From: Elusimicrobiota bacterium
GTDB taxonomy: Bacteria; Elusimicrobiota; Elusimicrobia; UBA1565; UBA9628
DNA: 64,000 bases
Direction: 5' to 3'
Assembly: GCA_023249675.1 (NCBI GenBank)
Contig: JAHFCE010000006.1
Location: 72,325-136,324, forward strand
Below, one piece after another: positions 1 to 64,000 of this stretch (positions within the stretch are counted from its first letter, which is position 1; the number at the start of each line of letters is the position of its first letter). The position numbers and the translations under genes were made by a program. The notes under the pieces were generated by a model. The model was given only the letters and a program-made list of their open reading frames with translations. It did not search any database and had not been told where the DNA came from.

Positions 1-6
1 CCACGA

Positions 7-966
7 TCACTGGTCCCTCTCCTCGACGAGGATTCCGTTCATGTAAATCTTCACGCGCGCGCCGCCGGTCTCCTGAACCGGAACTTCGATCTTCGTGCCG
101 GGCTTGCGCACGCCGTTGAACAACTCGCGCTCACCGTACTTGTCGATGACGACGATGCGGACCTGGCTCTCGGAACCGCTCTGGGGCAGCTCGTACTTGA
201 AAATCTTGGCGGCGATGGTCGGCGCCGCGCCCTTGCGGCCGCTGACGAGAAGCTCGGCCTTCGCGTCGGGGGAGAGCACGGAGTCGGCGGCCGGCGCCTG
301 CGTGAGCACGGTGCCGTTGGGAAAAAGGGAGGCGTCGTCGGTTTTGACCTCAAGCTTGACGCCAGCACCCACGGCCCATGACTGGGCCTCATGGAGCGTC
401 TTGCGCAGAAAGTCAGGCATTAGCGCAACACCCGCGGGCGGCGCGCCGCCGGATACGACGAGATTAACCAGAGCGTCGCGCTCAACACTCGTCTCTGCCT
501 TCGGGTCCTGGGAAAGCACCATGCCCTTCTCCTGCTTGAGCGAGTAGGACTCGCTGACCTCCCCAAGGGCGAGTTGGGACTGGCGCAGCATCATCTCGGC
601 GTTGCGCAAAGGCAGGCCGGCGACGGCGGGTGCGAGCACGGTCTGTCCGCCCTGACTGACGATCACGCGGATCGTCTTGCCCTCGCGCACGATGGTGCCG
701 GCGGGCGGATCCTGGCGGAGCACGGAGGAAATCGGCACCGCCGCGTTGAATTCGACGCCGGTCTTGCGCAGGCCGAGGTTCAGCGGCGCCAGCTGATCGA
801 GCGCGGCGGCGATCGAACGGCTCTTCAGATCAGGGACGGTCTGCGTGCGGCGGGAGTGGATCAGCCCCTGAAGGCCCCAATTCAACGAGACGTAGGCGAA
901 CGCAAGCAAAGCCGCCGCGACGGCGGCGATCTCGAGCGTGCGGACTTCGACGGTTCTGGCGGTCAA
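7..966 (-). CDS. PASTA domain-containing membrane-anchored protein (repeated PASTA modules, no kinase domain)
   Basis: 319-aa ORF with an N-terminal hydrophobic anchor followed by several about 65-aa repeats of PASTA-like pattern. It lies downstream of fmt in the same orientation, with a start/stop overlap at 963-966. Confidence 0.7.
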   Translation of the reverse strand: MTARTVEVRTLEIAAVAAALLAFAYVSLNWGLQGLIHSRRTQTVPDLKSRSIAAALDQLAPLNLGLRKTGVEFNAAVPISSVLRQDPPAGTIVREGKTIRVIVSQGGQTVLAPAVAGLPLRNAEMMLRQSQLALGEVSESYSLKQEKGMVLSQDPKAETSVERDALVNLVVSGGAPPAGVALMPDFLRKTLHEAQSWAVGAGVKLEVKTDDASLFPNGTVLTQAPAADSVLSPDAKAELLVSGRKGAAPTIAAKIFKYELPQSGSESQVRIVVIDKYGERELFNGVRKPGTKIEVPVQETGGARVKIYMNGILVEERDQ

Positions 967-1922
967 ATCGTTTTTCCTGATAACGGCAAAAATCCGCCGA
1001 CGGCCAAACGAAGGCCGTTGGCGAATTCAGCCGCGCTAAGCGACTTTTTTCCCTCGGGTTGTACTTCGAGCAACCACAGACGACTGCGGGACGAACATTC
1101 TACCAAAATACCCCGACCCCGTTCAACGGCCAAGACAGACCCGGGGGCCCCTGTCCCGCGGGGATCGGACGGGCCCGCGGCCCCGGTTTTGAGCACCAAG
1201 ACCTTGCCGGAGGCGAGTTCCAACCAGGCGCGCGGCCAGGACCGGAATCCGCGCACCTGATTGCGCAGTTCTTCGGCCGGGCGCGACAGGTCGAGGCGCG
1301 CGTCCTCGCGCTTGATCAGGGGGGCGGAACTCGGAGCGCCTTCTTGGGCGCGCCGAACGACTCCTCCGGCCGCGATATCCGCCAGAGAGTCGTTCAACAA
1401 CGCAACCCCCAACGCCGTCAGGCGGGAAAGAAGTTGGGGCGCGTCCTCGTCAGCCGCGATGTCCGTCTCGGCGACCGACTGGATCGGGCCGGTGTCCATA
1501 CCCTCATCGAGCCAGAACAAAGTGACGCCCGTTTTTTTCTCGCCGCGGACGAGAGACCATTGCACCGGAGCCGCTCCGCGATACTTCGGAAGCAACGAGA
1601 AATGCACATTCAGGAAGCCGAGCCTGGTCGACGAGAGGACCTCGGCCTTCAAGATTCGACCGTATGCGACGACGACGGCGAGGTCGGCGCCGAACGCCGT
1701 TAGCTCAGCCGCGATCTCGGAGGGCTTCGCCGGCTGGAGGATCTTGAGCCCCAACTCGAGCGCGGCGGCCTTGACCGGCGTCGCCGCCGTCGCAAGACCG
1801 CGCCCAGCGGGCTTGTCGGGCTGGGAGACGACGGCGACTATCTCGGATTTTGAGGCGAGCAGACGCAAAAAAGGAACCGCCGTCTCCGGAGTGCCGAAAA
1901 AGATTGTTTTCATCACGCCCAA
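963..1922 (-). CDS. fmt: methionyl-tRNA formyltransferase
   Basis: Fmt hallmarks are FFGTPE near the N-terminus and HFSLLPKYRGAAPVQWSL. The 319-aa length fits, and it overlaps the def stop in the classic def-fmt arrangement. Confidence 0.93.
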   Translation of the reverse strand: MGVMKTIFFGTPETAVPFLRLLASKSEIVAVVSQPDKPAGRGLATAATPVKAAALELGLKILQPAKPSEIAAELTAFGADLAVVVAYGRILKAEVLSSTRLGFLNVHFSLLPKYRGAAPVQWSLVRGEKKTGVTLFWLDEGMDTGPIQSVAETDIAADEDAPQLLSRLTALGVALLNDSLADIAAGGVVRRAQEGAPSSAPLIKREDARLDLSRPAEELRNQVRGFRSWPRAWLELASGKVLVLKTGAAGPSDPRGTGAPGSVLAVERGRGILVECSSRSRLWLLEVQPEGKKSLSAAEFANGLRLAVGGFLPLSGKTI

Positions 1923-2425
1923 CCCGGCTTCGCCTGTTTGATCACGTCGAGCACCTTGAGCCGGTCCTCGAATGGCAGGCGGTCAACGTAGAGTTTGCCG
2001 TCCAAATGATCGATCTCGTGCTGGAAGGCGCGCGCAAGCAGGCCTTCTCCCGTCAGCTCCCTCGACTCGCCGTTCTCATCGAGAGCGCGCACGCGGGCGC
2101 GGGCGCGGCGGCGCAGCTTCGCGTACACGCCGGGCAAGGAAAGGCAGCCTTCCTCATCGTTGAGCTCACCTTCGAGCGAGAGGATCTCGGGATTGATGAG
2201 CACAAGGCGCTGCGGCTTGCCCTCGGGCTTGACGTCGATGACCGCAACGCGCAAGGACAGGCCGATCTGGGGCGCTGCCAGGCCCACGCCGCGGGCGGCC
2301 GCCATCGTCGCCCACATGTCCTTGAGCAAAGCGGGAAGCTCATCCTTGAAAGCCGCATAGTCGAGCGCAGGACAGGGGACCTTGAGGACTTTCTCGCCAT
2401 GCTTGATGATTCGTCGAATCGTCAT
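1913..2425 (-). CDS. def: peptide deformylase
   Basis: All three PDF motifs are present: GLAAPQIG, EGCLSLPG and HEIDHLDG. The protein is 170 aa and sits directly upstream of fmt. Confidence 0.95.
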   Translation of the reverse strand: MTIRRIIKHGEKVLKVPCPALDYAAFKDELPALLKDMWATMAAARGVGLAAPQIGLSLRVAVIDVKPEGKPQRLVLINPEILSLEGELNDEEGCLSLPGVYAKLRRRARARVRALDENGESRELTGEGLLARAFQHEIDHLDGKLYVDRLPFEDRLKVLDVIKQAKPGWA

Positions 2426-2441
2426 GGCAGCTTGTCCCGAT

Positions 2442-4439
2442 TTATAGATCGACGGCGTGCTCGGTTCCGGGGCCGAGGATGCGAAAGCGCACGGGCTGCT
2501 TGTCGGTCTGCAGCGAGCCCCAGGTCATCGCGAGGCGTTCAAGCTGGGCATCGGTGGACAGCTTCGCCGAGACGCCGAACACGACCTCGGTCGCACCCAC
2601 GGCTTGCGCCGCCTGGGTGATCGCGTAAAAGGGCTCATTGGAGACGACCAGAAGCGGCGTCACGGTCTTGCCGGACTTCTCGGCCAGCTCGAGCACGCGC
2701 GTGAACAGCTTCTGCTCTTCATGGTCCATCGTCACGGCTTCATCAACCAAGCCAAGGCCCGAGCGAATACGCGAGGTGAACACCACGAGGTCGGTGGTGT
2801 CATCATCGAGCGTCTCGAGCACCTTGGTCAGATGGTAGAGATTGTTGGGATCGCGCAGCGCGACAAGGACGCGGTGGGGCTTATCGATCTCCTCGCGCAC
2901 CATCTTGAGGTCATCGGCCTGGCGCAGGTTGAACTTCTCGTGCGGACTGTGGCCGCCGGCGTGCTGCTTCTCGTTCCAACGTTCCGAGAAAACGAAAAGT
3001 CCGAAAAAGACGGCAGTGAACACCGAGCCGGAAATCGTCGCGACCCGCTTGGTGAGAAGGTTCATGGACGCAGTCACGAACAGGATCAAGAATACCGCGG
3101 CCAGGCCGATCGGCCACTCGACGCCGTTGACGCGGATGTTGCCGGGCACCATGAACTCGCGGGGCTCGCGCTTCTTGAAGCGAAGCATCATGACGGCCAT
3201 CGTCTTGAACACGAACGACCAGACCACGCCAAAAGCGTAGGCCTCGCCGAGCAGGTACACGTCGCCGCGGCAGAGCAAAATCGTGGCGATCTGGAGGCCG
3301 ACGATGAGATTGATCAGGCGATGCGTGGTGCCGTACTTCCTATGCAGGCCGCGGAACCAGTCCACGAGGATGCCGTCCTCGGCCAGGCGGTTCAACACGC
3401 CGTTGGCGCCGACGATCGAAGTATTGGCCGCGCCCGCGAGAATGAGCACGCCCACGCCGACGACGAAACACTGCAGAAGCAGGCGCATCCAGTGGGGACC
3501 GACCACCGACATCGCCAGGCCGGAGAGAAGATTGTCGCCGTACTGGGAAATGCGCACGGAGTCGGGGATGATCATCACCGCGAAGAAGCTGACCGCCGAG
3601 GTGAGCAACATGCTGTAGATGAAAATCACCAACCCCGCGCGCTCGAGATTCTTGATCTTCGGGGCCTCGACCTCGCGGTACACCTGGGCCAGGGACTCCT
3701 CTCCGCTCATCGCGAGTAAGGAGTGGCCAAAGGCCATGATGATGCCGACGGCCCCGATGGGCTTGAGCCAGGAAACGCGCGCCGCCCAGCCCAGGCCCTC
3801 CTCGCTGAACGTGAGCGAAAACGGAGGCAGAACGCCGCCCCGGACCCACACCGTGTAGCCGCACCAAATGATCATGACCGCGCCCATCACGGTGGTCATC
3901 TGCATGATCTTCAGAGCCTTATCGCTCGACTCGTGAATGCCCTTGATGTTCTCCCACCAGAAGTACATCGTCGCCGCGACGGCGAAGAACACCGCGAACG
4001 AATGCGGATCCAGGTGCCAGCCGATGCGCAGGTAGGGAAAGAGGTTGTTGAGCAGGCCGGAGAGGTACTGGCCCGCCGAGACGGTCGAAATCGGGCCGGT
4101 CAGGATATAGTCGAACATCAGCGCGGCGGCCGAAAGCTTGGCAAGCTTGCCACCCATCGCCTCTTTGACCACCTTGTAGACGCCACCGCGCACGAACATG
4201 GAGCAGGACTCCATGTACACCGCGCGGATCGCGTAGGAGAAGAGCATGACACCGAGAATGAACCACGGAGCGGCGGGCCCGACCGCCTGCTCGACGATGC
4301 CGCCGATATAGTAGGCGGTGGAAGCCAGGTCGCAGAGGACGATCGCGGCCGCGCGCCAGAAGGAGATAAACGACAGCATGGCGGTCGTCAGGACGACGAC
4401 TTCCGTGACGCGTCGCCCCGGGCGGGGCTCAGGCTTCAA
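2442..4439 (-). CDS. APC-superfamily amino acid/cation transporter with a C-terminal universal stress protein (UspA-like) domain
   Basis: 665 aa. About 12 predicted TM helices with APC-type sequence features, followed by a soluble roughly 150-aa C-terminal alpha/beta domain resembling USP. Its start overlaps the stop of the upstream PtsN-like gene. Confidence 0.75.
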   Translation of the reverse strand: MKPEPRPGRRVTEVVVLTTAMLSFISFWRAAAIVLCDLASTAYYIGGIVEQAVGPAAPWFILGVMLFSYAIRAVYMESCSMFVRGGVYKVVKEAMGGKLAKLSAAALMFDYILTGPISTVSAGQYLSGLLNNLFPYLRIGWHLDPHSFAVFFAVAATMYFWWENIKGIHESSDKALKIMQMTTVMGAVMIIWCGYTVWVRGGVLPPFSLTFSEEGLGWAARVSWLKPIGAVGIIMAFGHSLLAMSGEESLAQVYREVEAPKIKNLERAGLVIFIYSMLLTSAVSFFAVMIIPDSVRISQYGDNLLSGLAMSVVGPHWMRLLLQCFVVGVGVLILAGAANTSIVGANGVLNRLAEDGILVDWFRGLHRKYGTTHRLINLIVGLQIATILLCRGDVYLLGEAYAFGVVWSFVFKTMAVMMLRFKKREPREFMVPGNIRVNGVEWPIGLAAVFLILFVTASMNLLTKRVATISGSVFTAVFFGLFVFSERWNEKQHAGGHSPHEKFNLRQADDLKMVREEIDKPHRVLVALRDPNNLYHLTKVLETLDDDTTDLVVFTSRIRSGLGLVDEAVTMDHEEQKLFTRVLELAEKSGKTVTPLLVVSNEPFYAITQAAQAVGATEVVFGVSAKLSTDAQLERLAMTWGSLQTDKQPVRFRILGPGTEHAVDL

Positions 4440-4968
4440 GCTTTTTGACCAGCTCGAGCGCCGCGGCGGGACCGGAAGACGCGGTGAGCTGATCGATGAG
4501 AGCCGCCTGAAACAAAGACGACACGCCGCGCAGGAGCTGGAGATGCAGCGGGAAGGCTTCCTGCTTGTTGGGGGAGAAGAAAAGGAACATCACGCGGATC
4601 GTCAGGTCCGTCTGCTTCGGGTCGGGAATCGGCTTCTTCAAGATCGCCATGCCGGCGAGAATCGTCGCGATGCCGTCCATGCGCGCGTGCGGCAGGCTCA
4701 GGCCGGTGTCGAGCGTCGTCGAGATGCCCTGCTCGCGCTCTTGAACCTTGGCGAGAAAGGAAGCCCAGTCGGCGATGCCCGCCTTGCCGCAAACCGCCGC
4801 GGCCAAGGTCTGCAGGACCGCGGACTTCTCCTGGCCTTCAGAGGGGAACAGGATGGTGTCTTCGGCCAGGATGGTCGAAACCTTCAGACCCTTGGCCGCC
4901 CGCGCCGGGGGCGTGGTTTTAGGGCCTTCTGCGGCCGGCTCGGGGGACTTTTTCTGAAACCAGGACAT
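4429..4968 (-). CDS. ptsN: PTS EIIA type-2 domain protein (PtsN / EIIA-Ntr-like regulator)
   Basis: EIIA-2 signatures: LEREQGISTTLDTGLSLPHAR with the phosphorylatable His in an LPHAR context, and VMFLFFSP. The 179-aa length fits. Confidence 0.8.
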   Translation of the reverse strand: MSWFQKKSPEPAAEGPKTTPPARAAKGLKVSTILAEDTILFPSEGQEKSAVLQTLAAAVCGKAGIADWASFLAKVQEREQGISTTLDTGLSLPHARMDGIATILAGMAILKKPIPDPKQTDLTIRVMFLFFSPNKQEAFPLHLQLLRGVSSLFQAALIDQLTASSGPAAALELVKKLEA

Positions 4969-5017
4969 GGGGGGGGCTACCGGCTGTATTATCGCACGGA
5001 GCCGGGGAAAGTGTCAA

Positions 5018-5803
5018 ATGGCGCAGAATGTATATAATGCCGCCGTGCGCAAGCCTCTCGCCGGCCGGTCTGTCATCATCACGCGCCCGCGCGCAAAATC
5101 GGGCGAAGTCGCCGCCGCCCTGGCGAAATTGGGCGCCCGTGTGATCCATGCACCTCTGATCCGTATCGTTCCTCCGCGTTCGTGGGGGCCGTTGGATGCC
5201 GCGCTCAAAACCTTCCGCCATTACGACGCCGTCGCCTTTACCAGTTCCAACTCCGTTGATTTTTTCTTTGCCCGCATGAAAAATGTTCTCGGTCGAAAGC
5301 CGGCCGCTCCTCGAGTTCTCGCCGCCGTCGGCCGCGCGACGGCGAACGCCGTTAAGAACAGTGGTTGGCGTTGTCACGTGATTCCCGAAGACGCGCACGC
5401 CGCAGGTCTCACGAAAGCGCTGCGCGTCCCGCGCGGCGCGCGCGTTCTAATTCCGCGCGCCGAGCGCGGCCTGGACACGCTTCCAAAGTCGCTGCGCACA
5501 GCCGGAGCCCGCGTCACCGTCGTCTCGGCCTATCGCACCGTTTCCGATCCGGGCGGCCTACGCTGCCTACGCCGTGCCCTCGCCCTCGGCGCGGACGCCG
5601 TCTGCTTCGCCTCCGGCTCCGCCGCCGCTCTCGGCGCTCGTGATTCGGCGTTGTCTGGCGCCGCCGCGGTCGCCATCGGCCCGACCACCGCCGCCGCTTT
5701 GCGCGCGCGGGGCGTCATCCCCGCCGCAGTCGCGAAGCGGCCCGATCCCGAATCGTTCGCCCGGGCCGTGGTCCAGGCGTTGCGAGGCCGCCCGACCGTA
5801 TGA
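5018..5803 (+). CDS. hemD: uroporphyrinogen-III synthase
   Basis: HemD-like two-lobe pattern (VIITRP, then a second half with RVLIPRAE and AVCFASGSAA). The start is placed at the ATG at 5018 with an upstream GGGGAAA; the longer ORF from 4967 overlaps the divergent ptsN start. Confidence 0.75.
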   Translation: MAQNVYNAAVRKPLAGRSVIITRPRAKSGEVAAALAKLGARVIHAPLIRIVPPRSWGPLDAALKTFRHYDAVAFTSSNSVDFFFARMKNVLGRKPAAPRVLAAVGRATANAVKNSGWRCHVIPEDAHAAGLTKALRVPRGARVLIPRAERGLDTLPKSLRTAGARVTVVSAYRTVSDPGGLRCLRRALALGADAVCFASGSAAALGARDSALSGAAAVAIGPTTAAALRARGVIPAAVAKRPDPESFARAVVQALRGRPTV

Positions 5804-6921
5804 ACGAAACTTTGATCATGGCCGGCTCGCGCACGCCGTTCGCCGCATGGAGCTTCGGCGTCACCGGACGCGGCGCGCCGGGCGGCGCGCTCAAGGAGCT
5901 CGATCCCCAGGATCTCGGCGCCGCGGCGCTCAAAGGCGCGCTCGCGCGCGCGCGCCTCTCGCCTCGCGACCTCGGTTTTGTCGCCTTCGGCAACATGTAC
6001 CAAGTCGGGCCTCATGGCTGCTACGGCGCGCGCTACGTTGCGCAACGCGCGGGCTGCCCGCCGGAAACGACCGGTGCGGCCGTCGCGCTCGCCTGCGGCA
6101 CAGGCCTCTTAGCGCTCACGACTGCCGCGGACGCCGTCGCGCGCGGCGAGGCCTCGGTCGCCGCCGCCGTGGGCGCGGACGCGCCCAGCCGCCTGCGCCG
6201 CGACATTTTCGTGCCCTCGTTCACCGACCTGTCCTGCGGCAAGCACATCGCCAAGACCGCCGAGGAACGCGCCCATGAAGCGGGACTTCCACGCGCAGCC
6301 ATGGACGCGTGGGCGCTGCGCTCGCACATGAAAGCGCGCGCCGCCTCCAGGCTTCGCGCCGAGGAAATCATCCCCGTCGCCGGCCTCGCCGATGACGACG
6401 CGATCCTCGAGAGCCCGATGCCTGAGAATTTCGCGGCGGCGAAACCCCTGTTCAGCGACGGAACGACCGTGATGACGCACGCAAACGTGCACGCCGTCGT
6501 GGACGGCGGCGCAGCGCTCATCCTCGCCGCGCCGAAAGCCGCGACAGGCCGCGCGCTCGGTCGCTTCGTTTCGTCCGCACTGGTTGGCGTCGCGCCAGAG
6601 CGCATGGCCTACGCCGCCGTGCCCGCCGTCCGCCTGGCCCTCGAGCGCGCCCGCTGGCGCGCCGCCGAGGTCGACGTCTGGGAGATCAACGAGACCTTCG
6701 CGGCACAGATCCTGCTCGATCAAGCCGAGCTCCAGATCGAAGCGGAACGCATCAATCCCAACGGCGGCGCAATCGCGCTCGGCCATCCCTTCGGCGCAAC
6801 GGGCGTGCGCCTCGTCCACACGCTTCTGCTCGAATTGCGCCGCCGGTCCCGCCGGCGCGGCGTGGCCGCCATCAGCGTCGGCGGCGGCCTCGGCATCGCC
6901 GTCTGCGTCGAAGCGCTTTAA
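5800..6921 (+). CDS. thiolase family protein (acetyl-CoA C-acyltransferase)
   Basis: Thiolase C-terminal signature NPNGGAIALGHPFGATG and ISVGGGLG are present. There is an ATGA overlap with the hemD stop. Confidence 0.85.
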   Translation: MNETLIMAGSRTPFAAWSFGVTGRGAPGGALKELDPQDLGAAALKGALARARLSPRDLGFVAFGNMYQVGPHGCYGARYVAQRAGCPPETTGAAVALACGTGLLALTTAADAVARGEASVAAAVGADAPSRLRRDIFVPSFTDLSCGKHIAKTAEERAHEAGLPRAAMDAWALRSHMKARAASRLRAEEIIPVAGLADDDAILESPMPENFAAAKPLFSDGTTVMTHANVHAVVDGGAALILAAPKAATGRALGRFVSSALVGVAPERMAYAAVPAVRLALERARWRAAEVDVWEINETFAAQILLDQAELQIEAERINPNGGAIALGHPFGATGVRLVHTLLLELRRRSRRRGVAAISVGGGLGIAVCVEAL

Positions 6922-7745
6922 AAGCGAAAGGCGATCGTGATGCGGTTGACGGTGCCGAGGGCGCCGAAGGGAATCCACGCGTAGTCAAGGCGCAGGGTGT
7001 TGAAGTCGAAGCCCGCGCCGGCGGAAACGCCGGCGAACCCATCGACGCCGCGCGTGCGGTTCTGGTCGTAGCCGCCGCGCACGCTGACGATCCAAGGTTT
7101 GGCGGAGCCGACCTTCGAAGCGGGAATGCGCGCCTCGACGCCGAGCGAGGTGTAGAGATCCTGGTCGACGGGCAGATTGACGTCGAGGCCGGCGTCGAAC
7201 GTCGGCGATAGGTGCCACAGGCCGCCGGCACGAATCCGAGCCGGCAGCGGGTCGGCGACGCCGCCGAGCTTGAGAGGCGGGCCGATGTTCGAAACCGAGA
7301 AGCCGGCATCCAGAGGGCCGTCACCGATGTCGGCGACGTTCCGGGCGAGGAGACCGAAGTCCGCGGCGGCCGTCGTGCCGCTGCGGTCGTCGAGCGTCGC
7401 ACGGATGATCTTAAGCCCGCCCGCGAGCGCGACGGGACCAGCGAGGCGGCGCGCGTACCATGCGCCGAGTGCTAGGTCCGTCGGCGTGAACTTGCCGGTC
7501 GCGTCGCCCAGGGCGTTGTACGCGGTCTGCGCGCTCTGCGACGCATAGAGCAGGCCCGCCGCAAAAGCGCCGTCGCGGCCCAGAGGACGAGCGTAGGCGA
7601 CGGAGCCGGAATAGGCGGACTCGAGCAGCGCGTCATAGCCCAGGGCGGCCTCGCTTGGGGCCTCGGCCCCGAGGCGCGAGAGCGACGCGGGATTGAGGAA
7701 CACGGCCTCGGCGCCGAGGCCCGCGGCGGCGCAAACGCCGCCCAT
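6918..7745 (-). CDS. PorV/PorQ-family-like outer membrane beta-barrel protein (paralog of the 50008-50991 gene); true start probably upstream of 7745
   Basis: Contains a GxGAxAxFLNPASL motif and a C-terminal aromatic beta-strand ending ...ITIAFRF. It shares the DYAxxPxGALG C-terminal block with the 50008 gene. The same frame stays open upstream and encodes a signal-peptide-like segment and a GTTSAAFLK block before the first ATG. Confidence 0.6.
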   Translation of the reverse strand: MGGVCAAAGLGAEAVFLNPASLSRLGAEAPSEAALGYDALLESAYSGSVAYARPLGRDGAFAAGLLYASQSAQTAYNALGDATGKFTPTDLALGAWYARRLAGPVALAGGLKIIRATLDDRSGTTAAADFGLLARNVADIGDGPLDAGFSVSNIGPPLKLGGVADPLPARIRAGGLWHLSPTFDAGLDVNLPVDQDLYTSLGVEARIPASKVGSAKPWIVSVRGGYDQNRTRGVDGFAGVSAGAGFDFNTLRLDYAWIPFGALGTVNRITIAFRF

Positions 7746-7882
7746 CGCCGAGACGCGCGCGCCGCCCGGCGATTTCAGGAAGGCAGCGCTCGTGGTTCCG
7801 GCCGCGCGCGAAGAGAATGCTCCGCTGGGAAAGAGACCGGCGCGGGCGGAAGTCGCGGCGACGACGAATGCTGCGAAAAGAC

Positions 7883-8686
7883 CTAGACGGGCCAGACCGG
7901 CCCCCGCCGCGTCTTTTCTTCGGGCGCGGGAACTTCCGGGACCAGCTCCACCTGCACCGGGGCCGGAACCTGCTCGATCGACTCCGTGACCGAAGTCTCC
8001 GGTTCCGACGAGACGGGCGGCGCGGCGATCAGCGCGCTCAACTCCATGCGGATCGTTTCATCAGGCGACAGAGCAGCCTTGGCCTTCGGCTCCGGGACGG
8101 ACTCGGGTTCAGGAGCGGCCGCGACGGTCGCGGCCGGAGCCGGAGCCTTCACGTTTTCGACGGCGCGGGTCAGCTCTCCCAAACGGTCGATCAGCGCCTC
8201 ATCGCGCGCGGCGGCCCCGTTGAGCTCATCATCCACGCGCTTGGCCAGCGCACGCATCTCTTGGCGAAGCTCGGTCAGTTCGCCCTTGATGTTCTGGAGA
8301 TGGACGACGGCGGGGCTGATGCCGCCGGTCGTATTCGCCGGATCCTTGCGGCGCTCGGGCCCCGCGTACTCGCCTTGGGGCTTGGACGTGAGTTCCGGCT
8401 CGCGGACCGGATGCGAGGCGACTGCGGCGGCCGGGGCCTCCTCGGAGATGTGCACCGGACGGACCGCCGGGGAGTTTTCCTGCTCCGCGCCCTGCTCGCT
8501 CTCAGTGACATCGGCCGCTTCGGAAGCGACGCGGTACTGACCAAGGAGGAAGAGGAAGAGGACCCCGCTGATCAGGAGCCCCGCCGACGAGATATAAAAC
8601 CAGCCGTCCGCCCAAAGTCCCATCATCATAGTAGAGGAATGGTATCCGTCCGGGGAGGTAAAGTCAACCGAACTAAATAAGTACAA
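7883..8686 (-). CDS. hypothetical membrane-anchored protein with an Ala/Pro/Glu-rich low-complexity and coiled-coil region
   Basis: 267-aa ORF with one N-terminal TM helix (LLISGVLFLFLLGQY) and a heptad-like middle segment (LTELRQEMRALAKRVDDEL). No recognisable family. Coding status is moderately uncertain in a high-GC background. Confidence 0.45.
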   Translation of the reverse strand: MYLFSSVDFTSPDGYHSSTMMMGLWADGWFYISSAGLLISGVLFLFLLGQYRVASEAADVTESEQGAEQENSPAVRPVHISEEAPAAAVASHPVREPELTSKPQGEYAGPERRKDPANTTGGISPAVVHLQNIKGELTELRQEMRALAKRVDDELNGAAARDEALIDRLGELTRAVENVKAPAPAATVAAAPEPESVPEPKAKAALSPDETIRMELSALIAAPPVSSEPETSVTESIEQVPAPVQVELVPEVPAPEEKTRRGPVWPV

Positions 8687-8693
8687 TAGCGCG

Positions 8694-9392
8694 ATGCCAA
8701 TGAGCCGGCCGCCTTATCGCCTCGCTTTTTGCCCTCGCCGCGAGGCCGAAAGGACGCTCAGCGACCCCGCCGAGCTGCGCGCGCGCTTTGGCCCCGCGGA
8801 GCTGGCCGAACTCGAGGCCCTGCCGGAGCGCCGCAAGCTCGACCGGGTGGCGGGACGCCTTGCGGCCAAGCGCGCGCTCGCGGCGCACTTCCTCGGCGAA
8901 TACGGCTGGGAAGCCGACGCCGCGGAACTCGCCGTGTTCAACGATGCGACCGGGCGCCCGCGCCTGACCTTGCCGAAAGGCGCGCCGGCCCCGGCGCCGT
9001 CCTTCTCGATCTCGCATTGCGCGCAGGGCGGGGCGGCCGCGGTCGCTTCCCCCGGACGCCGCGTCGGCGTGGACATCGAGACGATCGTCGCGCGACCGGC
9101 CAAGGTCATCGCGTTCGTCGCGACGCCCGAAGAGCTCGCGTCCGGACCCTATGATGATGCGGGAGCGCAGGCACGCCTCTGGACGGGAAAGGAAGCGACT
9201 CTGAAGATGCTGGGACTCGGCCTCGACGCGGACGCGCGCTGCGTCCGCCTCGAGGCTGACGGCGTGATTTTGACCGACAGGCCCGCGCAGGCCTGGTCCG
9301 CGCTCGGCTCGCCGAGCGTACATCTGGACTACGACGGCGCGGACGGCGCGCAAATCGCCGTCGCCTACACGGGAGACGATCACCATGGGTAA
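8694..9392 (+). CDS. 4'-phosphopantetheinyl transferase (Sfp/EntD type)
   Basis: PPTase motifs GVDIE (Mg-binding) and WTGKEATLK (WxxKEAxxK) are present. 232 aa. Confidence 0.85.
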   Translation: MPMSRPPYRLAFCPRREAERTLSDPAELRARFGPAELAELEALPERRKLDRVAGRLAAKRALAAHFLGEYGWEADAAELAVFNDATGRPRLTLPKGAPAPAPSFSISHCAQGGAAAVASPGRRVGVDIETIVARPAKVIAFVATPEELASGPYDDAGAQARLWTGKEATLKMLGLGLDADARCVRLEADGVILTDRPAQAWSALGSPSVHLDYDGADGAQIAVAYTGDDHHG

Positions 9393-10980
9393 GGAAGCCG
9401 TGAAGAACACGAAGGCCCTCCGGCCCGTCGCCGCGAGCGTCGTCAAGCTACGCCAGGCCATCGAGAAGGCGTCCGCCGGCGGCGGAGCCGCCCGCCTCGA
9501 GGCCCAGAAATCTCGCGGCAAGTTCACGGCCCGCGAACGCATCCATTATCTTCTTGACGAAGATACGTTTCAAGAACTCGACCTCCTTGTCTCCACACGC
9601 GCGACGGATTTTGGCCTGAAGGACAAGGACATCCCCGGCGATGGGGTGATCACGGGCTTCGGCCAAATCAATGGAAATGAAGTGTGCGTCTACGCCCAGG
9701 ACTTCACCGTGCTCGGCGGTTCGCTCGGCCTCGCGCACGCCAAAAAAATCGCGAAGGTCATGGACCTCGCCTATGAGAACCGAGTGCCCGTCATCGGGCT
9801 CCTGGATTCCGGCGGAGCCAGAATCCAGGAGGGCGTGGACAGCCTCGATGGCTACGCCGAGATCTTCCAAAGAAACGTCAAATGTTCCGGGGTCATCCCT
9901 CAGATCTCCGTGATCCTCGGCCCGTGCGCCGGCGGCGCGGTCTATTCGCCCGCGCTCACCGACTACATTTTTATGGTCGAGGGCATTTCGCAGATGTTCG
10001 TGACCGGCCCCGACGTCGTCAAGGCCGCGACCGGCGAGGAGGTGACCTTGGACGGCCTCGGCGGGTCGGACGCTCATACGTCGAAGTCGGGCGTCTGCCA
10101 TTTCGTCGCGAAGTCCGAGCCCGACTGCTTCCGCCAGGTGCGCGAGCTACTGAGCTACCTGCCGCAGAACCGCTGGGAGAAGCCGCCGCGCATCGCCAAT
10201 CCCGATCCCATCCGCCGTCAGGTCCCTCTCATGGAGAAGATGTGCGACCTAGACCCGCGCAAGTCCTACCGGGTCCACCACATCGTCTGGCAAATCGCCG
10301 ATGAGCACAAGTTCTTCGAAGTGCAGGCCGGCTACGCGAAGAATATGGTCACCGGCTTCTGCCGCATGGGCGGCGAGGTCGTCGGCGTGGTCGCCAACAA
10401 CCCGGCGCATGTCGCGGGCGCGCTCGACATCAACGCGTCCGACAAGGCCGCGCGCTTCATCCGCTTCCTGAACGGTTTCAACATTCCCGTGCTGACCTTG
10501 GTCGACGTGCCCGGCTACTGGCCCGGCCTCCAGCAGGAGCACGGCGGCATCATCCGCCACGGCGCGAAGATCCTATTCGCCTACGCCGAGGCGACGGTTC
10601 CAAAAATCACCGTCATATTGAGAAAGGCGTACGGCGGCGCCTACATCGCGATGAGCTCCAAGCACCTGAAGGGAGATTTCAACTTCGCCCTGCCGTGCGC
10701 GGAGATCGCCGTCATGGGCCCGGCGGGCGCCATCGAGATCCTCTACTCGCGCGAGCTCGCGGCCTGCAAGACCGACGCGGACAAGGCCGTCCTGCGCGCG
10801 AAGCTCGCCTCGGAGTACGCGGCCAAGTTCGCCTCGCCGTACCAGACCGCCGCGACCGGATCCATCGATGAGGTCATCGAACCCTCGCAGATGCGCTACA
10901 AGATCGTGCGCGCCCTGCGCTTCCTCAAGGACAAGCGGGTGCCCGGAACACACGAGAACCGCGGCAATATCCCGCTCTAA
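9385..10980 (+). CDS. acyl-CoA carboxylase carboxyltransferase subunit (propionyl-CoA carboxylase beta / methylmalonyl-CoA carboxyltransferase family)
   Basis: 531 aa with two crotonase-like carboxyltransferase halves. Shows the family's typical conservation throughout. It overlaps the PPTase stop by 8 nt. Confidence 0.9.
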   Translation: MGKEAVKNTKALRPVAASVVKLRQAIEKASAGGGAARLEAQKSRGKFTARERIHYLLDEDTFQELDLLVSTRATDFGLKDKDIPGDGVITGFGQINGNEVCVYAQDFTVLGGSLGLAHAKKIAKVMDLAYENRVPVIGLLDSGGARIQEGVDSLDGYAEIFQRNVKCSGVIPQISVILGPCAGGAVYSPALTDYIFMVEGISQMFVTGPDVVKAATGEEVTLDGLGGSDAHTSKSGVCHFVAKSEPDCFRQVRELLSYLPQNRWEKPPRIANPDPIRRQVPLMEKMCDLDPRKSYRVHHIVWQIADEHKFFEVQAGYAKNMVTGFCRMGGEVVGVVANNPAHVAGALDINASDKAARFIRFLNGFNIPVLTLVDVPGYWPGLQQEHGGIIRHGAKILFAYAEATVPKITVILRKAYGGAYIAMSSKHLKGDFNFALPCAEIAVMGPAGAIEILYSRELAACKTDADKAVLRAKLASEYAAKFASPYQTAATGSIDEVIEPSQMRYKIVRALRFLKDKRVPGTHENRGNIPL

Positions 10981-11001
10981 GGCTTTGCTATACTCCTCCG
11001 G

Positions 11002-11688
11002 ATGATCAAGGCGCAGATTCTCGTCGTGGAAGACCAGGCCGCCACGGCCGATCTCATCCTCGAGGTGCTCGCAGGAGAGAACTACGAAGCCCAGGCCGTC
11101 GACACCTTGGCGAAGGCGCGCTCGCGCCTCAAAAAACAGCCTCCCGAGCTTCTACTCCTGGACCGCACCATGCCCGACGGCGACGGCGTCGATCTCCTGG
11201 CCGAAATTCGCGATGATGAAAAGCTCGCAGCGCTTCCCGTCATCATCCTGACCGCGAAAAAGGAGGTCGCCGACAAAGTCGCAGGCCTACGCGTGGGCGC
11301 TGACGACTACATCGCGAAGCCCTTCAACACGGAGGAACTCGTCGCGCGCGTCGCCGCGATCCTGCGGCGCACGGGTAAAAGCGAGGAGCCGACCATAGTC
11401 GAAGCCGGCGGCATCAAGCTCGACCTCGCATCGCGCAAGGTTCACCTCGATGGGAAGGAAGTCACGCTCTCCGCGAAAGAGTTCGACCTGCTCTGGTTCC
11501 TCGTCTACCGCAAGGGCCGCGTGCTGACGCGCGACTTCCTGCTGCAGCACGTCTGGGGCTACGAGTCCGGCCTCGACCTGACGACGAAGGTCATCGATGT
11601 GACCCTCTCCCACCTGCGCAACAAGATCGGCGCGACCGCCGACAAAATCGTCGCCGTCCGCGGCTTCGGCTACCGTTTCGACGCGTAA
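11002..11688 (+). CDS. OmpR/PhoB-family response regulator (receiver plus winged-helix)
   Basis: Receiver motifs (acidic pocket EDQ, LLLLDRTMPDGDG with the phospho-Asp, conserved T and K) and a C-terminal winged-helix ending RGFGYRFD. No cognate histidine kinase is adjacent. Confidence 0.9.
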   Translation: MIKAQILVVEDQAATADLILEVLAGENYEAQAVDTLAKARSRLKKQPPELLLLDRTMPDGDGVDLLAEIRDDEKLAALPVIILTAKKEVADKVAGLRVGADDYIAKPFNTEELVARVAAILRRTGKSEEPTIVEAGGIKLDLASRKVHLDGKEVTLSAKEFDLLWFLVYRKGRVLTRDFLLQHVWGYESGLDLTTKVIDVTLSHLRNKIGATADKIVAVRGFGYRFDA

Positions 11689-11700
11689 GCGCCGACGACC

Positions 11701-13311
11701 ATGACCGACATCAAGACGGAAGTCGCCCGCCGCCGAACCTTCGCGATCATCTCGCATCCCGACGCCGGCAAAACGACGCTGACGGAAAAGCTCCTGCTGT
11801 ACGGTGGCGCGCTTCAACTCGCCGGCTCGGTGACCGCGCGCAAGAATCAGAGCTCATCGGCGTCCGACTGGATGGAGCTCGAACGCAAACGCGGCATCTC
11901 GGTGAGCTCGACCGTGCTCCAGTTCGACTATGAAGGCGCGCGCATCAACCTCCTCGACACGCCGGGCCACAAGGACTTCTCCGAAGACACCTACCGCGTG
12001 CTGACCGCCGTCGACGCGGCCGTCATGGTCATCGACGCAGGCAAGGGCATAGAACCGCAGACGCTTAAACTCTTCGAGGTCTGCCGCCAGCGTGCCGTCC
12101 CGATCTTGACCTTCATGAATAAACTCGACCGGGAAGCGAGGGATCTTCTCGAGCTCGTGGATGAGATTGAGAACACTCTCCAGATTCACGCGTTCCCGGT
12201 CAATTGGCCGATGGGCGTCGGCCAGCGCTTCAAAGGGGTCTACGACCGTACAACTCAAGAAGCGCACCTCTACGAACGCACGGCGCGCGGCGCGTACAAG
12301 GCTCCGGTGCAGGTCGCCGGCATCGATGATCCTGAGGTCAAGGACGCGCTGGATGCGGACTCCTACAGCCATTTCGTCGAACAGATCGCTTTGCTCGACG
12401 CCGCCGGCGCCTCGTTCGACCGCGCCGATGCCTTAAAAGGCGGCACCACCCCCGTGTTCTTCGGCTCGGCGGTGAACAACTTCGGCGTCCAACTGCTCCT
12501 CAACGCTTTGCTCGCCGAGGCGCCGCCGCCGACCGCGCGCGACTCCGCCGCGGGCCTGATCTCGCCTGAGCGCGACTCGTTCTCCGGCTTCGTCTTCAAG
12601 ATTCAGGGCAACATGGACCCCAAGCACCGCGACCGCGTCGCGTTCGTCCGGGTCTGCTCCGGCCGGTTCACCCGGGACCTGTCCGTGACGCACAGCCGCA
12701 CCGGAAAGTCCTATCGCTTGGCCAATGCCCACAAAATCTTCGGCCGCGACCGCGAGATTATCACCGACGCGTACGCCGGCGACGTCATCGGCCTGGTGGG
12801 CTACTCCGATTTCGGCATCGGGGACACGCTCAGCGAGGACCCGAAGGTTGTCTATGATGAAATACCGCGTTTTGCCCCGGAATGTTTCGCACGTATCAGC
12901 AATCCGAACCCCGCGAAATACAAGCCCTTCGCCAAAGGCCTCGACCAGCTCCTGCGCGAGGGCGTCGTGCGCGCCTTGATCCCGCGCGACGCCGGCGACG
13001 CCAAGACGACCTTGCTCGCCGCGGTCGGCCCGCTCCAGTTCGAAGTCGCGCAATTCCGGCTTCAGTCCGAGTACGGCGTCGAGTCGCGCCTGGAGTCGAT
13101 GGCGTGGACGCTCGCGCGCTGGATCGGGCCGAACACGAGGCCGGGCGCGGTCGACGCGGCCGCCCTGCCGATGCAGTCCGCGCGCGTCAAGGATGAGGAA
13201 GGCAACGAAATGATCCTGTTCCCGACACCCTGGTCGCTGCAGTATCTCTCGGAAAAGCATCCCGAGATCGAGCTGCTGCGCCTGCCGCCCGCCAAGACTC
13301 CGAAACGCTGA
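11701..13311 (+). CDS. prfC: peptide chain release factor 3
   Basis: GTPase motifs AIISHPDAGKTT, DTPGH and NKLD are present. RF3-specific conservation continues through the C-terminal half. 536 aa. Confidence 0.93.
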   Translation: MTDIKTEVARRRTFAIISHPDAGKTTLTEKLLLYGGALQLAGSVTARKNQSSSASDWMELERKRGISVSSTVLQFDYEGARINLLDTPGHKDFSEDTYRVLTAVDAAVMVIDAGKGIEPQTLKLFEVCRQRAVPILTFMNKLDREARDLLELVDEIENTLQIHAFPVNWPMGVGQRFKGVYDRTTQEAHLYERTARGAYKAPVQVAGIDDPEVKDALDADSYSHFVEQIALLDAAGASFDRADALKGGTTPVFFGSAVNNFGVQLLLNALLAEAPPPTARDSAAGLISPERDSFSGFVFKIQGNMDPKHRDRVAFVRVCSGRFTRDLSVTHSRTGKSYRLANAHKIFGRDREIITDAYAGDVIGLVGYSDFGIGDTLSEDPKVVYDEIPRFAPECFARISNPNPAKYKPFAKGLDQLLREGVVRALIPRDAGDAKTTLLAAVGPLQFEVAQFRLQSEYGVESRLESMAWTLARWIGPNTRPGAVDAAALPMQSARVKDEEGNEMILFPTPWSLQYLSEKHPEIELLRLPPAKTPKR

Positions 13312-13312
13312 A

Positions 13313-13356
13313 CCCGCCCACGATCCTTGCGGAGAGTCGGGCGGCTATTTTTCGGG
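13313..13356. terminator. possible bidirectional rho-independent terminator between convergent prfC (+) and DUF192 (-) genes
   Basis: CCGCCC (13314-13319) pairs with GGGCGG (13339-13344), flanked by CTATTTTTCG on the plus strand. The GC stem is only 6 bp with a long loop, so this is weak. Confidence 0.25.
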
Positions 13357-13827
13357 GATCACGACCTCGAACTTCAAGACATCTCCGGCCTTCAGCTTGC
13401 GGCGCTTCGCCTCGCCCGCGGCGAGTTCGAGCACGTATTGCCCCCGGCCGCCCGCCGTCGCGACCTGATCGTCCGGAGTCGCCACGGTCGAGGACTTCAG
13501 GCGCTCGTGGATCACCGTGATCCTCTTATCGGCCCCGATCCAAAGGATATCAAGGGACACAAGCGTGTTCTTCATCCAGAAGTTCAGGAACATATCCTGC
13601 GGGAACACGAAGAGCATCCCGTAGTCATGCTTCATTTTCGTCACGCACATGAGCCCGACCTCGCGCGACATCGGCGTGTCGACGAGATCGATTTTGATCG
13701 TCTTGCCGTTGGGCATGGTCAAGGTCGTCTTCTTGGCGGCGGAAACGGCCTGAGGCGTACACTTCGCGGCGGCGCCGCGGGCAAGCGCCGGAAACGCGAG
13801 GGCGGCAGCCAGCAGAAACATTTTCAT
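13345..13827 (-). CDS. DUF192 (COG1430) domain secreted protein
   Basis: Signal peptide MKMFLLAAALAFPALARG, then the DUF192-typical core FVFPQDMFLNFWMKNTLVSLDILWI. The start ATG overlaps the stop of the upstream gene (ATGA). Confidence 0.75.
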   Translation of the reverse strand: MKMFLLAAALAFPALARGAAAKCTPQAVSAAKKTTLTMPNGKTIKIDLVDTPMSREVGLMCVTKMKHDYGMLFVFPQDMFLNFWMKNTLVSLDILWIGADKRITVIHERLKSSTVATPDDQVATAGGRGQYVLELAAGEAKRRKLKAGDVLKFEVVIPEK

Positions 13828-15431
13828 TGTATCTTCTCCGGATCCGGCTGTGATTTGACGAAACGCGAAATCTCGCGAGCCTCGTCGGCCCAACTGCGCG
13901 TGCCCCAAGGTCCGTGACGGCCCCACAGCAGCCGGGCCATGTCGTGAAAGAAGACCCCGCGCGCCGGACCGTCACCGTAGACGCCCGAGATCGCAGCCTT
14001 CAGGCGCCGGCCGAACTCGCCCGGACCGGCCTCGTCCTTCTGATGCAAAACCCAATCGAAGATATCTCCGGGCAGAACCTGGGCGTCGCCGTGTTTGATG
14101 TACTCGTGCCAGCTCTTCATCATCTCCGAATACTGGGGCTTGTCCGCCTCGTAGAACATGAGCGCGTCGATGTCCACGCCCGCGTCATTCATCATGACCG
14201 GATCCTGGCCATGGTGCCAGCCCTTGTCCCAGGTGAGAGTGAACGCCCACAGCGGCTTGCCGCCCAGGCGCGCCTTGATCTCCTTGACGATCAGCGCGGC
14301 GCGGCGCGCGCGCCACCACTCCCAGGCCTCGACGAACTCCCTATCGCGGCGCATGATCTTCTTGCGCGCGAGCCAGGTCATGCGCTCGTCGCGCGAGAGT
14401 TTGGGCCACTCGGGCGGAACGACGACCCCCGGCATCTCGGCGACGAAGTCGTCCACGAGCTCATAGCCGCCGAGCGCGTTGCGGATATAGTCGAGGCCGA
14501 CCCAGTCCACGTTCGGGTCGTCGGCGAAAGGCTTCAAAAAGGCGGCGACGTCGGCCAGCCGCTTCTTGTCGCGCAGGGAAACCGCGCGGGTGGCGACGGG
14601 CCGACCGTCTTTGATCTCAAGGCCGTACTCGTAACCCGGCAAAGCCTGGTTTGACATCGTCAAAGAAAACATCGCGTATACGCCGAACTGGAGGCCGCGC
14701 CTGCGGCACTCCTCGGCCACCTTGGGGATCAGCTTGAGGTTGGCGTCCATCCAGATCTCGCCCTTGCCGAGACCCGGCGTCTGCCCGCCGAGCATGAAGA
14801 ACGCATCGGCGCCGATGGACTTCGCCCAGTCGAGCAGACCGCGCCAATCCGTCGTCTTTCCATCCGGCCCTTTGACCCGCATCGCGGAGAGCGGCATCAC
14901 GCTCTCGAGCGTGGCGACGACGAAGCCCTGAGGCATCGGCTTGGGTTTGCGCCGCGCGATCTGAAACGCGGCCGTCTCCAGACGCTCATCGAGATCGGGC
15001 CTCCCCAGCAGGACGGGGCGGTAAGCGCCCGGCGGCGCGTTCCACGGCACCGGCCAGCGCGCCGTCCAAAAACCGGGAGCGACGCGGCGCGCAGTCATTT
15101 CCCGAATCCCCGCGATCGTCGTCACGATCTCGGTGCCGCGCATGACGACGAAGCGCGGCGGCACGGCTCGGAAAGACTCGTCCAAAGTGGGATCATGGGA
15201 AACGAGGGACAGCTCGACGATGTCGTAATGCAGGTGCTCGGACTTTGACGCGGACAGCCGCAGGACGCGGCTCTTCGCTCGGATACCCCACAATCCGAAA
15301 ACCACCGCGTACAACGCCGCGACGGATGCGAATAGGTAAATCCCGCGGCGAATGTGATCGCTCAGGCGCATGAGAGGGGGGATTCTACCGTTTTTTGATA
15401 TACTGCGACTCTCGAAAAGGCCACTCGACAA
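13824..15431 (-). CDS. hypothetical N-terminally membrane-anchored protein (Trp-rich, possibly glycoside-hydrolase-like)
   Basis: Long 535-aa ORF with one TM segment (IYLFASVAALYAVVFGLWGI). Globular Trp/Asp-rich sequence with no compositional junk. No family recognised with certainty. Confidence 0.6.
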   Translation of the reverse strand: MSSGLFESRSISKNGRIPPLMRLSDHIRRGIYLFASVAALYAVVFGLWGIRAKSRVLRLSASKSEHLHYDIVELSLVSHDPTLDESFRAVPPRFVVMRGTEIVTTIAGIREMTARRVAPGFWTARWPVPWNAPPGAYRPVLLGRPDLDERLETAAFQIARRKPKPMPQGFVVATLESVMPLSAMRVKGPDGKTTDWRGLLDWAKSIGADAFFMLGGQTPGLGKGEIWMDANLKLIPKVAEECRRRGLQFGVYAMFSLTMSNQALPGYEYGLEIKDGRPVATRAVSLRDKKRLADVAAFLKPFADDPNVDWVGLDYIRNALGGYELVDDFVAEMPGVVVPPEWPKLSRDERMTWLARKKIMRRDREFVEAWEWWRARRAALIVKEIKARLGGKPLWAFTLTWDKGWHHGQDPVMMNDAGVDIDALMFYEADKPQYSEMMKSWHEYIKHGDAQVLPGDIFDWVLHQKDEAGPGEFGRRLKAAISGVYGDGPARGVFFHDMARLLWGRHGPWGTRSWADEAREISRFVKSQPDPEKIQ

Positions 15432-15443
15432 GGAGGACGCGAC

Positions 15444-15677
15444 ATGGTGACCGGACTGGTGCTGGTGCGGCTGATGGCGGGCAAGGAGAAGGTCGCTTTG
15501 TCTCGCATCAAAGAGATCAAGGGCGTTTCACACGTCACCGCCGTGTTCGGCCGCTGGGACCTCGTGCTCGACATCGAAACCGAGGACGTCGGCACGCTGT
15601 CCAACGTCGTGGTGCGCGACATTCGCGCCACCCCCGGCGTGCTCTCCACCGAAAGCCTCGTCACGACCTCCATCTGA
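15444..15677 (+). CDS. Lrp/AsnC ligand-binding (RAM) domain stand-alone protein
   Basis: 77-aa protein matching the C-terminal effector domain pattern of AsnC-family regulators (VTAVFGRWDLVLDIETED...). It is immediately upstream of the peptide transport operon. Confidence 0.65.
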   Translation: MVTGLVLVRLMAGKEKVALSRIKEIKGVSHVTAVFGRWDLVLDIETEDVGTLSNVVVRDIRATPGVLSTESLVTTSI

Positions 15678-15688
15678 GTGATCATCCG

Positions 15689-16708
15689 GTGAGCGAGCCC
15701 GTCCTCTCCGTTCGCGGCCTGCGGACTCACTTCATCACGCGCGAGCGCACCGTTGTGGCGGTCGACGGGGTCAGCTACGACCTCCACCCCGGCAAGACGC
15801 TCGCCGTCGTCGGCGAGTCGGGCTCGGGGAAAAGCGTTCATGCGCTCTCGATCCTTCGACTGCTTCCTGAACCGCCGGCCAAAGTTGTGGGCGGAGAAAT
15901 ACTCTTCCAAGGCCGCGATCTGCTGAAGATGGGCGCTGAAGAGATGCGCAAGATCCGCGGCAACCGCATCGCGATGATCTTCCAGGAACCGATGACGAGC
16001 CTCAATCCCGTCTTGAAGGTCGGGGAGCAAATCGCCGAGGCCGTCGTCTTGCATCAGGGCCTCTCCCAGGAAAAAGCCTGGGCCAAGGCCGTAGGCCTCC
16101 TCAAGAAGGTCGGCATTCCGCATCCGGAAGAACGCGTGAATGACTACCCCCATCAATACTCCGGCGGCATGCGCCAGCGCGCGATGATCGCGATCGCGCT
16201 GTCCTGCGAGCCCGACGTCCTGATCGCCGATGAGCCAACAACGGCCCTCGACGTCACGATCCAGGCCCAGATCCTCGAGCTGATGAAGGACCTCCAGCGC
16301 GAGTACCGCATGGCGATCGTGCTCATCACGCACAACATCGGCGTCGTCGCCGAAATGGCCGACGATGTCGTCGTCATGTACGCCGGCCGCCCCGTGGAGA
16401 GCGCGCCCATCGGCGAACTGTTTAAAAACCCGAAGCATCCCTACACGAAGGGCCTGCTTGCCTCCGTGCCCTCCATCTATGAGCGCAAGGAACGCCTGGA
16501 GGCCATCTCCGGCCAGCCGCCCGACTTGAGCGGCGGCTTCACCGGCTGTCCGTTCGCGCCGAGATGCCCCCAGGCGATGAGTCGCTGCGGAACCGACGAT
16601 CCGCCCCAATTCCACCTTGCGGGCGAGCGCATGTCCAACTGCTGGCTGGTCGAAGACGAGACCAAGTCCAGTTCGCACCGCCACGCACCGTCCGGGGCGA
16701 TCCAGTGA
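15689..16708 (+). CDS. oppD: oligopeptide/dipeptide ABC transporter ATP-binding protein (OppD/DppD type)
   Basis: Walker [12 protein letters not shown] signature YSGGMRQR, Walker [11 protein letters not shown] and the C-terminal oligopeptide-ABC TOBE-like extension with Cys residues. Start chosen at GTG 15689; the longer ORF from 15395 overlaps the AsnC-like gene in another frame. Confidence 0.88.
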
Positions 16709-17721
16709 GCGTCACGCCGATCCTCGCGGTCAAGGACCTCAAGAAGCATTTCGACGCCCGCAAGGGCCTCTTCGGCGAAAAAACCACGGTCAAGGCCGTG
16801 GACGGCGTTTCCTTCAACGTGATGCCGCAGGAAAGCTTCGCCGTCGTCGGCGAGTCCGGCTGCGGCAAGACCACGCTCGGCAAGCTTGTCTTGGCGCTCG
16901 AGAAATCAAGCGAGGGCACGGTACACTTTGACGGCCAGGACATCTCCAAAATGAACGGCGCAGCGCTCAAAAAAATGCGCCGCGAGATGCAGGTGATCTT
17001 CCAGGACCCTTACTCAAGCTTAAATCCGCGCATGACGGTGTCGGACATCATCACGGAACCGTGGGTGATCCATGACATGTACCGAAACCATGCCGAGCGC
17101 GCCCAAAAACTCGCCAAGCTTCTCGACGATTGCGGCATTGCCAAGAGCTATCTGCCTCGGCATCCCCATGAATTCTCGGGCGGCCAACGGCAGCGCGTCG
17201 GCATCGCGCGAGCGTTGGCGCTCGACCCTAAACTCGTCGTGGCCGATGAACCCGTGTCCGCGCTCGACGTCTCGATCCAAGCGCAGATACTGAATCTGCT
17301 AAAAGATTTACAGAAAGAAAGAAAGTTGGCGTATCTCTTTATCTCTCACGATTTTTCCGTGGTCCGTCATTTATGCACCCGGATCGCCGTTATGTATTTG
17401 GGCCGTATTGTGGAAACGGCTGATTCCGAGACCTTGTTCAATGATCCCCAGCATCCATACACCGAGGCTTTATTGTCGGCGGTTCCGGTCCCCGACCCCT
17501 CCATCGAAAAGCGCCGCAAGCGCATCCTCTTGACCGGAGACGTGCCTTCGCCGCTGAAACCGCCGCCCGGCTGCCGCTTCCATCCGCGCTGCCGCTATAT
17601 GCGCGACGCCTGCAGGACTCACGACCAGGCCCTCATCGAAGCCAAATCCGGCCACGAAGCGGCCTGTGAAGTGCTCCCTTTTAAAGACGCACGCAGCGCT
17701 GCCGCACTCGTCGCCCTCTAG
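16705..17721 (+). CDS. oppF: oligopeptide/dipeptide ABC transporter ATP-binding protein (OppF/DppF type)
   Basis: Walker A GESGCGKTT, signature FSGGQRQRV and Walker B VADEPVSALD. GTG start overlapping the oppD stop (GTGA). Confidence 0.88.
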   Translation: MSVTPILAVKDLKKHFDARKGLFGEKTTVKAVDGVSFNVMPQESFAVVGESGCGKTTLGKLVLALEKSSEGTVHFDGQDISKMNGAALKKMRREMQVIFQDPYSSLNPRMTVSDIITEPWVIHDMYRNHAERAQKLAKLLDDCGIAKSYLPRHPHEFSGGQRQRVGIARALALDPKLVVADEPVSALDVSIQAQILNLLKDLQKERKLAYLFISHDFSVVRHLCTRIAVMYLGRIVETADSETLFNDPQHPYTEALLSAVPVPDPSIEKRRKRILLTGDVPSPLKPPPGCRFHPRCRYMRDACRTHDQALIEAKSGHEAACEVLPFKDARSAAALVAL

Positions 17722-17734
17722 GAGGGGGAATCCC

Positions 17735-19933
17735 ATGAGCCACGCCGCGAAAATCGAAGGCGCCGCAGCGCCCCTGACGACCTACGTCCCCGACAACACC
17801 AAGATCCCCGAGTTTACGATCCAGGCCGTCATCCTGGGCTTCGTGCTCTCCATCGTCTTCAACGCGGCCAACGCCTACCTGGGCCTCAAGATCGGCTTGA
17901 CGATCTCGGCCTCGATCCCATCCGCGATCATCTCGATGGGCGTGCTGCGCATGGTCCTGCCTCGCCTCATCGGCCGCACCGGCACGGTCCTGGAAAACAT
18001 GGTCGTCCACTCGATCGCCTCGAACGGTGAGTCATTGGCGGCCGCGGTGATCTTCACGGTGCCCGCGTTGTTTTTCATGGGCCGCGAGGTCACGAACACG
18101 GAAGTCTTCCTGCTCGGAACGGCGGGCGGCGTGCTCGGCATGCTCATGATGATCCCCCTGCGCCACGCGCTCGTCGTCACCGAGCACGACAACCTGCCCT
18201 TTCCGGAAGGCACCGCCTGCGCCAAGGTCCTGATCGCGGGCGACAAGGGAGGTGCGAGCGCTGCACCCGTTTTCCTCGGCATTCTCTCCGGCGGCCTGTA
18301 CAAGTTCGCAATGTCGGGCCTGAATCTTTTCAAAGACGTCCTGTTCTGGTCCTCGCCCAAGTATCATCAAGCCGGTTTCGGCTACGAAGTCTCGCCTTTG
18401 CTCGTCGGCGTGGGCTACCTCGTCGGCCTGCGCATCGCGGCCGTCATGCTCGCCGGCGGCCTGCTCGGCTTCTGGGTCCTTATTCCGCTGATCCACGCCC
18501 TCGGCGGACACAATATCGTAGCGCCCGGAACCGTGCCGATCGATGAGATGAGCACGATGGCGCTGCGCGCCAACTACGTCAAGTACATCGGCGCCGGCGG
18601 CGTGGCCTTCGGCGGCCTCGTCAGCCTCCTTAAATCCCTGCCCGACATCGCGGGCTCGCTCAAGTCGAGCCTCGCGATGCTCGCAAAAGCCGCGGAGTCC
18701 AAACGCCTGGGCGGCCATGGGGAGAAGGACCGCGAGCATAAGGCCGTCGTATTCGGAGGCGCGGCGCTCGGCTTCCTCGTGGGCGCATTTGTCGGCGAGG
18801 CCGAGTTCTCCGTGACGCGCTTCGTCCTTCAGCTCGTGGTCGGCGGCGGCCTCGGCGCGCTTGCGGGCGGAACGCTGTTCCACTTCCTGTCGCACGCAGC
18901 GGCGAAGTACTCGAAAGCCTTCAAGCGTTCCGAACACGACCTGCCGCTGCCAGCGGTGGGCCTTGGCATCCTGTCCATGTTCCTGATGGTTTGGCTGACA
19001 CCGTCGTTCGGCCTCTCGTTCTGGGAGTCCGTCGCGGTCGTGGGATTCTGCTTTTTCTTCGTCGCAGTCTCAGCCCGCATGGTCGGCCTGATCGGCACGA
19101 CGAACCAGCCGGTCTCGGGCATGACGATCACGGCCCTCCTGGCTCTGACCATGCTCTTTCAGTTCCTCGGCCACAGCCCGGAGGGCATTAAGACCGCCGC
19201 GATCATGGGCGGGGCCATCGTCTGCATCGCCATCTCCCTGTCGGGAGATTTATCTCAAGACATGAAGACCGCCGTCCTCATCGGCGCGACGCCGTGGAAG
19301 ATCCAGTTGACCCACATCATGGGCACGCTCGTCTCCGCGGTGCGCTCGGGCTTCATTCTGCTGATCCTTTATAAGGCCTACGGCTTCGGGGCGCCGACGG
19401 CGGCGCATCCCCACGCGCTTGAGGCGCCGCAGGCCCAGCTGATGGCCAAACTCGTCGAGGGCGCGACCGGCGGCCAGCTGCCCTGGACGCTCCTGCTCAC
19501 TGGAGCGGGCATCGGCCTTGTGATGGAGCTATGCGGGCTCTCCGCGCTCGCCTTCGCGATCGGCCTGTACCTGCCGATCACGAACTGGCCGATGATCTTC
19601 CTGGGCGGCCTGCTCGCATGGTTCATCGCCAAGCGGCGCGGCGGCCAAAGCGAGGACGACCCCGGCTCGCTGTTCAGCTCGGGCCTCATCGCCGGCGAGG
19701 CGCTGATGGGCATCGGGCTTGCGGTGATCACCGTGATCATGAACACCTACGGCGGGCCTGAGAATCCGGCGGGAACTCTGCACTCGGTCGCCGACATGCT
19801 CGGCGGGCTGTCTCTACGCGTTCTGCCCGATGACAGCACGCTCAATGAGTCCGTGCTCGCGACCGCACTCTGCATGGGTGTCGTCTACATCTTGTGGCGC
19901 CAGGCGACCGCAAAGAAAAAGGCTCATGCGTAA
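17735..19933 (+). CDS. OPT-family oligopeptide transporter (proton-coupled, about 16 TM)
   Basis: 733 aa. N-terminal OPT-family block EFTIQAVILGFVLSIVFNAANAYLGLKIGLTISASIPSAIIS, with many TM helices throughout. Strong RBS GGAGGGGG 6 nt upstream of the ATG. Confidence 0.85.
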   Translation: MSHAAKIEGAAAPLTTYVPDNTKIPEFTIQAVILGFVLSIVFNAANAYLGLKIGLTISASIPSAIISMGVLRMVLPRLIGRTGTVLENMVVHSIASNGESLAAAVIFTVPALFFMGREVTNTEVFLLGTAGGVLGMLMMIPLRHALVVTEHDNLPFPEGTACAKVLIAGDKGGASAAPVFLGILSGGLYKFAMSGLNLFKDVLFWSSPKYHQAGFGYEVSPLLVGVGYLVGLRIAAVMLAGGLLGFWVLIPLIHALGGHNIVAPGTVPIDEMSTMALRANYVKYIGAGGVAFGGLVSLLKSLPDIAGSLKSSLAMLAKAAESKRLGGHGEKDREHKAVVFGGAALGFLVGAFVGEAEFSVTRFVLQLVVGGGLGALAGGTLFHFLSHAAAKYSKAFKRSEHDLPLPAVGLGILSMFLMVWLTPSFGLSFWESVAVVGFCFFFVAVSARMVGLIGTTNQPVSGMTITALLALTMLFQFLGHSPEGIKTAAIMGGAIVCIAISLSGDLSQDMKTAVLIGATPWKIQLTHIMGTLVSAVRSGFILLILYKAYGFGAPTAAHPHALEAPQAQLMAKLVEGATGGQLPWTLLLTGAGIGLVMELCGLSALAFAIGLYLPITNWPMIFLGGLLAWFIAKRRGGQSEDDPGSLFSSGLIAGEALMGIGLAVITVIMNTYGGPENPAGTLHSVADMLGGLSLRVLPDDSTLNESVLATALCMGVVYILWRQATAKKKAHA

Positions 19934-21653
19934 GCTCTTCGCCGCCACGGCGGCCGCGGCGGTCCTGGCGGCCCCCATCCGCGCGTCAAGCGACCCCGCG
20001 ACCCTCGACTACGCCCTCGCCGCCGATGTGGACACTCTCGATCCGCACTGGGGCTACGACGCTGTCTCGCTGTTCATCGTCGACCAGGTCTATGAGACCT
20101 TGATCGGCTTCAAGGGGGAATCCCTCGACGACTACGAGCCCCGCCTGGCGACCGTCGTCCCCTCGCTCGAAAACGGCTTCCTGTCGAAGGACGGTCTCAC
20201 CTACGCCTTCCCGCTGCGCCTGGGCGCGAAGTTCCACGATGGGTCGGCCCTATCGGCCGAAGACGTGAAGTACTCTCTCATGCGCTTCCTGCTGCTCGAC
20301 CGGGACGGCGGGCCGTCGAATCTTCTCCTCTACGGGCTGCTCGGCGTGCGCAAGACCGACGCTCTGCCTCCCGATCAGATTTTCGATCGAGCCGACAAAG
20401 CCGTCTCCATTGAAGGCGGCGCCTTGGTCCTGCGCCTGAAGAAACCCTTCGCGCCGCTCCTGGGCATCCTCGCCAACTTCGCCCATGTCGTGTCCAAGGG
20501 CTACGTGGAGGCCAACGGCGGCTGGGACGGACGCAAGGACAGCTGGGTCAAGCACCGCAACCCATCGAAAGAAGCCTCGTCTTTGTATGCTCGCGCCAAC
20601 GGCACCGGCCCGTTCCAGCTCGAGTCCTGGGACCGGGACAGGAAGAAAATAATTCTTGTCCGCAATGACTCGTACTGGCGCAAGCCGGCGGCGCTCTCCC
20701 GCGTCAACCTGACGATCATCGCGGACTCGCGCGAGCGGCGCCGCCGTCTCGCGGCGGGGGAGCTCGATGCCGCGTTCGTCGAGCGGCGCTACTTGGATCA
20801 GTTCGAGGGCCTGCCCGGCGTGGTCGCAACCGACGGCCTGCCCGCGCTCGAAGCGCAGAACACGTTCCTGTTCAACTTCAACATTGCGGCAAAGGACAAC
20901 GCCTGGCTCGGCACCGGCAAGCTCGGTGACGGCGTGCCCCCGGACTTCTTCGCCGACGAAGACGTGCGCAAGGCCTTCGCGTTCGCCTTCGACTACGACG
21001 CTTTCATAAAAGAAGGCTACCGCAGCAAGGCCGTCCAGGCGCATGGGCCGATCCCGGCGGCACTGTTCGGCTACAACCCGAAGCAGAAACCGTGGCCCTT
21101 CTCACCCTACCAAGCGGAAGCCGCGTTCAAGCGCGCCAAAAACGGCGACGTGTGGAGGCAGGGCTTCGCCCTGTCGATGCCGTATACCGAGGGCAACGCC
21201 GAGCGCCGCGTCGCCTGCCGCCTGATGAAGGAGGGCGTCGAAAAGCTCAATGCGAAGTTCCACGTCGACTGCCGGGCGCTTGCCGAGTCGCGCCTCCTCG
21301 ATGAGTTCCGCGCCCGGCGCCTGCCCGCGTTCGTCTACCGCTGGATTCTCGACTATCCGGATCCGCACAACGCCGTCGAGCCGTTTCTGCATTCTCACGG
21401 CTACTTCGCGTCCATGCTCGGCTACAGCAACCCGAGAGCCGACGCGATGATCGAGCAGGCTGCGGCCGAGGTCGATCCGGCCAAGAGGAAGGCGCTCTAC
21501 TACGAGCTGCAGGCACTCGCGATCTATGACGCGCCCGCGGTCTTCACGGCGGACAGCTGCAACATCGTCGTGCGCCGCGCGAAAGTACAAGGCTGGCTGT
21601 ATCACCCGATTAAACCCTACGGAAACCTGTACGAGGTCACTAAAATCCCATGA
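19926..21653 (+). CDS. ABC transporter substrate-binding protein, family 5 (peptide/nickel), paralog 1
   Basis: Signal peptide, then SBP_bac_5 features (DP..W...D....V.E.L, a GLTY..P.R.G.KFHDG block). About 35-40% identical by eye to the next two genes. Confidence 0.85.
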   Translation: MRKLFAATAAAAVLAAPIRASSDPATLDYALAADVDTLDPHWGYDAVSLFIVDQVYETLIGFKGESLDDYEPRLATVVPSLENGFLSKDGLTYAFPLRLGAKFHDGSALSAEDVKYSLMRFLLLDRDGGPSNLLLYGLLGVRKTDALPPDQIFDRADKAVSIEGGALVLRLKKPFAPLLGILANFAHVVSKGYVEANGGWDGRKDSWVKHRNPSKEASSLYARANGTGPFQLESWDRDRKKIILVRNDSYWRKPAALSRVNLTIIADSRERRRRLAAGELDAAFVERRYLDQFEGLPGVVATDGLPALEAQNTFLFNFNIAAKDNAWLGTGKLGDGVPPDFFADEDVRKAFAFAFDYDAFIKEGYRSKAVQAHGPIPAALFGYNPKQKPWPFSPYQAEAAFKRAKNGDVWRQGFALSMPYTEGNAERRVACRLMKEGVEKLNAKFHVDCRALAESRLLDEFRARRLPAFVYRWILDYPDPHNAVEPFLHSHGYFASMLGYSNPRADAMIEQAAAEVDPAKRKALYYELQALAIYDAPAVFTADSCNIVVRRAKVQGWLYHPIKPYGNLYEVTKIP

Positions 21654-23416
21654 GAACTCTCCGCGCCGCCCTATCCTGCGTTCTGGCTCTCACGCCCGCG
21701 GCGTTCGCCGCGGAAACGATCAAGAATCCCGACACGTTCGTGTACGCCACGATCGGCGATCCCGACAGCCTCGACCCCATCTGGTCGTACGACACGGCAA
21801 GCCACAACATCATCGCCAACATCTATGAGTTCCTGCTCGCGTACAAAGGCAGCGGCTTATCGGTGAAGGACCTGGTGCCGATGATCGCCGGGAAAGTGCC
21901 GTCGAAGGCGAACGGCCTCGTGTCCGCGGACGGCCTGACCTACCGCTTTCCGATCCGCAAGGGCGTTAAATTTCATGATGGAACGATCCTGACGCCCGAG
22001 GACGCGCGCTACTCCATTCTGCGCTTCCTGCTGGTGGATCGCGACGGCGGGCCCGCCTCGCTGCTGCTCGAGCCGATTTTGGGCGTCAACAGCACGCGCA
22101 AGAACGGCAAGTTCGACCCGGAAATCGGAGGTCGCGCGTTTGCGGCCGTGACGGTCGACAAGGGTGACCTCGTGATCAAGCTCGCCCGGCCCTTCGCGCC
22201 GTTCCTGACGATCCTGGCGAACTTCGGCGCGATGACATCGAAGGACTTCTGCGTGAAGAACGGTCAGTGGGACGGGCAGGCCGCGACGCTCGAGGCCTTC
22301 AACAACCCCCGGCGCGAAGCGATGATCCCCAATGAGAAGGCCGACGGCACCGGCGCCTTCAAACTTGAGCGCTTGGACAAGGCGAACAAGCAGGTGATCC
22401 TCCTGCGCCACGAGGGCTACTGGCGCGCACCCGCGAAGCTGCGCCAAGTCGTCATCAAGGTCGTCGACGACTTCAACACGCGCAAGCTCATGCTCCAGGC
22501 CGGCGACGCCGACGCGGTGTACGGGCCACAAATGTACTTCCCGCAGCTGCAGGGCGTGCCGGGCGCGGAAGTCATCGATGGCCTGCAGAACCTCGAGCGC
22601 TCGTCGATTCTGATGTTCACGTTCAAGATGAACCCGACCGCGAACCAGAATATCGGCTCCGGAAAACTCGACGGGCAGGGCGTGCCTCCCGACTTCTTTT
22701 CCGACAAGGACGTACGCAAGGCGTTCGCGTACAGCGTGGACTACGACTCGTACATCAGGGACATCCTCAGGGGGAAGGGTCGCCGGACGTCCGGCGTGAT
22801 CCCCGCGTCCCTGCCCGGCGGCTCGGAGCCGCGGCCCCAGTTCAAACTCGATCCAAAGAAGGCGGAGGAGCACTTCCGCAAGGCCTGGGGAGGCCAAGTC
22901 TGGGAAAAGGGGTTCAAGGTTTCCTTCGTGTTCAACGCGGGCTCGGCCCCATCGCAGACGATCGCGCAGATGATCAAGAAAAATATCGAAGCGCTGAACC
23001 CGAAGTTTCGTGTGGACCTGCGCATGATCCAGTGGTCCACATACCTTGAGCAGACGCAGGCCAACAAGATTCCAGTGTTCCTCGCCGCGTGGCAGGCAGA
23101 CTATCCCGATGCCCACAATTTCGCGTTTCCGATCGTCCATTCCGAAGGCTACTACGCGGGCAAGCAAGGCTACAAGAACCCGAAGGTGGATGCGCTGATC
23201 GACGAAGCTTCACGGACGCAGGATGAACGCACCCGCTCATCCCTCTACAAACGAATGCAATCTCTCGTTGATGAGGACGTGCCGCATGTGATGCTCGCCG
23301 AAGGCGTGCGCTACCGCGCGCAGAGGACCTGGGTGAAGGGCTTCGTCTTCCGGCCGACGTTTCCGGACATGCCCTACGGCGGGTACTATTACGACCTATA
23401 TAAGGCCGTAAAATGA
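21650..23416 (+). CDS. ABC transporter substrate-binding protein, family 5, paralog 2
   Basis: Signal peptide MRTLRAALSCVLALTPAAFA, with the same conserved blocks as paralogs 1 and 3 (KGVKFHDGT, RFLLVDRDGGPASLLLEP). Confidence 0.88.
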   Translation: MRTLRAALSCVLALTPAAFAAETIKNPDTFVYATIGDPDSLDPIWSYDTASHNIIANIYEFLLAYKGSGLSVKDLVPMIAGKVPSKANGLVSADGLTYRFPIRKGVKFHDGTILTPEDARYSILRFLLVDRDGGPASLLLEPILGVNSTRKNGKFDPEIGGRAFAAVTVDKGDLVIKLARPFAPFLTILANFGAMTSKDFCVKNGQWDGQAATLEAFNNPRREAMIPNEKADGTGAFKLERLDKANKQVILLRHEGYWRAPAKLRQVVIKVVDDFNTRKLMLQAGDADAVYGPQMYFPQLQGVPGAEVIDGLQNLERSSILMFTFKMNPTANQNIGSGKLDGQGVPPDFFSDKDVRKAFAYSVDYDSYIRDILRGKGRRTSGVIPASLPGGSEPRPQFKLDPKKAEEHFRKAWGGQVWEKGFKVSFVFNAGSAPSQTIAQMIKKNIEALNPKFRVDLRMIQWSTYLEQTQANKIPVFLAAWQADYPDAHNFAFPIVHSEGYYAGKQGYKNPKVDALIDEASRTQDERTRSSLYKRMQSLVDEDVPHVMLAEGVRYRAQRTWVKGFVFRPTFPDMPYGGYYYDLYKAVK

Positions 23417-25194
23417 GTGCTAGAATACGGCCCATGCTCAGACCGATCCTCGTCGTCGCGCTTGCCCTCGGGGCCCTTTCCTCAACGGCGCTCGCCGCTC
23501 TCCCGGTCAAGAACCCGGACGCCTACACCTACCTCACGATCTCCGACGCCGACAGCCTCGATCCGGCCTATTCGTACGACACGGCCTCGCACATGGTGAT
23601 CTTAAACGTGTACGAACCCCTGTTCCAGTTCGATCGGGGCTCGACCGAGAAACTGATCCCGCTGATCGCCGAGAAGGTGCCAAGCCGCGAGAACGGCCTG
23701 ATCTCCGCGGACGGCCGGACGTACACGATTCCGGTCCGCAAGGGCGTCAAGTTCCACGACGGCACGCCGATGACGGTTGAGGACGTGAAGTGGTCTTTGC
23801 TGCGCTTCCTGCTTCTGGACCGCGCCGCGGGCCCCTCCTCGCTGCTGCTCGAGCCGCTGCTCGGCTACGCCTCCACGCGCGGCGAGGACGGCAAGATCCT
23901 GCCCAACGTCTGGCAGGATGCGAATAAGGCGGTCAGCACGCAGGGCGACAAGCTCATTGTCCGCTTGCCGCGGCCCTATGCCCCTATACTGACTATCCTC
24001 GCATCTTGGTCACCTGTGCTCTCTAAATCCTGGGCTGTTAAAAACGGGGATTGGGACGGCACCGAGGCGACGTGGCAGAAGTACAACAATCCGAGCAAGG
24101 AGACCTCGCCCTTCTTCGAGCGCGCCAACGGCACGGGCCCATTCAAGCTCGAGCGCTGGGACCGCAAGACGAAGGAATTCATCCTGACGCGCAACGACCA
24201 ATATTGGCGCGCGCCGGCGAAGATCAAGAACGTGGTCATCAAGGGCGTCAACGAGTTCGGCACGCGCAAGCTGATGCTCCAAGCCGGCGACGCGGACGCG
24301 ATCTACGCCGACCGCCCGCTGCTCACCCAACTCCAGGGCATCCCCGGCGTGGCGATCATCGACGACCTGCCGACGCTTGAGATGAACCCGGTCGTGTTCT
24401 TCACATACCGGATCAACGCGATCGGCAACTCCTTCCTGGGAAGCGGCCAGCTCGACGGCAACGGCATCCCGGCGGACTTCTTCTCCGACAAGGACGTGCG
24501 CAAGGCTTTCGCCTACTCGTTCGACTACAAGGGCTTCATCAACGACGTGATGCGCGGCAAAGGCACGCAGGCGACGGGCGCGATCCCGAAAAGCCTGCCC
24601 GGCCACAACCCGAACGGACGCAAGTACGCTCTCGACAAGAAGAAGGCCGAGGAGCACTTCCGCAAAGCCTGGGGCGGCAAGCTCTGGGAGCAGGGTTTTA
24701 AGTTCACGATGACCTTCAACTCCGGCAACCTGCCGCGCCAGACTGTGTGCCAAATTCTGAAGCGCAACATCGAGGGCTTAAACCCGAAGTTCAAGATCGA
24801 CGTGCGCGCGGTGGAATGGCCGACCTTCCTCGATGCCTACAAGTCGTCGAAGCTCCCGATCTTCGTGATGGGCTGGAACGCGGACTACCCCGACCCGCAC
24901 AACTTCGCGTTTCCGCTCCTGCACTCGAAGGGAGACTACCCCACGACGCAGAAATTCAAGAACCCGGAGTTCGACCGCCTTGTTGAGGAGGGCAACGCGC
25001 AGACCAACCTCGCCAAGCGCAAGACGATTTACGCGAAGCTCCAAGACCTCGCGTTCGAGGAGGCGCCGCAGCTGTACATCGTCGACGCGGTGCGCTACCG
25101 CACGCAGCGGGATTGGGTGAAGGGCTGGTTCCACAATCCGATCTTCCCCGATTCACCGTACGGCAGCTACTTCTACACGATCTCCAAGGAATAG
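23413..25194 (+). CDS. ABC transporter substrate-binding protein, family 5, paralog 3
   Basis: Signal peptide, with KGVKFHDGTPMT and RFLLLDRAAGPSSLLLEP blocks. Closest to paralog 2. Confidence 0.88.
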   Translation: MSARIRPMLRPILVVALALGALSSTALAALPVKNPDAYTYLTISDADSLDPAYSYDTASHMVILNVYEPLFQFDRGSTEKLIPLIAEKVPSRENGLISADGRTYTIPVRKGVKFHDGTPMTVEDVKWSLLRFLLLDRAAGPSSLLLEPLLGYASTRGEDGKILPNVWQDANKAVSTQGDKLIVRLPRPYAPILTILASWSPVLSKSWAVKNGDWDGTEATWQKYNNPSKETSPFFERANGTGPFKLERWDRKTKEFILTRNDQYWRAPAKIKNVVIKGVNEFGTRKLMLQAGDADAIYADRPLLTQLQGIPGVAIIDDLPTLEMNPVVFFTYRINAIGNSFLGSGQLDGNGIPADFFSDKDVRKAFAYSFDYKGFINDVMRGKGTQATGAIPKSLPGHNPNGRKYALDKKKAEEHFRKAWGGKLWEQGFKFTMTFNSGNLPRQTVCQILKRNIEGLNPKFKIDVRAVEWPTFLDAYKSSKLPIFVMGWNADYPDPHNFAFPLLHSKGDYPTTQKFKNPEFDRLVEEGNAQTNLAKRKTIYAKLQDLAFEEAPQLYIVDAVRYRTQRDWVKGWFHNPIFPDSPYGSYFYTISKE

Positions 25195-25195
25195 C

Positions 25196-26224
25196 ATGCT
25201 GAAGTTCTGCCTGAAGCGCCTCGCCTTCCTGCCGCTCGTGATGTTCGGCGTGACCTTCCTGCTGTTCTTCTGCCTGCAGTTCCTGTCGCCCGAGATGCGC
25301 GCGTCGCTCTACATCAAGGATCCGCGCCAGCTCTCCCAGCTCGAGGCGGTGATCGAGAAGTACGGCCTGCGCAAACCCATGCCCGTGCAATACGCGATCT
25401 GGCTCAAGCAGGTCGTGCGCGGCGACCTCGGCTACTCCGAGACGGCAAAGATGCCGGTGGCTGAGGCGATCCGGGCGTTCTTCCCGGCGACATTCGAGCT
25501 GACCTTGCTCACGTTCTTTCCGATCCTGATCGTCGGCGTCTTCTTCGGCGTGCTGTCGGCCGTTTACAAGGACCGCCTGGTCGATCACATCACGCGCTTC
25601 GTCGCGATCACCGGCTACTCCCTGCCGAGTTTCGTCCTGGGCCTCGTGCTCCTGATGGTGTTCTATGGGCGCCTGCACTGGTTTCCGCCCGGACGCTACA
25701 CGCTCGAGACGGACATGCTCGTGCACCTGGACTCCTTCCGACACTACACGGGCCTGCTCACGCTCGACTGCCTGCTCAACCGCGAGGGCGGGGCATTCGT
25801 CGACGTGGTCAAGCACATGATCCTGCCCGCCTGCACCTTGCTCTACATCTCGGTCGCACTCCTGCTGCGCATCACGCGTTCCTCCATGCTCGAGGAGCTG
25901 TCGAAGGACTATGTCCGTACCGCGCGCGCCAAAGGCCTGCCGGAGCGCGTCGTCATCCGCAAACACGCGCTCGCCAACGCGCTGATTCCGGTCGTCACGC
26001 TCTCAAGCCTCCTGTTCATCGGCCTGCTCGGCGGCGTGGTCATCACCGAGACTGTCTTCGACTTTCCGGGGATCGGCCGCTGGGGCGTGCAGGCCGCGCA
26101 GCAGCTCGATGTGCCCGGCGTGCTGGGCTCAACGATGCTCGCCGCGTTCCTGTTCGTGATGGCCAACCTGATTTCGGACATGCTCTACGCCGTCGTCGAT
26201 CCCCGCATCCGGGTGGGCGGCTGA
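25196..26224 (+). CDS. ABC transporter permease (OppB/DppB type)
   Basis: Six-TM BPD_transp_1 permease with an EAA-like loop (MLEELSKDYVRTARAKGLPER...). Confidence 0.88.
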   Translation: MLKFCLKRLAFLPLVMFGVTFLLFFCLQFLSPEMRASLYIKDPRQLSQLEAVIEKYGLRKPMPVQYAIWLKQVVRGDLGYSETAKMPVAEAIRAFFPATFELTLLTFFPILIVGVFFGVLSAVYKDRLVDHITRFVAITGYSLPSFVLGLVLLMVFYGRLHWFPPGRYTLETDMLVHLDSFRHYTGLLTLDCLLNREGGAFVDVVKHMILPACTLLYISVALLLRITRSSMLEELSKDYVRTARAKGLPERVVIRKHALANALIPVVTLSSLLFIGLLGGVVITETVFDFPGIGRWGVQAAQQLDVPGVLGSTMLAAFLFVMANLISDMLYAVVDPRIRVGG

Positions 26225-26225
26225 G

Positions 26226-27107
26226 ATGCCGCGCCTGAAGCGCGCGTGGAAGACGGTCAAACGGCGTCCGATGTCCTTGCTCGGCGTAGCTCTCATCGGA
26301 TTCTTCCTCGCGGTTGCAGTCCTCGCCCCCGTCCTGGCCCCGCCCGAAGCCGGCACGCGCGACGCGTATATCATCCCGCAAACCGGCTACAGTCCGGACC
26401 CGGTGCGCCCATCGAAGGAGCACCGGTTCGGCACCACCGAGCAGCAGTACGACCTCTACTACGGCATGGTCTGGGGCACGCGCACGGCCTTCAAGGTCGC
26501 TCTCAAAGTCGTCGGCTTCTCCGTGATCATCGGCGTGCTCCTGGGAGGCGCGGCCGGCTTCTACGGCGGCTGGGTGGACGAGTGCCTCATGCGCTTCACC
26601 GACGTCGTGCTCGCTTTCCCGGACCTCGTGTTGGCCGTCGTGATCGTCGCGATCATGGGGCCGAGCCTCGAGCACGTGATGTACTCCGTGATGGCCGTGT
26701 CCTGGCCGTCTTACGCCCGCCTCATGCGCGGCGACGTGATGTCCGTCAAGGAGAGGGACTTCGTCGCCGCCGCGCGCGCTCTCGGCGCTTCGGATGCGCG
26801 CATCCTGTTCCGGCACATCATCCCGAACTCGATCTATCCGGTGCTCGTCGTCGCGTCATTGTCCACGGGCTCGGTTGTGATCACAGCGGCCGCACTGTCC
26901 TTCCTCGGCCTCGGCGCGCCGGTCGGCTACGCGGACTGGGGCCAATTGATTTCTCTTTCTAGGAACTGGATCCTGGGGTCGTCGGGAAATCCTTTCGAAT
27001 ACTGGCACACCGTCTTCATCCCGGGCATCGCGATCTTCCTGTTCGTGCTCGGCTGGAACCTCCTCGGCGACGCCGTCCGCGACATCCTAGATCCGCGCCA
27101 GAAATAA
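26226..27107 (+). CDS. ABC transporter permease (OppC/DppC type)
   Basis: OppC-like permease with the typical conserved loop VKERDFVAAARALGASDARILFRHIIPN. Confidence 0.88.
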   Translation: MPRLKRAWKTVKRRPMSLLGVALIGFFLAVAVLAPVLAPPEAGTRDAYIIPQTGYSPDPVRPSKEHRFGTTEQQYDLYYGMVWGTRTAFKVALKVVGFSVIIGVLLGGAAGFYGGWVDECLMRFTDVVLAFPDLVLAVVIVAIMGPSLEHVMYSVMAVSWPSYARLMRGDVMSVKERDFVAAARALGASDARILFRHIIPNSIYPVLVVASLSTGSVVITAAALSFLGLGAPVGYADWGQLISLSRNWILGSSGNPFEYWHTVFIPGIAIFLFVLGWNLLGDAVRDILDPRQK

Positions 27108-27113
27108 CGCGCC

Positions 27114-28697
27114 ATGCCCACACTCAACGCCCTCCTTGACCGTTCCGCGCAGGAAGGCGGGGGGAAGACCGCCTTGGTGTTTGGCGAGCGCACAGTCTCT
27201 TTTTTCGAACTGCGCCGGGAAGTTCTCGAGGTCGCCGCGGGCCTGCGCCGCGCGGGCGTGGCCAAAGGCGACCGGGTCGCGATCGTCCATCGCAACGCTC
27301 CCGAGTTCGTGGTCGCTTATTTCGCCGCCAGCCGCCTGGGCGCGATCGCCGTGCCGATCAATTTCATGGTGTCAAAGGCCGACGAGCTCGCCTACATGCT
27401 CGGCGACTGCGGCGCGAAGGGTGTGATCACGCAAAGCGACTTCCTGCCCGGCCTGACGGCGGCTGCGGCCAAATGCCCCGCGCTCACGGTCCTCTGGGTC
27501 ACCGACTTGGCGGGGCCTTCCCTCTCCCCTTTGATCCAACCGTTCTCGGAACTGCGCGCGGCCTCCTTGCCCGACGCGGCCGCCGACGCCGCGCTCGACA
27601 GCGACGTCGCCGCGATCCTCTACACCTCGGGCACGACGGGTTTCCCGAAAGGGGTCATGCTCACGCACCGCAACCTCGTGACGAATTGCGAGGCCTGCCT
27701 GCGCCGCATGACTTTGGACCGCGGCGACGTCGCACTCTGCATCCTGCCCATGTTCCACAGCTTCGCCTGGACGGCGATCGTGCTCGCCTCGCTGCGCCTC
27801 ACACTCACCTGCGTCGTCTTCGCGGCGATCGCGCCCGCCAAGCCGTGGCTCAAGGCCATGGGCAGGCACGGCGTGAGCCTGTTCGCGGCAGTGCCGCAGG
27901 TGTATGCAGCGCTCGCGCGCGAGGCGAAAAACTGGAAACCGTGGCTTTTCCTGCGCTTCTGGGCGTTCCGCCGGGTCAAGAACGCGATCTCGGGCGCAGC
28001 ACCCCTAGCGCCGGTGGTCGCCGAGGGCTTCCGCGCGGCCGTCGGCGTCTCGATCGTCGAGGGCTGGGGCCTCACCGAGACGAGCCCCGCGGTCACGGTT
28101 AACCCGCCTGGCGCGGTGCGTTTCGGCTCCGTCGGGACCGCGATCTCGGGCGTGGAGGTGCGCATCGTCGACGATCTTGAAAAGACGGCGCCGCTCGGCG
28201 CCGAGGGCGAGGTCGTCGTCAGGGGCGACTGCGTCATGAAAGGTTATTGGAACCGGCCCGAGGACACGCGTGCGACTTTCACCGCCGACGGCTGGCTCAA
28301 GACCGGCGACATCGGCGTCTTGGACGCCGACGGCTACCTCTGCATCCGCGACCGCAAGAAGGACATGATCATCGTCAAGGGCCTCAAGGTATTCTCCGCG
28401 CAGGTCGAGGCCGTCATCGCCGAAAACCCCGCCGTCGAGGAAAACGCCGTCATCGGCGTGCCCGACGAAGTCGGCGACGAGGTCATCAAGGCCTTCGTCG
28501 TGCTCAAGAAAGGCTGCGTTCTCGAAAAGTCAGCTTTGATCCAGTACTTCAAAGAACGCCTCGACGCGTACAAGCGCCCGCGCGATGTCGAGATCGTGGA
28601 CTCCTTGCCCAAGAACGCGCTGCAGAAAGTCCTCAAGCGCGAGCTGCGCGAACGCGAGCTCAAGAAGCGAGCGGCGGCGCCCGCCGCCAAGGCCTGA
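27114..28697 (+). CDS. long-chain fatty acid-CoA ligase (AMP-dependent synthetase/ligase)
   Basis: AMP-binding motif ILYTSGTTGFPKGV and the downstream conserved motifs GWLKTGDIG and IKRPRD are present. Confidence 0.9.
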   Translation: MPTLNALLDRSAQEGGGKTALVFGERTVSFFELRREVLEVAAGLRRAGVAKGDRVAIVHRNAPEFVVAYFAASRLGAIAVPINFMVSKADELAYMLGDCGAKGVITQSDFLPGLTAAAAKCPALTVLWVTDLAGPSLSPLIQPFSELRAASLPDAAADAALDSDVAAILYTSGTTGFPKGVMLTHRNLVTNCEACLRRMTLDRGDVALCILPMFHSFAWTAIVLASLRLTLTCVVFAAIAPAKPWLKAMGRHGVSLFAAVPQVYAALAREAKNWKPWLFLRFWAFRRVKNAISGAAPLAPVVAEGFRAAVGVSIVEGWGLTETSPAVTVNPPGAVRFGSVGTAISGVEVRIVDDLEKTAPLGAEGEVVVRGDCVMKGYWNRPEDTRATFTADGWLKTGDIGVLDADGYLCIRDRKKDMIIVKGLKVFSAQVEAVIAENPAVEENAVIGVPDEVGDEVIKAFVVLKKGCVLEKSALIQYFKERLDAYKRPRDVEIVDSLPKNALQKVLKRELRERELKKRAAAPAAKA

Positions 28698-30208
28698 TGG
28701 CCCGCCGGCAAGTCCGCCTAAGCCCCGAAGCACGAGAAACTCTCTCGAAGGTCTTCGCCGCCGCGCACCAGCCGGTGTGGCTCGTCGGCGGCTCGATTCG
28801 CGATGCGGCCCGAGGACGCCCTTTCCACGACCTCGACCTGGCGTGCGCCGACGCGCACGCGCTGGCGATCCGGCTCGCGCGCGCGTTCAAGGGCACGCTC
28901 GTCACGCTCGATGAGGCAAACGCCGTGTACCGCCTCGCGCTCGCGCCCGCGCGCGGCGGCGTCCTCAGGCAGATCGACGTCGCCGGCCTCCAGGGCAAAA
29001 CAATAGTCTCGGACCTCGCGCGCCGCGATTTCACGATGAACGCCGTAGCCCTCGCGTTGGCCGACGAACTTCCGGCGTCCCTCCCGGAGTCGGCGTTTCT
29101 CGATCCGCGGGGGGGATTGAAGGATCTCGCCTCAGGGGTCATCCGCGCGGATGTCGAGGAGAACTTGAGCGACGATCCGCTGCGCCTGCTGCGCGCGTTC
29201 CGTCTCGCGGCCCAGCTCGGCCTTGTCATCGAGCCGAAGACATTGAAGGCGATCGGCCGCCTGCGCCGTCTGATCTCACGACCCGCCCCCGAACGCGTCG
29301 CCGCCGAACTGCTCCTGCTCCTCGCCGTGCCCGGCGCCTCGTCCTGGCTTAAGCAGATGGACGAATGCGGCCTGCTGACGGGCGTATTCCCCGAACTCGA
29401 GCCGTCGCGCCGCTGCGCCGAAGGCTATTACGGGCCCGGCGGCGTGCTCACGCATACGCTCGAGGTCTGCGCGCGCGTGGACTTCCTGCTCGCGAACCTG
29501 CGCACGATCTACCCCAAACTCGCCCCCGACCTCGAGGCGCACGCCTGCGCGCGAGGCGGGCCGCCATTTCACGCCTTGCTGCTCCTGTCCGCGTTGCTGC
29601 ACGACGTCGCCAAGCCCGCAACGGCCAAAGAAATCGGCGGCCGCCTGCGCTTCTTCGAGCACGACACGAAGGGCGCGACACTCACAGAAAAGATCTTGCG
29701 CAGGCTTCGTCTCTCGCGCGAGCAGATCGACAGCGCCGCCGCGATCGTGCGGTATCACCTGCGCCCGGGTCATCTCGCATCCGGCGGCCCGCTGACCGAG
29801 CGTGCAATTTATCGCTTCTTCCGCGACCTCGGTCCGGACGCGCCGGGCCTGCTGATCGTTTGCTGGGGTGATCACGCCAGCTACATGCCCCAAACGCGCC
29901 TCAAACGCTTGCTCGAAACGGCCTGCGGCGAAGCGCCGCGCGCCGATCTGTCCCGCATCCGGCCCCTGGAGGCGCGCAAGACGGTCTCTCATCTCCAACT
30001 CGTCTCACTTCTCCTACGCCGCTGCTTCAGCCGCGACCGCGCCCCCATCCCTGTACGTCTGCTGGACGGGAATGAGATCATGAAAGCCCTAAAAATCCCG
30101 CCCAGTCCGCGCATCGGAGAGATCCTGGAATGTCTGCGCGAGGCCCAGGCCGCGGGGGAAGTTCTCGACCGGAAACAAGCGCTGGCCTTCATCTCGCGCC
30201 TGAAATAG
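28697..30208 (+). CDS. CCA tRNA nucleotidyltransferase / poly(A) polymerase family protein with a C-terminal HD domain
   Basis: PolyA_pol head domain motifs LVGGSIRD and DLDLA, with a later HD motif LLHDVAKP. The true start is the ATG at 28697 (TGATG overlap with the ligase stop), not the longer 28247 ORF, whose upstream part is Arg-rich junk. Confidence 0.82.
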   Translation: MARRQVRLSPEARETLSKVFAAAHQPVWLVGGSIRDAARGRPFHDLDLACADAHALAIRLARAFKGTLVTLDEANAVYRLALAPARGGVLRQIDVAGLQGKTIVSDLARRDFTMNAVALALADELPASLPESAFLDPRGGLKDLASGVIRADVEENLSDDPLRLLRAFRLAAQLGLVIEPKTLKAIGRLRRLISRPAPERVAAELLLLLAVPGASSWLKQMDECGLLTGVFPELEPSRRCAEGYYGPGGVLTHTLEVCARVDFLLANLRTIYPKLAPDLEAHACARGGPPFHALLLLSALLHDVAKPATAKEIGGRLRFFEHDTKGATLTEKILRRLRLSREQIDSAAAIVRYHLRPGHLASGGPLTERAIYRFFRDLGPDAPGLLIVCWGDHASYMPQTRLKRLLETACGEAPRADLSRIRPLEARKTVSHLQLVSLLLRRCFSRDRAPIPVRLLDGNEIMKALKIPPSPRIGEILECLREAQAAGEVLDRKQALAFISRLK

Positions 30209-30236
30209 GGTATCCTCGCTCCAAGGAGAACCGCCC

Positions 30237-31691
30237 ATGAACGTCAAGCCCCTTCCGCTCAAGACTCTCGAGGCCGACCATCGCGACCTGGCCGTCTTCA
30301 TCTATGAGGACGCAGGCCTCGCCGGCGCCAAGGCGCTGTCGAGTGCCGCCAAGACAGCGCTCAACGCCAAACTGCACGAGGAGGGCTTCAAGGCCGGCGC
30401 GAAGGAAGTCTGCCACGTGGACCTCGACATTCTCGGCAAGCACCGCCGCGTGTTCGCGGTCGGCCTCGGCAAGAAGAAAGGCGCTTCCTCCGAAACGTTC
30501 CGCCGCGCGGCCGGCTCGCTCCTGAGCGCCATCCGCTCCAAGCGCGAGAAAATCGCCGTACTCTGCTCCGAAAATCCGCAGGCGATCGCCGAGGGTCTTC
30601 TCCTTGCCGCCTACAAGTACGAGGAGTACAAGAAAGACGACGCCGATAAGCTGACCTCGGCCTCGCTTGTCGCGCAGGACGCCGGCGCGCGTGGAGCGCT
30701 GGAAAAGGCCTGCGCGAAGGCGGCGACCTACGCCTCCGCCGTCTGCTTCGCGCGCGACCTCGTCAATCGAGCGCCCTCCGACAAGACGCCGCAAAGCCTG
30801 GCCGACCTCGCCGAGACGTTCAAAGGCTCGGGCGTCACCGTCACTGTCATGGACAAGGCCACGTGCGCCGAAATGGGCATGGGCTCGTTTCTCGGTGTGG
30901 CGCGCGGCTCGCAGGAGCCGCCTGTCATGGTGCACATGATCTACAAGCCCAAGGCCGCGACCAAGAAACGCGTGGCGCTCGTGGGCAAGGGCGTGACCTT
31001 CGACTCAGGCGGCCTGTCGCTGAAGCCCGCGCAGTCGATGGAGGAGATGAAGTGCGACATGGCGGGTGCGGCCTCCGTGCTCGCCGTCTTCAAGGTCATC
31101 GCCGAGCTCAAGCCTAAGGCTGAGGTGCACGGCATCTTTGCGGCGACCTACAACATGCCCGGACCCGACGCCTACAAGCCCGGCGACGTGCTGAAAGCCA
31201 TGAACGGCAAGACGATCGAGGTCTGGAACACCGACGCCGAGGGCCGGCTCATCCTCGCCGACGCGCTGTGCCTCGCGGCCAAGCAGGAGCCGCAGGCGAT
31301 CGTCGATCTCGCGACACTCACGGGCGCTGTCGTCGTGGCACTCGGCTCGAAGGTCGCGGGCATCATGGGCAACGATGTGAAGCTCCTCGGACAAATTAAG
31401 GCAGCGGGCAAGCGTGCCGACGAGGCTTTCTGTGAACTGCCTCTCGTTGAGGACTACAAAGAAAACATTAAAGGAAACATCGCCGAACTCTTGAATATTT
31501 CAAAAGTGCGCGGAGAAGCGGGATCGATCATCGGCGGTTTGTTTTTACAAGAATTCGTCGATGGAAAGCCTTGGGCCCATCTCGACATCGCCGGCACGGC
31601 CTTCACGAGCGGCGAGTCGGCGACCTACGCCCCGAAAGGCGCGACCGGCTCGCCGGTACGCACCTTGCTCGAGTGGCTGGGAGCGCTGTGA
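30237..31691 (+). CDS. pepA: leucyl aminopeptidase (M17 family)
   Basis: M17 catalytic signature NTDAEGRL and the metal-binding blocks VGKGVTFDSGG and MKCDMAGAA are present. Good RBS AAGGAGAA. Confidence 0.92.
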   Translation: MNVKPLPLKTLEADHRDLAVFIYEDAGLAGAKALSSAAKTALNAKLHEEGFKAGAKEVCHVDLDILGKHRRVFAVGLGKKKGASSETFRRAAGSLLSAIRSKREKIAVLCSENPQAIAEGLLLAAYKYEEYKKDDADKLTSASLVAQDAGARGALEKACAKAATYASAVCFARDLVNRAPSDKTPQSLADLAETFKGSGVTVTVMDKATCAEMGMGSFLGVARGSQEPPVMVHMIYKPKAATKKRVALVGKGVTFDSGGLSLKPAQSMEEMKCDMAGAASVLAVFKVIAELKPKAEVHGIFAATYNMPGPDAYKPGDVLKAMNGKTIEVWNTDAEGRLILADALCLAAKQEPQAIVDLATLTGAVVVALGSKVAGIMGNDVKLLGQIKAAGKRADEAFCELPLVEDYKENIKGNIAELLNISKVRGEAGSIIGGLFLQEFVDGKPWAHLDIAGTAFTSGESATYAPKGATGSPVRTLLEWLGAL

Positions 31692-32299
31692 GCCGGATCA
31701 AGAACACGCACGCGAAGAAGACCGGCGGCGAGATCGACCTCGCGCGCATCGAGTCGCACGTGCGCGAGATTCTGGCCGACCTCGGCGAAGACCCTCGGCG
31801 CGAGGGCCTGCGCGCCACGCCGCACCGCGTGGCGAAATCCCTGCGCGACCTGACGAGCGGCTACCGCGTCGACGTCGACGCGATGATCAACAACGCCCTG
31901 TTCACCGAGTCGTATGATGAGATGGTGATCGTGCGCGACATCGCGTTCTACTCGATGTGCGAGCACCACATGCTTCCGTTTTTTGGCCGCGCACACGTGG
32001 CCTACCTGCCCGAGAAGAAGATCATCGGGCTTTCCAAGATCCCGAAACTCGTGGAGATTTTCTCGCGGCGCCTGCAGGTGCAGGAGCGCCTGACCCTGCA
32101 GATCGCCACGACACTCATGGACAAGCTCAAGCCCAAAGGCGTGGGCATCATCCTCGAGGCGCGGCACCTCTGCATGGAGATGCGGGGGGCCGAGAGTCAG
32201 CACTCGCCGACGACGACCTCGTGCATGCTCGGCATCTTCCAGAGCGACGCGCGTACGCGCAAGGAATTCCTCGACTTGGTGAAGACGCGACCGGTCTAA
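31688..32299 (+). CDS. folE: GTP cyclohydrolase I
   Basis: FolE core motifs SMCEHHMLPF and LQVQERLT are present. Start taken as the GTG at 31688, overlapping the pepA stop. Confidence 0.9.
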   Translation: MSRIKNTHAKKTGGEIDLARIESHVREILADLGEDPRREGLRATPHRVAKSLRDLTSGYRVDVDAMINNALFTESYDEMVIVRDIAFYSMCEHHMLPFFGRAHVAYLPEKKIIGLSKIPKLVEIFSRRLQVQERLTLQIATTLMDKLKPKGVGIILEARHLCMEMRGAESQHSPTTTSCMLGIFQSDARTRKEFLDLVKTRPV

Positions 32300-32305
32300 G
32301 GTGTC

Positions 32306-32551
32306 TTAAGCTTTCGACGGCAAGGTCCGGTGCGTCCCGTCGCAAAACGGCTTGTTCTTCGACTCGCGGCAGCCGCACCACGCCACCTTCTTGGCCTCCG
32401 CAAGCTCCACGATGACGGGGGACTTGCCGGTGTTCTTGCGCGCGTGGGAGCCGTCGCAATAAGGCTGCTTCTCAGACTCCCCACAGGCGCACCAGGCCTT
32501 GCGGCCCGGCTGTTCTTCGCAGACGTACGGCTTGTTCTGAATGCCGGACAT
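32306..32551 (-). CDS. CDGSH iron-sulfur domain protein with two CDGSH [2Fe-2S] motifs (mitoNEET-like)
   Basis: 81 aa with two repeats of C-x-C-x(5-7)-CDGSH: CACGESEKQPYCDGSH and CGCRESKNKPFCDGTH. The ATG was verified on the minus strand at 32549-32551. Confidence 0.8.
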   Translation of the reverse strand: MSGIQNKPYVCEEQPGRKAWCACGESEKQPYCDGSHARKNTGKSPVIVELAEAKKVAWCGCRESKNKPFCDGTHRTLPSKA

Positions 32552-32553
32552 GC

Positions 32554-33165
32554 TTAAACCGTCTGCCCAACGAAGGTCGAGTGCGCGTACGCGGCCTTGA
32601 TCACCGCGAGGCCGAGCAGCGCCGCAAGAAGCAACGCGCCGTAGCTGAAGCCCATGCCCGCGTGATTGGCGCCGAGCATGCCGACGAGCATCGGGGCCGA
32701 CAGGTAAGTGTTCAGGCGCGAGGCGTTGCCGGCACGGGCGCGCAGCGCCGGTGCGGCGTCGCCGGCCGTGCCGCCGAGAAGCTTCTTCTGCGCGGGCCAG
32801 ATGATGAACCAGACGTTGAACCACATGATCGAGCCAAACAGCATGCCCCACATGATCCACCGCGCGCGATCAGACAGGCCGCCCTCGACGCCCTTCATGA
32901 TCATGTTCGCGCCCCAGCCGAGCTCGGGGGTATGGAGGTATATCTGCGCGAATAAGATCAGGCCGGAGAGGAAGGTCGCCATCGCGCCCCAGCGAAACCA
33001 CCACAGCGCCCGCGGCATCAGCTGCGGGTTGACGGACTTCTTGGTCGCGTCATCCATCTTGCCCTGGAGCTGACTATTGACGAAATTGAAGAAGTACAGA
33101 TGGCCGATCCAGACGATCCCCGCGAACACGTGGGTCCAACGGAACAGGAACTCGAGCTTGTTCAT
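32554..33165 (-). CDS. hypothetical aromatic-rich integral membrane protein (4-5 TM); possibly related to the membrane domain of PuuD-type proteins
   Basis: 203 aa with hydrophobic helices rich in W/F/H (HVFAGIVWIGHLYFFNFV). It is co-oriented and contiguous with the CDGSH gene. The family assignment is tentative. Confidence 0.6.
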   Translation of the reverse strand: MNKLEFLFRWTHVFAGIVWIGHLYFFNFVNSQLQGKMDDATKKSVNPQLMPRALWWFRWGAMATFLSGLILFAQIYLHTPELGWGANMIMKGVEGGLSDRARWIMWGMLFGSIMWFNVWFIIWPAQKKLLGGTAGDAAPALRARAGNASRLNTYLSAPMLVGMLGANHAGMGFSYGALLLAALLGLAVIKAAYAHSTFVGQTV

Positions 33166-33256
33166 CGCGCCTCCTTAATGTCAAATCCGCGGTGAGTCTA
33201 TCGGATTTGACGGAAGACCGTCAATCCCGCGCTCATGACAGAAACGCCCCGGCATC

Positions 33257-33285
33257 TTGACAGAAACCCGTTTCCAAGCTATTCT
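33257..33285 (+). promoter_or_regulatory. sigma70-type promoter for the AbiEi-like gene: -35 TTGACA (33257-33262), 17-nt spacer, -10 TATTCT (33280-33285)
   Basis: Read directly from the sequence. Consensus -35, ideal spacer and 4/6 on the -10. The ATG is at 33312. Confidence 0.55.
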
Positions 33286-33288
33286 AGT

Positions 33289-33310
33289 TAAGTAGCGATT
33301 AAGCTACTTA
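33289..33310. promoter_or_regulatory. palindromic operator-like inverted repeat TAAGTAGC-gattaa-GCTACTTA overlapping the predicted TSS of the AbiEi-like gene
   Basis: 8-bp perfect arms (33289-33296 and 33303-33310) separated by 6 nt, ending 1 nt before the start codon. AbiEi antitoxins are known autorepressors that bind inverted repeats. Confidence 0.45.
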
Positions 33311-33311
33311 T

Positions 33312-33923
33312 ATGAAATGGCCAGAAACGCATAGAAAGCTCGCCGCCTCGGGGCTGCTCGCGTTCACCGATCGGGAATTCCGGGCGGTGACCGGCTCGAC
33401 GCCCGTCTCGGCCAAGTTCCTGCTGATCCGCTATACGAAGAGCGGGCTCCTGCGGCGCCTCAGACGCGGCCTGTATGCCGTGGAGGGTGAGTTGCCGTCT
33501 CAATGGGCTCTCGCCAACCGCCTCTACAGGCCCTCCTACATCTCCCTCGAAACGGCTTTGTCCTACCACCACCTGATTCCGGAGACCGTCTATTCCATCA
33601 CCTCCGTGACAACCCGCGGCACGCGCGAGTTCGATGTGACGGGGACCAGCTACAGCTACAGGACGATCAAGCGCCAAGCCTTCTTTGGCTACCGCGCTGT
33701 CCAGAGGAACGGGGAGACTTTTCTGATCGCCGAGAAGGTCAAGGCGCTCGCCGACTATCTCTATCTCATCTATCTGAAAGGCGCGAAGGTCAACAGCAGG
33801 CTGCGCCTAAAAGAAGTCCCGCGCCGCGAGCTCATCGAATGCTTGGCGGCATTCGAACACCCCGGGCTCGTCGATTGGTACAAAAATGATCTCAAGATCC
33901 CAGATCACCGAATTCAGCACTAG
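33312..33923 (+). CDS. type IV toxin-antitoxin AbiEi-family antitoxin-like transcriptional regulator
   Basis: 203 aa. N-terminal wHTH-like segment, positioned immediately upstream of and overlapping an AbiEii-type nucleotidyltransferase gene. Confidence 0.65.
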   Translation: MKWPETHRKLAASGLLAFTDREFRAVTGSTPVSAKFLLIRYTKSGLLRRLRRGLYAVEGELPSQWALANRLYRPSYISLETALSYHHLIPETVYSITSVTTRGTREFDVTGTSYSYRTIKRQAFFGYRAVQRNGETFLIAEKVKALADYLYLIYLKGAKVNSRLRLKEVPRRELIECLAAFEHPGLVDWYKNDLKIPDHRIQH

Positions 33924-34611
33924 CTGGCAGACGCAGGAGCTGAGCGTCGTGCGGGAGTATGTCCAGCATGTCCTGCTGGACATCCTCTTCCAGATCAAAG
34001 GCGTCGACGCCAAGCTGGCCTTCAAAGGAGGCACGGCCCTGCGCCTGCTGCGCAACAGCCCGAGGTTCTCGGAGGACCTCGACTTCACCGGCTGGGTCAA
34101 GCCCTACCACGTGGGGGAGTGGCTCAAGCAGACCGCCAAGGAAGCCTCGCGGCATGGGCTGGATTTCAAGATGGTGGAGTCCAACGAGACCTCCGGCGGA
34201 TGGTTCGCCCTCATGGACACGCAGGTCTACGACTGGCCAGCGCGCATCGAGTGGAACGTCTCCCTGCGCGCATCAGGCAAGGCGGTGCCTCATGAGACGA
34301 CACTCGTGACGTCCCCGTTGTGGACGTCGTACTCATTGACAGCACTCGAGACGGACGAGATGGCTTCGGAGAAGATCCAGGCTCTGCTTCGCCGAAAAGA
34401 ACCGCGCGACTTTTACGACCTCTACTTTCTCATGCGCGCGCGTCTCGGCATCAAGAAGATTGTCGCCGCCAAGCCGGATTTGCTGCGCGAAACCGCCAAG
34501 CTCAACGTCAAAGAGGTCGAGCGTGAGCTCAAAGAGTTCCTTCCCCGCAACCAGCTAGCCATCGCCAAGCAGCTACGCGAGGCCCTGACGCGGGAGCTCG
34601 AACGCCTGTGA
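33886..34611 (+). CDS. nucleotidyltransferase AbiEii/AbiGii toxin family protein (DUF1814)
   Basis: Pol-beta-type nucleotidyltransferase motifs KGGTALRL ... SEDLDF and the family's C-terminal RDFYDLYFL block. It overlaps the upstream antitoxin-like gene by 38 nt. Confidence 0.8.
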   Translation: MISRSQITEFSTSWQTQELSVVREYVQHVLLDILFQIKGVDAKLAFKGGTALRLLRNSPRFSEDLDFTGWVKPYHVGEWLKQTAKEASRHGLDFKMVESNETSGGWFALMDTQVYDWPARIEWNVSLRASGKAVPHETTLVTSPLWTSYSLTALETDEMASEKIQALLRRKEPRDFYDLYFLMRARLGIKKIVAAKPDLLRETAKLNVKEVERELKEFLPRNQLAIAKQLREALTRELERL

Positions 34612-34650
34612 TCGCGCGGCGAGCGTGTCTTGCGCGCTGTTACCTAACGC

Positions 34651-34659
34651 TGTATACTA
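34651..34659 (+). promoter_or_regulatory. extended -10 promoter element TGTATACT upstream of the second two-gene module, embedded in nested inverted repeats (GTTACC...GGTAAC; CGCT...AGCG)
   Basis: TGnTATACT lies 27 nt upstream of the ATG at 34686. GTTACC (34639-34644) and GGTAAC (34675-34680), plus CGCT/AGCG, flank it symmetrically. Confidence 0.35.
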
Positions 34660-34671
34660 ATAGCGAATTCG

Positions 34672-34682
34672 TTTGGTAACCG
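34672..34682. repeat. 11-bp direct repeat TTTGGTAACCG, copy 1 (copy 2 at 35706-35716), bracketing the second nucleotidyltransferase module
   Basis: Exact 11-mer found twice, immediately 5' of the 34686 gene and 36 nt 3' of the 35670 stop. An inverted copy TTACCAAA lies at 35675-35682. Confidence 0.4.
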
Positions 34683-34685
34683 AAC

Positions 34686-35012
34686 ATGGATCCCATCAAA
34701 GGCGTGCTGGCGGAAGAACTCGTGAACTCCAAGCGGATGTTGAAGCGCCACGGAGAGGCGCTTTCACGCCTGCCGAAGGGCAGCCTCGTCGCGAAGAAGA
34801 TCAAGGGGGGCGTCTTTCATTACCTCGCCGCGCGAGAAGACGGCAAGGTCCGCTTTCATTACAAAGGGAAGCTGTCGGCCGCCGAAGTGGACAAGTATCA
34901 AGAGGCCAAGCAGCTGCGCAGAAAGTACGTTTCCCAAATCTCAAAGCTCAAGAAGCAGGTGAAATTCCTCGAGCGCGCACTCCATGAAAGAAAAAGAAAG
35001 CGCGCCGGTTGA
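34686..35012 (+). CDS. hypothetical small basic protein (108 aa), predicted partner/antitoxin-like component of the downstream nucleotidyltransferase-fold protein
   Basis: ORF with a Lys/Arg-rich coiled-coil C-terminus. It overlaps the downstream gene by 29 nt, suggesting translational coupling. No family recognised. Confidence 0.5.
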   Translation: MDPIKGVLAEELVNSKRMLKRHGEALSRLPKGSLVAKKIKGGVFHYLAAREDGKVRFHYKGKLSAAEVDKYQEAKQLRRKYVSQISKLKKQVKFLERALHERKRKRAG

Positions 35013-35670
35013 TCTGTGCCTGGAAGTCCTAAGGCGGCTGGACCGCGCCGGCGTGCTCGAGGAGCTCGTGCTCGTCGGAAGCTGGTGCACTCATTTCTAC
35101 AATCGCTATTTCGAGGGCAAGGCCAAGCTCTCCGCCCTCCGGACGCGCGACATGGACTTCCTGGTGCGCCGACCTCCTCGCTTCAAGGTAAAGGTCGAAG
35201 TCTCCACCCTACTGAAGGACCTCGGCTTCCTTCCAGACCTCCGGCCGGAGGGCTACGTCAGCTTGAGCCACCCAGATTTGATCATCGACTTTCTGATCGC
35301 CGAGAGGGGGAAAGGTTCCGAGATGGCGATCCCGATCGAGGCGCTAGGCATCCGCGCCCAGCCGCTGCGTTTTCTCGACTTCCTCACGCGCGATACGATC
35401 GTCGTGAGCATCGACGGCCTCGATTTGCAGCTGCCGCATCCGGCCAACTTCGCCCTTCACAAGCTCATTATCAGCAGCCGTCGACCAAAGCCCGAGAAGC
35501 GCGAGAAAGATCTCAGACAGGCTCTCGAGATTCTCGACGTCCTCAGAGATCTTGGCCGCGGAGAAGAGATTCTCTCCAAGTTCGCGGATATGCCCGCTGG
35601 CTGGCGCAAAATCGCGATTACGGTGCTCAACGACGCGGACCGGCACGATATTTCACGATTCTTGCAGTAG
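34984..35670 (+). CDS. nucleotidyltransferase-fold protein (minimal pol-beta-like NTase motif GS...DxD), uncharacterised family
   Basis: 228 aa. LVLVGSWCTHFY ... RTRDMDFLV matches the hG[GS] ... [DE]h[DE]h nucleotidyltransferase signature. A C-terminal roughly 110-aa helical extension is present. Confidence 0.6.
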   Translation: MKEKESAPVDLCLEVLRRLDRAGVLEELVLVGSWCTHFYNRYFEGKAKLSALRTRDMDFLVRRPPRFKVKVEVSTLLKDLGFLPDLRPEGYVSLSHPDLIIDFLIAERGKGSEMAIPIEALGIRAQPLRFLDFLTRDTIVVSIDGLDLQLPHPANFALHKLIISSRRPKPEKREKDLRQALEILDVLRDLGRGEEILSKFADMPAGWRKIAITVLNDADRHDISRFLQ

Positions 35671-35705
35671 AGATTACCAAACAGCAGGAGCTGATCCATT
35701 GCGCA

Positions 35706-35716
35706 TTTGGTAACCG
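35706..35716. repeat. 11-bp direct repeat TTTGGTAACCG, copy 2
   Basis: Identical to 34672-34682. Confidence 0.4.
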
Positions 35717-35732
35717 CCCGCCCTGCTCGAAC

Positions 35733-35761
35733 TTGACCCGTCGCTTGCGCTCGTCTATACT
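35733..35761 (+). promoter_or_regulatory. orphan near-consensus sigma70 promoter TTGACC-17 nt-TATACT about 195 nt upstream of tRNA-Gly
   Basis: -35 at 35733-35738, 17-nt spacer, -10 at 35756-35761. No protein gene follows before the tRNA. The downstream region is AT-rich with a short TCGAC/GTCGA hairpin and a T-run. Confidence 0.4.
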
Positions 35762-35867
35762 GTCTACAACCCTGGCGAGAGTTGTCCCAGGATCAGGCAT
35801 TAGGTCTTTGATATCTCGACTGCAAGCAGGAATTTTCGCGCCGAGATCAACAGCCGATTTTTGAAAC

Positions 35868-35890
35868 CTCGACAAAAAGTCGACAAAAAT
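35868..35890. repeat. tandem 11-nt repeat (C)TCGACAAAAAG / TCGACAAAAAT with phased A-tracts, followed by a T6 run
   Basis: Two adjacent copies, each containing a SalI-like GTCGAC/TCGAC palindrome and an A5 tract. They sit in the locally AT-rich segment just upstream of the tRNA. Confidence 0.4.
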
Positions 35891-35955
35891 TGTTTTTTAA
35901 GAGCCATTCCAAACGCTCATCACTCTTAAAAAGTAGTTATTAAATAAACACTTTC

Positions 35956-36029
35956 GCGGGTGTAGTTCAATGGTAGAACGAGAGCTTCCCAAGCTTTAGA
36001 CGTGGGTTCGATTCCCATCACCCGCTCCA
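35956..36029 (+). tRNA. tRNA-Gly (anticodon CCC)
   Basis: Manually folded cloverleaf. Acceptor GCGGGTG/CACCCGC, D-arm GTTC..GAAC, anticodon stem AGAGC/GCTTT with loop TTCCCAA (anticodon CCC), short 4-nt variable loop, T-arm GTGGG-TTCGATT-CCCAT and an encoded CCA. Confidence 0.9.
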
Positions 36030-36042
36030 ATTTATCCGCTAT

Positions 36043-38181
36043 TTGACCTACTCCATCCTCCTGACCGTCGGCTTGTGCGCCGGGTCTTCTTCGGCTCAAG
36101 CGCCCGAGGAGGCTCCGGCTGCGGTGTCCACCGCTTTCGCCGTCTCACCCACACCCATACCGCCCAACCCACTCGCCGCCAAGGCCCGCAACCTCTACTT
36201 CATAAGCGACGCACTCAAGGCGGCGGAAGCGTTCGAAGCCTCAATCAAGGTTTCGTCCGGAGACTGGCGCGTGTGGGCGGATGGCTCCGTGGCCTGGGCC
36301 GAGGCTGGGCGCCCGGACAAAGCCGTGGCCTGGCAGCGCCGCGCCGCGGCGCTCAATGACCAAGCCGAAACCCGCGTAGCCCTGGGCTGGGCGCTGCTGC
36401 GCGCCGCCAAGCCCGAGGCCGCCGACGCAGAGTTCGCGCACGCTCTCATCGCGGATTCCCAATCCTCGTTCGCGCTGCTTGGCGCAGGACGCGCGAAACT
36501 AGCGCTCGGCAAGCCGCGCGAGGCCGTCGAGCTGATGAGCCAGGCGGCTCAGGGCGCGCCCGGACAGTCGCTCGCCGACTACTACCTCGGCATGGCGTAT
36601 GAGAAACTCGGCGATGAAAATGCGGCCGCCGAAGCCTACCGGCGTGCCGTCGGCGCGGACAGCTACTTCTACGAGGGGCGCGGGACGCTCGCGCGTAGCT
36701 ACCTCCGCCAGCGGCGCTACAATGAGGCTTGGAAGCACCTGCAGAAGCTCGTTGAGGCTGATCCCGGCTCACGGCTCGCACGCGCGATGCTCAAGAAGGT
36801 CCGCCCGCTTCTCACGCGCTCAGCCGCCGCGGCGCCGGCTCCGGGCGCAGACCCCTTGCCCGCGACCGGGCCCGCGTGCGCAACCGAACCTGAAAACGGG
36901 AATGTGCCGATGCTCCGCGTCGGCATCTCCTCCACGCCGATGGGCCGGCCACGCCCGCGCCGGTCGGCGACGGTGCGCGGCAACGGCGCGTGGAGGGCCC
37001 TCGATCCAAAAACCGGCCGTGTCCTCCTCACCGCCGCGGCTGGCGAATCCTGGACCCTGCGTCTGATCCCGGCGAAAAAGACGAAAAAGACAAGCCGCGC
37101 GCGTCTCGAATTCCATTCCTCGGAAGGAAAGGTCGCCACCGTGCCGGAAGACAGCGTGAGGATCAAGCCTGCCGAGCCTGCGACCTCCGCGCTCACGCTC
37201 GAGGACGATCCGGAACACGCGCCGCGCGCGTTCCGAGGCGACCTCGAGCTGGCGTTGTTCGGCGGCCGCCGCACGATCCGCGTCGTCAACATCATCGGCC
37301 TCGAGGACTACACGCACGGCGTGGTCTCCGCCGAGATGCCCCAGCGGGCGCCGCTGGAGGCGCTCAAAGCCCAGGCGGTCGTCGCCCGCACGCACGCGCT
37401 GTTCATCAAGACCGTGACGAAGCGCCACCGCAGGGAAGGCTACGATGTGTGCGACGAGGAGCACTGCCAGGTGTACGGCGGCCTCCACGCGGAGACCGAG
37501 CGCACGCGCTCCGTCGTCGCCGACACGCGCGGCCGTGTGGCCGTCTATGACGGCAAGCCCGCGCACGTGATCTATTCCTCGCACTGCGGCGGCCGCACGC
37601 AGAGCGGCGTCGACATTGGCTGGGGCGATGTCCCGTACTGGAAAAGCGTATCGGACTCGCCCGTGTATGAGGCTCCGCCGGCCTCGCCGCTCGATCTGCG
37701 CCGCCTCCTGTCGGACTGGCCTAAAGGCTTCGACCGCCCCTCGAGCTACGTCTACCCCGCGCACGCGCGTTGGACACGCGCGATCCCGGCAAAGGATCTA
37801 GAAGAGAAACTGAACCGGAGGTTCAAACTCGGCCAGCTCCGCGGCCTGCGCGTCCTGCGCCGCGCCGTGTCGGGCCACGTCGAGTCCCTGCTCATCATCG
37901 GCTCCAAAAAGAACAAGAAGCTCAACGATGAGATGGACATCCGCAGCCTGCTCGGCGTCGGAGCTTTGCGCAGCACGATGTTCATCGTGGACACCGAGTA
38001 CCGCAAGGCCGGCCCGCGAGCGCTCGTGCCCGAGACCTTCGTCTTCCGCGGCGGCGGCTGGGGCCACGCGGTCGGCCTGTGCCAGTCGGGTGCCATGGGC
38101 CGCGCCGAGGCCGGGCAGAACTACGAGACCATCGTGAAGGCCTACTTCTCGGGCGTCGAGATCGGCAAGCTTGGCTACTGA
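36043..38181 (+). CDS. SpoIID/LytB domain protein with N-terminal TPR repeats (putative amidase enhancer / cell-wall remodelling)
   Basis: C-terminal SpoIID motifs YSSHCGGRT and GGGWGHAVGLCQSGA. The N-terminal third has TPR-like helical repeats. Signal peptide present. The only in-frame start near the 5' end is TTG at 36043, 13 nt after the tRNA. Confidence 0.8.
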   Translation: MTYSILLTVGLCAGSSSAQAPEEAPAAVSTAFAVSPTPIPPNPLAAKARNLYFISDALKAAEAFEASIKVSSGDWRVWADGSVAWAEAGRPDKAVAWQRRAAALNDQAETRVALGWALLRAAKPEAADAEFAHALIADSQSSFALLGAGRAKLALGKPREAVELMSQAAQGAPGQSLADYYLGMAYEKLGDENAAAEAYRRAVGADSYFYEGRGTLARSYLRQRRYNEAWKHLQKLVEADPGSRLARAMLKKVRPLLTRSAAAAPAPGADPLPATGPACATEPENGNVPMLRVGISSTPMGRPRPRRSATVRGNGAWRALDPKTGRVLLTAAAGESWTLRLIPAKKTKKTSRARLEFHSSEGKVATVPEDSVRIKPAEPATSALTLEDDPEHAPRAFRGDLELALFGGRRTIRVVNIIGLEDYTHGVVSAEMPQRAPLEALKAQAVVARTHALFIKTVTKRHRREGYDVCDEEHCQVYGGLHAETERTRSVVADTRGRVAVYDGKPAHVIYSSHCGGRTQSGVDIGWGDVPYWKSVSDSPVYEAPPASPLDLRRLLSDWPKGFDRPSSYVYPAHARWTRAIPAKDLEEKLNRRFKLGQLRGLRVLRRAVSGHVESLLIIGSKKNKKLNDEMDIRSLLGVGALRSTMFIVDTEYRKAGPRALVPETFVFRGGGWGHAVGLCQSGAMGRAEAGQNYETIVKAYFSGVEIGKLGY

Positions 38182-38230
38182 CCGGACCGCGTCTTGTTTC
38201 ATCGATAAAGATGGGCTATCCTCAGTGACC

Positions 38231-38881
38231 ATGCGACGCCTCCTTCTCGCTTCCGCTGTTTTGGCGCTCGCCGCGTGCCGTGGCACCGCGCCCGAGCGCG
38301 ACGCACCGCCCGAGCAGGCGATCTCCGCGATCCTGATCGGCTGCAGGACGATCCTGCCCTCCGGCGAGACGCGCAACGGCAGGATCGCGGTCAATTTCGA
38401 GAGCGACGGCGGCCGAGCGGCCGAGGTGTACCGCCTGCCGCTCGCCGGCGGGGAGAATTACCTCTACCTCATCGAACCCGGGACCTACCGCATCGCGCCG
38501 ACACGCTCAATCTTCGGCTTTTCCCAGCCCGTCCTGAGCATCGTCATCGAGGGCCGCGCGTATTCGTTGCCGTTCCCGCGCGACCTTCTGCGCCAGCACG
38601 CGTACGAGATCAAGCCCGGCAAGATCACATCCATGGGCTCCCTTGAGGCCCAGGTGATGCCGACCCTGCCCGGGCAGAAGCCGACGATCCGCGTGCGGCT
38701 CGATGACAGCACTCAAGCCCGACGCAGCGTCGTGCAAAGCACGATCCGGGACATGATGGACCCGCGCAAGCCGAGCAAGGTGCGTGAAAGCGCGATCGCG
38801 TGGAGCCGGGCGCTGCAGACGAGCCTCATGGACCTCCTCGCCGAAGAAGAGCAGCGCCAGCTCTACAAACCGGCGCAATAA
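38231..38881 (+). CDS. hypothetical lipoprotein
   Basis: Signal peptide with lipobox MRRLLLASAVLALAAC. 216 aa, globular, no family recognised. Confidence 0.55.
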   Translation: MRRLLLASAVLALAACRGTAPERDAPPEQAISAILIGCRTILPSGETRNGRIAVNFESDGGRAAEVYRLPLAGGENYLYLIEPGTYRIAPTRSIFGFSQPVLSIVIEGRAYSLPFPRDLLRQHAYEIKPGKITSMGSLEAQVMPTLPGQKPTIRVRLDDSTQARRSVVQSTIRDMMDPRKPSKVRESAIAWSRALQTSLMDLLAEEEQRQLYKPAQ

Positions 38882-39657
38882 TGACCGCCCGCCTGGGTGT
38901 GGACTTGGGTGCCACCTGGCTGCGCGCCTGCTTATCGGATGGAACAAGAGCGCTTTGGACCGAGCGAACACGCGCGACCGCTTGGCGCGATGCACCCGCA
39001 GCACTTCGCGCGATACTGAAGAGACGCGGCCTGCGGCATATGGACGAACTCACGCTCGGCGGCACGCGCCTCGGCGGCGAGAAAGGACGCGCGGCGCTGA
39101 CGAAACTTCTGAAGCCACTCGCGACCCTTGTGGACGTCGTGCCTGATTTCGAGATCGCCCATCGCGCGGCCTTCGGCTCTGGGCCCGGCGTCTTGCTCGT
39201 GGCAAGCACGGGTTCGGTCGCGTTCGCTCGCGGCGCGGACGGGAAGTCCCGGCGAGCGGGGGGATATGGGCCTCTGCTGGGCGACGAGGGCTCCGGCTTC
39301 TGGCTTGGGAAGATGGCCGCGCTCGATGCACCACTCCGCCGCGAATTGCGCCTGCCCGGACCGCTCGCGCTCGCGCATGCGGATGATCCCGTGCGCGCCA
39401 CCGCAGCACTCGCGCCAAAAATCCTGCGCGCCCGATCCGCCCGCGCGCGCCGCCTACGCGAGGACGCCGCCGATTATCTCGCGGCACTCGCGGCCGAAGC
39501 GGCAAAAGAACTTGTCCTGCCGCGCCCGATTCCGCTCGCGCTGCATGGCGGCCTCTTCCAGGACGCGGGCTTGAAGAAAGCGGTGCTCCGCCGTCTAAGA
39601 GAAGTCGTCCTCGTCGCACCCCGCGTCAGCGCCGAACGCGCCGCAGCCGGTCTTTAG
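38881..39657 (+). CDS. BadF/BadG/BcrA/BcrD-type ATPase (N-acetylglucosamine kinase-like, ASKHA fold)
   Basis: N-terminal phosphate-1 motif LGVDLGATWLR, a later GSGPGVLLVASTGS block and GDEGSGFWLG (the ASKHA adenosine motif). Confidence 0.7.
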   Translation: MTARLGVDLGATWLRACLSDGTRALWTERTRATAWRDAPAALRAILKRRGLRHMDELTLGGTRLGGEKGRAALTKLLKPLATLVDVVPDFEIAHRAAFGSGPGVLLVASTGSVAFARGADGKSRRAGGYGPLLGDEGSGFWLGKMAALDAPLRRELRLPGPLALAHADDPVRATAALAPKILRARSARARRLREDAADYLAALAAEAAKELVLPRPIPLALHGGLFQDAGLKKAVLRRLREVVLVAPRVSAERAAAGL

Positions 39658-39675
39658 TTTTTATAGAATAGCGCC

Positions 39676-40143
39676 ATGATCATCGCCCTCGGCTGCGACC
39701 ACGCCGGATTTCCTCTCAAGAAACTCGCGCAGGCTTGGCTTGAAAAAATGGGCCACAAGGTCCTGAACCTCGGAGTGGACACCGATGCCGTCCCGGCCGA
39801 CTACCCCGATTACGCGCGCGCCGTCGCGGAGGCCGTCGCGTCGGGCAAGGCTGAGCGCGGCGTCGTCGTGTGCGGCTCCGGCGTGGGTGCGACGATCGCG
39901 GCGAACAAGGTTCCCGGCGTGCGCTCTTGCATGTGCCACGACACTTTCTCCGCGCGCCAGGGTGTGGAGGATGACGACATGAACGTGCTCTGCCTGGGCG
40001 GACGGATCATCGGCTCGGAACTCGCGCGCGAAGTTCTTAGTTCCTTCCTCAGCGCAAAATTTTCCAGGCTCGACCGTCATCAGCGCCGCAAGGATAAAGT
40101 CACCGCCATCGAACGGACCTATTCGAAGGAGGCCCTGAAGTGA
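39676..40143 (+). CDS. rpiB: ribose-5-phosphate isomerase B
   Basis: RpiB motifs IALGCDHAG and VVCGSGVGATIAANK (Cys nucleophile). 155 aa. Confidence 0.9.
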   Translation: MIIALGCDHAGFPLKKLAQAWLEKMGHKVLNLGVDTDAVPADYPDYARAVAEAVASGKAERGVVVCGSGVGATIAANKVPGVRSCMCHDTFSARQGVEDDDMNVLCLGGRIIGSELAREVLSSFLSAKFSRLDRHQRRKDKVTAIERTYSKEALK

Positions 40144-42944
40144 CCCATAATCGCCTGCGCGATCTGCACCGCTTCGGCGTCTCCGTCTGGTACGACTATG
40201 TCTCCCGCTCCTTGATCTCCTCCGGCGAACTCAAGCGCCTTATCGAGGAAGACGGCGTGCGCGGCGTCACCTCGAACCCGACCATCTTCGAAAAGGCGAT
40301 CGGCGGCTCCTCCGACTACGATGACGCCATCCGGGCCCACGCCAAGCCCGGCGCGACTCCGACCGAGCTGTTCGAAAGGCTCGCCGTGTCGGACATCCAA
40401 GCGGCCTGCGATCTGTTCCGCCCCCTGTATGAGCAGAGCAAGGCCGGCGACGGCTTCGTGTCCCTCGAAGTCTCGCCCGTCCTCGCGCGGGACTCGTCTG
40501 GAACGGCGGCCGAAGGTCTGCGTCTGTGGGCCGCCGTCGCGCGGCCGAACCTCATGATCAAAGTGCCCGGCACAACCGAGGGCCTCAAGGCGTTCGAGGA
40601 CTTAACCGCCGAAGGCGTCTCGGTCAACGTGACCTTGCTGTTCTCGCTCGAGCGCTACGCCGCCGTCGCCGAGGCCTACCTGAAAGGCCTCGAACGCCGC
40701 GCCGCCGCCGGCCAGGATCTTTCGCGGGTCGCGTCGGTCGCGAGCTTCTTCGTCAGCCGCGTGGACAGCGCCATCGACGCGATTCTTGAGAAACGCCTGG
40801 AACCGGAGGCAAAGACCTTGCTGGGTAAGGCCGCGATCGCAAACGCCAAGCTGGCCTATCAGCACGGCAAAAAAGTATTTTCATCCGCGCGCTTCGGCAA
40901 GCTCAAGAGCAAGGGCGCGCTTGCCCAACGCCTGCTGTGGGCCTCGACCGGCACGAAGAACCCTCGCTATCGCGATACCCTCTACGTCGAGGAGCTCATC
41001 GGGCCCGACACCGTGAACACCATGCCGCCCGCGACCGTGGATGCCTACCGCTCTCACGGCACCGGACGGCCGAGCATCGAAGAGAACGTCTCCGAGGCGC
41101 GCGCGCAATGGGATGCCCTGCCGCGCTTCGGCGTGGACCGCGACCAAATCATGGTCAAGCTCGAGGAAGAGGGTCTCGCGTCCTTCTCGAAGTCTTTTGA
41201 GACATTGATGGGGAAGCTCGCAACCAAGCGCGCCTTGCTGGAGGCCGAAAACGCCGCCATGGATGCGGGCTTAGCCGAGCTCGAAGCCGCGCGCTTCTCC
41301 GAACGCTTGTGGGCCAAAGACCCCTCGATCTGGAAGGACGCCCAGGAGCACCGAAAGCTGATCCGCCATGCGCTCGGCTGGCTTGACGCGCCGATCGCCT
41401 CGGGCGCAGCGCTCGGACCCGCGAGAGCTTTCGCCGAGGCCGCCGCCGCGGAGGGCTTCCGCGCGGCCGTCGTGCTCGGCATGGGAGGCAGCAGCCTGTG
41501 CGTCGAGGTTCTGCGCTCCGTGTTCGGCTCTGCTCCCGGCCGCCTCGAGCTGCTGACGCTCGATTCCACGCACCCCGACGCGGTTGAAGCACTCGCCAAG
41601 CGCCTTGACCTCGACAAAACTTTGTTCATCGTCGCGAGCAAGTCCGGCGCAACCCTCGAGCCGAACGCCTTCTTCGACTACTTCTGGCAGCTGTGCGCGC
41701 GCCGCCCCGGCGCTGCGCCCGGGCGGCAGTTCGTCGCGATCACCGACGCCGGCACGTCGCTCGACAAGATGTCGCGCGAACGGAGCTTCCGCAAGACGTT
41801 CCTGAACCCGTCCGACGTCGGCGGCCGCTTCTCGGCGCTGACTTTGTTCGGCCTCGTGCCCGCCGCGCTCGCCGGCATCGACGCCGGGGAGCTGCTCTCT
41901 CGCGCGCGCCAGGCCGCGGCGACGTTTTCACCGCGGACGCCGACGCGGGACAATCCCGCCCTGCGCCTGGGCGCCTTCATCGGCCGCCACGCGCGCGAGG
42001 GCCGCGACAAGCTCACGCTCATCCTGCCGCCGTCGCTTGAAACGTTCGGCCTGTGGATCGAGCAGCTCGTGGCGGAATCCACGGGCAAGGAGGGCCGCGG
42101 CATCCTGCCCGTGACGGGCGAACCTCTAGGCGCGCCGTCCGCGTACGCCCGCGACCGCGCATTCGTACGTCTGACGCTGAAGGGCCACCCGGAACCCGCC
42201 GTCGATGCGGCGCTGATGGCACTCGAGCAGGCGGGCCACCCCGTTTTACGGCTTGAGCTCGCCGATCCCCTCGATCTCGGCGCGCAGTTCCTGCTGTGGG
42301 AAGTCGCCGTCGCGGCCGCGGGCTTCCTGCTGAAGATAAATCCGTTTGATCAGCCCGACGTTCAAACGGCGAAAAACAAAACAAAAGAATTCTTAAACGG
42401 ATCCAAGGGCGCGCCGGAAAAGGCGGACTTCCGCGCCGGCGGCCTCTCCGCCTTTTGCGACGCGGGACTTGCCTCCGCGCTCAAGGCCGACGCCGGCCAG
42501 AACCGGCCGCTGCGCGAGGTGCTCGCCGCGCATCTGTCCCGAGTCAAGACCGGGGACTACGTCGCGGTGCTGGCGTTTATCGCCGAGACCGACAAAAGCC
42601 GCCGCTTGATCGAAGAAGTCCGCCAAGGCGTGCGCGCGCGCACCGCGGCACCGGTCACGGTCTCGTGGGGGCCGCGCTACCTCCACTCGACAGGCCAGTT
42701 TCATAAAGGCGGCCCCGACACGGGTGTATTTTTGGTGCTCGGCGAAGCCGAGCAGACCAAGCTGGCCGTACCCGGCAAGCCGTTCTCCTTCGGAGAGCTG
42801 TGCCGCGCCCAGGAAAAGGGGGACGCCGCCGCGATGCTGTCGGCGGGACGCCGCCTGCTGCACATTGAATTGAGCGGCGCGACGGACGAGGGCCTGCACG
42901 CGCTCTTAAACGCGCTCTCCGATACGACGGCGGCCGCGCGATGA
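40140..42944 (+). CDS. bifunctional transaldolase / glucose-6-phosphate isomerase (fused tal-pgi)
   Basis: N-terminal about 360 aa are transaldolase-like (GVTSNPTIF; the Schiff-base Lys region MIKVPGT). C-terminal about 560 aa are PGI-like SIS domains (GMGGSSL ... SKSGATLE). Confidence 0.85.
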   Translation: MTHNRLRDLHRFGVSVWYDYVSRSLISSGELKRLIEEDGVRGVTSNPTIFEKAIGGSSDYDDAIRAHAKPGATPTELFERLAVSDIQAACDLFRPLYEQSKAGDGFVSLEVSPVLARDSSGTAAEGLRLWAAVARPNLMIKVPGTTEGLKAFEDLTAEGVSVNVTLLFSLERYAAVAEAYLKGLERRAAAGQDLSRVASVASFFVSRVDSAIDAILEKRLEPEAKTLLGKAAIANAKLAYQHGKKVFSSARFGKLKSKGALAQRLLWASTGTKNPRYRDTLYVEELIGPDTVNTMPPATVDAYRSHGTGRPSIEENVSEARAQWDALPRFGVDRDQIMVKLEEEGLASFSKSFETLMGKLATKRALLEAENAAMDAGLAELEAARFSERLWAKDPSIWKDAQEHRKLIRHALGWLDAPIASGAALGPARAFAEAAAAEGFRAAVVLGMGGSSLCVEVLRSVFGSAPGRLELLTLDSTHPDAVEALAKRLDLDKTLFIVASKSGATLEPNAFFDYFWQLCARRPGAAPGRQFVAITDAGTSLDKMSRERSFRKTFLNPSDVGGRFSALTLFGLVPAALAGIDAGELLSRARQAAATFSPRTPTRDNPALRLGAFIGRHAREGRDKLTLILPPSLETFGLWIEQLVAESTGKEGRGILPVTGEPLGAPSAYARDRAFVRLTLKGHPEPAVDAALMALEQAGHPVLRLELADPLDLGAQFLLWEVAVAAAGFLLKINPFDQPDVQTAKNKTKEFLNGSKGAPEKADFRAGGLSAFCDAGLASALKADAGQNRPLREVLAAHLSRVKTGDYVAVLAFIAETDKSRRLIEEVRQGVRARTAAPVTVSWGPRYLHSTGQFHKGGPDTGVFLVLGEAEQTKLAVPGKPFSFGELCRAQEKGDAAAMLSAGRRLLHIELSGATDEGLHALLNALSDTTAAAR

Positions 42945-43483
42945 TCTCGCCTCAGGCCCTCCGGGCTCGGACCGCGAAGGCCCGCCTCGTGCTGACCGAT
43001 ATCGACGGGGTCCTGACGGGGGGAACGATCTATCACTTCGTCGACACCTCGGGCGAACTCGTCGAGTTCAAGGGCATGCACGCCCAGGACTCGATCGCGA
43101 TGGCGTGGCTGGCCGAGTCCGGCCTGACCACCGGCGTGATCAGCGGACGCGTGTCCAAAGGCATGGAGGCGCGCTTGACAATGCTCAAGGTCAAGCACAT
43201 CTATCAGCATCGCCTCGATAAGGCCGCGGTGCTCGCCGAGATTATGGCCGCGGAAAAAATGACAAAAGATCAAATCGTCTACATCGGCGACGATATCCCC
43301 GACCTCGCCGCCATGTCCCGCGTCGGCCTGGCCGTCGCACCCGCCAACGCGCGGCCCGAGGTGAAGGCCGCCGCGCACTGGGTCACGAAGGCGAGCGGGG
43401 GCGACGGCGCGTTTCGCGAGCTCGTCGAGGTTATCCTGAAAAGCCAAGGACTCTGGGACGCCCTCATCGCGAAGTACCTTTAA
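42941..43483 (+). CDS. kdsC: HAD-superfamily KdsC-type phosphatase (3-deoxy-D-manno-octulosonate 8-phosphate phosphatase-like)
   Basis: HAD motif I LTDIDGVLTGG, typical about 180-aa KdsC length and a conserved GDDIPDL motif. ATGA overlap with the tal-pgi stop. Confidence 0.75.
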   Translation: MISPQALRARTAKARLVLTDIDGVLTGGTIYHFVDTSGELVEFKGMHAQDSIAMAWLAESGLTTGVISGRVSKGMEARLTMLKVKHIYQHRLDKAAVLAEIMAAEKMTKDQIVYIGDDIPDLAAMSRVGLAVAPANARPEVKAAAHWVTKASGGDGAFRELVEVILKSQGLWDALIAKYL

Positions 43484-43530
43484 TCCGTTGACGCGGGCCC
43501 CGGACCCACGCTAGAATCGGAGCGGACACC

Positions 43531-44244
43531 ATGATCGATCTCTTCGGCCTCGGCAAGCAGCAGGACCCCCAAGAACCTCGAGCGCCTTCAGAGCCCCCGT
43601 CTCCGTCCGAACCCTCGGTGAGGACGCCGGCGCCGCACGGTTCGCACAAGCTCTGGGCCTTTCTGCTCGTGCTCGATTCCGTGTTCGTAATCATATTTGC
43701 CGGTGCTGTGACTGCGAAGGTGTACCAGCACTGGAAGGCTCCCGTGATCGCGCCCGCGCGGATCGCTCGCCGCCGACCCGCGAAGACCGCGCCCGCGGCT
43801 GTCCCCGTCGCGGCACCCGCAGCCGCCCCCGTTGCAACGTCCGCGCCCAGCCCGACTCCAGAACCATCGAAACCCGCTGCCATTGCGCCGCGCCCGCCCA
43901 AGCCCTCGATGCTCACGGAAGCGCCCAAACGCCGCGAAACGCCGAAACTCGCAGCACCTCCCGCAAAAGCGGACGACCGCGCCATAGGGCCTGGAAAGAT
44001 CAAGGCACTGCGCACCGAGTTCAGGGTCCATGCGCCTCAAGCGAAGGCCGTTGAGCTTGTCGGCGCGTTCATCGTTCGCGGCGGGCGCAAGGAGATGACC
44101 CGCCAAGACGACGGCGCGTGGACTGTCACGCTGTACCTCAATCCCGGCTCCTACCGCTATTTCTTCTTCGTGGACAAGAAAAAGCAGATGGACCCCGAAA
44201 ACCCGCACTCGGAAAAAGGCGCCTCCCTCCTGACCATACCCTAA
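43531..44244 (+). CDS. hypothetical single-pass membrane protein with Pro/Ala-rich linker and C-terminal CBM48/AMPK-beta-like glycogen-binding domain
   Basis: TM helix LWAFLLVLDSVFVIIFAGAV. C-terminal about 90 aa show the CBM48-like pattern (FRVHAP.A..VELVG.F....R.EM.R.DDG.WTVTL.L.PG.Y.Y.F.VD). Confidence 0.55.
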   Translation: MIDLFGLGKQQDPQEPRAPSEPPSPSEPSVRTPAPHGSHKLWAFLLVLDSVFVIIFAGAVTAKVYQHWKAPVIAPARIARRRPAKTAPAAVPVAAPAAAPVATSAPSPTPEPSKPAAIAPRPPKPSMLTEAPKRRETPKLAAPPAKADDRAIGPGKIKALRTEFRVHAPQAKAVELVGAFIVRGGRKEMTRQDDGAWTVTLYLNPGSYRYFFFVDKKKQMDPENPHSEKGASLLTIP

Positions 44245-44317
44245 AAGAGGGTAAGCCTTCTGTATTGATTTCGTAACAGGTCCTCGTTACACTCTTTTGA
44301 GCGCGGGCCCCAGTTCC

Positions 44318-47300
44318 ATGCGGCTGAGCGCGACCTTGATGACCGGCCTCACGATGCGACGCCTTTCGACGGCCCTGGCCGCGGCATTTCTTTTGGCCGC
44401 TCTCCCATCCGCCTCCCCGGCCGCGACGATTCGCCGCGTCTCCCACACGGCAACCTTGCTGCCCAACGGCGACCTGCTCATCGTGGGCGGCGTCGATGAA
44501 ACCGGAGCCACCCTCAGCTCCTTCGCGATCGTCCCCGCCACGGGCGGAGCCATCATCAGTCCCACTGTATCCGCCATGACCTTCGGGCGATCTTCTCACA
44601 CCGCGACCTTGATGACCAACGGCTGCGTGCTGGTCATCGGCGGCAACTCCGCGGCCAGCGACACTCTCTCTCCCTCCGCAGAAAACCGCGCCGAGATCTA
44701 CAACCCAGCCTCAGGATCGTGGACCAATCTCGGCGCGTTCGGCACCGCGCGCTACAACCACACCGCAACCTTGCTCAATGACGGCAAGGTCCTGATCTGC
44801 GGCGGCCAAGACTCCTCGGGAAACGCGATCTCGACCTGCGACTTATACACACCGAACGCGGCCTGCACGGTGGCCGGAACGATCAGCGCGACACCAAGCC
44901 TGCTGCAGGCGCGCTACAACCACACCGCGGTCCTGCTCAAGGACGGCAAGGTCTGGTTCGCGGGCGGACGCAATCCCGCCGCCACGGGCGTCTACCTGCC
45001 GACCACCGAGCGCTACGACCCCGGAAGCGGCGTCTTTCAGTCCGCCTCGCCGCTCATCGAGGCCCGGTCCCAGCACACCGCGACCCTCATGGGTGACGGC
45101 AAGGTGCTCGTGGTCGGCGGCTACAACGCGCGCGACGTGATCGCCAACAAAGGCACCACCGAAAGCGCCGAGATCTTCGATCCGGTTTCCAACAGCGTGA
45201 CCCCGGCCGCCTCGATGACCGCGCGCCGCCACGCGCACGCCGCCACGCTCTCCGCCAACGGCACGGTGGACATCTTCGGCGGCCTGGGCAACGTCACGAC
45301 GAGCTATGTCAACCCGAGCGCAGCTTTCGTGAGCGGAAGCTCGATCACCTTTGGCGCCCCGAACTCGGTGATGACGTCGCTGGCGACGATCACCACCGGC
45401 TACGGTCTGATTCCCCTGGATTATCAGCTGGGCAAGGCGGTCAGCGGCGCGATTGCGGACGGCGAAATGTGGCTGTCATCACCCACGGTCAAGACGACTT
45501 GGGGGGAAATCGATTTCACGCCGGCCAGCGAGACAGCAACAACGGGCCTGCGCATCAACCTCGCCGGCGCCGAAGTCGGCTGCTCGGCCACGACCGGCCT
45601 GTGTGGGAACGTCAAAACCACCGGCGCACTCTGGCAAATGCAAGGGTCGGGAGCCCAAGCCGTCTTCTTCCGGCGCAACGCCGTCGCCCCCATCGGAACG
45701 GCATACGTCAGCACCGGCACTTTGACCTACGCCGCCACGCCCCTCAACACTGCGAGCCCGCTCGCATCTTTAAACCCAGTGGCCTCAAGCTTTACAACGA
45801 CCATGGCGATCTCGATGAACAACAAGCTCATCGGCTACAAGATCAACAGCGCTACCTTCACCATCACCGCCGGCAGCATCGTGCAGGCCAGTTCCTTTAC
45901 GGTCACGCTCACCAGCGGCACCGGCGTCTCGACGGGGTCGATCTTTGCGGACGCGCTGGGCAACGGGAAATCCACCTTCACCATTACCTTCTACGGCCTT
46001 GAGGGCGATATCGCGTACACCGGCGCGGATCCCCAGTCGTTCGCATCGCCGCGCTCGATTCCTCTCGCCGGCGCGGCCGCCCCCCTGACCCTCACCATGA
46101 CCATGACATACACCGCGAGCGGCGCGGACCTCAGCGGCGAGACATTCAACGTCGACGTCGCCACGGTCGTGATCCGCAAGATGATCTTCGCCGATCATGA
46201 AATCTACAACCCCAAAGCGAACAGCTGGGCCCTCAAGTCCACTGGCATCAGCGTCGCAAGCGCGCAGCGCTACGGCCACTCCGCCACCGTGCTGGCCAAT
46301 AACGACGTGGTCTTCTACGGCGGCCGCGCCTGCTCGGGTGCTGTCTGCGCCACGCAGACGGCCAACGCCACGACCGCCATCCAACTACTCTATTCCGAGA
46401 AGAACTTCGCCAATCCGTCGGGCCAAGCCGCCGGCAAGCGCGCATTCCATACCACGACCTTGCTGCCCAACGGCGACCTCCTGGTCGCCGGCGGCACCAA
46501 TGGCCCCAGCATCCTCGGCACCGCCGAAATCTTTAATCCGACCACAGAGACGTTCTCGCCAATCACGGGAACGATGCGCTATGTCCGCGACCTGCACACC
46601 GCCACCTTGCTGCCCAACGGCCGGGTCCTGATCGCCGGCGGCTTCACGACGAACTCAGCCAGCACCGGCTCGACCAATACGAGCGAGATCTACTATCCCG
46701 ACACCAAGGTCTTCCTTGAGACGACTCCGATGATCAGTTCGCGCAGCAACCACAGCGCCATCCTGCTGCCGAGCGGAAACATCTTCGTGGCCGGCGGCTT
46801 TGGAACAGGGGACGTCATCAGCGATAGCGCGGAGATCTACATCTCAACGAAGGCCCGCTGGGAGGCGGCCGCTACGATGACGGCCTGCGGCGCGCGCGCC
46901 ATCCACGCGACAGTGCAGCTCAAGGACGGGCGCATCATGCTCATCGGCGGCGTCAACGCAAACGGGGTCCTCGACACCAGCGCCCTCTACAATCCGACAC
47001 TCAATACCTGGAGCTGTGGCGCCGCCACCATGCCAACACCGCTGCGCTCGCACACGGCGACCTTGCTCTTCGACGGCCGCGTCCTCGTTGTCGGCGGCAA
47101 CGACGGCTTGGGTGAAGTCAACTTTTCCTCCATATACGACCCCGTTCTAAACAACTGGACGACCACCGGCACCCAGCCCCTGATCCAACCCCGCTTCAAC
47201 CACACCGCAACTGTGCTGCCCAACGGCAACGTCCTCATCACGGGCGGCTCCCGAAAATTCGCGGGCGTGCCGACCATGCTTGAGACCTTCCATGTCAACG

Positions 47301-50011
47301 GCAGCTCGTGGGTCACCGGCGAAATCCCCGCCACGTTCAGCGGCGGCCCGCGCGCCTTCCACACGATGACTTTGGCGCTCAACAACAAGGTGTACGGCAT
47401 CGGCGGCAGCGATGGCGTCATCGGCGGCAGCGGCGTCACGCTCTACAATACGATCGAAGCCGGCTACTTCAGCGCCACACCCGACAACTTCTCGAAAGAC
47501 GCACCCCCGAGTATCCGCCAATCGACCATCACGACGACGACAAATTTGACAACGGGCAAGGCGACGTTTCTGGAAGGCAATATCCTGCGCGTCGACGGCA
47601 ATCAGTTCCGCGGCGGTACGGAAGCCTCGGGCGGCGGATCCGCCTCCGGAAACTCGGCCTTCAGCTTTCCGCACCTGGTCCTACAGCAAGTCGATGGCTC
47701 CGGCGGCGCCGCCTCGCAGTCCAACGGTGGCTTCATCGTGGATCTCACCACCCATATCTTCTCCAATTCGGCCAACACCGCGACGGACACTTCGCTGACG
47801 GTCTTGCTGCCCCCGACCGCATCCTCGATGCCTTACGGCTGGTACGCACTGCGCACCGGGGCCAACGGCGTCTACTCCGACGGCAAGCTCGTGCAGGTCG
47901 GCCCGGCCATACCCAACGCGGCGCCCACCGGCCTCGCCGGCGTCACCCAAAGCACGTGGGCGATCACCTGGACCTGGACCGCGCCCGCGGGAACCATCGA
48001 CGGCTACAACGTCTACAACGCCACGAGCGGCGTCTTTCTGAGCACGATCCCGGTGCCGGCTTCGGGTTCGCCGACCTATTACCAGACCAATCTCGCCCCG
48101 AGTGCGACCTCCTCGATTCTCGTCGCCGCCTACACGCTCTCCGGCGACGGCCCGCTCACAGCCTCGCCGACGACCTACACGTTCTCCACATGTCCCATCA
48201 ATGTGGCGATCACCTCGGTGACGTCCTCGGACCTTCTGCTGACCTGGGGCACGAACGGGAACACCTCTCCCGGCACGGTCTACGAGGTCAGCCAGGCGAG
48301 CAGCAACTTCGACGCGGCAGACATCTCCACGCCCGTCCCCTCCGTGTTCAACCTGACGACGAACTTCACGACCATCCCCAATCTCTCCGCGAACACCACG
48401 TATTACTTCCGCGTGCGCGCTTTCAATCTGGCCGGACTGCCCTCGCCGTTCAGCGTCAGCGTCACCACCCGCACCCGAGCGCCGGTCACCCAGGCGATCG
48501 TCACAACGAGAACCGCCACGTCGATTGACTGGGGCTGGACCGACCCCGGAGGCGTCACCAACTTCCGCGTCTACAACGCGACGAGCGGCGTTCTGCTCGG
48601 CACGCCCGTCGTGTCCACCTTCACCGAGGTCGGCCTCGGGACCAACACCCAGCACGCGATCCGCGTCAGCGCGGTTACGAACGCCGGCGAAGGCCCGCTG
48701 TCGCCGTCCGCCTCGGCCTACACCTCCGCCGCGGCCCCGGGGCCGTTCACACCCACGATCACCGGCTTGACGACGGGTAGTTTCCTCCTCAACTGGACCT
48801 TCAACGGCAATCCCTTGCAGACACTGTACCAGGTCCAGGTCACCTCCTACGCAGGCAACGGCTCGGTCTTCGCCACGTTCACAACCACCACCACGGCGTT
48901 CAGCGCAGGCTTCGGCGGCTTTTCACCCTCCACGCGCATCGACTATACGATCGTCGCGATCAACGGAGACGGCCTTAACTCGGCGGCAGTCATCGGCTCG
49001 ACATGGACCCTGCCGACCGCCCCGATTTCTCTGGCCTCGCCTGGAACAACGCCCACGACCATCTCGATCGGCTGGGGCACCAACAACAACTCATCCTCGG
49101 CCACCTACCAGGTCACTTATACGACGAACGACTTCGTCCTCATCTCCACCGCGATCGCCTTCGGGGCCAACTTCGGAGGAACCAGCGCGACGATCACCGG
49201 CCTCGTCACCTCGGCGACCTACTCGATCCGCGTGATCGCGAGTAATCCGTTCGGCCAGCCCTCAGCATTCTCCAACGTCCTGAACCTGAGCCCCTCCAAC
49301 GGCGGCGCCTCGGTCGGCTCAATCGCGGGTCCGATACGCGCCACCGCGGACTCCTCGCTGTTCGGCTTGTTGGGCGATGGTCGCCAGATCCTCCTGCGCG
49401 CGCCCGCGCGCGCCTTCCCCAGCGACGTGACGGTCACGGTCTCTTCATTCGTACCTACCTCCTACCAGCCCACCGGCATGCTGTGCCCGACTGCGACCAA
49501 CATCGCCTTCTCGATCTCCGACGCCCCCGCGCTTCAGCCGATCGGCAGCCTGTATCTCACCTTCAGCTACACGCCAGCCGAGCTCGGCGCCATCTCGGCC
49601 AATCGCGCGCTGCTGCTGCGCTATGACCCGGCCAGCAACACCTGCGTGCCGCTTGAGACCACGGTCGACACCGTCAATAGCCAGATGACCGCGCGCATCA
49701 ACCACTTTTCGCTCTTCCAAGTCGGCTCGGTTCCGCTCGCGACCACGGTCGAAACCGCGCGCCTCTTCCCGAACCCCTATTACACCAGTCGCGACAGCTT
49801 CCTGACGATCGACAACGTCCCGCCCAGCGCCCGAGTGCGCATCTTCACCTTGCGCGGCGAGGAAGTGCTTGACGTCAAGGCGAACTCCACAGGCCTACTG
49901 ACGTGGAGCGGCACCAACGGTTTCGGTCGGGCGGTCGCCAGCGGCGTCTACCTCGTGATGGTTGAGTCCGGGGGCACGAAGAAAATACTTAAGCTGGCGG
50001 TGATCCGGTGA
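44318..50011 (+). CDS. giant secreted multi-domain protein: two blocks of Kelch/galactose-oxidase-type beta-propeller repeats, central region, fibronectin type III-like repeats, and a C-terminal T9SS-type (Por secretion) sorting domain
   Basis: Signal peptide. At least 12 repeats of the Kelch blade motif R(Y/S)xHTATLLxxGxVLxxGG. FN3-like periodic Thr/Ser-rich repeats at about aa 1150-1600. The C-terminal 80 aa match the T9SS CTD pattern (FPNPY...RVRIFTLRGEEV...GVYLVMVESGGTKKILKLAVIR). The first in-frame ATG at 44318 is used; a TTG ORF begins at 44297. Confidence 0.85.
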   Translation: MRLSATLMTGLTMRRLSTALAAAFLLAALPSASPAATIRRVSHTATLLPNGDLLIVGGVDETGATLSSFAIVPATGGAIISPTVSAMTFGRSSHTATLMTNGCVLVIGGNSAASDTLSPSAENRAEIYNPASGSWTNLGAFGTARYNHTATLLNDGKVLICGGQDSSGNAISTCDLYTPNAACTVAGTISATPSLLQARYNHTAVLLKDGKVWFAGGRNPAATGVYLPTTERYDPGSGVFQSASPLIEARSQHTATLMGDGKVLVVGGYNARDVIANKGTTESAEIFDPVSNSVTPAASMTARRHAHAATLSANGTVDIFGGLGNVTTSYVNPSAAFVSGSSITFGAPNSVMTSLATITTGYGLIPLDYQLGKAVSGAIADGEMWLSSPTVKTTWGEIDFTPASETATTGLRINLAGAEVGCSATTGLCGNVKTTGALWQMQGSGAQAVFFRRNAVAPIGTAYVSTGTLTYAATPLNTASPLASLNPVASSFTTTMAISMNNKLIGYKINSATFTITAGSIVQASSFTVTLTSGTGVSTGSIFADALGNGKSTFTITFYGLEGDIAYTGADPQSFASPRSIPLAGAAAPLTLTMTMTYTASGADLSGETFNVDVATVVIRKMIFADHEIYNPKANSWALKSTGISVASAQRYGHSATVLANNDVVFYGGRACSGAVCATQTANATTAIQLLYSEKNFANPSGQAAGKRAFHTTTLLPNGDLLVAGGTNGPSILGTAEIFNPTTETFSPITGTMRYVRDLHTATLLPNGRVLIAGGFTTNSASTGSTNTSEIYYPDTKVFLETTPMISSRSNHSAILLPSGNIFVAGGFGTGDVISDSAEIYISTKARWEAAATMTACGARAIHATVQLKDGRIMLIGGVNANGVLDTSALYNPTLNTWSCGAATMPTPLRSHTATLLFDGRVLVVGGNDGLGEVNFSSIYDPVLNNWTTTGTQPLIQPRFNHTATVLPNGNVLITGGSRKFAGVPTMLETFHVNGSSWVTGEIPATFSGGPRAFHTMTLALNNKVYGIGGSDGVIGGSGVTLYNTIEAGYFSATPDNFSKDAPPSIRQSTITTTTNLTTGKATFLEGNILRVDGNQFRGGTEASGGGSASGNSAFSFPHLVLQQVDGSGGAASQSNGGFIVDLTTHIFSNSANTATDTSLTVLLPPTASSMPYGWYALRTGANGVYSDGKLVQVGPAIPNAAPTGLAGVTQSTWAITWTWTAPAGTIDGYNVYNATSGVFLSTIPVPASGSPTYYQTNLAPSATSSILVAAYTLSGDGPLTASPTTYTFSTCPINVAITSVTSSDLLLTWGTNGNTSPGTVYEVSQASSNFDAADISTPVPSVFNLTTNFTTIPNLSANTTYYFRVRAFNLAGLPSPFSVSVTTRTRAPVTQAIVTTRTATSIDWGWTDPGGVTNFRVYNATSGVLLGTPVVSTFTEVGLGTNTQHAIRVSAVTNAGEGPLSPSASAYTSAAAPGPFTPTITGLTTGSFLLNWTFNGNPLQTLYQVQVTSYAGNGSVFATFTTTTTAFSAGFGGFSPSTRIDYTIVAINGDGLNSAAVIGSTWTLPTAPISLASPGTTPTTISIGWGTNNNSSSATYQVTYTTNDFVLISTAIAFGANFGGTSATITGLVTSATYSIRVIASNPFGQPSAFSNVLNLSPSNGGASVGSIAGPIRATADSSLFGLLGDGRQILLRAPARAFPSDVTVTVSSFVPTSYQPTGMLCPTATNIAFSISDAPALQPIGSLYLTFSYTPAELGAISANRALLLRYDPASNTCVPLETTVDTVNSQMTARINHFSLFQVGSVPLATTVETARLFPNPYYTSRDSFLTIDNVPPSARVRIFTLRGEEVLDVKANSTGLLTWSGTNGFGRAVASGVYLVMVESGGTKKILKLAVIR

Positions 50012-50991
50012 GGCTGCGCCAAATCGCCGTCTTGGCCCTCCTGCTCGCCCGTCCTGCGAGCGCGTCGGACTTCGGCCGGGCGGCCGTGGGAACCTCCGGC
50101 TCGGAGTTCCTGCTCTTCGACACGAGCGCGCGCGGAATCGCAATGGGCGGCGCCTACTCCGCGGCGACAAACGACGCCTCCTCGCTCTATTGGAACCCCG
50201 CGGGACTTTCACAGGTGCCCCGCCTCTCGGCCACCTTCCTGCATGCGCAATACGTGGCGGACGTCACCTACAACGCCGCGTCCGTCGCCAAACGCGTCAA
50301 CGACACCTCCGTGCTGGCGGCCGGCGTGCGCTACCTCGACCTCGGGGCGATCACCCGGACCGACGTCAACGGCCTGGAACGCGGCCAGTTCCACCCGCGC
50401 TCCTACCTGGCCGAGCTTGGCTGGGGCCAGTCCATCTACGACCTGTCCGACAGCGAGGTGGATGTGGCCATGGGCGTCAGCGTCAAGTACCTGCGCTCCG
50501 ACCTCGTGGAGCGCGCCTCCGCCTACGGCGGCGACTTCGGCGTGCACTCGCGCTATTACGGCGCCTCGCAGACCTACGACGTCTCGATGGCGGTCCAGAA
50601 CATGGGTGTCGGGCAGAAATTTGACAAGGTCCGCGACACCTTGCCCACACGCGTGCGTTTCGGCGGCGGCGTCCGTCCGGTCAAACCCCTGTTGCTCACC
50701 ATCGAGGCGATCGCTCCGATCAACAACGCCCCGCATGGAGCCGCGGGCATGGAATACACGGCCGGAATCCAGAAGAACCTGCAGTGCGCGGTGCGGGCCG
50801 GCCTCAACTCCCTGACGTACGATTCACTGGGCCTGAGCTCGATCGTCAGCTTCGGCTTCGGCCTGCAACTGTCCGACCTCAGCTTCGACTACGCCTTCGC
50901 GCCGACGGGAGCGCTGGGCGCCTCGATTCACCGCGTCTCGCTGAGCTTCAACCTGCCTGCGAAAATCTCGCGGCGCTACCGAGAGAGATAG
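50008..50991 (+). CDS. PorV/PorQ-family outer membrane beta-barrel protein (T9SS cargo-shuttle-like)
   Basis: Signal peptide. N-terminal family block GTSGSEFLLFDTSARGIAMGGAYSAATNDASSLYWNPAGL. Alternating beta-strand pattern to the C-terminus. The GTG start overlaps the giant gene's stop (GTGA). Confidence 0.75.
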   Translation: MRLRQIAVLALLLARPASASDFGRAAVGTSGSEFLLFDTSARGIAMGGAYSAATNDASSLYWNPAGLSQVPRLSATFLHAQYVADVTYNAASVAKRVNDTSVLAAGVRYLDLGAITRTDVNGLERGQFHPRSYLAELGWGQSIYDLSDSEVDVAMGVSVKYLRSDLVERASAYGGDFGVHSRYYGASQTYDVSMAVQNMGVGQKFDKVRDTLPTRVRFGGGVRPVKPLLLTIEAIAPINNAPHGAAGMEYTAGIQKNLQCAVRAGLNSLTYDSLGLSSIVSFGFGLQLSDLSFDYAFAPTGALGASIHRVSLSFNLPAKISRRYRER

Positions 50992-51025
50992 CCTGGACGA
51001 CCCTGGTTTTTCGTAGAATGCCCGC

Positions 51026-52027
51026 GTGAAAGCGGTCGTCTTGAAGGCGTTCGGCGGCGTCGAGAACCTGGAGCTGCAGACCGTCGCCGATCCCGTCCCC
51101 GGCCCCGGCGAAATCCTTCTTCGCGTGCGTGCCTGCGCGCTCAACCACCTTGATCTGTGGATCCGCGAGGGGCTTCCCGGTTCGAAGGTGAAGACGCCCC
51201 ATGTCCTCGGCTCGGACGTCGCGGGCGAGACCGAGGGCCGGCGTGTCGCCGTCTACCCAGGCCTGTTCTGCGACGCCTGCCCGGCGTGCAAGGACGGACG
51301 CGAATCCGACTGCCCCGACTTCGGCATCATCGGCGCCTACGGCGGGTCCCAGGGCGGCTACGCCGAAAAGATCGCCGTGAAGGCAGCACACCTGCTCAGA
51401 GTCCCGGACGGGATGTCCTTCACGGACGCGGCGTCTTTACCTCTGACCGTGCTCACGGCCTGGCGCATGCTCAAAACCTTGGGCGAGGTCAAGACGGGCC
51501 AGACGGTCCTCGCCATCGGCGCGGGTGCGGGCGTCTCAGTCGCCGGCATCCAGATTGCGAAGACCCTTGGAGCAATCGTGATCGCGACGACAACGGACGC
51601 CGCCAAGGTCGATCGAGCTCGCGCGCTCGGAGCCGACCACGTCCTCCTGGCCCCGCCGGCTGAGCTTGCGCGCGAGGTGCGCCGGCTCACCAAAGGTGCT
51701 ATGGCCGACGTCGTCTTCGAGCACGTCGGCCCCGCGCTGTTCATGGACGCCCTGAAGTGTCTGCGCCCTTCAGGACGCCTCGTCACGTGCGGCTCGACCT
51801 CGGGCGCGAAGCTTGAACTCGATCTGCGCTACGTGTTCAGCCGCCAGCTCCGCATCCTCGGCTCGCGGATGGGGAGCCTCGCCGAGATGCACGAGGCCTG
51901 GAGACTCGTCGAGGCGGGCTTGGTCAAGCCCGTCGTGGACAAGGTCTTCCCGCTCGACGCAGCGGCGGCCGCGCATTCGCGCCTCGAATCACGCGGCCAA
52001 TTCGGCAAGGTCGTGCTCTCGCGGTGA
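51026..52027 (+). CDS. zinc-binding/MDR-family alcohol dehydrogenase or quinone oxidoreductase
   Basis: GroES-like N-domain (MKAVVL ... VRACALNHLDLW) and Rossmann motif LAIGAGAGVSVAGIQIAK. 333 aa. Confidence 0.85.
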   Translation: MKAVVLKAFGGVENLELQTVADPVPGPGEILLRVRACALNHLDLWIREGLPGSKVKTPHVLGSDVAGETEGRRVAVYPGLFCDACPACKDGRESDCPDFGIIGAYGGSQGGYAEKIAVKAAHLLRVPDGMSFTDAASLPLTVLTAWRMLKTLGEVKTGQTVLAIGAGAGVSVAGIQIAKTLGAIVIATTTDAAKVDRARALGADHVLLAPPAELAREVRRLTKGAMADVVFEHVGPALFMDALKCLRPSGRLVTCGSTSGAKLELDLRYVFSRQLRILGSRMGSLAEMHEAWRLVEAGLVKPVVDKVFPLDAAAAAHSRLESRGQFGKVVLSR

Positions 52028-53676
52028 AGAGCTCGGCCTGCGTTCCCAGCTGGCTCCTGGCCGCGGCTCTGAGCCTGCCGCTGCTCGTCCTCGGCGCGCC
52101 GCTCATTGAAATCGACGATGCCCGCTACGCCGAGGTCCCGCGCGCGATGGCGGCCTCCGGCGACTGGGTCCTGCCGAGCCTCAATGCGATGCCCTACATC
52201 GAGAAACCTCCGCTGTGGTACTGGCTCAGCGCCACCTCAATCAAGGTGTTCGGCCCCTCCGAGGCCGCCGCGCGCCTGCCGATGCTCCTGCTCGCTGTGC
52301 TCGGAGCGGGGGGGGTCTTTTGGCTGGGCTCGTGGCTGTACTCGCCGGACATCGGACGCTGCGCCGCGCTCGCAACGGCGACGTCCGGGATGTGGCTTTT
52401 CCTCACCCACAACCTGACGCTCGATCTGCCCGTGAGCGTCTTCCTGCTGTGGAGCACCGCGTTCATCCTGCGCGCGCTCGAACGGCCCGCCGACGCCCGC
52501 TGGGCCGCGCCCGCGGCGTGGCTTGCCGCAGCGCTCGCGTTCCTGAGCAAGGGGCTGATCTCCGCGCTTTTCCCGCTTCTCTGGACGATCACTTTGATCG
52601 GCCTCTGTCCAAAATGGCGCCGCCCCGCATGGAAGCTGCTCTCGCCCCTGGGCATCGTTCTCGCGGTCCTGCTCGTAGCACCCTGGTTTCTCGCTGTACA
52701 GGCGAGAAGGCCTGACTTCTTCCACACCTTCTTCATCGAACAGCACTTCCAACGCTACCTCACGCCGAAGTATTCCCGAGGCGCGCCATGGTGGTTCTAC
52801 CTCGCGGTGCTGCCGGGCGGCCTGCTCCCATGGACGGCGCCGTTTCTGTCAGGACTGTCGAAAGTCTTAAGACGCCCGTTCACGGATCCCCGCGCGACAG
52901 CGCTCGCCCTGTGGGCGCTCGGGGTCGTCGCCTTTTTTACGACCTCGCACTCGAAACTCGCAACCTACGCCCTTCCGGTCCTGCCGCACGCGGCTCTGCT
53001 GGCGGCGGCCTCCATCGAGGACGGCCTGCCAAAATGGTCCCGTTCTCTTTGCCGTGCCTTGGGCGTCATCCTTCTTCTGGGCTCCGTCGCCGGCGTTCTG
53101 CTCTATTGCCGCCTGCCTCATCTCGCCTTGCCGGAAGTCGCCGCGAATGCTCCGCTCCTGCGCCGCCTGGTCGTTGCAGCATCCGCTTGTCTGGCGTGCC
53201 TGGCCGCCGCGCAGCTCTACGCACCGTCATCGAAACGCCCAGCATTGGCGCTCGGCCTTGGCGGCGCCCTGGCGGGATTGTGCGCGTTTGCCGCCGTTTC
53301 GGCCGCGTCTCCGCTGATCAGCGCCAAAGGGCTCGCGCTGGCCGTGAAAGAGTCCGCCCGCCCCGAAGACGAGGTCTGGTCTTACGACAGCTATCCGCAC
53401 GGCCTGCAGTTCTACACCGGACGCCCCGTTGACAAGATGGTCTACTTCGTCGGAGAGTTCCACTACGCGAAGCGCGACGCGGCAAACGCCGGGCGCTTCG
53501 GCGACGACGATGAGGTGAGGGCTCTGCCACGCAGAGGGGGACGAACCTTCGTCGTGATGAAGACCGGACGCCGCGCGCACTTCGAAACCGTGCCGCCAAA
53601 AGGCTCGATCGCGTCTTGGCGCCAGTTCGGGCCCTGGTCGCTGGCCGAGGTCCGGTCGGCCGCACGCTCGCGTTAA
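52024..53676 (+). CDS. ArnT/PMT-family (GT39/GT83) membrane glycosyltransferase
   Basis: N-terminal loop with the catalytic DD/DE-like motif (IEIDDARYAEVPRAMAASGDWVLP) and YIEKPPLWYWL, followed by 11-13 TM helices. GTGA overlap with the upstream gene. Confidence 0.8.
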   Translation: MKSSACVPSWLLAAALSLPLLVLGAPLIEIDDARYAEVPRAMAASGDWVLPSLNAMPYIEKPPLWYWLSATSIKVFGPSEAAARLPMLLLAVLGAGGVFWLGSWLYSPDIGRCAALATATSGMWLFLTHNLTLDLPVSVFLLWSTAFILRALERPADARWAAPAAWLAAALAFLSKGLISALFPLLWTITLIGLCPKWRRPAWKLLSPLGIVLAVLLVAPWFLAVQARRPDFFHTFFIEQHFQRYLTPKYSRGAPWWFYLAVLPGGLLPWTAPFLSGLSKVLRRPFTDPRATALALWALGVVAFFTTSHSKLATYALPVLPHAALLAAASIEDGLPKWSRSLCRALGVILLLGSVAGVLLYCRLPHLALPEVAANAPLLRRLVVAASACLACLAAAQLYAPSSKRPALALGLGGALAGLCAFAAVSAASPLISAKGLALAVKESARPEDEVWSYDSYPHGLQFYTGRPVDKMVYFVGEFHYAKRDAANAGRFGDDDEVRALPRRGGRTFVVMKTGRRAHFETVPPKGSIASWRQFGPWSLAEVRSAARSR

Positions 53677-54515
53677 GGCCCCTCGCGGACGACAGGCGTA
53701 TGATGGCGATCGCGCGCAAGCGCGCGAATGCGCCAGCCGCGATTGCCCGCCTCCATCTTGAACGGCTCGGGAAGAAACAGCGCGGCCATCGCGGTCCTAA
53801 ATTCCGCAGGATCGCCGCTGACCTCGGCCAACTGCTCGATCGAAGTCGCATAGGCGCCGTTCTTGGCCTTGTAGGCTTCCTCGACCTGCGCGATCACCGC
53901 CAATCCCTCGTTGGCCTTTGCGACGGCGGCCCGGTCGCGCGGCGTGGGCCGCGCCCAACCGGAATAGATCTGGAAGCCGAACAGGCCGACGGCGCCGAGC
54001 GCCCCGGCGAGAAACAGCGCAGCGCCCTCCGCTGCGGACTTGCGGTACGCCTCGACGACGACCGTGCCGGAGGCGTAATCGTGAAGCGCGCGGCTCTCAC
54101 GGTTGAAGAGCGCGACCAGGAAGCCGAAGTTTCCCGCCGTCGAGCCGATCAGCCAGACCAAAGCGCGCACAAGGCTGCGCAGAAAACTCGGCGGCCCTCC
54201 GTCGCGCGCGACGACGCGCAACCCGAGCAGGCGCTTGCCGATCGTGCCGCCATTGAGGTTGCCGACGAGCTGGTAGGCGAACACCAAAGTGATCCAAGCG
54301 GCCCCGACGAGCGCGAGGAGTTCCGGGGTGGGGGCTTTCGCGAGAGGGCCGACGAGAGTCCAAACCGTGGCGACCAGGCCGACACCGAACGGAAGGGTAT
54401 CGAGCACATAGGCGACGAAGCGGTCGCTGAACCGCGCGACGCGCGGCGCAAGGGTCTCCGATTCCATGACCCCCACAGTATAGGCGTCGTTGCCGGTTAA
54501 ATCAAGGAACGTCAA
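53673..54515 (-). CDS. RDD family membrane protein
   Basis: RDD-domain pattern: R in the first helix region (RFVAYVLDTL), then a conserved GxxLGKRLLGLRVV and downstream D residues. 280 aa with 3-4 TM. Confidence 0.65.
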   Translation of the reverse strand: MTFLDLTGNDAYTVGVMESETLAPRVARFSDRFVAYVLDTLPFGVGLVATVWTLVGPLAKAPTPELLALVGAAWITLVFAYQLVGNLNGGTIGKRLLGLRVVARDGGPPSFLRSLVRALVWLIGSTAGNFGFLVALFNRESRALHDYASGTVVVEAYRKSAAEGAALFLAGALGAVGLFGFQIYSGWARPTPRDRAAVAKANEGLAVIAQVEEAYKAKNGAYATSIEQLAEVSGDPAEFRTAMAALFLPEPFKMEAGNRGWRIRALARDRHHTPVVREGP

Positions 54516-54606
54516 TGGAGACCCAGGCGCCTCTAGGTCGAATGACCGGGCCAGACTAGAGCCAAAGCCCTAGGGAAAGGCTATCGCATTTTCCTATAAA
54601 GCCGTC

Positions 54607-56889
54607 ATGAGACAAGCCTCCTGGACTCGGCGCGCTTTTGCCGTCTTCCTCGCCGCAGCGCTGATCCATGTTTCGTTCGGATCGCAGGCTTGGTCCCAAG
54701 TCGTCTCCATCGGCGCCATCAACGCCCCCGTTGGAGGCTCCCCCGCCGCCGCGGTCGATCATTTTTCTTCCCCGGACAATGCCGCCGCTCTCAATTCCGT
54801 CTTCAATGCCGATCTCACCGGGAGTCTCTCGGCCCCCGGAGTCGCTCCGGTTGCGCTGCCGCTCGCGGCCCGCGCGGCGGCCGCCGTTCCCGCGGCCCTG
54901 ACCCCGACCGCCGTTTCCGTCGCGGCATCCCAAGACGCGGCCCCGCAGACCGTCCCCGTCACGCTCCAGGCCGGCCCCCGCACCGGCCGCATCGCGCACA
55001 AAGCCGCGGCGATCATCTCCGGCGTCCAGCGCGTCTTCTTTGGCAAGTCAGTCGAGGACGTCGGCGGCGCGCCGACGCTTCATCTCAGTCAATTCTTTCG
55101 CGGGGATTCCCAACCGGGCAAGCAGGACTATGAACGGCTTTACGCCCCCATCAATTATGTCCATCCCCCGGCCCCGCCCCGGCAGCCGAAAGAACCCGGC
55201 GGCAAGGGCAAGGGCTGGTTCGGCCTGGGTGCCCTCGTCGCCGCGCTCATCGTCCCCGCGTTCATCGGCGGCCTGCTCGTCATGCAGCTCGGTATCGAAG
55301 CGCAGGGTTCCGCGATGGCGAAACTCACCGAGGACGCCTTCGGCGACTTCTCCATTTTGGCCCAGGTCTCCATCTTCGCCAGCATCGGCAGCATCATCGG
55401 CCAGCAACTGGCCCAGTTCTTCAGCGCGCAGAAAAAGGTCGGGCTCACGAAAACCTTCTACGGCGCCCAAATCCTGCGGGCCGTCTCTCTCGGAGTCATG
55501 GTCCTCTTGCTTGGAACGGGCCTCATGCCCCTGCCGCTGATGTTCGTGTTCTACGCGGTCAATGGCGTCGTCACTGGCGTGGCCCTCACCGCCTTGGGCA
55601 CCTTGCAAAAGACTTTCCTGGATCAGCAAGGCGTCAGCCAGCAGACGTTCCGCGTCTGGTACCAGCTGCTCGCCGAGATCCTCGCCGTGCCCGCGCCGAT
55701 GGTCCTGGGCTCGCTCGTCTTAAAGTTCGGCGCCGGCTGGATCACCGCGCTCTACCCCGCCACGCTCCTCCTGAGCCTGATGGTGTTCCTGATGTTCAAA
55801 GTCATCCCGTGGGGTGAGGCAAACCGCATCGAGAACCAGGCCGCCCGCGCGATGAAGGCGGCCGCCCCGGCCCCGACTCCGGACGAGCCAAAGATCGGCG
55901 CCTGGAAGAAGATCAAGAACGCGTTCGGGCGGATCTTCGCGAGCATGGAAGAGGGAAAGGACTTCGTCTTCAAGAACGCCGTCCTGAAGTATGCGTTCCT
56001 GGGCGCCACGATCTTCGATCTGATGAACGTCCTCATCTACCGCCTCATCGCCCCCGGCTACGGCAAGCTCGTCGCCGGCTCGGCGGGAATGTCGGCGGTG
56101 CAAGGCAACATCGTCGGCATGTTCAGCCTCGGCGGGCTTCTGCTCGCCGCGACCTTGCTGATTCTCGAAAAGCGCGCCAAAAAGAAGAACAAGGGCAAGA
56201 GCGAAGCCGAGCTCGCCGCCATCGAGCGCGGCTCGATGCTGCGCTGGACCTTGCTCGGCGTCCCTGCCCTGGGCCTGCTCGGCGTGATGGCCTTCCACCT
56301 CGTGCTCCCGTTCGCCCCGGTCATGTTCATGGACGTCAACTGGGTTCCGAGCACGGTGCTCGCCGCGGCACTCATCCCGTTCGGCTTCATTCAGGTCGCC
56401 GCGTCGATCAAGCTCAATTCCTACTTCCAGGATCGGCTGCCCGCTGATTCCGCCAAGATCCAGAAAGCTCTCGCCTTCTCGGGCTCGGCGATGACAGCAC
56501 TCGTGATCATGCTCATGCTGGCGCTCAAGCCGCTGTTTGGCGACATCGCCTCGTTCAATCCGTTCCCCTACCTCGCCGCCGCCTTGATTCCTCTGGGCGC
56601 CGCGGTGTTCTACATCCAGCGCAAGCTCGCCGGCGCGACCACGCCCGACAACCTCCAGCTCGCCCCCGATGTCCCCGGCGAGAAAACGGCCGGAGGCTTC
56701 GTGGGCGCCCTGCTCGGCGTGATCGCCGCAGCCCTGCTCCTGAGCTTCATGGCCTTCATCCCCGGAATAACGGGCGTGCTGGCCGGCCTCGGCGTGCTGG
56801 GAAAGTTCGCCCTGCACCTGAGCGTGGCCTTGGCGCTTCCCGCCGCGGGCTGGTTGATCGACCGCGCGATCCGCAAGCGCTCTAAGTAG
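54607..56889 (+). CDS. hypothetical large polytopic membrane protein (signal peptide, about 200-aa Ala/Pro-rich extracytoplasmic domain, then about 12 TM; possibly MFS-like transporter)
   Basis: 760-aa ORF with a clear signal peptide and many hydrophobic helices; internal basic loop KRAKKKNKGK at the midpoint is typical of 6+6 transporters. Family not recognised. Confidence 0.6.
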   Translation: MRQASWTRRAFAVFLAAALIHVSFGSQAWSQVVSIGAINAPVGGSPAAAVDHFSSPDNAAALNSVFNADLTGSLSAPGVAPVALPLAARAAAAVPAALTPTAVSVAASQDAAPQTVPVTLQAGPRTGRIAHKAAAIISGVQRVFFGKSVEDVGGAPTLHLSQFFRGDSQPGKQDYERLYAPINYVHPPAPPRQPKEPGGKGKGWFGLGALVAALIVPAFIGGLLVMQLGIEAQGSAMAKLTEDAFGDFSILAQVSIFASIGSIIGQQLAQFFSAQKKVGLTKTFYGAQILRAVSLGVMVLLLGTGLMPLPLMFVFYAVNGVVTGVALTALGTLQKTFLDQQGVSQQTFRVWYQLLAEILAVPAPMVLGSLVLKFGAGWITALYPATLLLSLMVFLMFKVIPWGEANRIENQAARAMKAAAPAPTPDEPKIGAWKKIKNAFGRIFASMEEGKDFVFKNAVLKYAFLGATIFDLMNVLIYRLIAPGYGKLVAGSAGMSAVQGNIVGMFSLGGLLLAATLLILEKRAKKKNKGKSEAELAAIERGSMLRWTLLGVPALGLLGVMAFHLVLPFAPVMFMDVNWVPSTVLAAALIPFGFIQVAASIKLNSYFQDRLPADSAKIQKALAFSGSAMTALVIMLMLALKPLFGDIASFNPFPYLAAALIPLGAAVFYIQRKLAGATTPDNLQLAPDVPGEKTAGGFVGALLGVIAAALLLSFMAFIPGITGVLAGLGVLGKFALHLSVALALPAAGWLIDRAIRKRSK

Positions 56890-56902
56890 TATCGTATGAC
56901 CC

Positions 56903-57328
56903 ATGAAAATCCAGAAGATAAAGCAGTTCAGCGTCTTCATGCCCAACAAACCGGGAGCGCTCACGCGCCTCGCGGCTTTGTTCGCTGAGAAAGGCATCAA
57001 CATCCTCGGCATCGCCTCCGAAGTCCGCGACGACTCGGGCCTCGTGCGCATCGCGCTCGCAAACGACGCCGAAGCGTCGGCCGTTCTCTCGCACGCGGGC
57101 TTCTCGAGCGTGGAAACCTCCATCCTCTCCGTCGAAGTCGAGGACAAGCCCGGGGAGCTCCTGCGCGTGGCGGCCGCGCTCGCCGAGGGCAAGGTCAACA
57201 TCACGACGGTGTACGGCACGTCCGCCGAAGGCGGGAAAACCTCCCGGATCCTCATCGCGACGCAGAACACCGACAAGGCGCTCACGATCCTCGAGCAGCT
57301 CGCGAGCGGGCCTCCCGGCGCCGCTTAA
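56903..57328 (+). CDS. ACT domain-containing protein (tandem ACT)
   Basis: Two ACT-like beta-alpha-beta-beta-alpha-beta units (FSVFMPNKPGALTRLAALFAEKGINI and SVEVEDKPGELLRVAAALAEGKVNI). 141 aa. Confidence 0.7.
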   Translation: MKIQKIKQFSVFMPNKPGALTRLAALFAEKGINILGIASEVRDDSGLVRIALANDAEASAVLSHAGFSSVETSILSVEVEDKPGELLRVAAALAEGKVNITTVYGTSAEGGKTSRILIATQNTDKALTILEQLASGPPGAA

Positions 57329-57347
57329 AATTCGTTAAAATCCGGCT

Positions 57348-58202
57348 ATGTGCCGCCTCTTCGCGCAGGTCGCTTCGCAGCCCGCGTCCGCCCGGGACCT
57401 TCTCGTGGACGCGGAGTTCTCCCTGCTGCGCCAGGCCGACGCCGATCCGCAAAATCCCCAAAAAGACGGCTGGGGGCTCGCTTGGTTCGGAACTGCCGGC
57501 GAAGCGCACGTGGTCAAGAGCGGCCGGTCCGCGCCCGATGAGCACGCGCGCTTTACAGCCGCGGCCGATGCGGCGCGATCCTCTGTTATCCTTGGGCATA
57601 TCCGCGCCGCGTCAAAGGGCATCGGAATCGATGACGCACACGCACATCCTTTCAGCGATGAGGGCTGGGTATTCGCGCACAACGGGACTTTGTTCATCCA
57701 TCAGGAAGTCGCCGCGGCTCTCGGCCCCCGCCGCACGCGCCTGAAAACCGACAGCGACAGCGAGGTGTATTTCCAGCAATTCATGAAATTCCGGGCCGAG
57801 GGTGCTACGCCTTCAGCCGCGTTCGAGGCCTGCATCGCCGAGAACTGGCGGCTGTGGGACGCCTGCAAGTCCCGTTATCCCGAACTCGAGGCGCCCTACT
57901 CCAGCCTCAACGCGATCGCCTCCGATGGCAAAGCGATCCACGCACTTTGCCACGCCGCGCACCGCGGACGCGCCGAACACGCCGTCTGCCACCCGGATCA
58001 GCCTTGGTCGGTCATGAGCTTCACGACGCGCGACGGGCGCTTCGTGCTCGCAAGCGAGGGTGTCGACGGCAAAGAGTGGACGCGCCTGTCCCCGCCCGAG
58101 ACGATTTCAGCCGCGCCGTCCTCGACCGGCGTCGAAGTCCGCCGCCGTCCACTGAAGCTCGTCAGCCCGCTCGGTCCAGTTCCGGAGGCTTTCCAATCAT
58201 GA
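57348..58202 (+). CDS. class II (Ntn-type) glutamine amidotransferase domain protein
   Basis: Begins MCRLFA with the catalytic Cys at position 2 after Met removal, and has a GHIRAAS block, typical of GATase_2 / YafJ / EgtC-like proteins. Confidence 0.7.
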   Translation: MCRLFAQVASQPASARDLLVDAEFSLLRQADADPQNPQKDGWGLAWFGTAGEAHVVKSGRSAPDEHARFTAAADAARSSVILGHIRAASKGIGIDDAHAHPFSDEGWVFAHNGTLFIHQEVAAALGPRRTRLKTDSDSEVYFQQFMKFRAEGATPSAAFEACIAENWRLWDACKSRYPELEAPYSSLNAIASDGKAIHALCHAAHRGRAEHAVCHPDQPWSVMSFTTRDGRFVLASEGVDGKEWTRLSPPETISAAPSSTGVEVRRRPLKLVSPLGPVPEAFQS

Positions 58203-58801
58203 AATATGTCCTTATCGTCTGCGCGATCGCCGCGGCATCCTTCGTGGCCTATCAGACATTCAAGCCGGCGCCTCCTCCTCCGCCGCCCGCGGTCCTCTCC
58301 GAACCCGCGATCCTATCCGAACCCGCTCCCGTCATCAACGAGGCTGAGCAGGCGAAGATCCTCAAATTGGCCGAGGATCAGGATCCCGGCGTGCGTTGGG
58401 AGGCCGTCGTCCTGCTCGACAAGATGAAGTCGCCGCAGGCGATGCCGATCTTGTTCCACATGCTGCAAAAGGACCTCGAGCCGACTGTGCGGGTCAAGGC
58501 CGCCGAGCTGCTGGGCGGCCGGAGCGGCCCCGATGTGCTCAACGCATTGGTCGGCGCGCTGAAAGACCAGGAAACCGACGTGCGCCTGGCGTCGCTGCGC
58601 GCGATCGGGAAGATCGGCGACTACTCTGTGGCCGGGGTCATCGCCGCGGGCCCCGTCAAGGACCAAGAGGAAAGCGTACGCCTCCAGGCGCTCATGACGT
58701 TGAACGCGCTCCAGGACAAACGACAGGCCGAAATCGACGCCGCGCGCGCGCGCTACGAACAGGAAAAAGCGGCGGCGGCGGAAGCGTCCAAGAAGAGGTA
58801 A
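58199..58801 (+). CDS. HEAT-repeat (PBS-lyase type) protein with N-terminal membrane anchor/signal
   Basis: N-terminal hydrophobic segment MKYVLIVCAIAAASFVAY, then three or more HEAT-like repeats (DPGVRWEAVVLL ... EPTVRVKAAELLG ... ETDVRLASLRAIG ... EESVRLQALMTL). ATGA overlap with the upstream gene. Confidence 0.65.
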   Translation: MKYVLIVCAIAAASFVAYQTFKPAPPPPPPAVLSEPAILSEPAPVINEAEQAKILKLAEDQDPGVRWEAVVLLDKMKSPQAMPILFHMLQKDLEPTVRVKAAELLGGRSGPDVLNALVGALKDQETDVRLASLRAIGKIGDYSVAGVIAAGPVKDQEESVRLQALMTLNALQDKRQAEIDAARARYEQEKAAAAEASKKR

Positions 58802-58804
58802 ACC

Positions 58805-59797
58805 ATGGAACTCACCGGCATCAAGGAGCTCAATAAGAAGGTCGCCGACGAAAGCCTGTTCATCTCGGATCTCAAGCGGGAGATCGGCAAGGTCATCATC
58901 GGCCAGGACGAGACGCTCGACCGCATCCTGGCGGCGCTCGTCGCCGGCGGCCACGTCCTGCTCGAGGGGGTACCCGGCCTCGCCAAGACTTTGACCGTCA
59001 AGACCTTGGCGCGCTGCGTGCGCGCCACGTTCTCGCGCATCCAGTTCACGCCCGATCTCCTGCCCGCCGACCTCACGGGCACGCTCATCCTCGATCCCAA
59101 AACCGGAGACTTCAAGCCCCGCAAAGGGCCCGTGTTCGCCAACCTCGTTCTCGCCGACGAAATCAACCGCGCTCCCGCCAAGGTCCAGAGCGCTTTGCTT
59201 GAGGCGATGCAGGAGCGCCAGGTCACGATCGGCTCCGAGACACACGCGCTGCCCGACCCGTTTCTCGTCCTCGCAACTCAGAACCCCATCGAGCAGGAGG
59301 GAACCTACCCGCTGCCCGAGGCGCAGATCGACCGCTTCATGATGAAGATCGGCCTCGGCTACCCGACCAAGGCTGAGGAGAAGCTGATCCTCGAGCGCAT
59401 GGCCGGAGGCATCCTGCCGGAGGTCAAGGCCGTCGCGACGCCCGAACAGCTCCACCGCGCGCGCGCGGTCGCGGCTGCGATCTACCTCGATGAAAAAATC
59501 AAGGACTACATCGTGGACCTCGTCTACGCGACGCGCGAGCCCGAGAAACACCGCCTCGCCTCGCACAAGCATCTGATCGCCTACGGGGCCAGCCCCCGCG
59601 CCACGATCTTCCTGGCGCAGGCCGCGAAAGCCCATGCGTTCATCAACGGCCGCGGCTACGTGACGCCCGAGGACGTCAAAACGATCGGGCCCGACGTCCT
59701 GCGCCACCGCGTGCTCGCCAGCTACGAGGCCGAAGCCGAGGGCGTGGACAGCGACAAGATCGTCCGCGCCGTCTTCGAGGCCGTCGAAGTCCCCTAG
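58805..59797 (+). CDS. MoxR-family AAA+ ATPase
   Basis: Walker A LLEGVPGLAKT, Walker B VLADEINRA and the MoxR-specific C-terminal region. 330 aa. Confidence 0.92.
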   Translation: MELTGIKELNKKVADESLFISDLKREIGKVIIGQDETLDRILAALVAGGHVLLEGVPGLAKTLTVKTLARCVRATFSRIQFTPDLLPADLTGTLILDPKTGDFKPRKGPVFANLVLADEINRAPAKVQSALLEAMQERQVTIGSETHALPDPFLVLATQNPIEQEGTYPLPEAQIDRFMMKIGLGYPTKAEEKLILERMAGGILPEVKAVATPEQLHRARAVAAAIYLDEKIKDYIVDLVYATREPEKHRLASHKHLIAYGASPRATIFLAQAAKAHAFINGRGYVTPEDVKTIGPDVLRHRVLASYEAEAEGVDSDKIVRAVFEAVEVP

Positions 59798-60676
59798 ATG
59801 CTCCCGCAAGAAATACTCGCCCAGGTCCGGCGGCTGGAAATCGTCACAAGCCGCCTGGTCGCCGAGAGCTTTTCCGGCGACTATCTGAGCGTCTTCAAGG
59901 GGCGCGGCATGGAGTTCGCCTCCGTGCGCGCGTACGCGGAAGGCGATGACCCCCGCGACATCGACCGCAACGTCAGCGCGCGCGCCGGCTCGCCCTTCGT
60001 GCGCCAGTACGTCGAGGAGCGCGAACTCACCGTCGTCGTCGCCGTCGACCTCTCCGCGTCGCTGTCATTCGGCTCCGCCGAGCGCCTCAAGCGCGAGTCC
60101 GCGACGGAAATCGGCGCCGCTCTCGCCTTTGCCGCGCTCCAAAACAACGACAAGGTCGGGCTCGCCGTGTTCACCGACGGCATTGAACGCTGGCTGCCGC
60201 CGCGCAAGGGACGCCGCCATGTGCTCGCCGTCATCCGCGAGATTCTGGCCTACGAGCCGCGCGGCCGGAAAACGGCGATCGGGCCATCGCTGGAACGTCT
60301 GGCGCGTATGCTCAAGCGCCGCTGCATCATCGTCGTCATCTCTGATTTTCGGGACTCGGGATTTACGCGCGCGCTGAGGCTGTGCGCCCTCAAGCACGAA
60401 CTGATTCCCATCGTCATCGAAGACCCCCGGGAGTCCGCCTTGCCGGCGGCCTCAGCCATCGTTTCGGTCCGCGATCCGGAGACCGGCGCTACGGGCGTCT
60501 TCGACCTGCCCCAAGACGCCCCGGCGTTCGCGCGCGAGGAAGCCGCGCGGCGCGCGGAACTCGACAAGATTTTCCGCTCGAGCGGCCTTGAAGCCGTGAC
60601 CGTGACCACCGGCAAGCCTTCCCTCGATCCACTTCTCGCGTTCTTCCGCAAGCGAGCGAAGAGGAGAAGTCGATGA
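59798..60676 (+). CDS. DUF58 domain protein (MoxR partner, VWA-like)
   Basis: DUF58 conserved block GMEFASVRAYAEGDDPRDIDRNVSAR and VVVAVDLSASL. It sits immediately downstream of MoxR, as is typical. Confidence 0.85.
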   Translation: MLPQEILAQVRRLEIVTSRLVAESFSGDYLSVFKGRGMEFASVRAYAEGDDPRDIDRNVSARAGSPFVRQYVEERELTVVVAVDLSASLSFGSAERLKRESATEIGAALAFAALQNNDKVGLAVFTDGIERWLPPRKGRRHVLAVIREILAYEPRGRKTAIGPSLERLARMLKRRCIIVVISDFRDSGFTRALRLCALKHELIPIVIEDPRESALPAASAIVSVRDPETGATGVFDLPQDAPAFAREEAARRAELDKIFRSSGLEAVTVTTGKPSLDPLLAFFRKRAKRRSR

Positions 60677-61545
60677 CATTGTTGTCGTTGATATTTTTGC
60701 CGTTGATGCGGATATTGGCAGTGCCCGTGCTCGCTCAGCAGCCCCAGTGGGAGATCTCCTCTTCTTCCGTCGCCGTTCTCGCCGCAGAGTCGTCCGTCGT
60801 CTATCGCGGGGGGCCCGCGGGACTTAGGGCCGATGCTCAAGGCTCCAACACGAGCGATATCATCGTCGTTAAGGCCACGCAGCGAGACGGCGCCTGGGTG
60901 TGGACCCTCCTGCCCTTGTCAACGGGTCCCTTGTCGTTTGTCGCGCGGTACCAGGCGCCGGACGGCGCCGCCGTCGCCGCCCCGCCCATCTCTTTCACCG
61001 TGGCCGACGCCGAACTCCCGAACGAAGCGGATATCTCCGACATCAAGGGTCCGCTCAAAGCCCGTCCGGCCCTTTGGCCATGGCTCTTGGCCGCGCTCAT
61101 GGCCGCGGCCCTGTGGCGCGGCTGGAAACTCTGGAAGGCGCGCCGCCAAGCCTCTGCGCCGCCTCAGCGCGACGTTTCCGTCATGCCTCCAGAAGAAGTC
61201 GCCGCCCGCGCAATCTCGGAGTTACGCGCTTCCGGCCTCTGGGAACAGGATCAGGCCGCCTACTATCTGCGCCTGACCGACATCCTGCGCGCCTATCTCG
61301 AAGCCCGCTACGGCGCGCCCGTCACCGCGATGACAAGCGTCGAGGTCGAACGCCTTGTGAAGGCGCGCGCGCAGGATCTGCAGATCGGCGGCAAAGTCCG
61401 CGAATTGCTGACCCGCGCGGACCTCGTCAAATTCGCGAAAGCCAAAACCGCCCCGGAGGAAGGTCCTCTCGATGCGGGTCTGGCCCTGACTGTCATTGAG
61501 GCGACAACGCCCCGGGACTACACGGCGAAGGAGAAGGCGCCGTGA
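60673..61545 (+). CDS. hypothetical Bat-operon membrane protein (DUF4381-like: signal peptide, periplasmic domain, one TM, cytoplasmic tail)
   Basis: Positioned between DUF58 and BatA as in Bat/MoxR-VWA operons. TM helix WPWLLAALMAAALW. ATGA overlap. Confidence 0.55.
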   Translation: MTLLSLIFLPLMRILAVPVLAQQPQWEISSSSVAVLAAESSVVYRGGPAGLRADAQGSNTSDIIVVKATQRDGAWVWTLLPLSTGPLSFVARYQAPDGAAVAAPPISFTVADAELPNEADISDIKGPLKARPALWPWLLAALMAAALWRGWKLWKARRQASAPPQRDVSVMPPEEVAARAISELRASGLWEQDQAAYYLRLTDILRAYLEARYGAPVTAMTSVEVERLVKARAQDLQIGGKVRELLTRADLVKFAKAKTAPEEGPLDAGLALTVIEATTPRDYTAKEKAP

Positions 61546-62528
61546 GATTTCTGCATCCCTGGCTCCTGCTCCTGACGCTTCCCGTGCTCGCGGCCGCCGC
61601 CGCGGCGGTCTGGCGCCCAGGTGGGGGAAAACTCGGTCTGCCCGCGGGCGAGCGCCTGCGCGCGCGCCGGCCCACGCCGCGCGCGCGCGCGGCGCGCACA
61701 GCGCCGCCCGTCCTGCTTGCGCTGACCCTGTGCCTGATCGCAGCGGCCCTGGCCCGCCCCCAGAAAATCTCTCGGTTCATCGGCGGCGACGGCGCGGGAA
61801 TCGACATCATGCTCGCCATCGACAGCTCGCTGTCGATGAAAGCGGTGGACCTCAAGCCGACGCGCATCGACGCCGCCAAAACAACCGCCAAACGCTTCGT
61901 GCTCGGCCGCGTGCAGGACCGCATCGGCCTGACGACCTTCGGCGGAGCGCCTCTCCTGCTGTGCCCTCCGACGCTCGACTACGACGCCCTGCTCGGCCGG
62001 CTCGACGAACTCGACGCGGGCATGACCCGCGCCGAGGGCACCGCCCTCGGCGACGGCCTGGCCTCGGCCGTGTCACGCCTGAAAGACTCAAATGCCAAAA
62101 GCAAGGTCATCCTCCTGCTCTCCGATGGACGCGGCAACACCGGCGTGGTCGACGCGGTCACGGCCGCGAAAGCCGCGGCGTCCTACGGCATCAAGGTCTA
62201 CGCGATCGGCGTCGCCGGCAAGGGCGACTCTTCGATGACGATCGACGACCCGCGCTACGGCCTCGTGACCGTTCCCGTAACGGACGATCTCGACGAGGAG
62301 CTCTTGGCCGAGATCGCGCGCCAGACGGGCGGCAAGGCCTACCGCGCGCAGGACGGCGGCGAGCTCAAGACTATCTTCGCGACCATCGACCGTCTTGAAA
62401 AGTCCAAAGTGACTCTGCCGAAGATCGCGGCGGTTGGCGACCTTCACTCCTGGCCGCTGGGAGCGGCGCTGCTGCTCCTGCTGCTTGAGTCGGCGCTGAG
62501 CGCGGGCCCGTGGCTGAGGTGGCCCTGA
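61542..62528 (+). CDS. batA: VWA domain protein BatA
   Basis: Two N-terminal TM helices, VWA MIDAS motif DIMLAIDSSLSM, and LLSDGRGNTG. GTG start overlapping the previous stop. Confidence 0.85.
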   Translation: MRFLHPWLLLLTLPVLAAAAAAVWRPGGGKLGLPAGERLRARRPTPRARAARTAPPVLLALTLCLIAAALARPQKISRFIGGDGAGIDIMLAIDSSLSMKAVDLKPTRIDAAKTTAKRFVLGRVQDRIGLTTFGGAPLLLCPPTLDYDALLGRLDELDAGMTRAEGTALGDGLASAVSRLKDSNAKSKVILLLSDGRGNTGVVDAVTAAKAAASYGIKVYAIGVAGKGDSSMTIDDPRYGLVTVPVTDDLDEELLAEIARQTGGKAYRAQDGGELKTIFATIDRLEKSKVTLPKIAAVGDLHSWPLGAALLLLLLESALSAGPWLRWP

Positions 62529-64000
62529 TGTTCCGCTCGCCCGCTTGGCTCGCCGCCGCGCTCCTCGTCCTCCCCGCGGCCTGGGCGCTGCTCCGCTGGG
62601 CCGAGGCCCGTCGCCACCTTGTCGCCGAGGCGATGGGCCGCAGCGCGACGCTCAAACGCACGGACAGCACCGCCCCCTCGCGGCGCAGCGCTGGCCTCCT
62701 GCGCCTGGCCGCAACCGCCTTCCTTCTGCTCGCGCTCGCCGGACCGCAGTTCGGCATCGAGCTCGTGGAGACGCGCTCCGACTCGCGCCAGGCGGTGATC
62801 GCAGTCGACGTCTCGCTCTCGATGCTGACGCCGGACGTCAAGCCCAACCGCCTCGAGCGCGCGAAGTCCTCGCTGTCTTTGCTCATCGACCAGCTGCGCG
62901 GCGAGCGCATCGGAGTCGTCGCGTTCGCGGGCGACGCGCAGACCGTCTGCCCGCTCACGCAGGACGCCGACGCGGCCAAGCGGCTGCTCGGCGCGCTCGC
63001 GATCGGCGCGGTGCCCACGCCCGGCACCGCGATCGGCGGCGCGCTGCGCGCCTCGGTGGCTCTCCTCGGCCGCTATCCGGGCGGCAAGGCCGTGATCCTG
63101 CTCACCGACGGCGAGGATCACAAGTCCGACCCACTGGGCGCCGCGCGCGAGGCCGCCGCCGCCGGCGTGCGTGTTTTTACGGTCGGCATCGGCACTCCCG
63201 AAGGCGAGCCGATCCCGGCCGAGAGCGGGGCCTATCATAAAGACGCCCGGGGCGGAACGGTCGTCAGCCGCCTGGATGAGAGCACGCTCGCCATGATCGC
63301 GCGCGAGACCGGCGGCGCCTATTACCGCACCACGCCCGGTTCCGACGAGATCGCCGACATCGCCAAACGCGTCCGCGATCTCGACGCGGCCAAGGGCGTC
63401 TCCGGTACGACGAACCTGTGGCGCAACCGCTACGCCTGGCCGGCATCCGCGGCCTTCCTGCTCCTGCTGCTCGAGCTGATCCTTCCTTCGCGCGCCGCCA
63501 TCCTCGCCGCGCTGGTTTTGCTCGCGACGGCCGAACCTTCAGCCGCGGCCACGGCGGAAGGCAAGCTCCGCGCGGGCAATCAGCTCTACGCCAAGGAACA
63601 GTACGCGACGGCCCTCGAACGCTACGGTGAGGCCGCCGCAAAAAAACCGCGGGACCCGCGCCCGTCGTTCAACGCGGGCGACGCCCTGTACCGCCTCGAC
63701 AATATCGAGGATTCGGGCGCGGCGTTTCAGTCCGTGGCCGAACGCCGGGACGTCACCCCCGCCGTGCGAGCGGCGGCTTTATACAACCTCGGCAACGCCC
63801 GTTTCAGGAGCGGGGACTTTCCGGCGGCCGCGGCCGCCTTCCGCGCCGCGCTCGCGCTGTCTGCGTCCGACGCGGACGCGCGCCGCAACCTGGCCGTGAC
63901 GATCAAGAAGCTCAAGAACCCGCCGCCGCACAAGAAAGCCGGTCAGGACAAGAAGGACAAGTCCAACGGCGGGGGCGGCGAGAAGGATCAGCCGAAAAGT
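62528..64000 (+). CDS. batB: VWA plus TPR fusion protein (BatB/BatC-like); 3'-truncated by the window end
   Basis: Frame verified by hand to be open from ATG 62528 to the window end (491 codons). MIDAS DVSLSM, LLTDGEDH, a second TM segment about aa 300, then TPR-like repeats. The tabulated 62545-63240 ORF is the wrong frame. Confidence 0.8.
   Translation, partial: MFRSPAWLAAALLVLPAAWALLRWAEARRHLVAEAMGRSATLKRTDSTAPSRRSAGLLRLAATAFLLLALAGPQFGIELVETRSDSRQAVIAVDVSLSMLTPDVKPNRLERAKSSLSLLIDQLRGERIGVVAFAGDAQTVCPLTQDADAAKRLLGALAIGAVPTPGTAIGGALRASVALLGRYPGGKAVILLTDGEDHKSDPLGAAREAAAAGVRVFTVGIGTPEGEPIPAESGAYHKDARGGTVVSRLDESTLAMIARETGGAYYRTTPGSDEIADIAKRVRDLDAAKGVSGTTNLWRNRYAWPASAAFLLLLLELILPSRAAILAALVLLATAEPSAAATAEGKLRAGNQLYAKEQYATALERYGEAAAKKPRDPRPSFNAGDALYRLDNIEDSGAAFQSVAERRDVTPAVRAAALYNLGNARFRSGDFPAAAAAFRAALALSASDADARRNLAVTIKKLKNPPPHKKAGQDKKDKSNGGGGEKDQPKS

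Follow-up and report, generated by a model that had tools for sequence, protein, structure and literature searches.

As far as sequences can tell, the recurrence across genome loci of a gene pair, made of a cargo protein ending in a C-terminal sorting domain (CTD) and of a PorV-like outer-membrane barrel, is the new result of this analysis. In the window (the whole stretch of DNA that was analysed, 64,000 nucleotides) the pair consists of a giant Kelch/FN3 protein and of a PorV/PorQ-family barrel, and we think it rather probable that the two form a module in which the barrel is the cognate carrier/anchor of the giant, comparable to PorZ-PorQ or SprB-SprF. The source is an uncultured bacterium of the Elusimicrobiota; an earlier sequence-only reading of the window had rightly spoken of a non-Bacteroidota lineage of high GC content. 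The features are collected in Table 1.

Table 1. Features of the giant protein, of the barrel encoded after it and of the paralogous barrel, in window coordinates (a slash marks the cleavage site)
Feature	Position	Strand	Basis
Predicted Sec signal peptide of the giant (MRLSATLMTGLTMRRLSTALAAAFLLAALPSASPAA/T)	44318..44425	+	translation; cleavage site inferred from sequence
Kelch block 1, six blades (aa ~38-340)	44429..45337	+	motif matches; Pfam Kelch_1/3/4/6
Middle beta-rich region (aa 341-645)	45338..46252	+	least conserved part among orthologues, 25-49% identity
Kelch block 2, seven to eight blades (aa 646-1060)	46253..47497	+	motif; Pfam Kelch_4, Kelch_KLHDC2, Beta-prop_ATRN-LZTR1
Post-propeller beta domain (aa 1061-1200)	47498..47917	+	sub-threshold likeness to galactose-oxidase-like E-set domain
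FN3 array (aa ~1201-1650), presumed stalk	47918..49267	+	PF00041, E 8e-26, four Pfam-significant copies
Pre-CTD beta domain (aa 1651-1805)	49268..49732	+	AF2 model
T9SS type A-like sorting/anchor CTD (aa 1806-1897) and stop codon	49733..50011	+	TIGR04183, PorZ C-terminus, AF2/Foldseek
PorV/PorQ-family outer-membrane barrel, ~14 strands, 327 aa	50008..50991	+	HMMs, AF2, Foldseek, PDB sequence match
Second PorV/PorQ-family paralogue	6918..7895	-	NF033709, 115.3 bits; start probably CTG at 7895

Results

The giant Kelch/FN3 protein

The open reading frame (ORF) of the giant spans 44297..50011 (+) when it is read from a TTG codon, which gives 1904 aa, while the ATG at 44318, which the public gene call uses, gives 1897 aa. 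The ORF described in the sequence-only reading is real, but the coordinate 44318 had been given with 1904 aa, the length that belongs to the TTG start. The N-terminus shows a positive n-region, a hydrophobic core and the putative cleavage site ASPAA/T (the signal peptide was judged by eye); with the Kelch blocks and the FN3 copies also present, the protein answers to the Kelch/FN3 giant that had been announced.

The strict regular expression H[ST]A..L..G..(V/I/L)..GG for the Kelch blade motif matches the giant 13 times, six times at aa 43-322 and seven times at aa 654-977, and one degenerate blade is found in addition near aa 1015. The Pfam Kelch families are significant, with E between 1e-28 and 1e-57. 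The two Kelch blocks with at least 12 motif copies, as well as the FN3-like repeats, were thus recovered as previously described. Pfam at E ≤ 0.1 returned nothing for the middle region except a 14-bit pilin-D3 trace. No Pfam match was obtained for the pre-CTD domain, which is modelled by AF2 as beta strands at aa ~1745-1803 (pLDDT 71-83) with low confidence upstream. The post-propeller domain had no match in a PDB sequence search at E ≤ 10.

With galactose oxidase and GlxA the giant shares a Kelch propeller of seven blades and, after it, a beta-sandwich weakly resembling the galactose-oxidase-like E-set domain. However, the giant obtains 71 bits on the GlxA model NF052501 against a cut-off of 800, with about 100 residues covered, the post-propeller domain obtains 21.6 bits on PF09118 against a cut-off of 25, and the best PDB sequence matches of Kelch block 2 are plain, non-enzymatic Kelch proteins. 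These model scores and PDB matches thus give no support to reading the Kelch blocks as a galactose oxidase. As a lead only, we note a 'TTH' motif at what we take to be the place where the E-set domain of the galactose oxidase family carries its copper-ligand His.

The C-terminal sorting domain

The CTD extends to the last residue of the giant and carries the motifs FPNPY, VRIFTLRGE, ASGVYLV and KKILKLAVIR. Its residues 1816-1893 score 27.4 bits on NCBIfam TIGR04183 (cut-off 23), and the C-terminal part of the PorZ model gives a still higher score of 40.9 bits. In Pfam, Por_Secre_tail PF18962 (19.4 bits), CHU_C (18.8) and FlgD_ig (17.5) all remain under their cut-offs of 27 bits and are nearly equal. 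The HMM comparison that had been proposed, FlgD-Ig included, therefore came out in favour of a sorting domain on TIGR04183 and fell short on Pfam.

The AF2 model (pLDDT 76-92) is a seven-strand beta-sandwich like the solved CTDs. The best Foldseek matches are PorZ 5m11 (E 4e-5), PorU 6za2 and the substrate CTDs 8glk_D, 8gl8_D and 8gl6_D; the CTDs of NucA, RemZ and RemA are among the matches, and TM normalised to the target is 0.73-0.78. A lysine six residues before the C-terminal end (in KKILKLAVIR) occurs without exception in the 11 aligned sequences, and a near-invariant lysine close to the C-terminus marks type A CTDs (PMC10994853). Among orthologues this is the best conserved domain of the giant (48-88%, versus 25-49% for the middle region). 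The fold and TIGR04183 speak for the T9SS-type character that had been ascribed to the domain; in view of the Pfam scores, the term 'canonical-looking' was too strong.

The barrel encoded downstream

The GTG start of the barrel (50008-50010) and the TGA stop of the giant (50009-50011) share the 4-nt overlap GTGA, which is seen in the junction sequence exactly as it had been reported. The barrel begins with a predicted signal peptide (ending in ARPASA before SD); its C-terminal tail, PAKISRRYRER, is basic and conserved. The barrel is 62-93% identical across more than 100 relatives. It reaches 155.6 bits on the PorV/PorQ family NF033709 (cut-off 90) and 41.3 bits on Pfam PorV PF19572 (cut-off 27), while it stays under the equivalog cut-offs of PorV NF033710 (71.9 versus 250), PorQ NF033711 (106.9 versus 220) and PorV2 (57.5 versus 325). 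Its only PDB sequence match is F. johnsoniae PorV (E 1e-7). In the AF2 model (pLDDT 82.6) about 14 long strands are seen, and Foldseek places PorV closest (8gl6_F, E 8e-15; 6h3i_F, E 2e-13; TM 0.69), followed by FadL/TodX at E 6e-9 or weaker. The assignment of the downstream gene to the PorV family, made earlier from the letters, agrees with both family models and with the closest fold.

There are also Pfam traces to UPF0164 and Toluene_X, and the family of the barrel also includes FadL-like barrels unrelated to secretion. It is very improbable, in our opinion, that the barrel works as a FadL-like channel taking up hydrophobic compounds, has no functional tie to the giant and neighbours it through incidental operon organisation: these weak traces and the second rank of FadL and TodX in the structural search are what speaks for it, but PorV is the better match (E 1e-14 versus 1e-8, TM 0.69 versus about 0.55) and the sole one by PDB sequence, and the adjacency to a CTD gene is kept across phyla with unrelated passengers, with the probability given below.

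The second PorV-like paralogue of the sequence-only reading is real according to its NF033709 score, but the ATG taken as the start of 6918-7745 is internal to the gene: the frame continues upstream, where it codes for a signal peptide, and the longer protein aligns with Pfam PorV starting at profile position 7. No CTD gene lies beside this paralogue, its upstream neighbour being a 267-aa transmembrane/coiled-coil ORF, and a search of the 64-kb window for a second CTD found none.

Recurrence of the pair

We collected 80 genome loci, the best tblastn matches to this barrel by barrel alignment, 78 of which have enough upstream sequence to be judged; the pairing rate therefore describes this subfamily and not all PorV-like proteins. 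CTD HMMs built locally were applied to the fetched loci to find the cargo, and a pair was counted when the barrel gene is preceded on its strand, at a distance of no more than 250 nt, by the end of a CTD-terminated ORF. Such a pair is present in 70 of the 78 loci: 25/25 for orthologues, 21/23 for Elusimicrobiota paralogues, 12/17 for FCB phyla, 1/2 for other named phyla and 11/11 for unclassified loci. About 1.5 pairings would be expected from the local density of CTD ORFs (P around 1e-111). The CTD matches end at most two residues from the end of the ORF in 90 cases out of 93. A word-indexed protein search with the 100-aa CTD gave 14 candidates, mostly fragments of orthologues.

In the paralogous pairs the passengers are PQQ/BamB-like, NHL or BNR-like propellers and proteins of 2,300-3,300 aa, none of them related to the giant. 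Two or more pairs occur in each of at least five MAGs. Three other readings of the distant loci were rejected. They are not the canonical porU-porV pair, a PorU sortase match outside the CTD being found in 0 of the 19 upstream proteins tested; the ORFs of 2,416-2,437 aa upstream of the barrels in two loci (L055, L074) have no SprA match and were discarded as SprA candidates; and the cargos are not orthologues of the giant, to which five of them bear only a generic FN3/Kelch similarity.

At every orthologous locus seen, the giant and the barrel stand in a conserved housekeeping/envelope neighbourhood, which suggests that the pair may have a core envelope role in this clade. LPS-related neighbours, a KdsC-like phosphatase and an ArnT/PMT_2-like glycosyltransferase, belong to the conserved synteny, and the GTGA overlap is also present in an orthologous locus (L004). 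Most orthologous loci have a third gene 3' of the barrel, coding for a coiled-coil protein of 500-540 aa; it is absent from this window and is therefore not essential.

T9SS core genes

The Pfam/NCBIfam scans detected no T9SS core gene among the window ORFs scanned, in keeping with the earlier statement, nor in the 9 kb past the right edge, nor among 28 annotated proteins from eleven Elusimicrobiota-type loci. The translocation step is therefore left, in these sequences, without an identified machinery. Neither the giant nor the barrel has a Pfam/NCBIfam match to type V features (Omp85/POTRA TpsB, autotransporter beta-domain). No paper on T9SS, on PorV or on CTD sorting domains in Elusimicrobia turned up in the searched literature; one preprint describes only GldAFG in one MAG and mentions Elusimicrobiota lacking the Gld system, and the reviews found there treat T9SS as a Bacteroidota/FCB system and mention no cognate carrier barrels other than those of type B CTDs (PorP/SprF) and of two components of the machine, PorU and PorZ.

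Discussion

Comparison with known systems

The closest systems are PorZ-PorQ and PorU-PorV of P. gingivalis, where PorU and PorZ are anchored via PorV and PorQ (PMC5562754) and keep their CTDs (PMC10202324). Here too a beta-propeller surface protein would sit on a 14-strand barrel of the PorV/PorQ family through a CTD that is presumably retained. PorZ is the best match of the CTD of the giant, both by HMM and by fold, and the PorQ model gives the barrel a higher score than the PorV model does. However, the PorZ model aligns over the CTD only (profile 667-757 of 757), the Kelch/FN3 passenger has no PorZ match, and the barrel stands at about half of the PorQ equivalog cut-off. Moreover the genes overlap here, the pairing is repeated for many cargos, and the lineage is Elusimicrobiota.

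The type B pairs SprB-SprF and PG1035-PorP follow the same logic as our 70 pairs, each cargo having its own FadL-family 14-strand carrier/anchor barrel; sprB and sprF are adjacent genes (PMC9143113). The giant differs from them by a type A-like CTD, which passes TIGR04183 and not CHU_C, and its barrel matches PorV/PorQ models, with no PorP/SprF family among its matches. Finally, F. johnsoniae PorV (6H3I, 8GL6), which is the best structural match, is 18-20% identical to the barrel, is longer (402 aa versus 327) and serves many cargos, whereas in this barrel subfamily each cargo has a barrel gene of its own.

A probable module of a cargo and its carrier/anchor

The sequence-only reading had left two options, either T9SS core genes encoded elsewhere or a CTD cargo with a dedicated PorV-type partner. 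The comparison of loci favours the dedicated partner, because the cargo-barrel pair recurs in so many loci with unrelated passengers. We infer from the signal peptides that both proteins would be exported by Sec, and the barrel, with its FadL fold, would insert in the outer membrane. PorV binds CTDs through its extracellular loops (PMC10994853), and the beta-sandwich CTD of the giant may bind those of the barrel in the way type A CTDs do. The CTD would then stay bound and uncleaved, as that of PorZ does on PorQ and that of PorU on PorV, and the barrel would in this way keep the giant at the cell surface, with the FN3 array and the Ig-like domains as a stalk and the two N-terminal Kelch propellers as a distal ligand-binding head, whose ligand is probably a glycan or a protein. 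It can be expected that the start/stop overlap favours roughly equal amounts of both partners. For the crossing of the outer membrane by the giant, an SprA-type translocon encoded elsewhere is the simplest assumption, because the module also occurs in FCB candidate phyla, the group to which the literature confines T9SS.

Some observations run against the module. The CTD is under the Pfam cut-off for Por_Secre_tail and about equal on CHU_C and FlgD_ig; the barrel is far under the PorV and PorQ equivalog cut-offs, and its family takes in FadL-like barrels that have nothing to do with secretion; the paralogue in the window has no CTD neighbour; and T9SS core genes turned up neither in the window and its right flank nor in the annotated Elusimicrobiota loci.

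Other explanations

It could be that each CTD protein is translocated as well as anchored by its own PorV-like barrel, independently of T9SS, much as in a two-partner system or an autotransporter split in two, and perhaps with the help of BAM or of the adjacent coiled-coil protein; in that case such pairs would be the ancestors of PorV, PorQ and PorP. The one-to-one pairing with diverse cargo in Elusimicrobiota is consistent with this, as are the coiled-coil gene that follows the barrel in most orthologous loci and the published record on the phylum, where the preprint reports GldAFG alone. T9SS core genes were seen in no Elusimicrobiota sequence examined, but this absence concerns only about 1.2 Mb of barrel-centred loci. 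A 14-strand FadL-type barrel with an N-terminal plug would moreover be too narrow for folded propellers and has no known precedent as a translocator, the same module exists in FCB phyla, and the coiled-coil gene is missing here. We therefore regard autonomous export as rather unlikely. The same doubt extends to its evolutionary form, that Elusimicrobiota may lack SprA and PorKLMN and that pairs of a CTD and a private barrel are self-contained, a minimal ancestor or sister of T9SS and the source of PorV, PorQ and PorP/SprF; we put it forward as a speculation.

Conversely, the giant could be an ordinary type A cargo whose transient CTD is cut by a PorU-type sortase after passage through SprA, the protein then being LPS-linked or released, and the barrel could be a general PorV shuttle lying next to it by chance. 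The TIGR04183 score, the likeness of the CTD to substrate CTDs bound to PorV, the fold of the barrel and the LPS-related genes nearby all go in this direction. But a general shuttle should not pair one-to-one with a cargo, and most judged loci are paired, several pairs occurring in the same genome; the barrel is well below the PorV equivalog cut-off; PorU was found beside no barrel tested; and the searched literature holds no T9SS report for Elusimicrobia. Besides, the binding surface of transient type A CTDs shows poor conservation (PMC10994853), but no domain of the giant is better conserved than its CTD. This explanation is, in our judgement, quite unlikely.

Significance

The cognate module would mean that type A-like CTD proteins are wired one-to-one to PorV/PorQ-like barrels, an arrangement kept across Elusimicrobiota and several FCB candidate phyla. 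The presence of SprA and PorKLMN in Elusimicrobiota decides whether the pairs are an accessory of T9SS or an autonomous system. With an SprA translocon in the phylum, T9SS would be more widespread than known so far, and the barrels would make up a third class of dedicated carriers; without one, the pairs would represent a new way of reaching the cell surface and would hint at how T9SS originated.

The Kelch protein and the barrel adjoining it

The gene of the giant Kelch/FN3 protein begins at either a TTG (44297, 1904 aa) or an ATG (44318, 1897 aa), the ATG being the start in the public gene call of the same contig. The sequence-only reading had the ORF right, whereas its length and coordinate did not match, since 1904 aa was counted from the TTG and 44318 is the position of the ATG. 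The stop codon TGA (50009-50011) overlaps the GTG start (50008-50010) of the barrel gene (see the Table). By inspection, the giant appears to begin with a Sec signal peptide, MRRLSTALAAAFLLAALPSASPAA/T. Kelch blades number 13 by a strict regular expression for the blade core (six in aa 43-322, seven in aa 654-977), and there is one further, degenerate blade; Pfam finds four significant FN3 domains as well as Kelch families at E 1e-28 to 1e-57. Over 44000-50000 the gene has a GC skew of -0.14 to -0.21, strongly negative relative to its neighbours, and its product contains 13.8% Thr (T+A+G+S 46%). As an ArnT/PMT_2-type GT-C glycosyltransferase is kept in synteny with the pair, it is possible that this Ser/Thr-rich protein is glycosylated in the periplasm.

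The barrel carries a signal peptide and passes the cut-offs of the PorV/PorQ family model NF033709 (155.6 bits, cut-off 90) and of Pfam PorV (41.3, cut-off 27), as the sequence-only reading of the downstream gene had implied. It is far under the equivalog cut-offs of PorQ (106.9 vs 220), PorV (71.9 vs 250) and PorV2 (57.5 vs 325). A sequence search of the PDB matches it to F. johnsoniae PorV alone (E 1e-7). The AlphaFold2 model, made from 27 input sequences (mean pLDDT 82.6), has about 14 long strands and a short helical segment at the N-terminus; Foldseek places PorV of the SprA complexes first (8gl6_F, E 8e-15; 6h3i_F, E 2e-13; TM 0.69), followed by FadL and TodX (E 6e-9 or weaker, TM about 0.55). 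More than 100 relatives at 62-93% identity are all metagenomic, the named ones being labelled Elusimicrobia or Elusimicrobiota. An outer-membrane beta-barrel is expected to have an aromatic C-terminus; this one ends in a basic tail, PAKISRRYRER, at least 90% conserved in 27 aligned sequences, which may be a periplasmic contact motif.

Features of the window
Feature	Position	Strand	Remarks
Second PorV/PorQ-family barrel	6918-7895	-	325 aa from CTG; listed start is the internal ATG at 7745
Arginine-rich ORF	7817-8680	+	same DNA as the 267-aa ORF; looks like an antisense artefact
267-aa ORF	7883-8686	-	coiled-coil character, with one transmembrane helix; shares DNA with the CTG start of the second barrel
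AbiEi/AbiEii toxin-antitoxin pair and NTP_transf_8 nucleotidyltransferase	33312-35670		probably a small mobile insertion
rpiB, fused transaldolase/PGI, KdsC-like phosphatase, CBM48 protein			upstream of the pair
Giant Kelch/FN3 protein	44318-50011	+	from ATG
Part of the post-propeller domain of the giant	47780-47920	+	aa ~1155-1200; contains DLTTHIFS
Barrel	50008-50991	+	327 aa
Basic tail of the barrel	50959-50991	+	aa 317-327
Zinc alcohol dehydrogenase (ADH), ArnT/PMT_2-like glycosyltransferase, RDD protein, MoxR/Bat operon			downstream of the pair
ArnT/PMT_2-like glycosyltransferase	52024-53676		
MoxR/DUF58/VWA/BatD/TPR (Bat-like) operon	58199-64000 and 9 kb past the right edge		complete; crosses the window edge
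ORF	58313-59809	-	probably an artefact, as it overlies called HEAT and MoxR genes

The C-terminal domain (CTD) of the giant protein

With 27.4 bits, the last 90 residues of the giant pass the NCBIfam model of the T9SS type A sorting domain (TIGR04183, cut-off 23), and their score against the final 90 positions of the PorZ model is 40.9 bits. Against Pfam, the CTD segment alone stays under the 27-bit cut-offs of Por_Secre_tail (19.4), CHU_C (18.8) and FlgD_ig (17.5). In an AlphaFold2 model of residues 1635-1897, the CTD is good (pLDDT 76-92) and the part upstream of it poor; the best matches of this CTD in the PDB by Foldseek are PorZ (5m11, E 4e-5), PorU (6za2) and, with target-normalised TM of 0.73-0.78, the CTDs of NucA, RemZ and RemA caught on SprA-PorV. 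The TIGR04183 score and these fold matches show that the domain is not FlgD-Ig only, the alternative that had been raised against a T9SS assignment. Judged from its sequence, it is a divergent, not a textbook, member of the T9SS CTD class.

Among orthologues, the CTD is the most conserved domain (48-88% identity vs 25-49% for the middle region). The motifs FPNPY, VRIFTLRGE, ASGVYLV and KKILKLAVIR recur across the alignment, and the lysine six residues before the end is invariant, in agreement with a lysine that is near-invariant in type A CTDs (PMC10994853). The surface by which transient type A CTDs contact the translocon is poorly conserved (PMC10994853). Where the CTD is the best preserved part of a surface protein that evolves fast, and its neighbour is a highly conserved barrel, a permanent, specific interface is a better fit than a disposable signal.

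Recurrence of the pairs

A search with the barrel alignment, run against a single genome for each species, gave 80 loci, which are the best matches to this particular barrel. Orthologous loci number 26 (barrel identity 41-85%); 25 are labelled Elusimicrobia or Elusimicrobiota, one of them Endomicrobium, and one merely "bacterium". The others (26-42%) are Elusimicrobiota paralogues and loci of Zixibacteria, Eisenbacteria, Ignavibacteria, Calditrichota, Krumholzibacteria, WOR-3, Coatesbacteria, Aerophobetes and Bacteroidota. A CTD HMM built on the orthologues and iterated over the six-frame ORFs of the 80 loci found 93 CTDs, 90 of which finish at most 2 residues from the end of the ORF. In 70 of the 78 loci with sufficient upstream sequence, a same-strand ORF with a terminal CTD stops at most 250 nt upstream of the barrel gene, against about 1.5 pairs expected from how densely non-adjacent CTD ORFs occur in that DNA (P about 1e-111). 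Pairing is seen in 25/25 orthologues, 21/23 Elusimicrobiota paralogues, 12/17 FCB loci, 1/2 loci of other named phyla and 11/11 unclassified ones. Because the loci are best matches to the barrel, this rate holds for its subfamily and not for every PorV-like protein.

Passengers vary from one pair to another, with PQQ/BamB-like, NHL and BNR-like propellers and proteins of 2,300-3,300 aa among them, and those of the distant loci are not orthologous to the Kelch giant. At least 5 MAGs hold the orthologous pair and a second one. The modules are not porU-porV pairs, since no passenger tested, in Elusimicrobiota or FCB loci, matches the PorU sortase outside the CTD. In one locus (L039, 4381-12174) a CTD protein is followed by two tandem PorV-like barrels, a small protein with a sub-threshold Lsa14-adhesin match and an OmpA/MotB-type peptidoglycan-binding protein; this arrangement is reminiscent of PorP-PorE. 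Two further loci (L055 and L074, 9875-11485) have a barrel with an additional C-terminal extension of about 180 aa; SprA was rejected as the identity of their ORFs of about 2,400 aa.

Orthologues down to 41% barrel identity keep the first Kelch block, middle region, second Kelch block, post-propeller domain, FN3 array, pre-CTD domain and CTD. In three loci, L003 (GCA_965283875.1, 42-9990), L022 (CP096137.1) and L026, the giant has just 874-1170 aa and no first Kelch block; these may be assembly frameshifts or pseudogenes, not real short forms. In the L003 region, moreover, the tal/pgi gene is split and small ORFs on the opposite strand are numerous.

Genomic surroundings

The window belongs to a 154.5-kb contig (ENA assembly ERZ27297570) and has 62-71% G+C except in a single low-GC island at 34-36 kb (0.57), where the AbiE genes and the nucleotidyltransferase gene lie. 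The neighbours of the pair are housekeeping and envelope genes, and relatives with 63-68% barrel identity keep the order rpiB, tal/pgi, kdsC, CBM48, giant, barrel, ADH, PMT_2, RDD. In 25 fetched orthologous loci (range L003-L028), a coiled-coil protein of 500-540 aa, proline-rich at its N-terminus and lacking any Pfam domain, directly follows the barrel, even beside barrels 84-85% identical to that of the window. Its gene is absent from the window, where 35 nt separate the barrel and ADH genes (50991-51026), and tblastn found no match to it in loci L001, L002, L013, L029 and L030.

The frame of the second barrel stays open for about 100 codons upstream of its listed start, with no ATG, GTG or TTG. 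A clean signal peptide, (L)ARLGLFAAFVVAATSARA/GLFPSG, starts in this frame at a CTG at 7895, and the Pfam PorV match of the extended protein begins at profile position 7. The CTG is either a non-canonical start or an ATG-to-CTG change or error.

Proposed role

An oxidase function of the Kelch blocks is not supported by the sequence comparisons: the GlxA model covers about 100 residues with 71 bits (cut-off 800), the domain following the second propeller is sub-threshold for the galactose-oxidase-like E-set domain of Pfam (21.6 vs 25) and without match in a PDB sequence search, and the best PDB sequence matches of the blocks are plain Kelch proteins. This post-propeller domain includes "DLTTHIFS ... 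PYGWYALRTGANGVYS", which we take to resemble the galactose-oxidase E-set domain in its His-bearing motif and its C-terminal strand. We favour, with low confidence, a binding role.

PorV and PorQ hold PorU and PorZ on the surface (PMC5562754), the CTDs of the latter two being retained (PMC10202324); cognate PorP/SprF barrels serve type B CTD proteins as carriers and anchors, sprB adjoining sprF (PMC9143113); and PorV binds CTDs via its extracellular loops (PMC10994853). On these grounds we propose that the barrel would be the private carrier and anchor of the giant, whose CTD would dock on it and remain there, with the FN3 and Ig-like domains as a stalk and the two Kelch propellers as a distal binding head. 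CTD-barrel binding, CTD retention, surface location and a ligand are all inferred. The coupled pair described by the sequence-only reading is confirmed and its interpretation supported; of the two options which that reading left, the evidence favours a cargo with a dedicated PorV-type partner.

The window ORFs scanned and the 9 kb past the right edge contain no T9SS core family, nor any identified machinery for crossing the outer membrane. As the same module is present in FCB phyla, the economical assumption is a SprA-type translocon elsewhere in the genome. The literature searched contains no report of a T9SS in Elusimicrobiota; one preprint mentions GldAFG alone, in a single MAG.

The observation broadens into a general rule: a type A-like CTD protein is accompanied by its own PorV/PorQ-like barrel, both in Elusimicrobiota and in several candidate phyla of the FCB group. 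Cognate CTD carriers are known, and this variant of them is new; if Elusimicrobiota were without the T9SS core, a more novel reading would become live.
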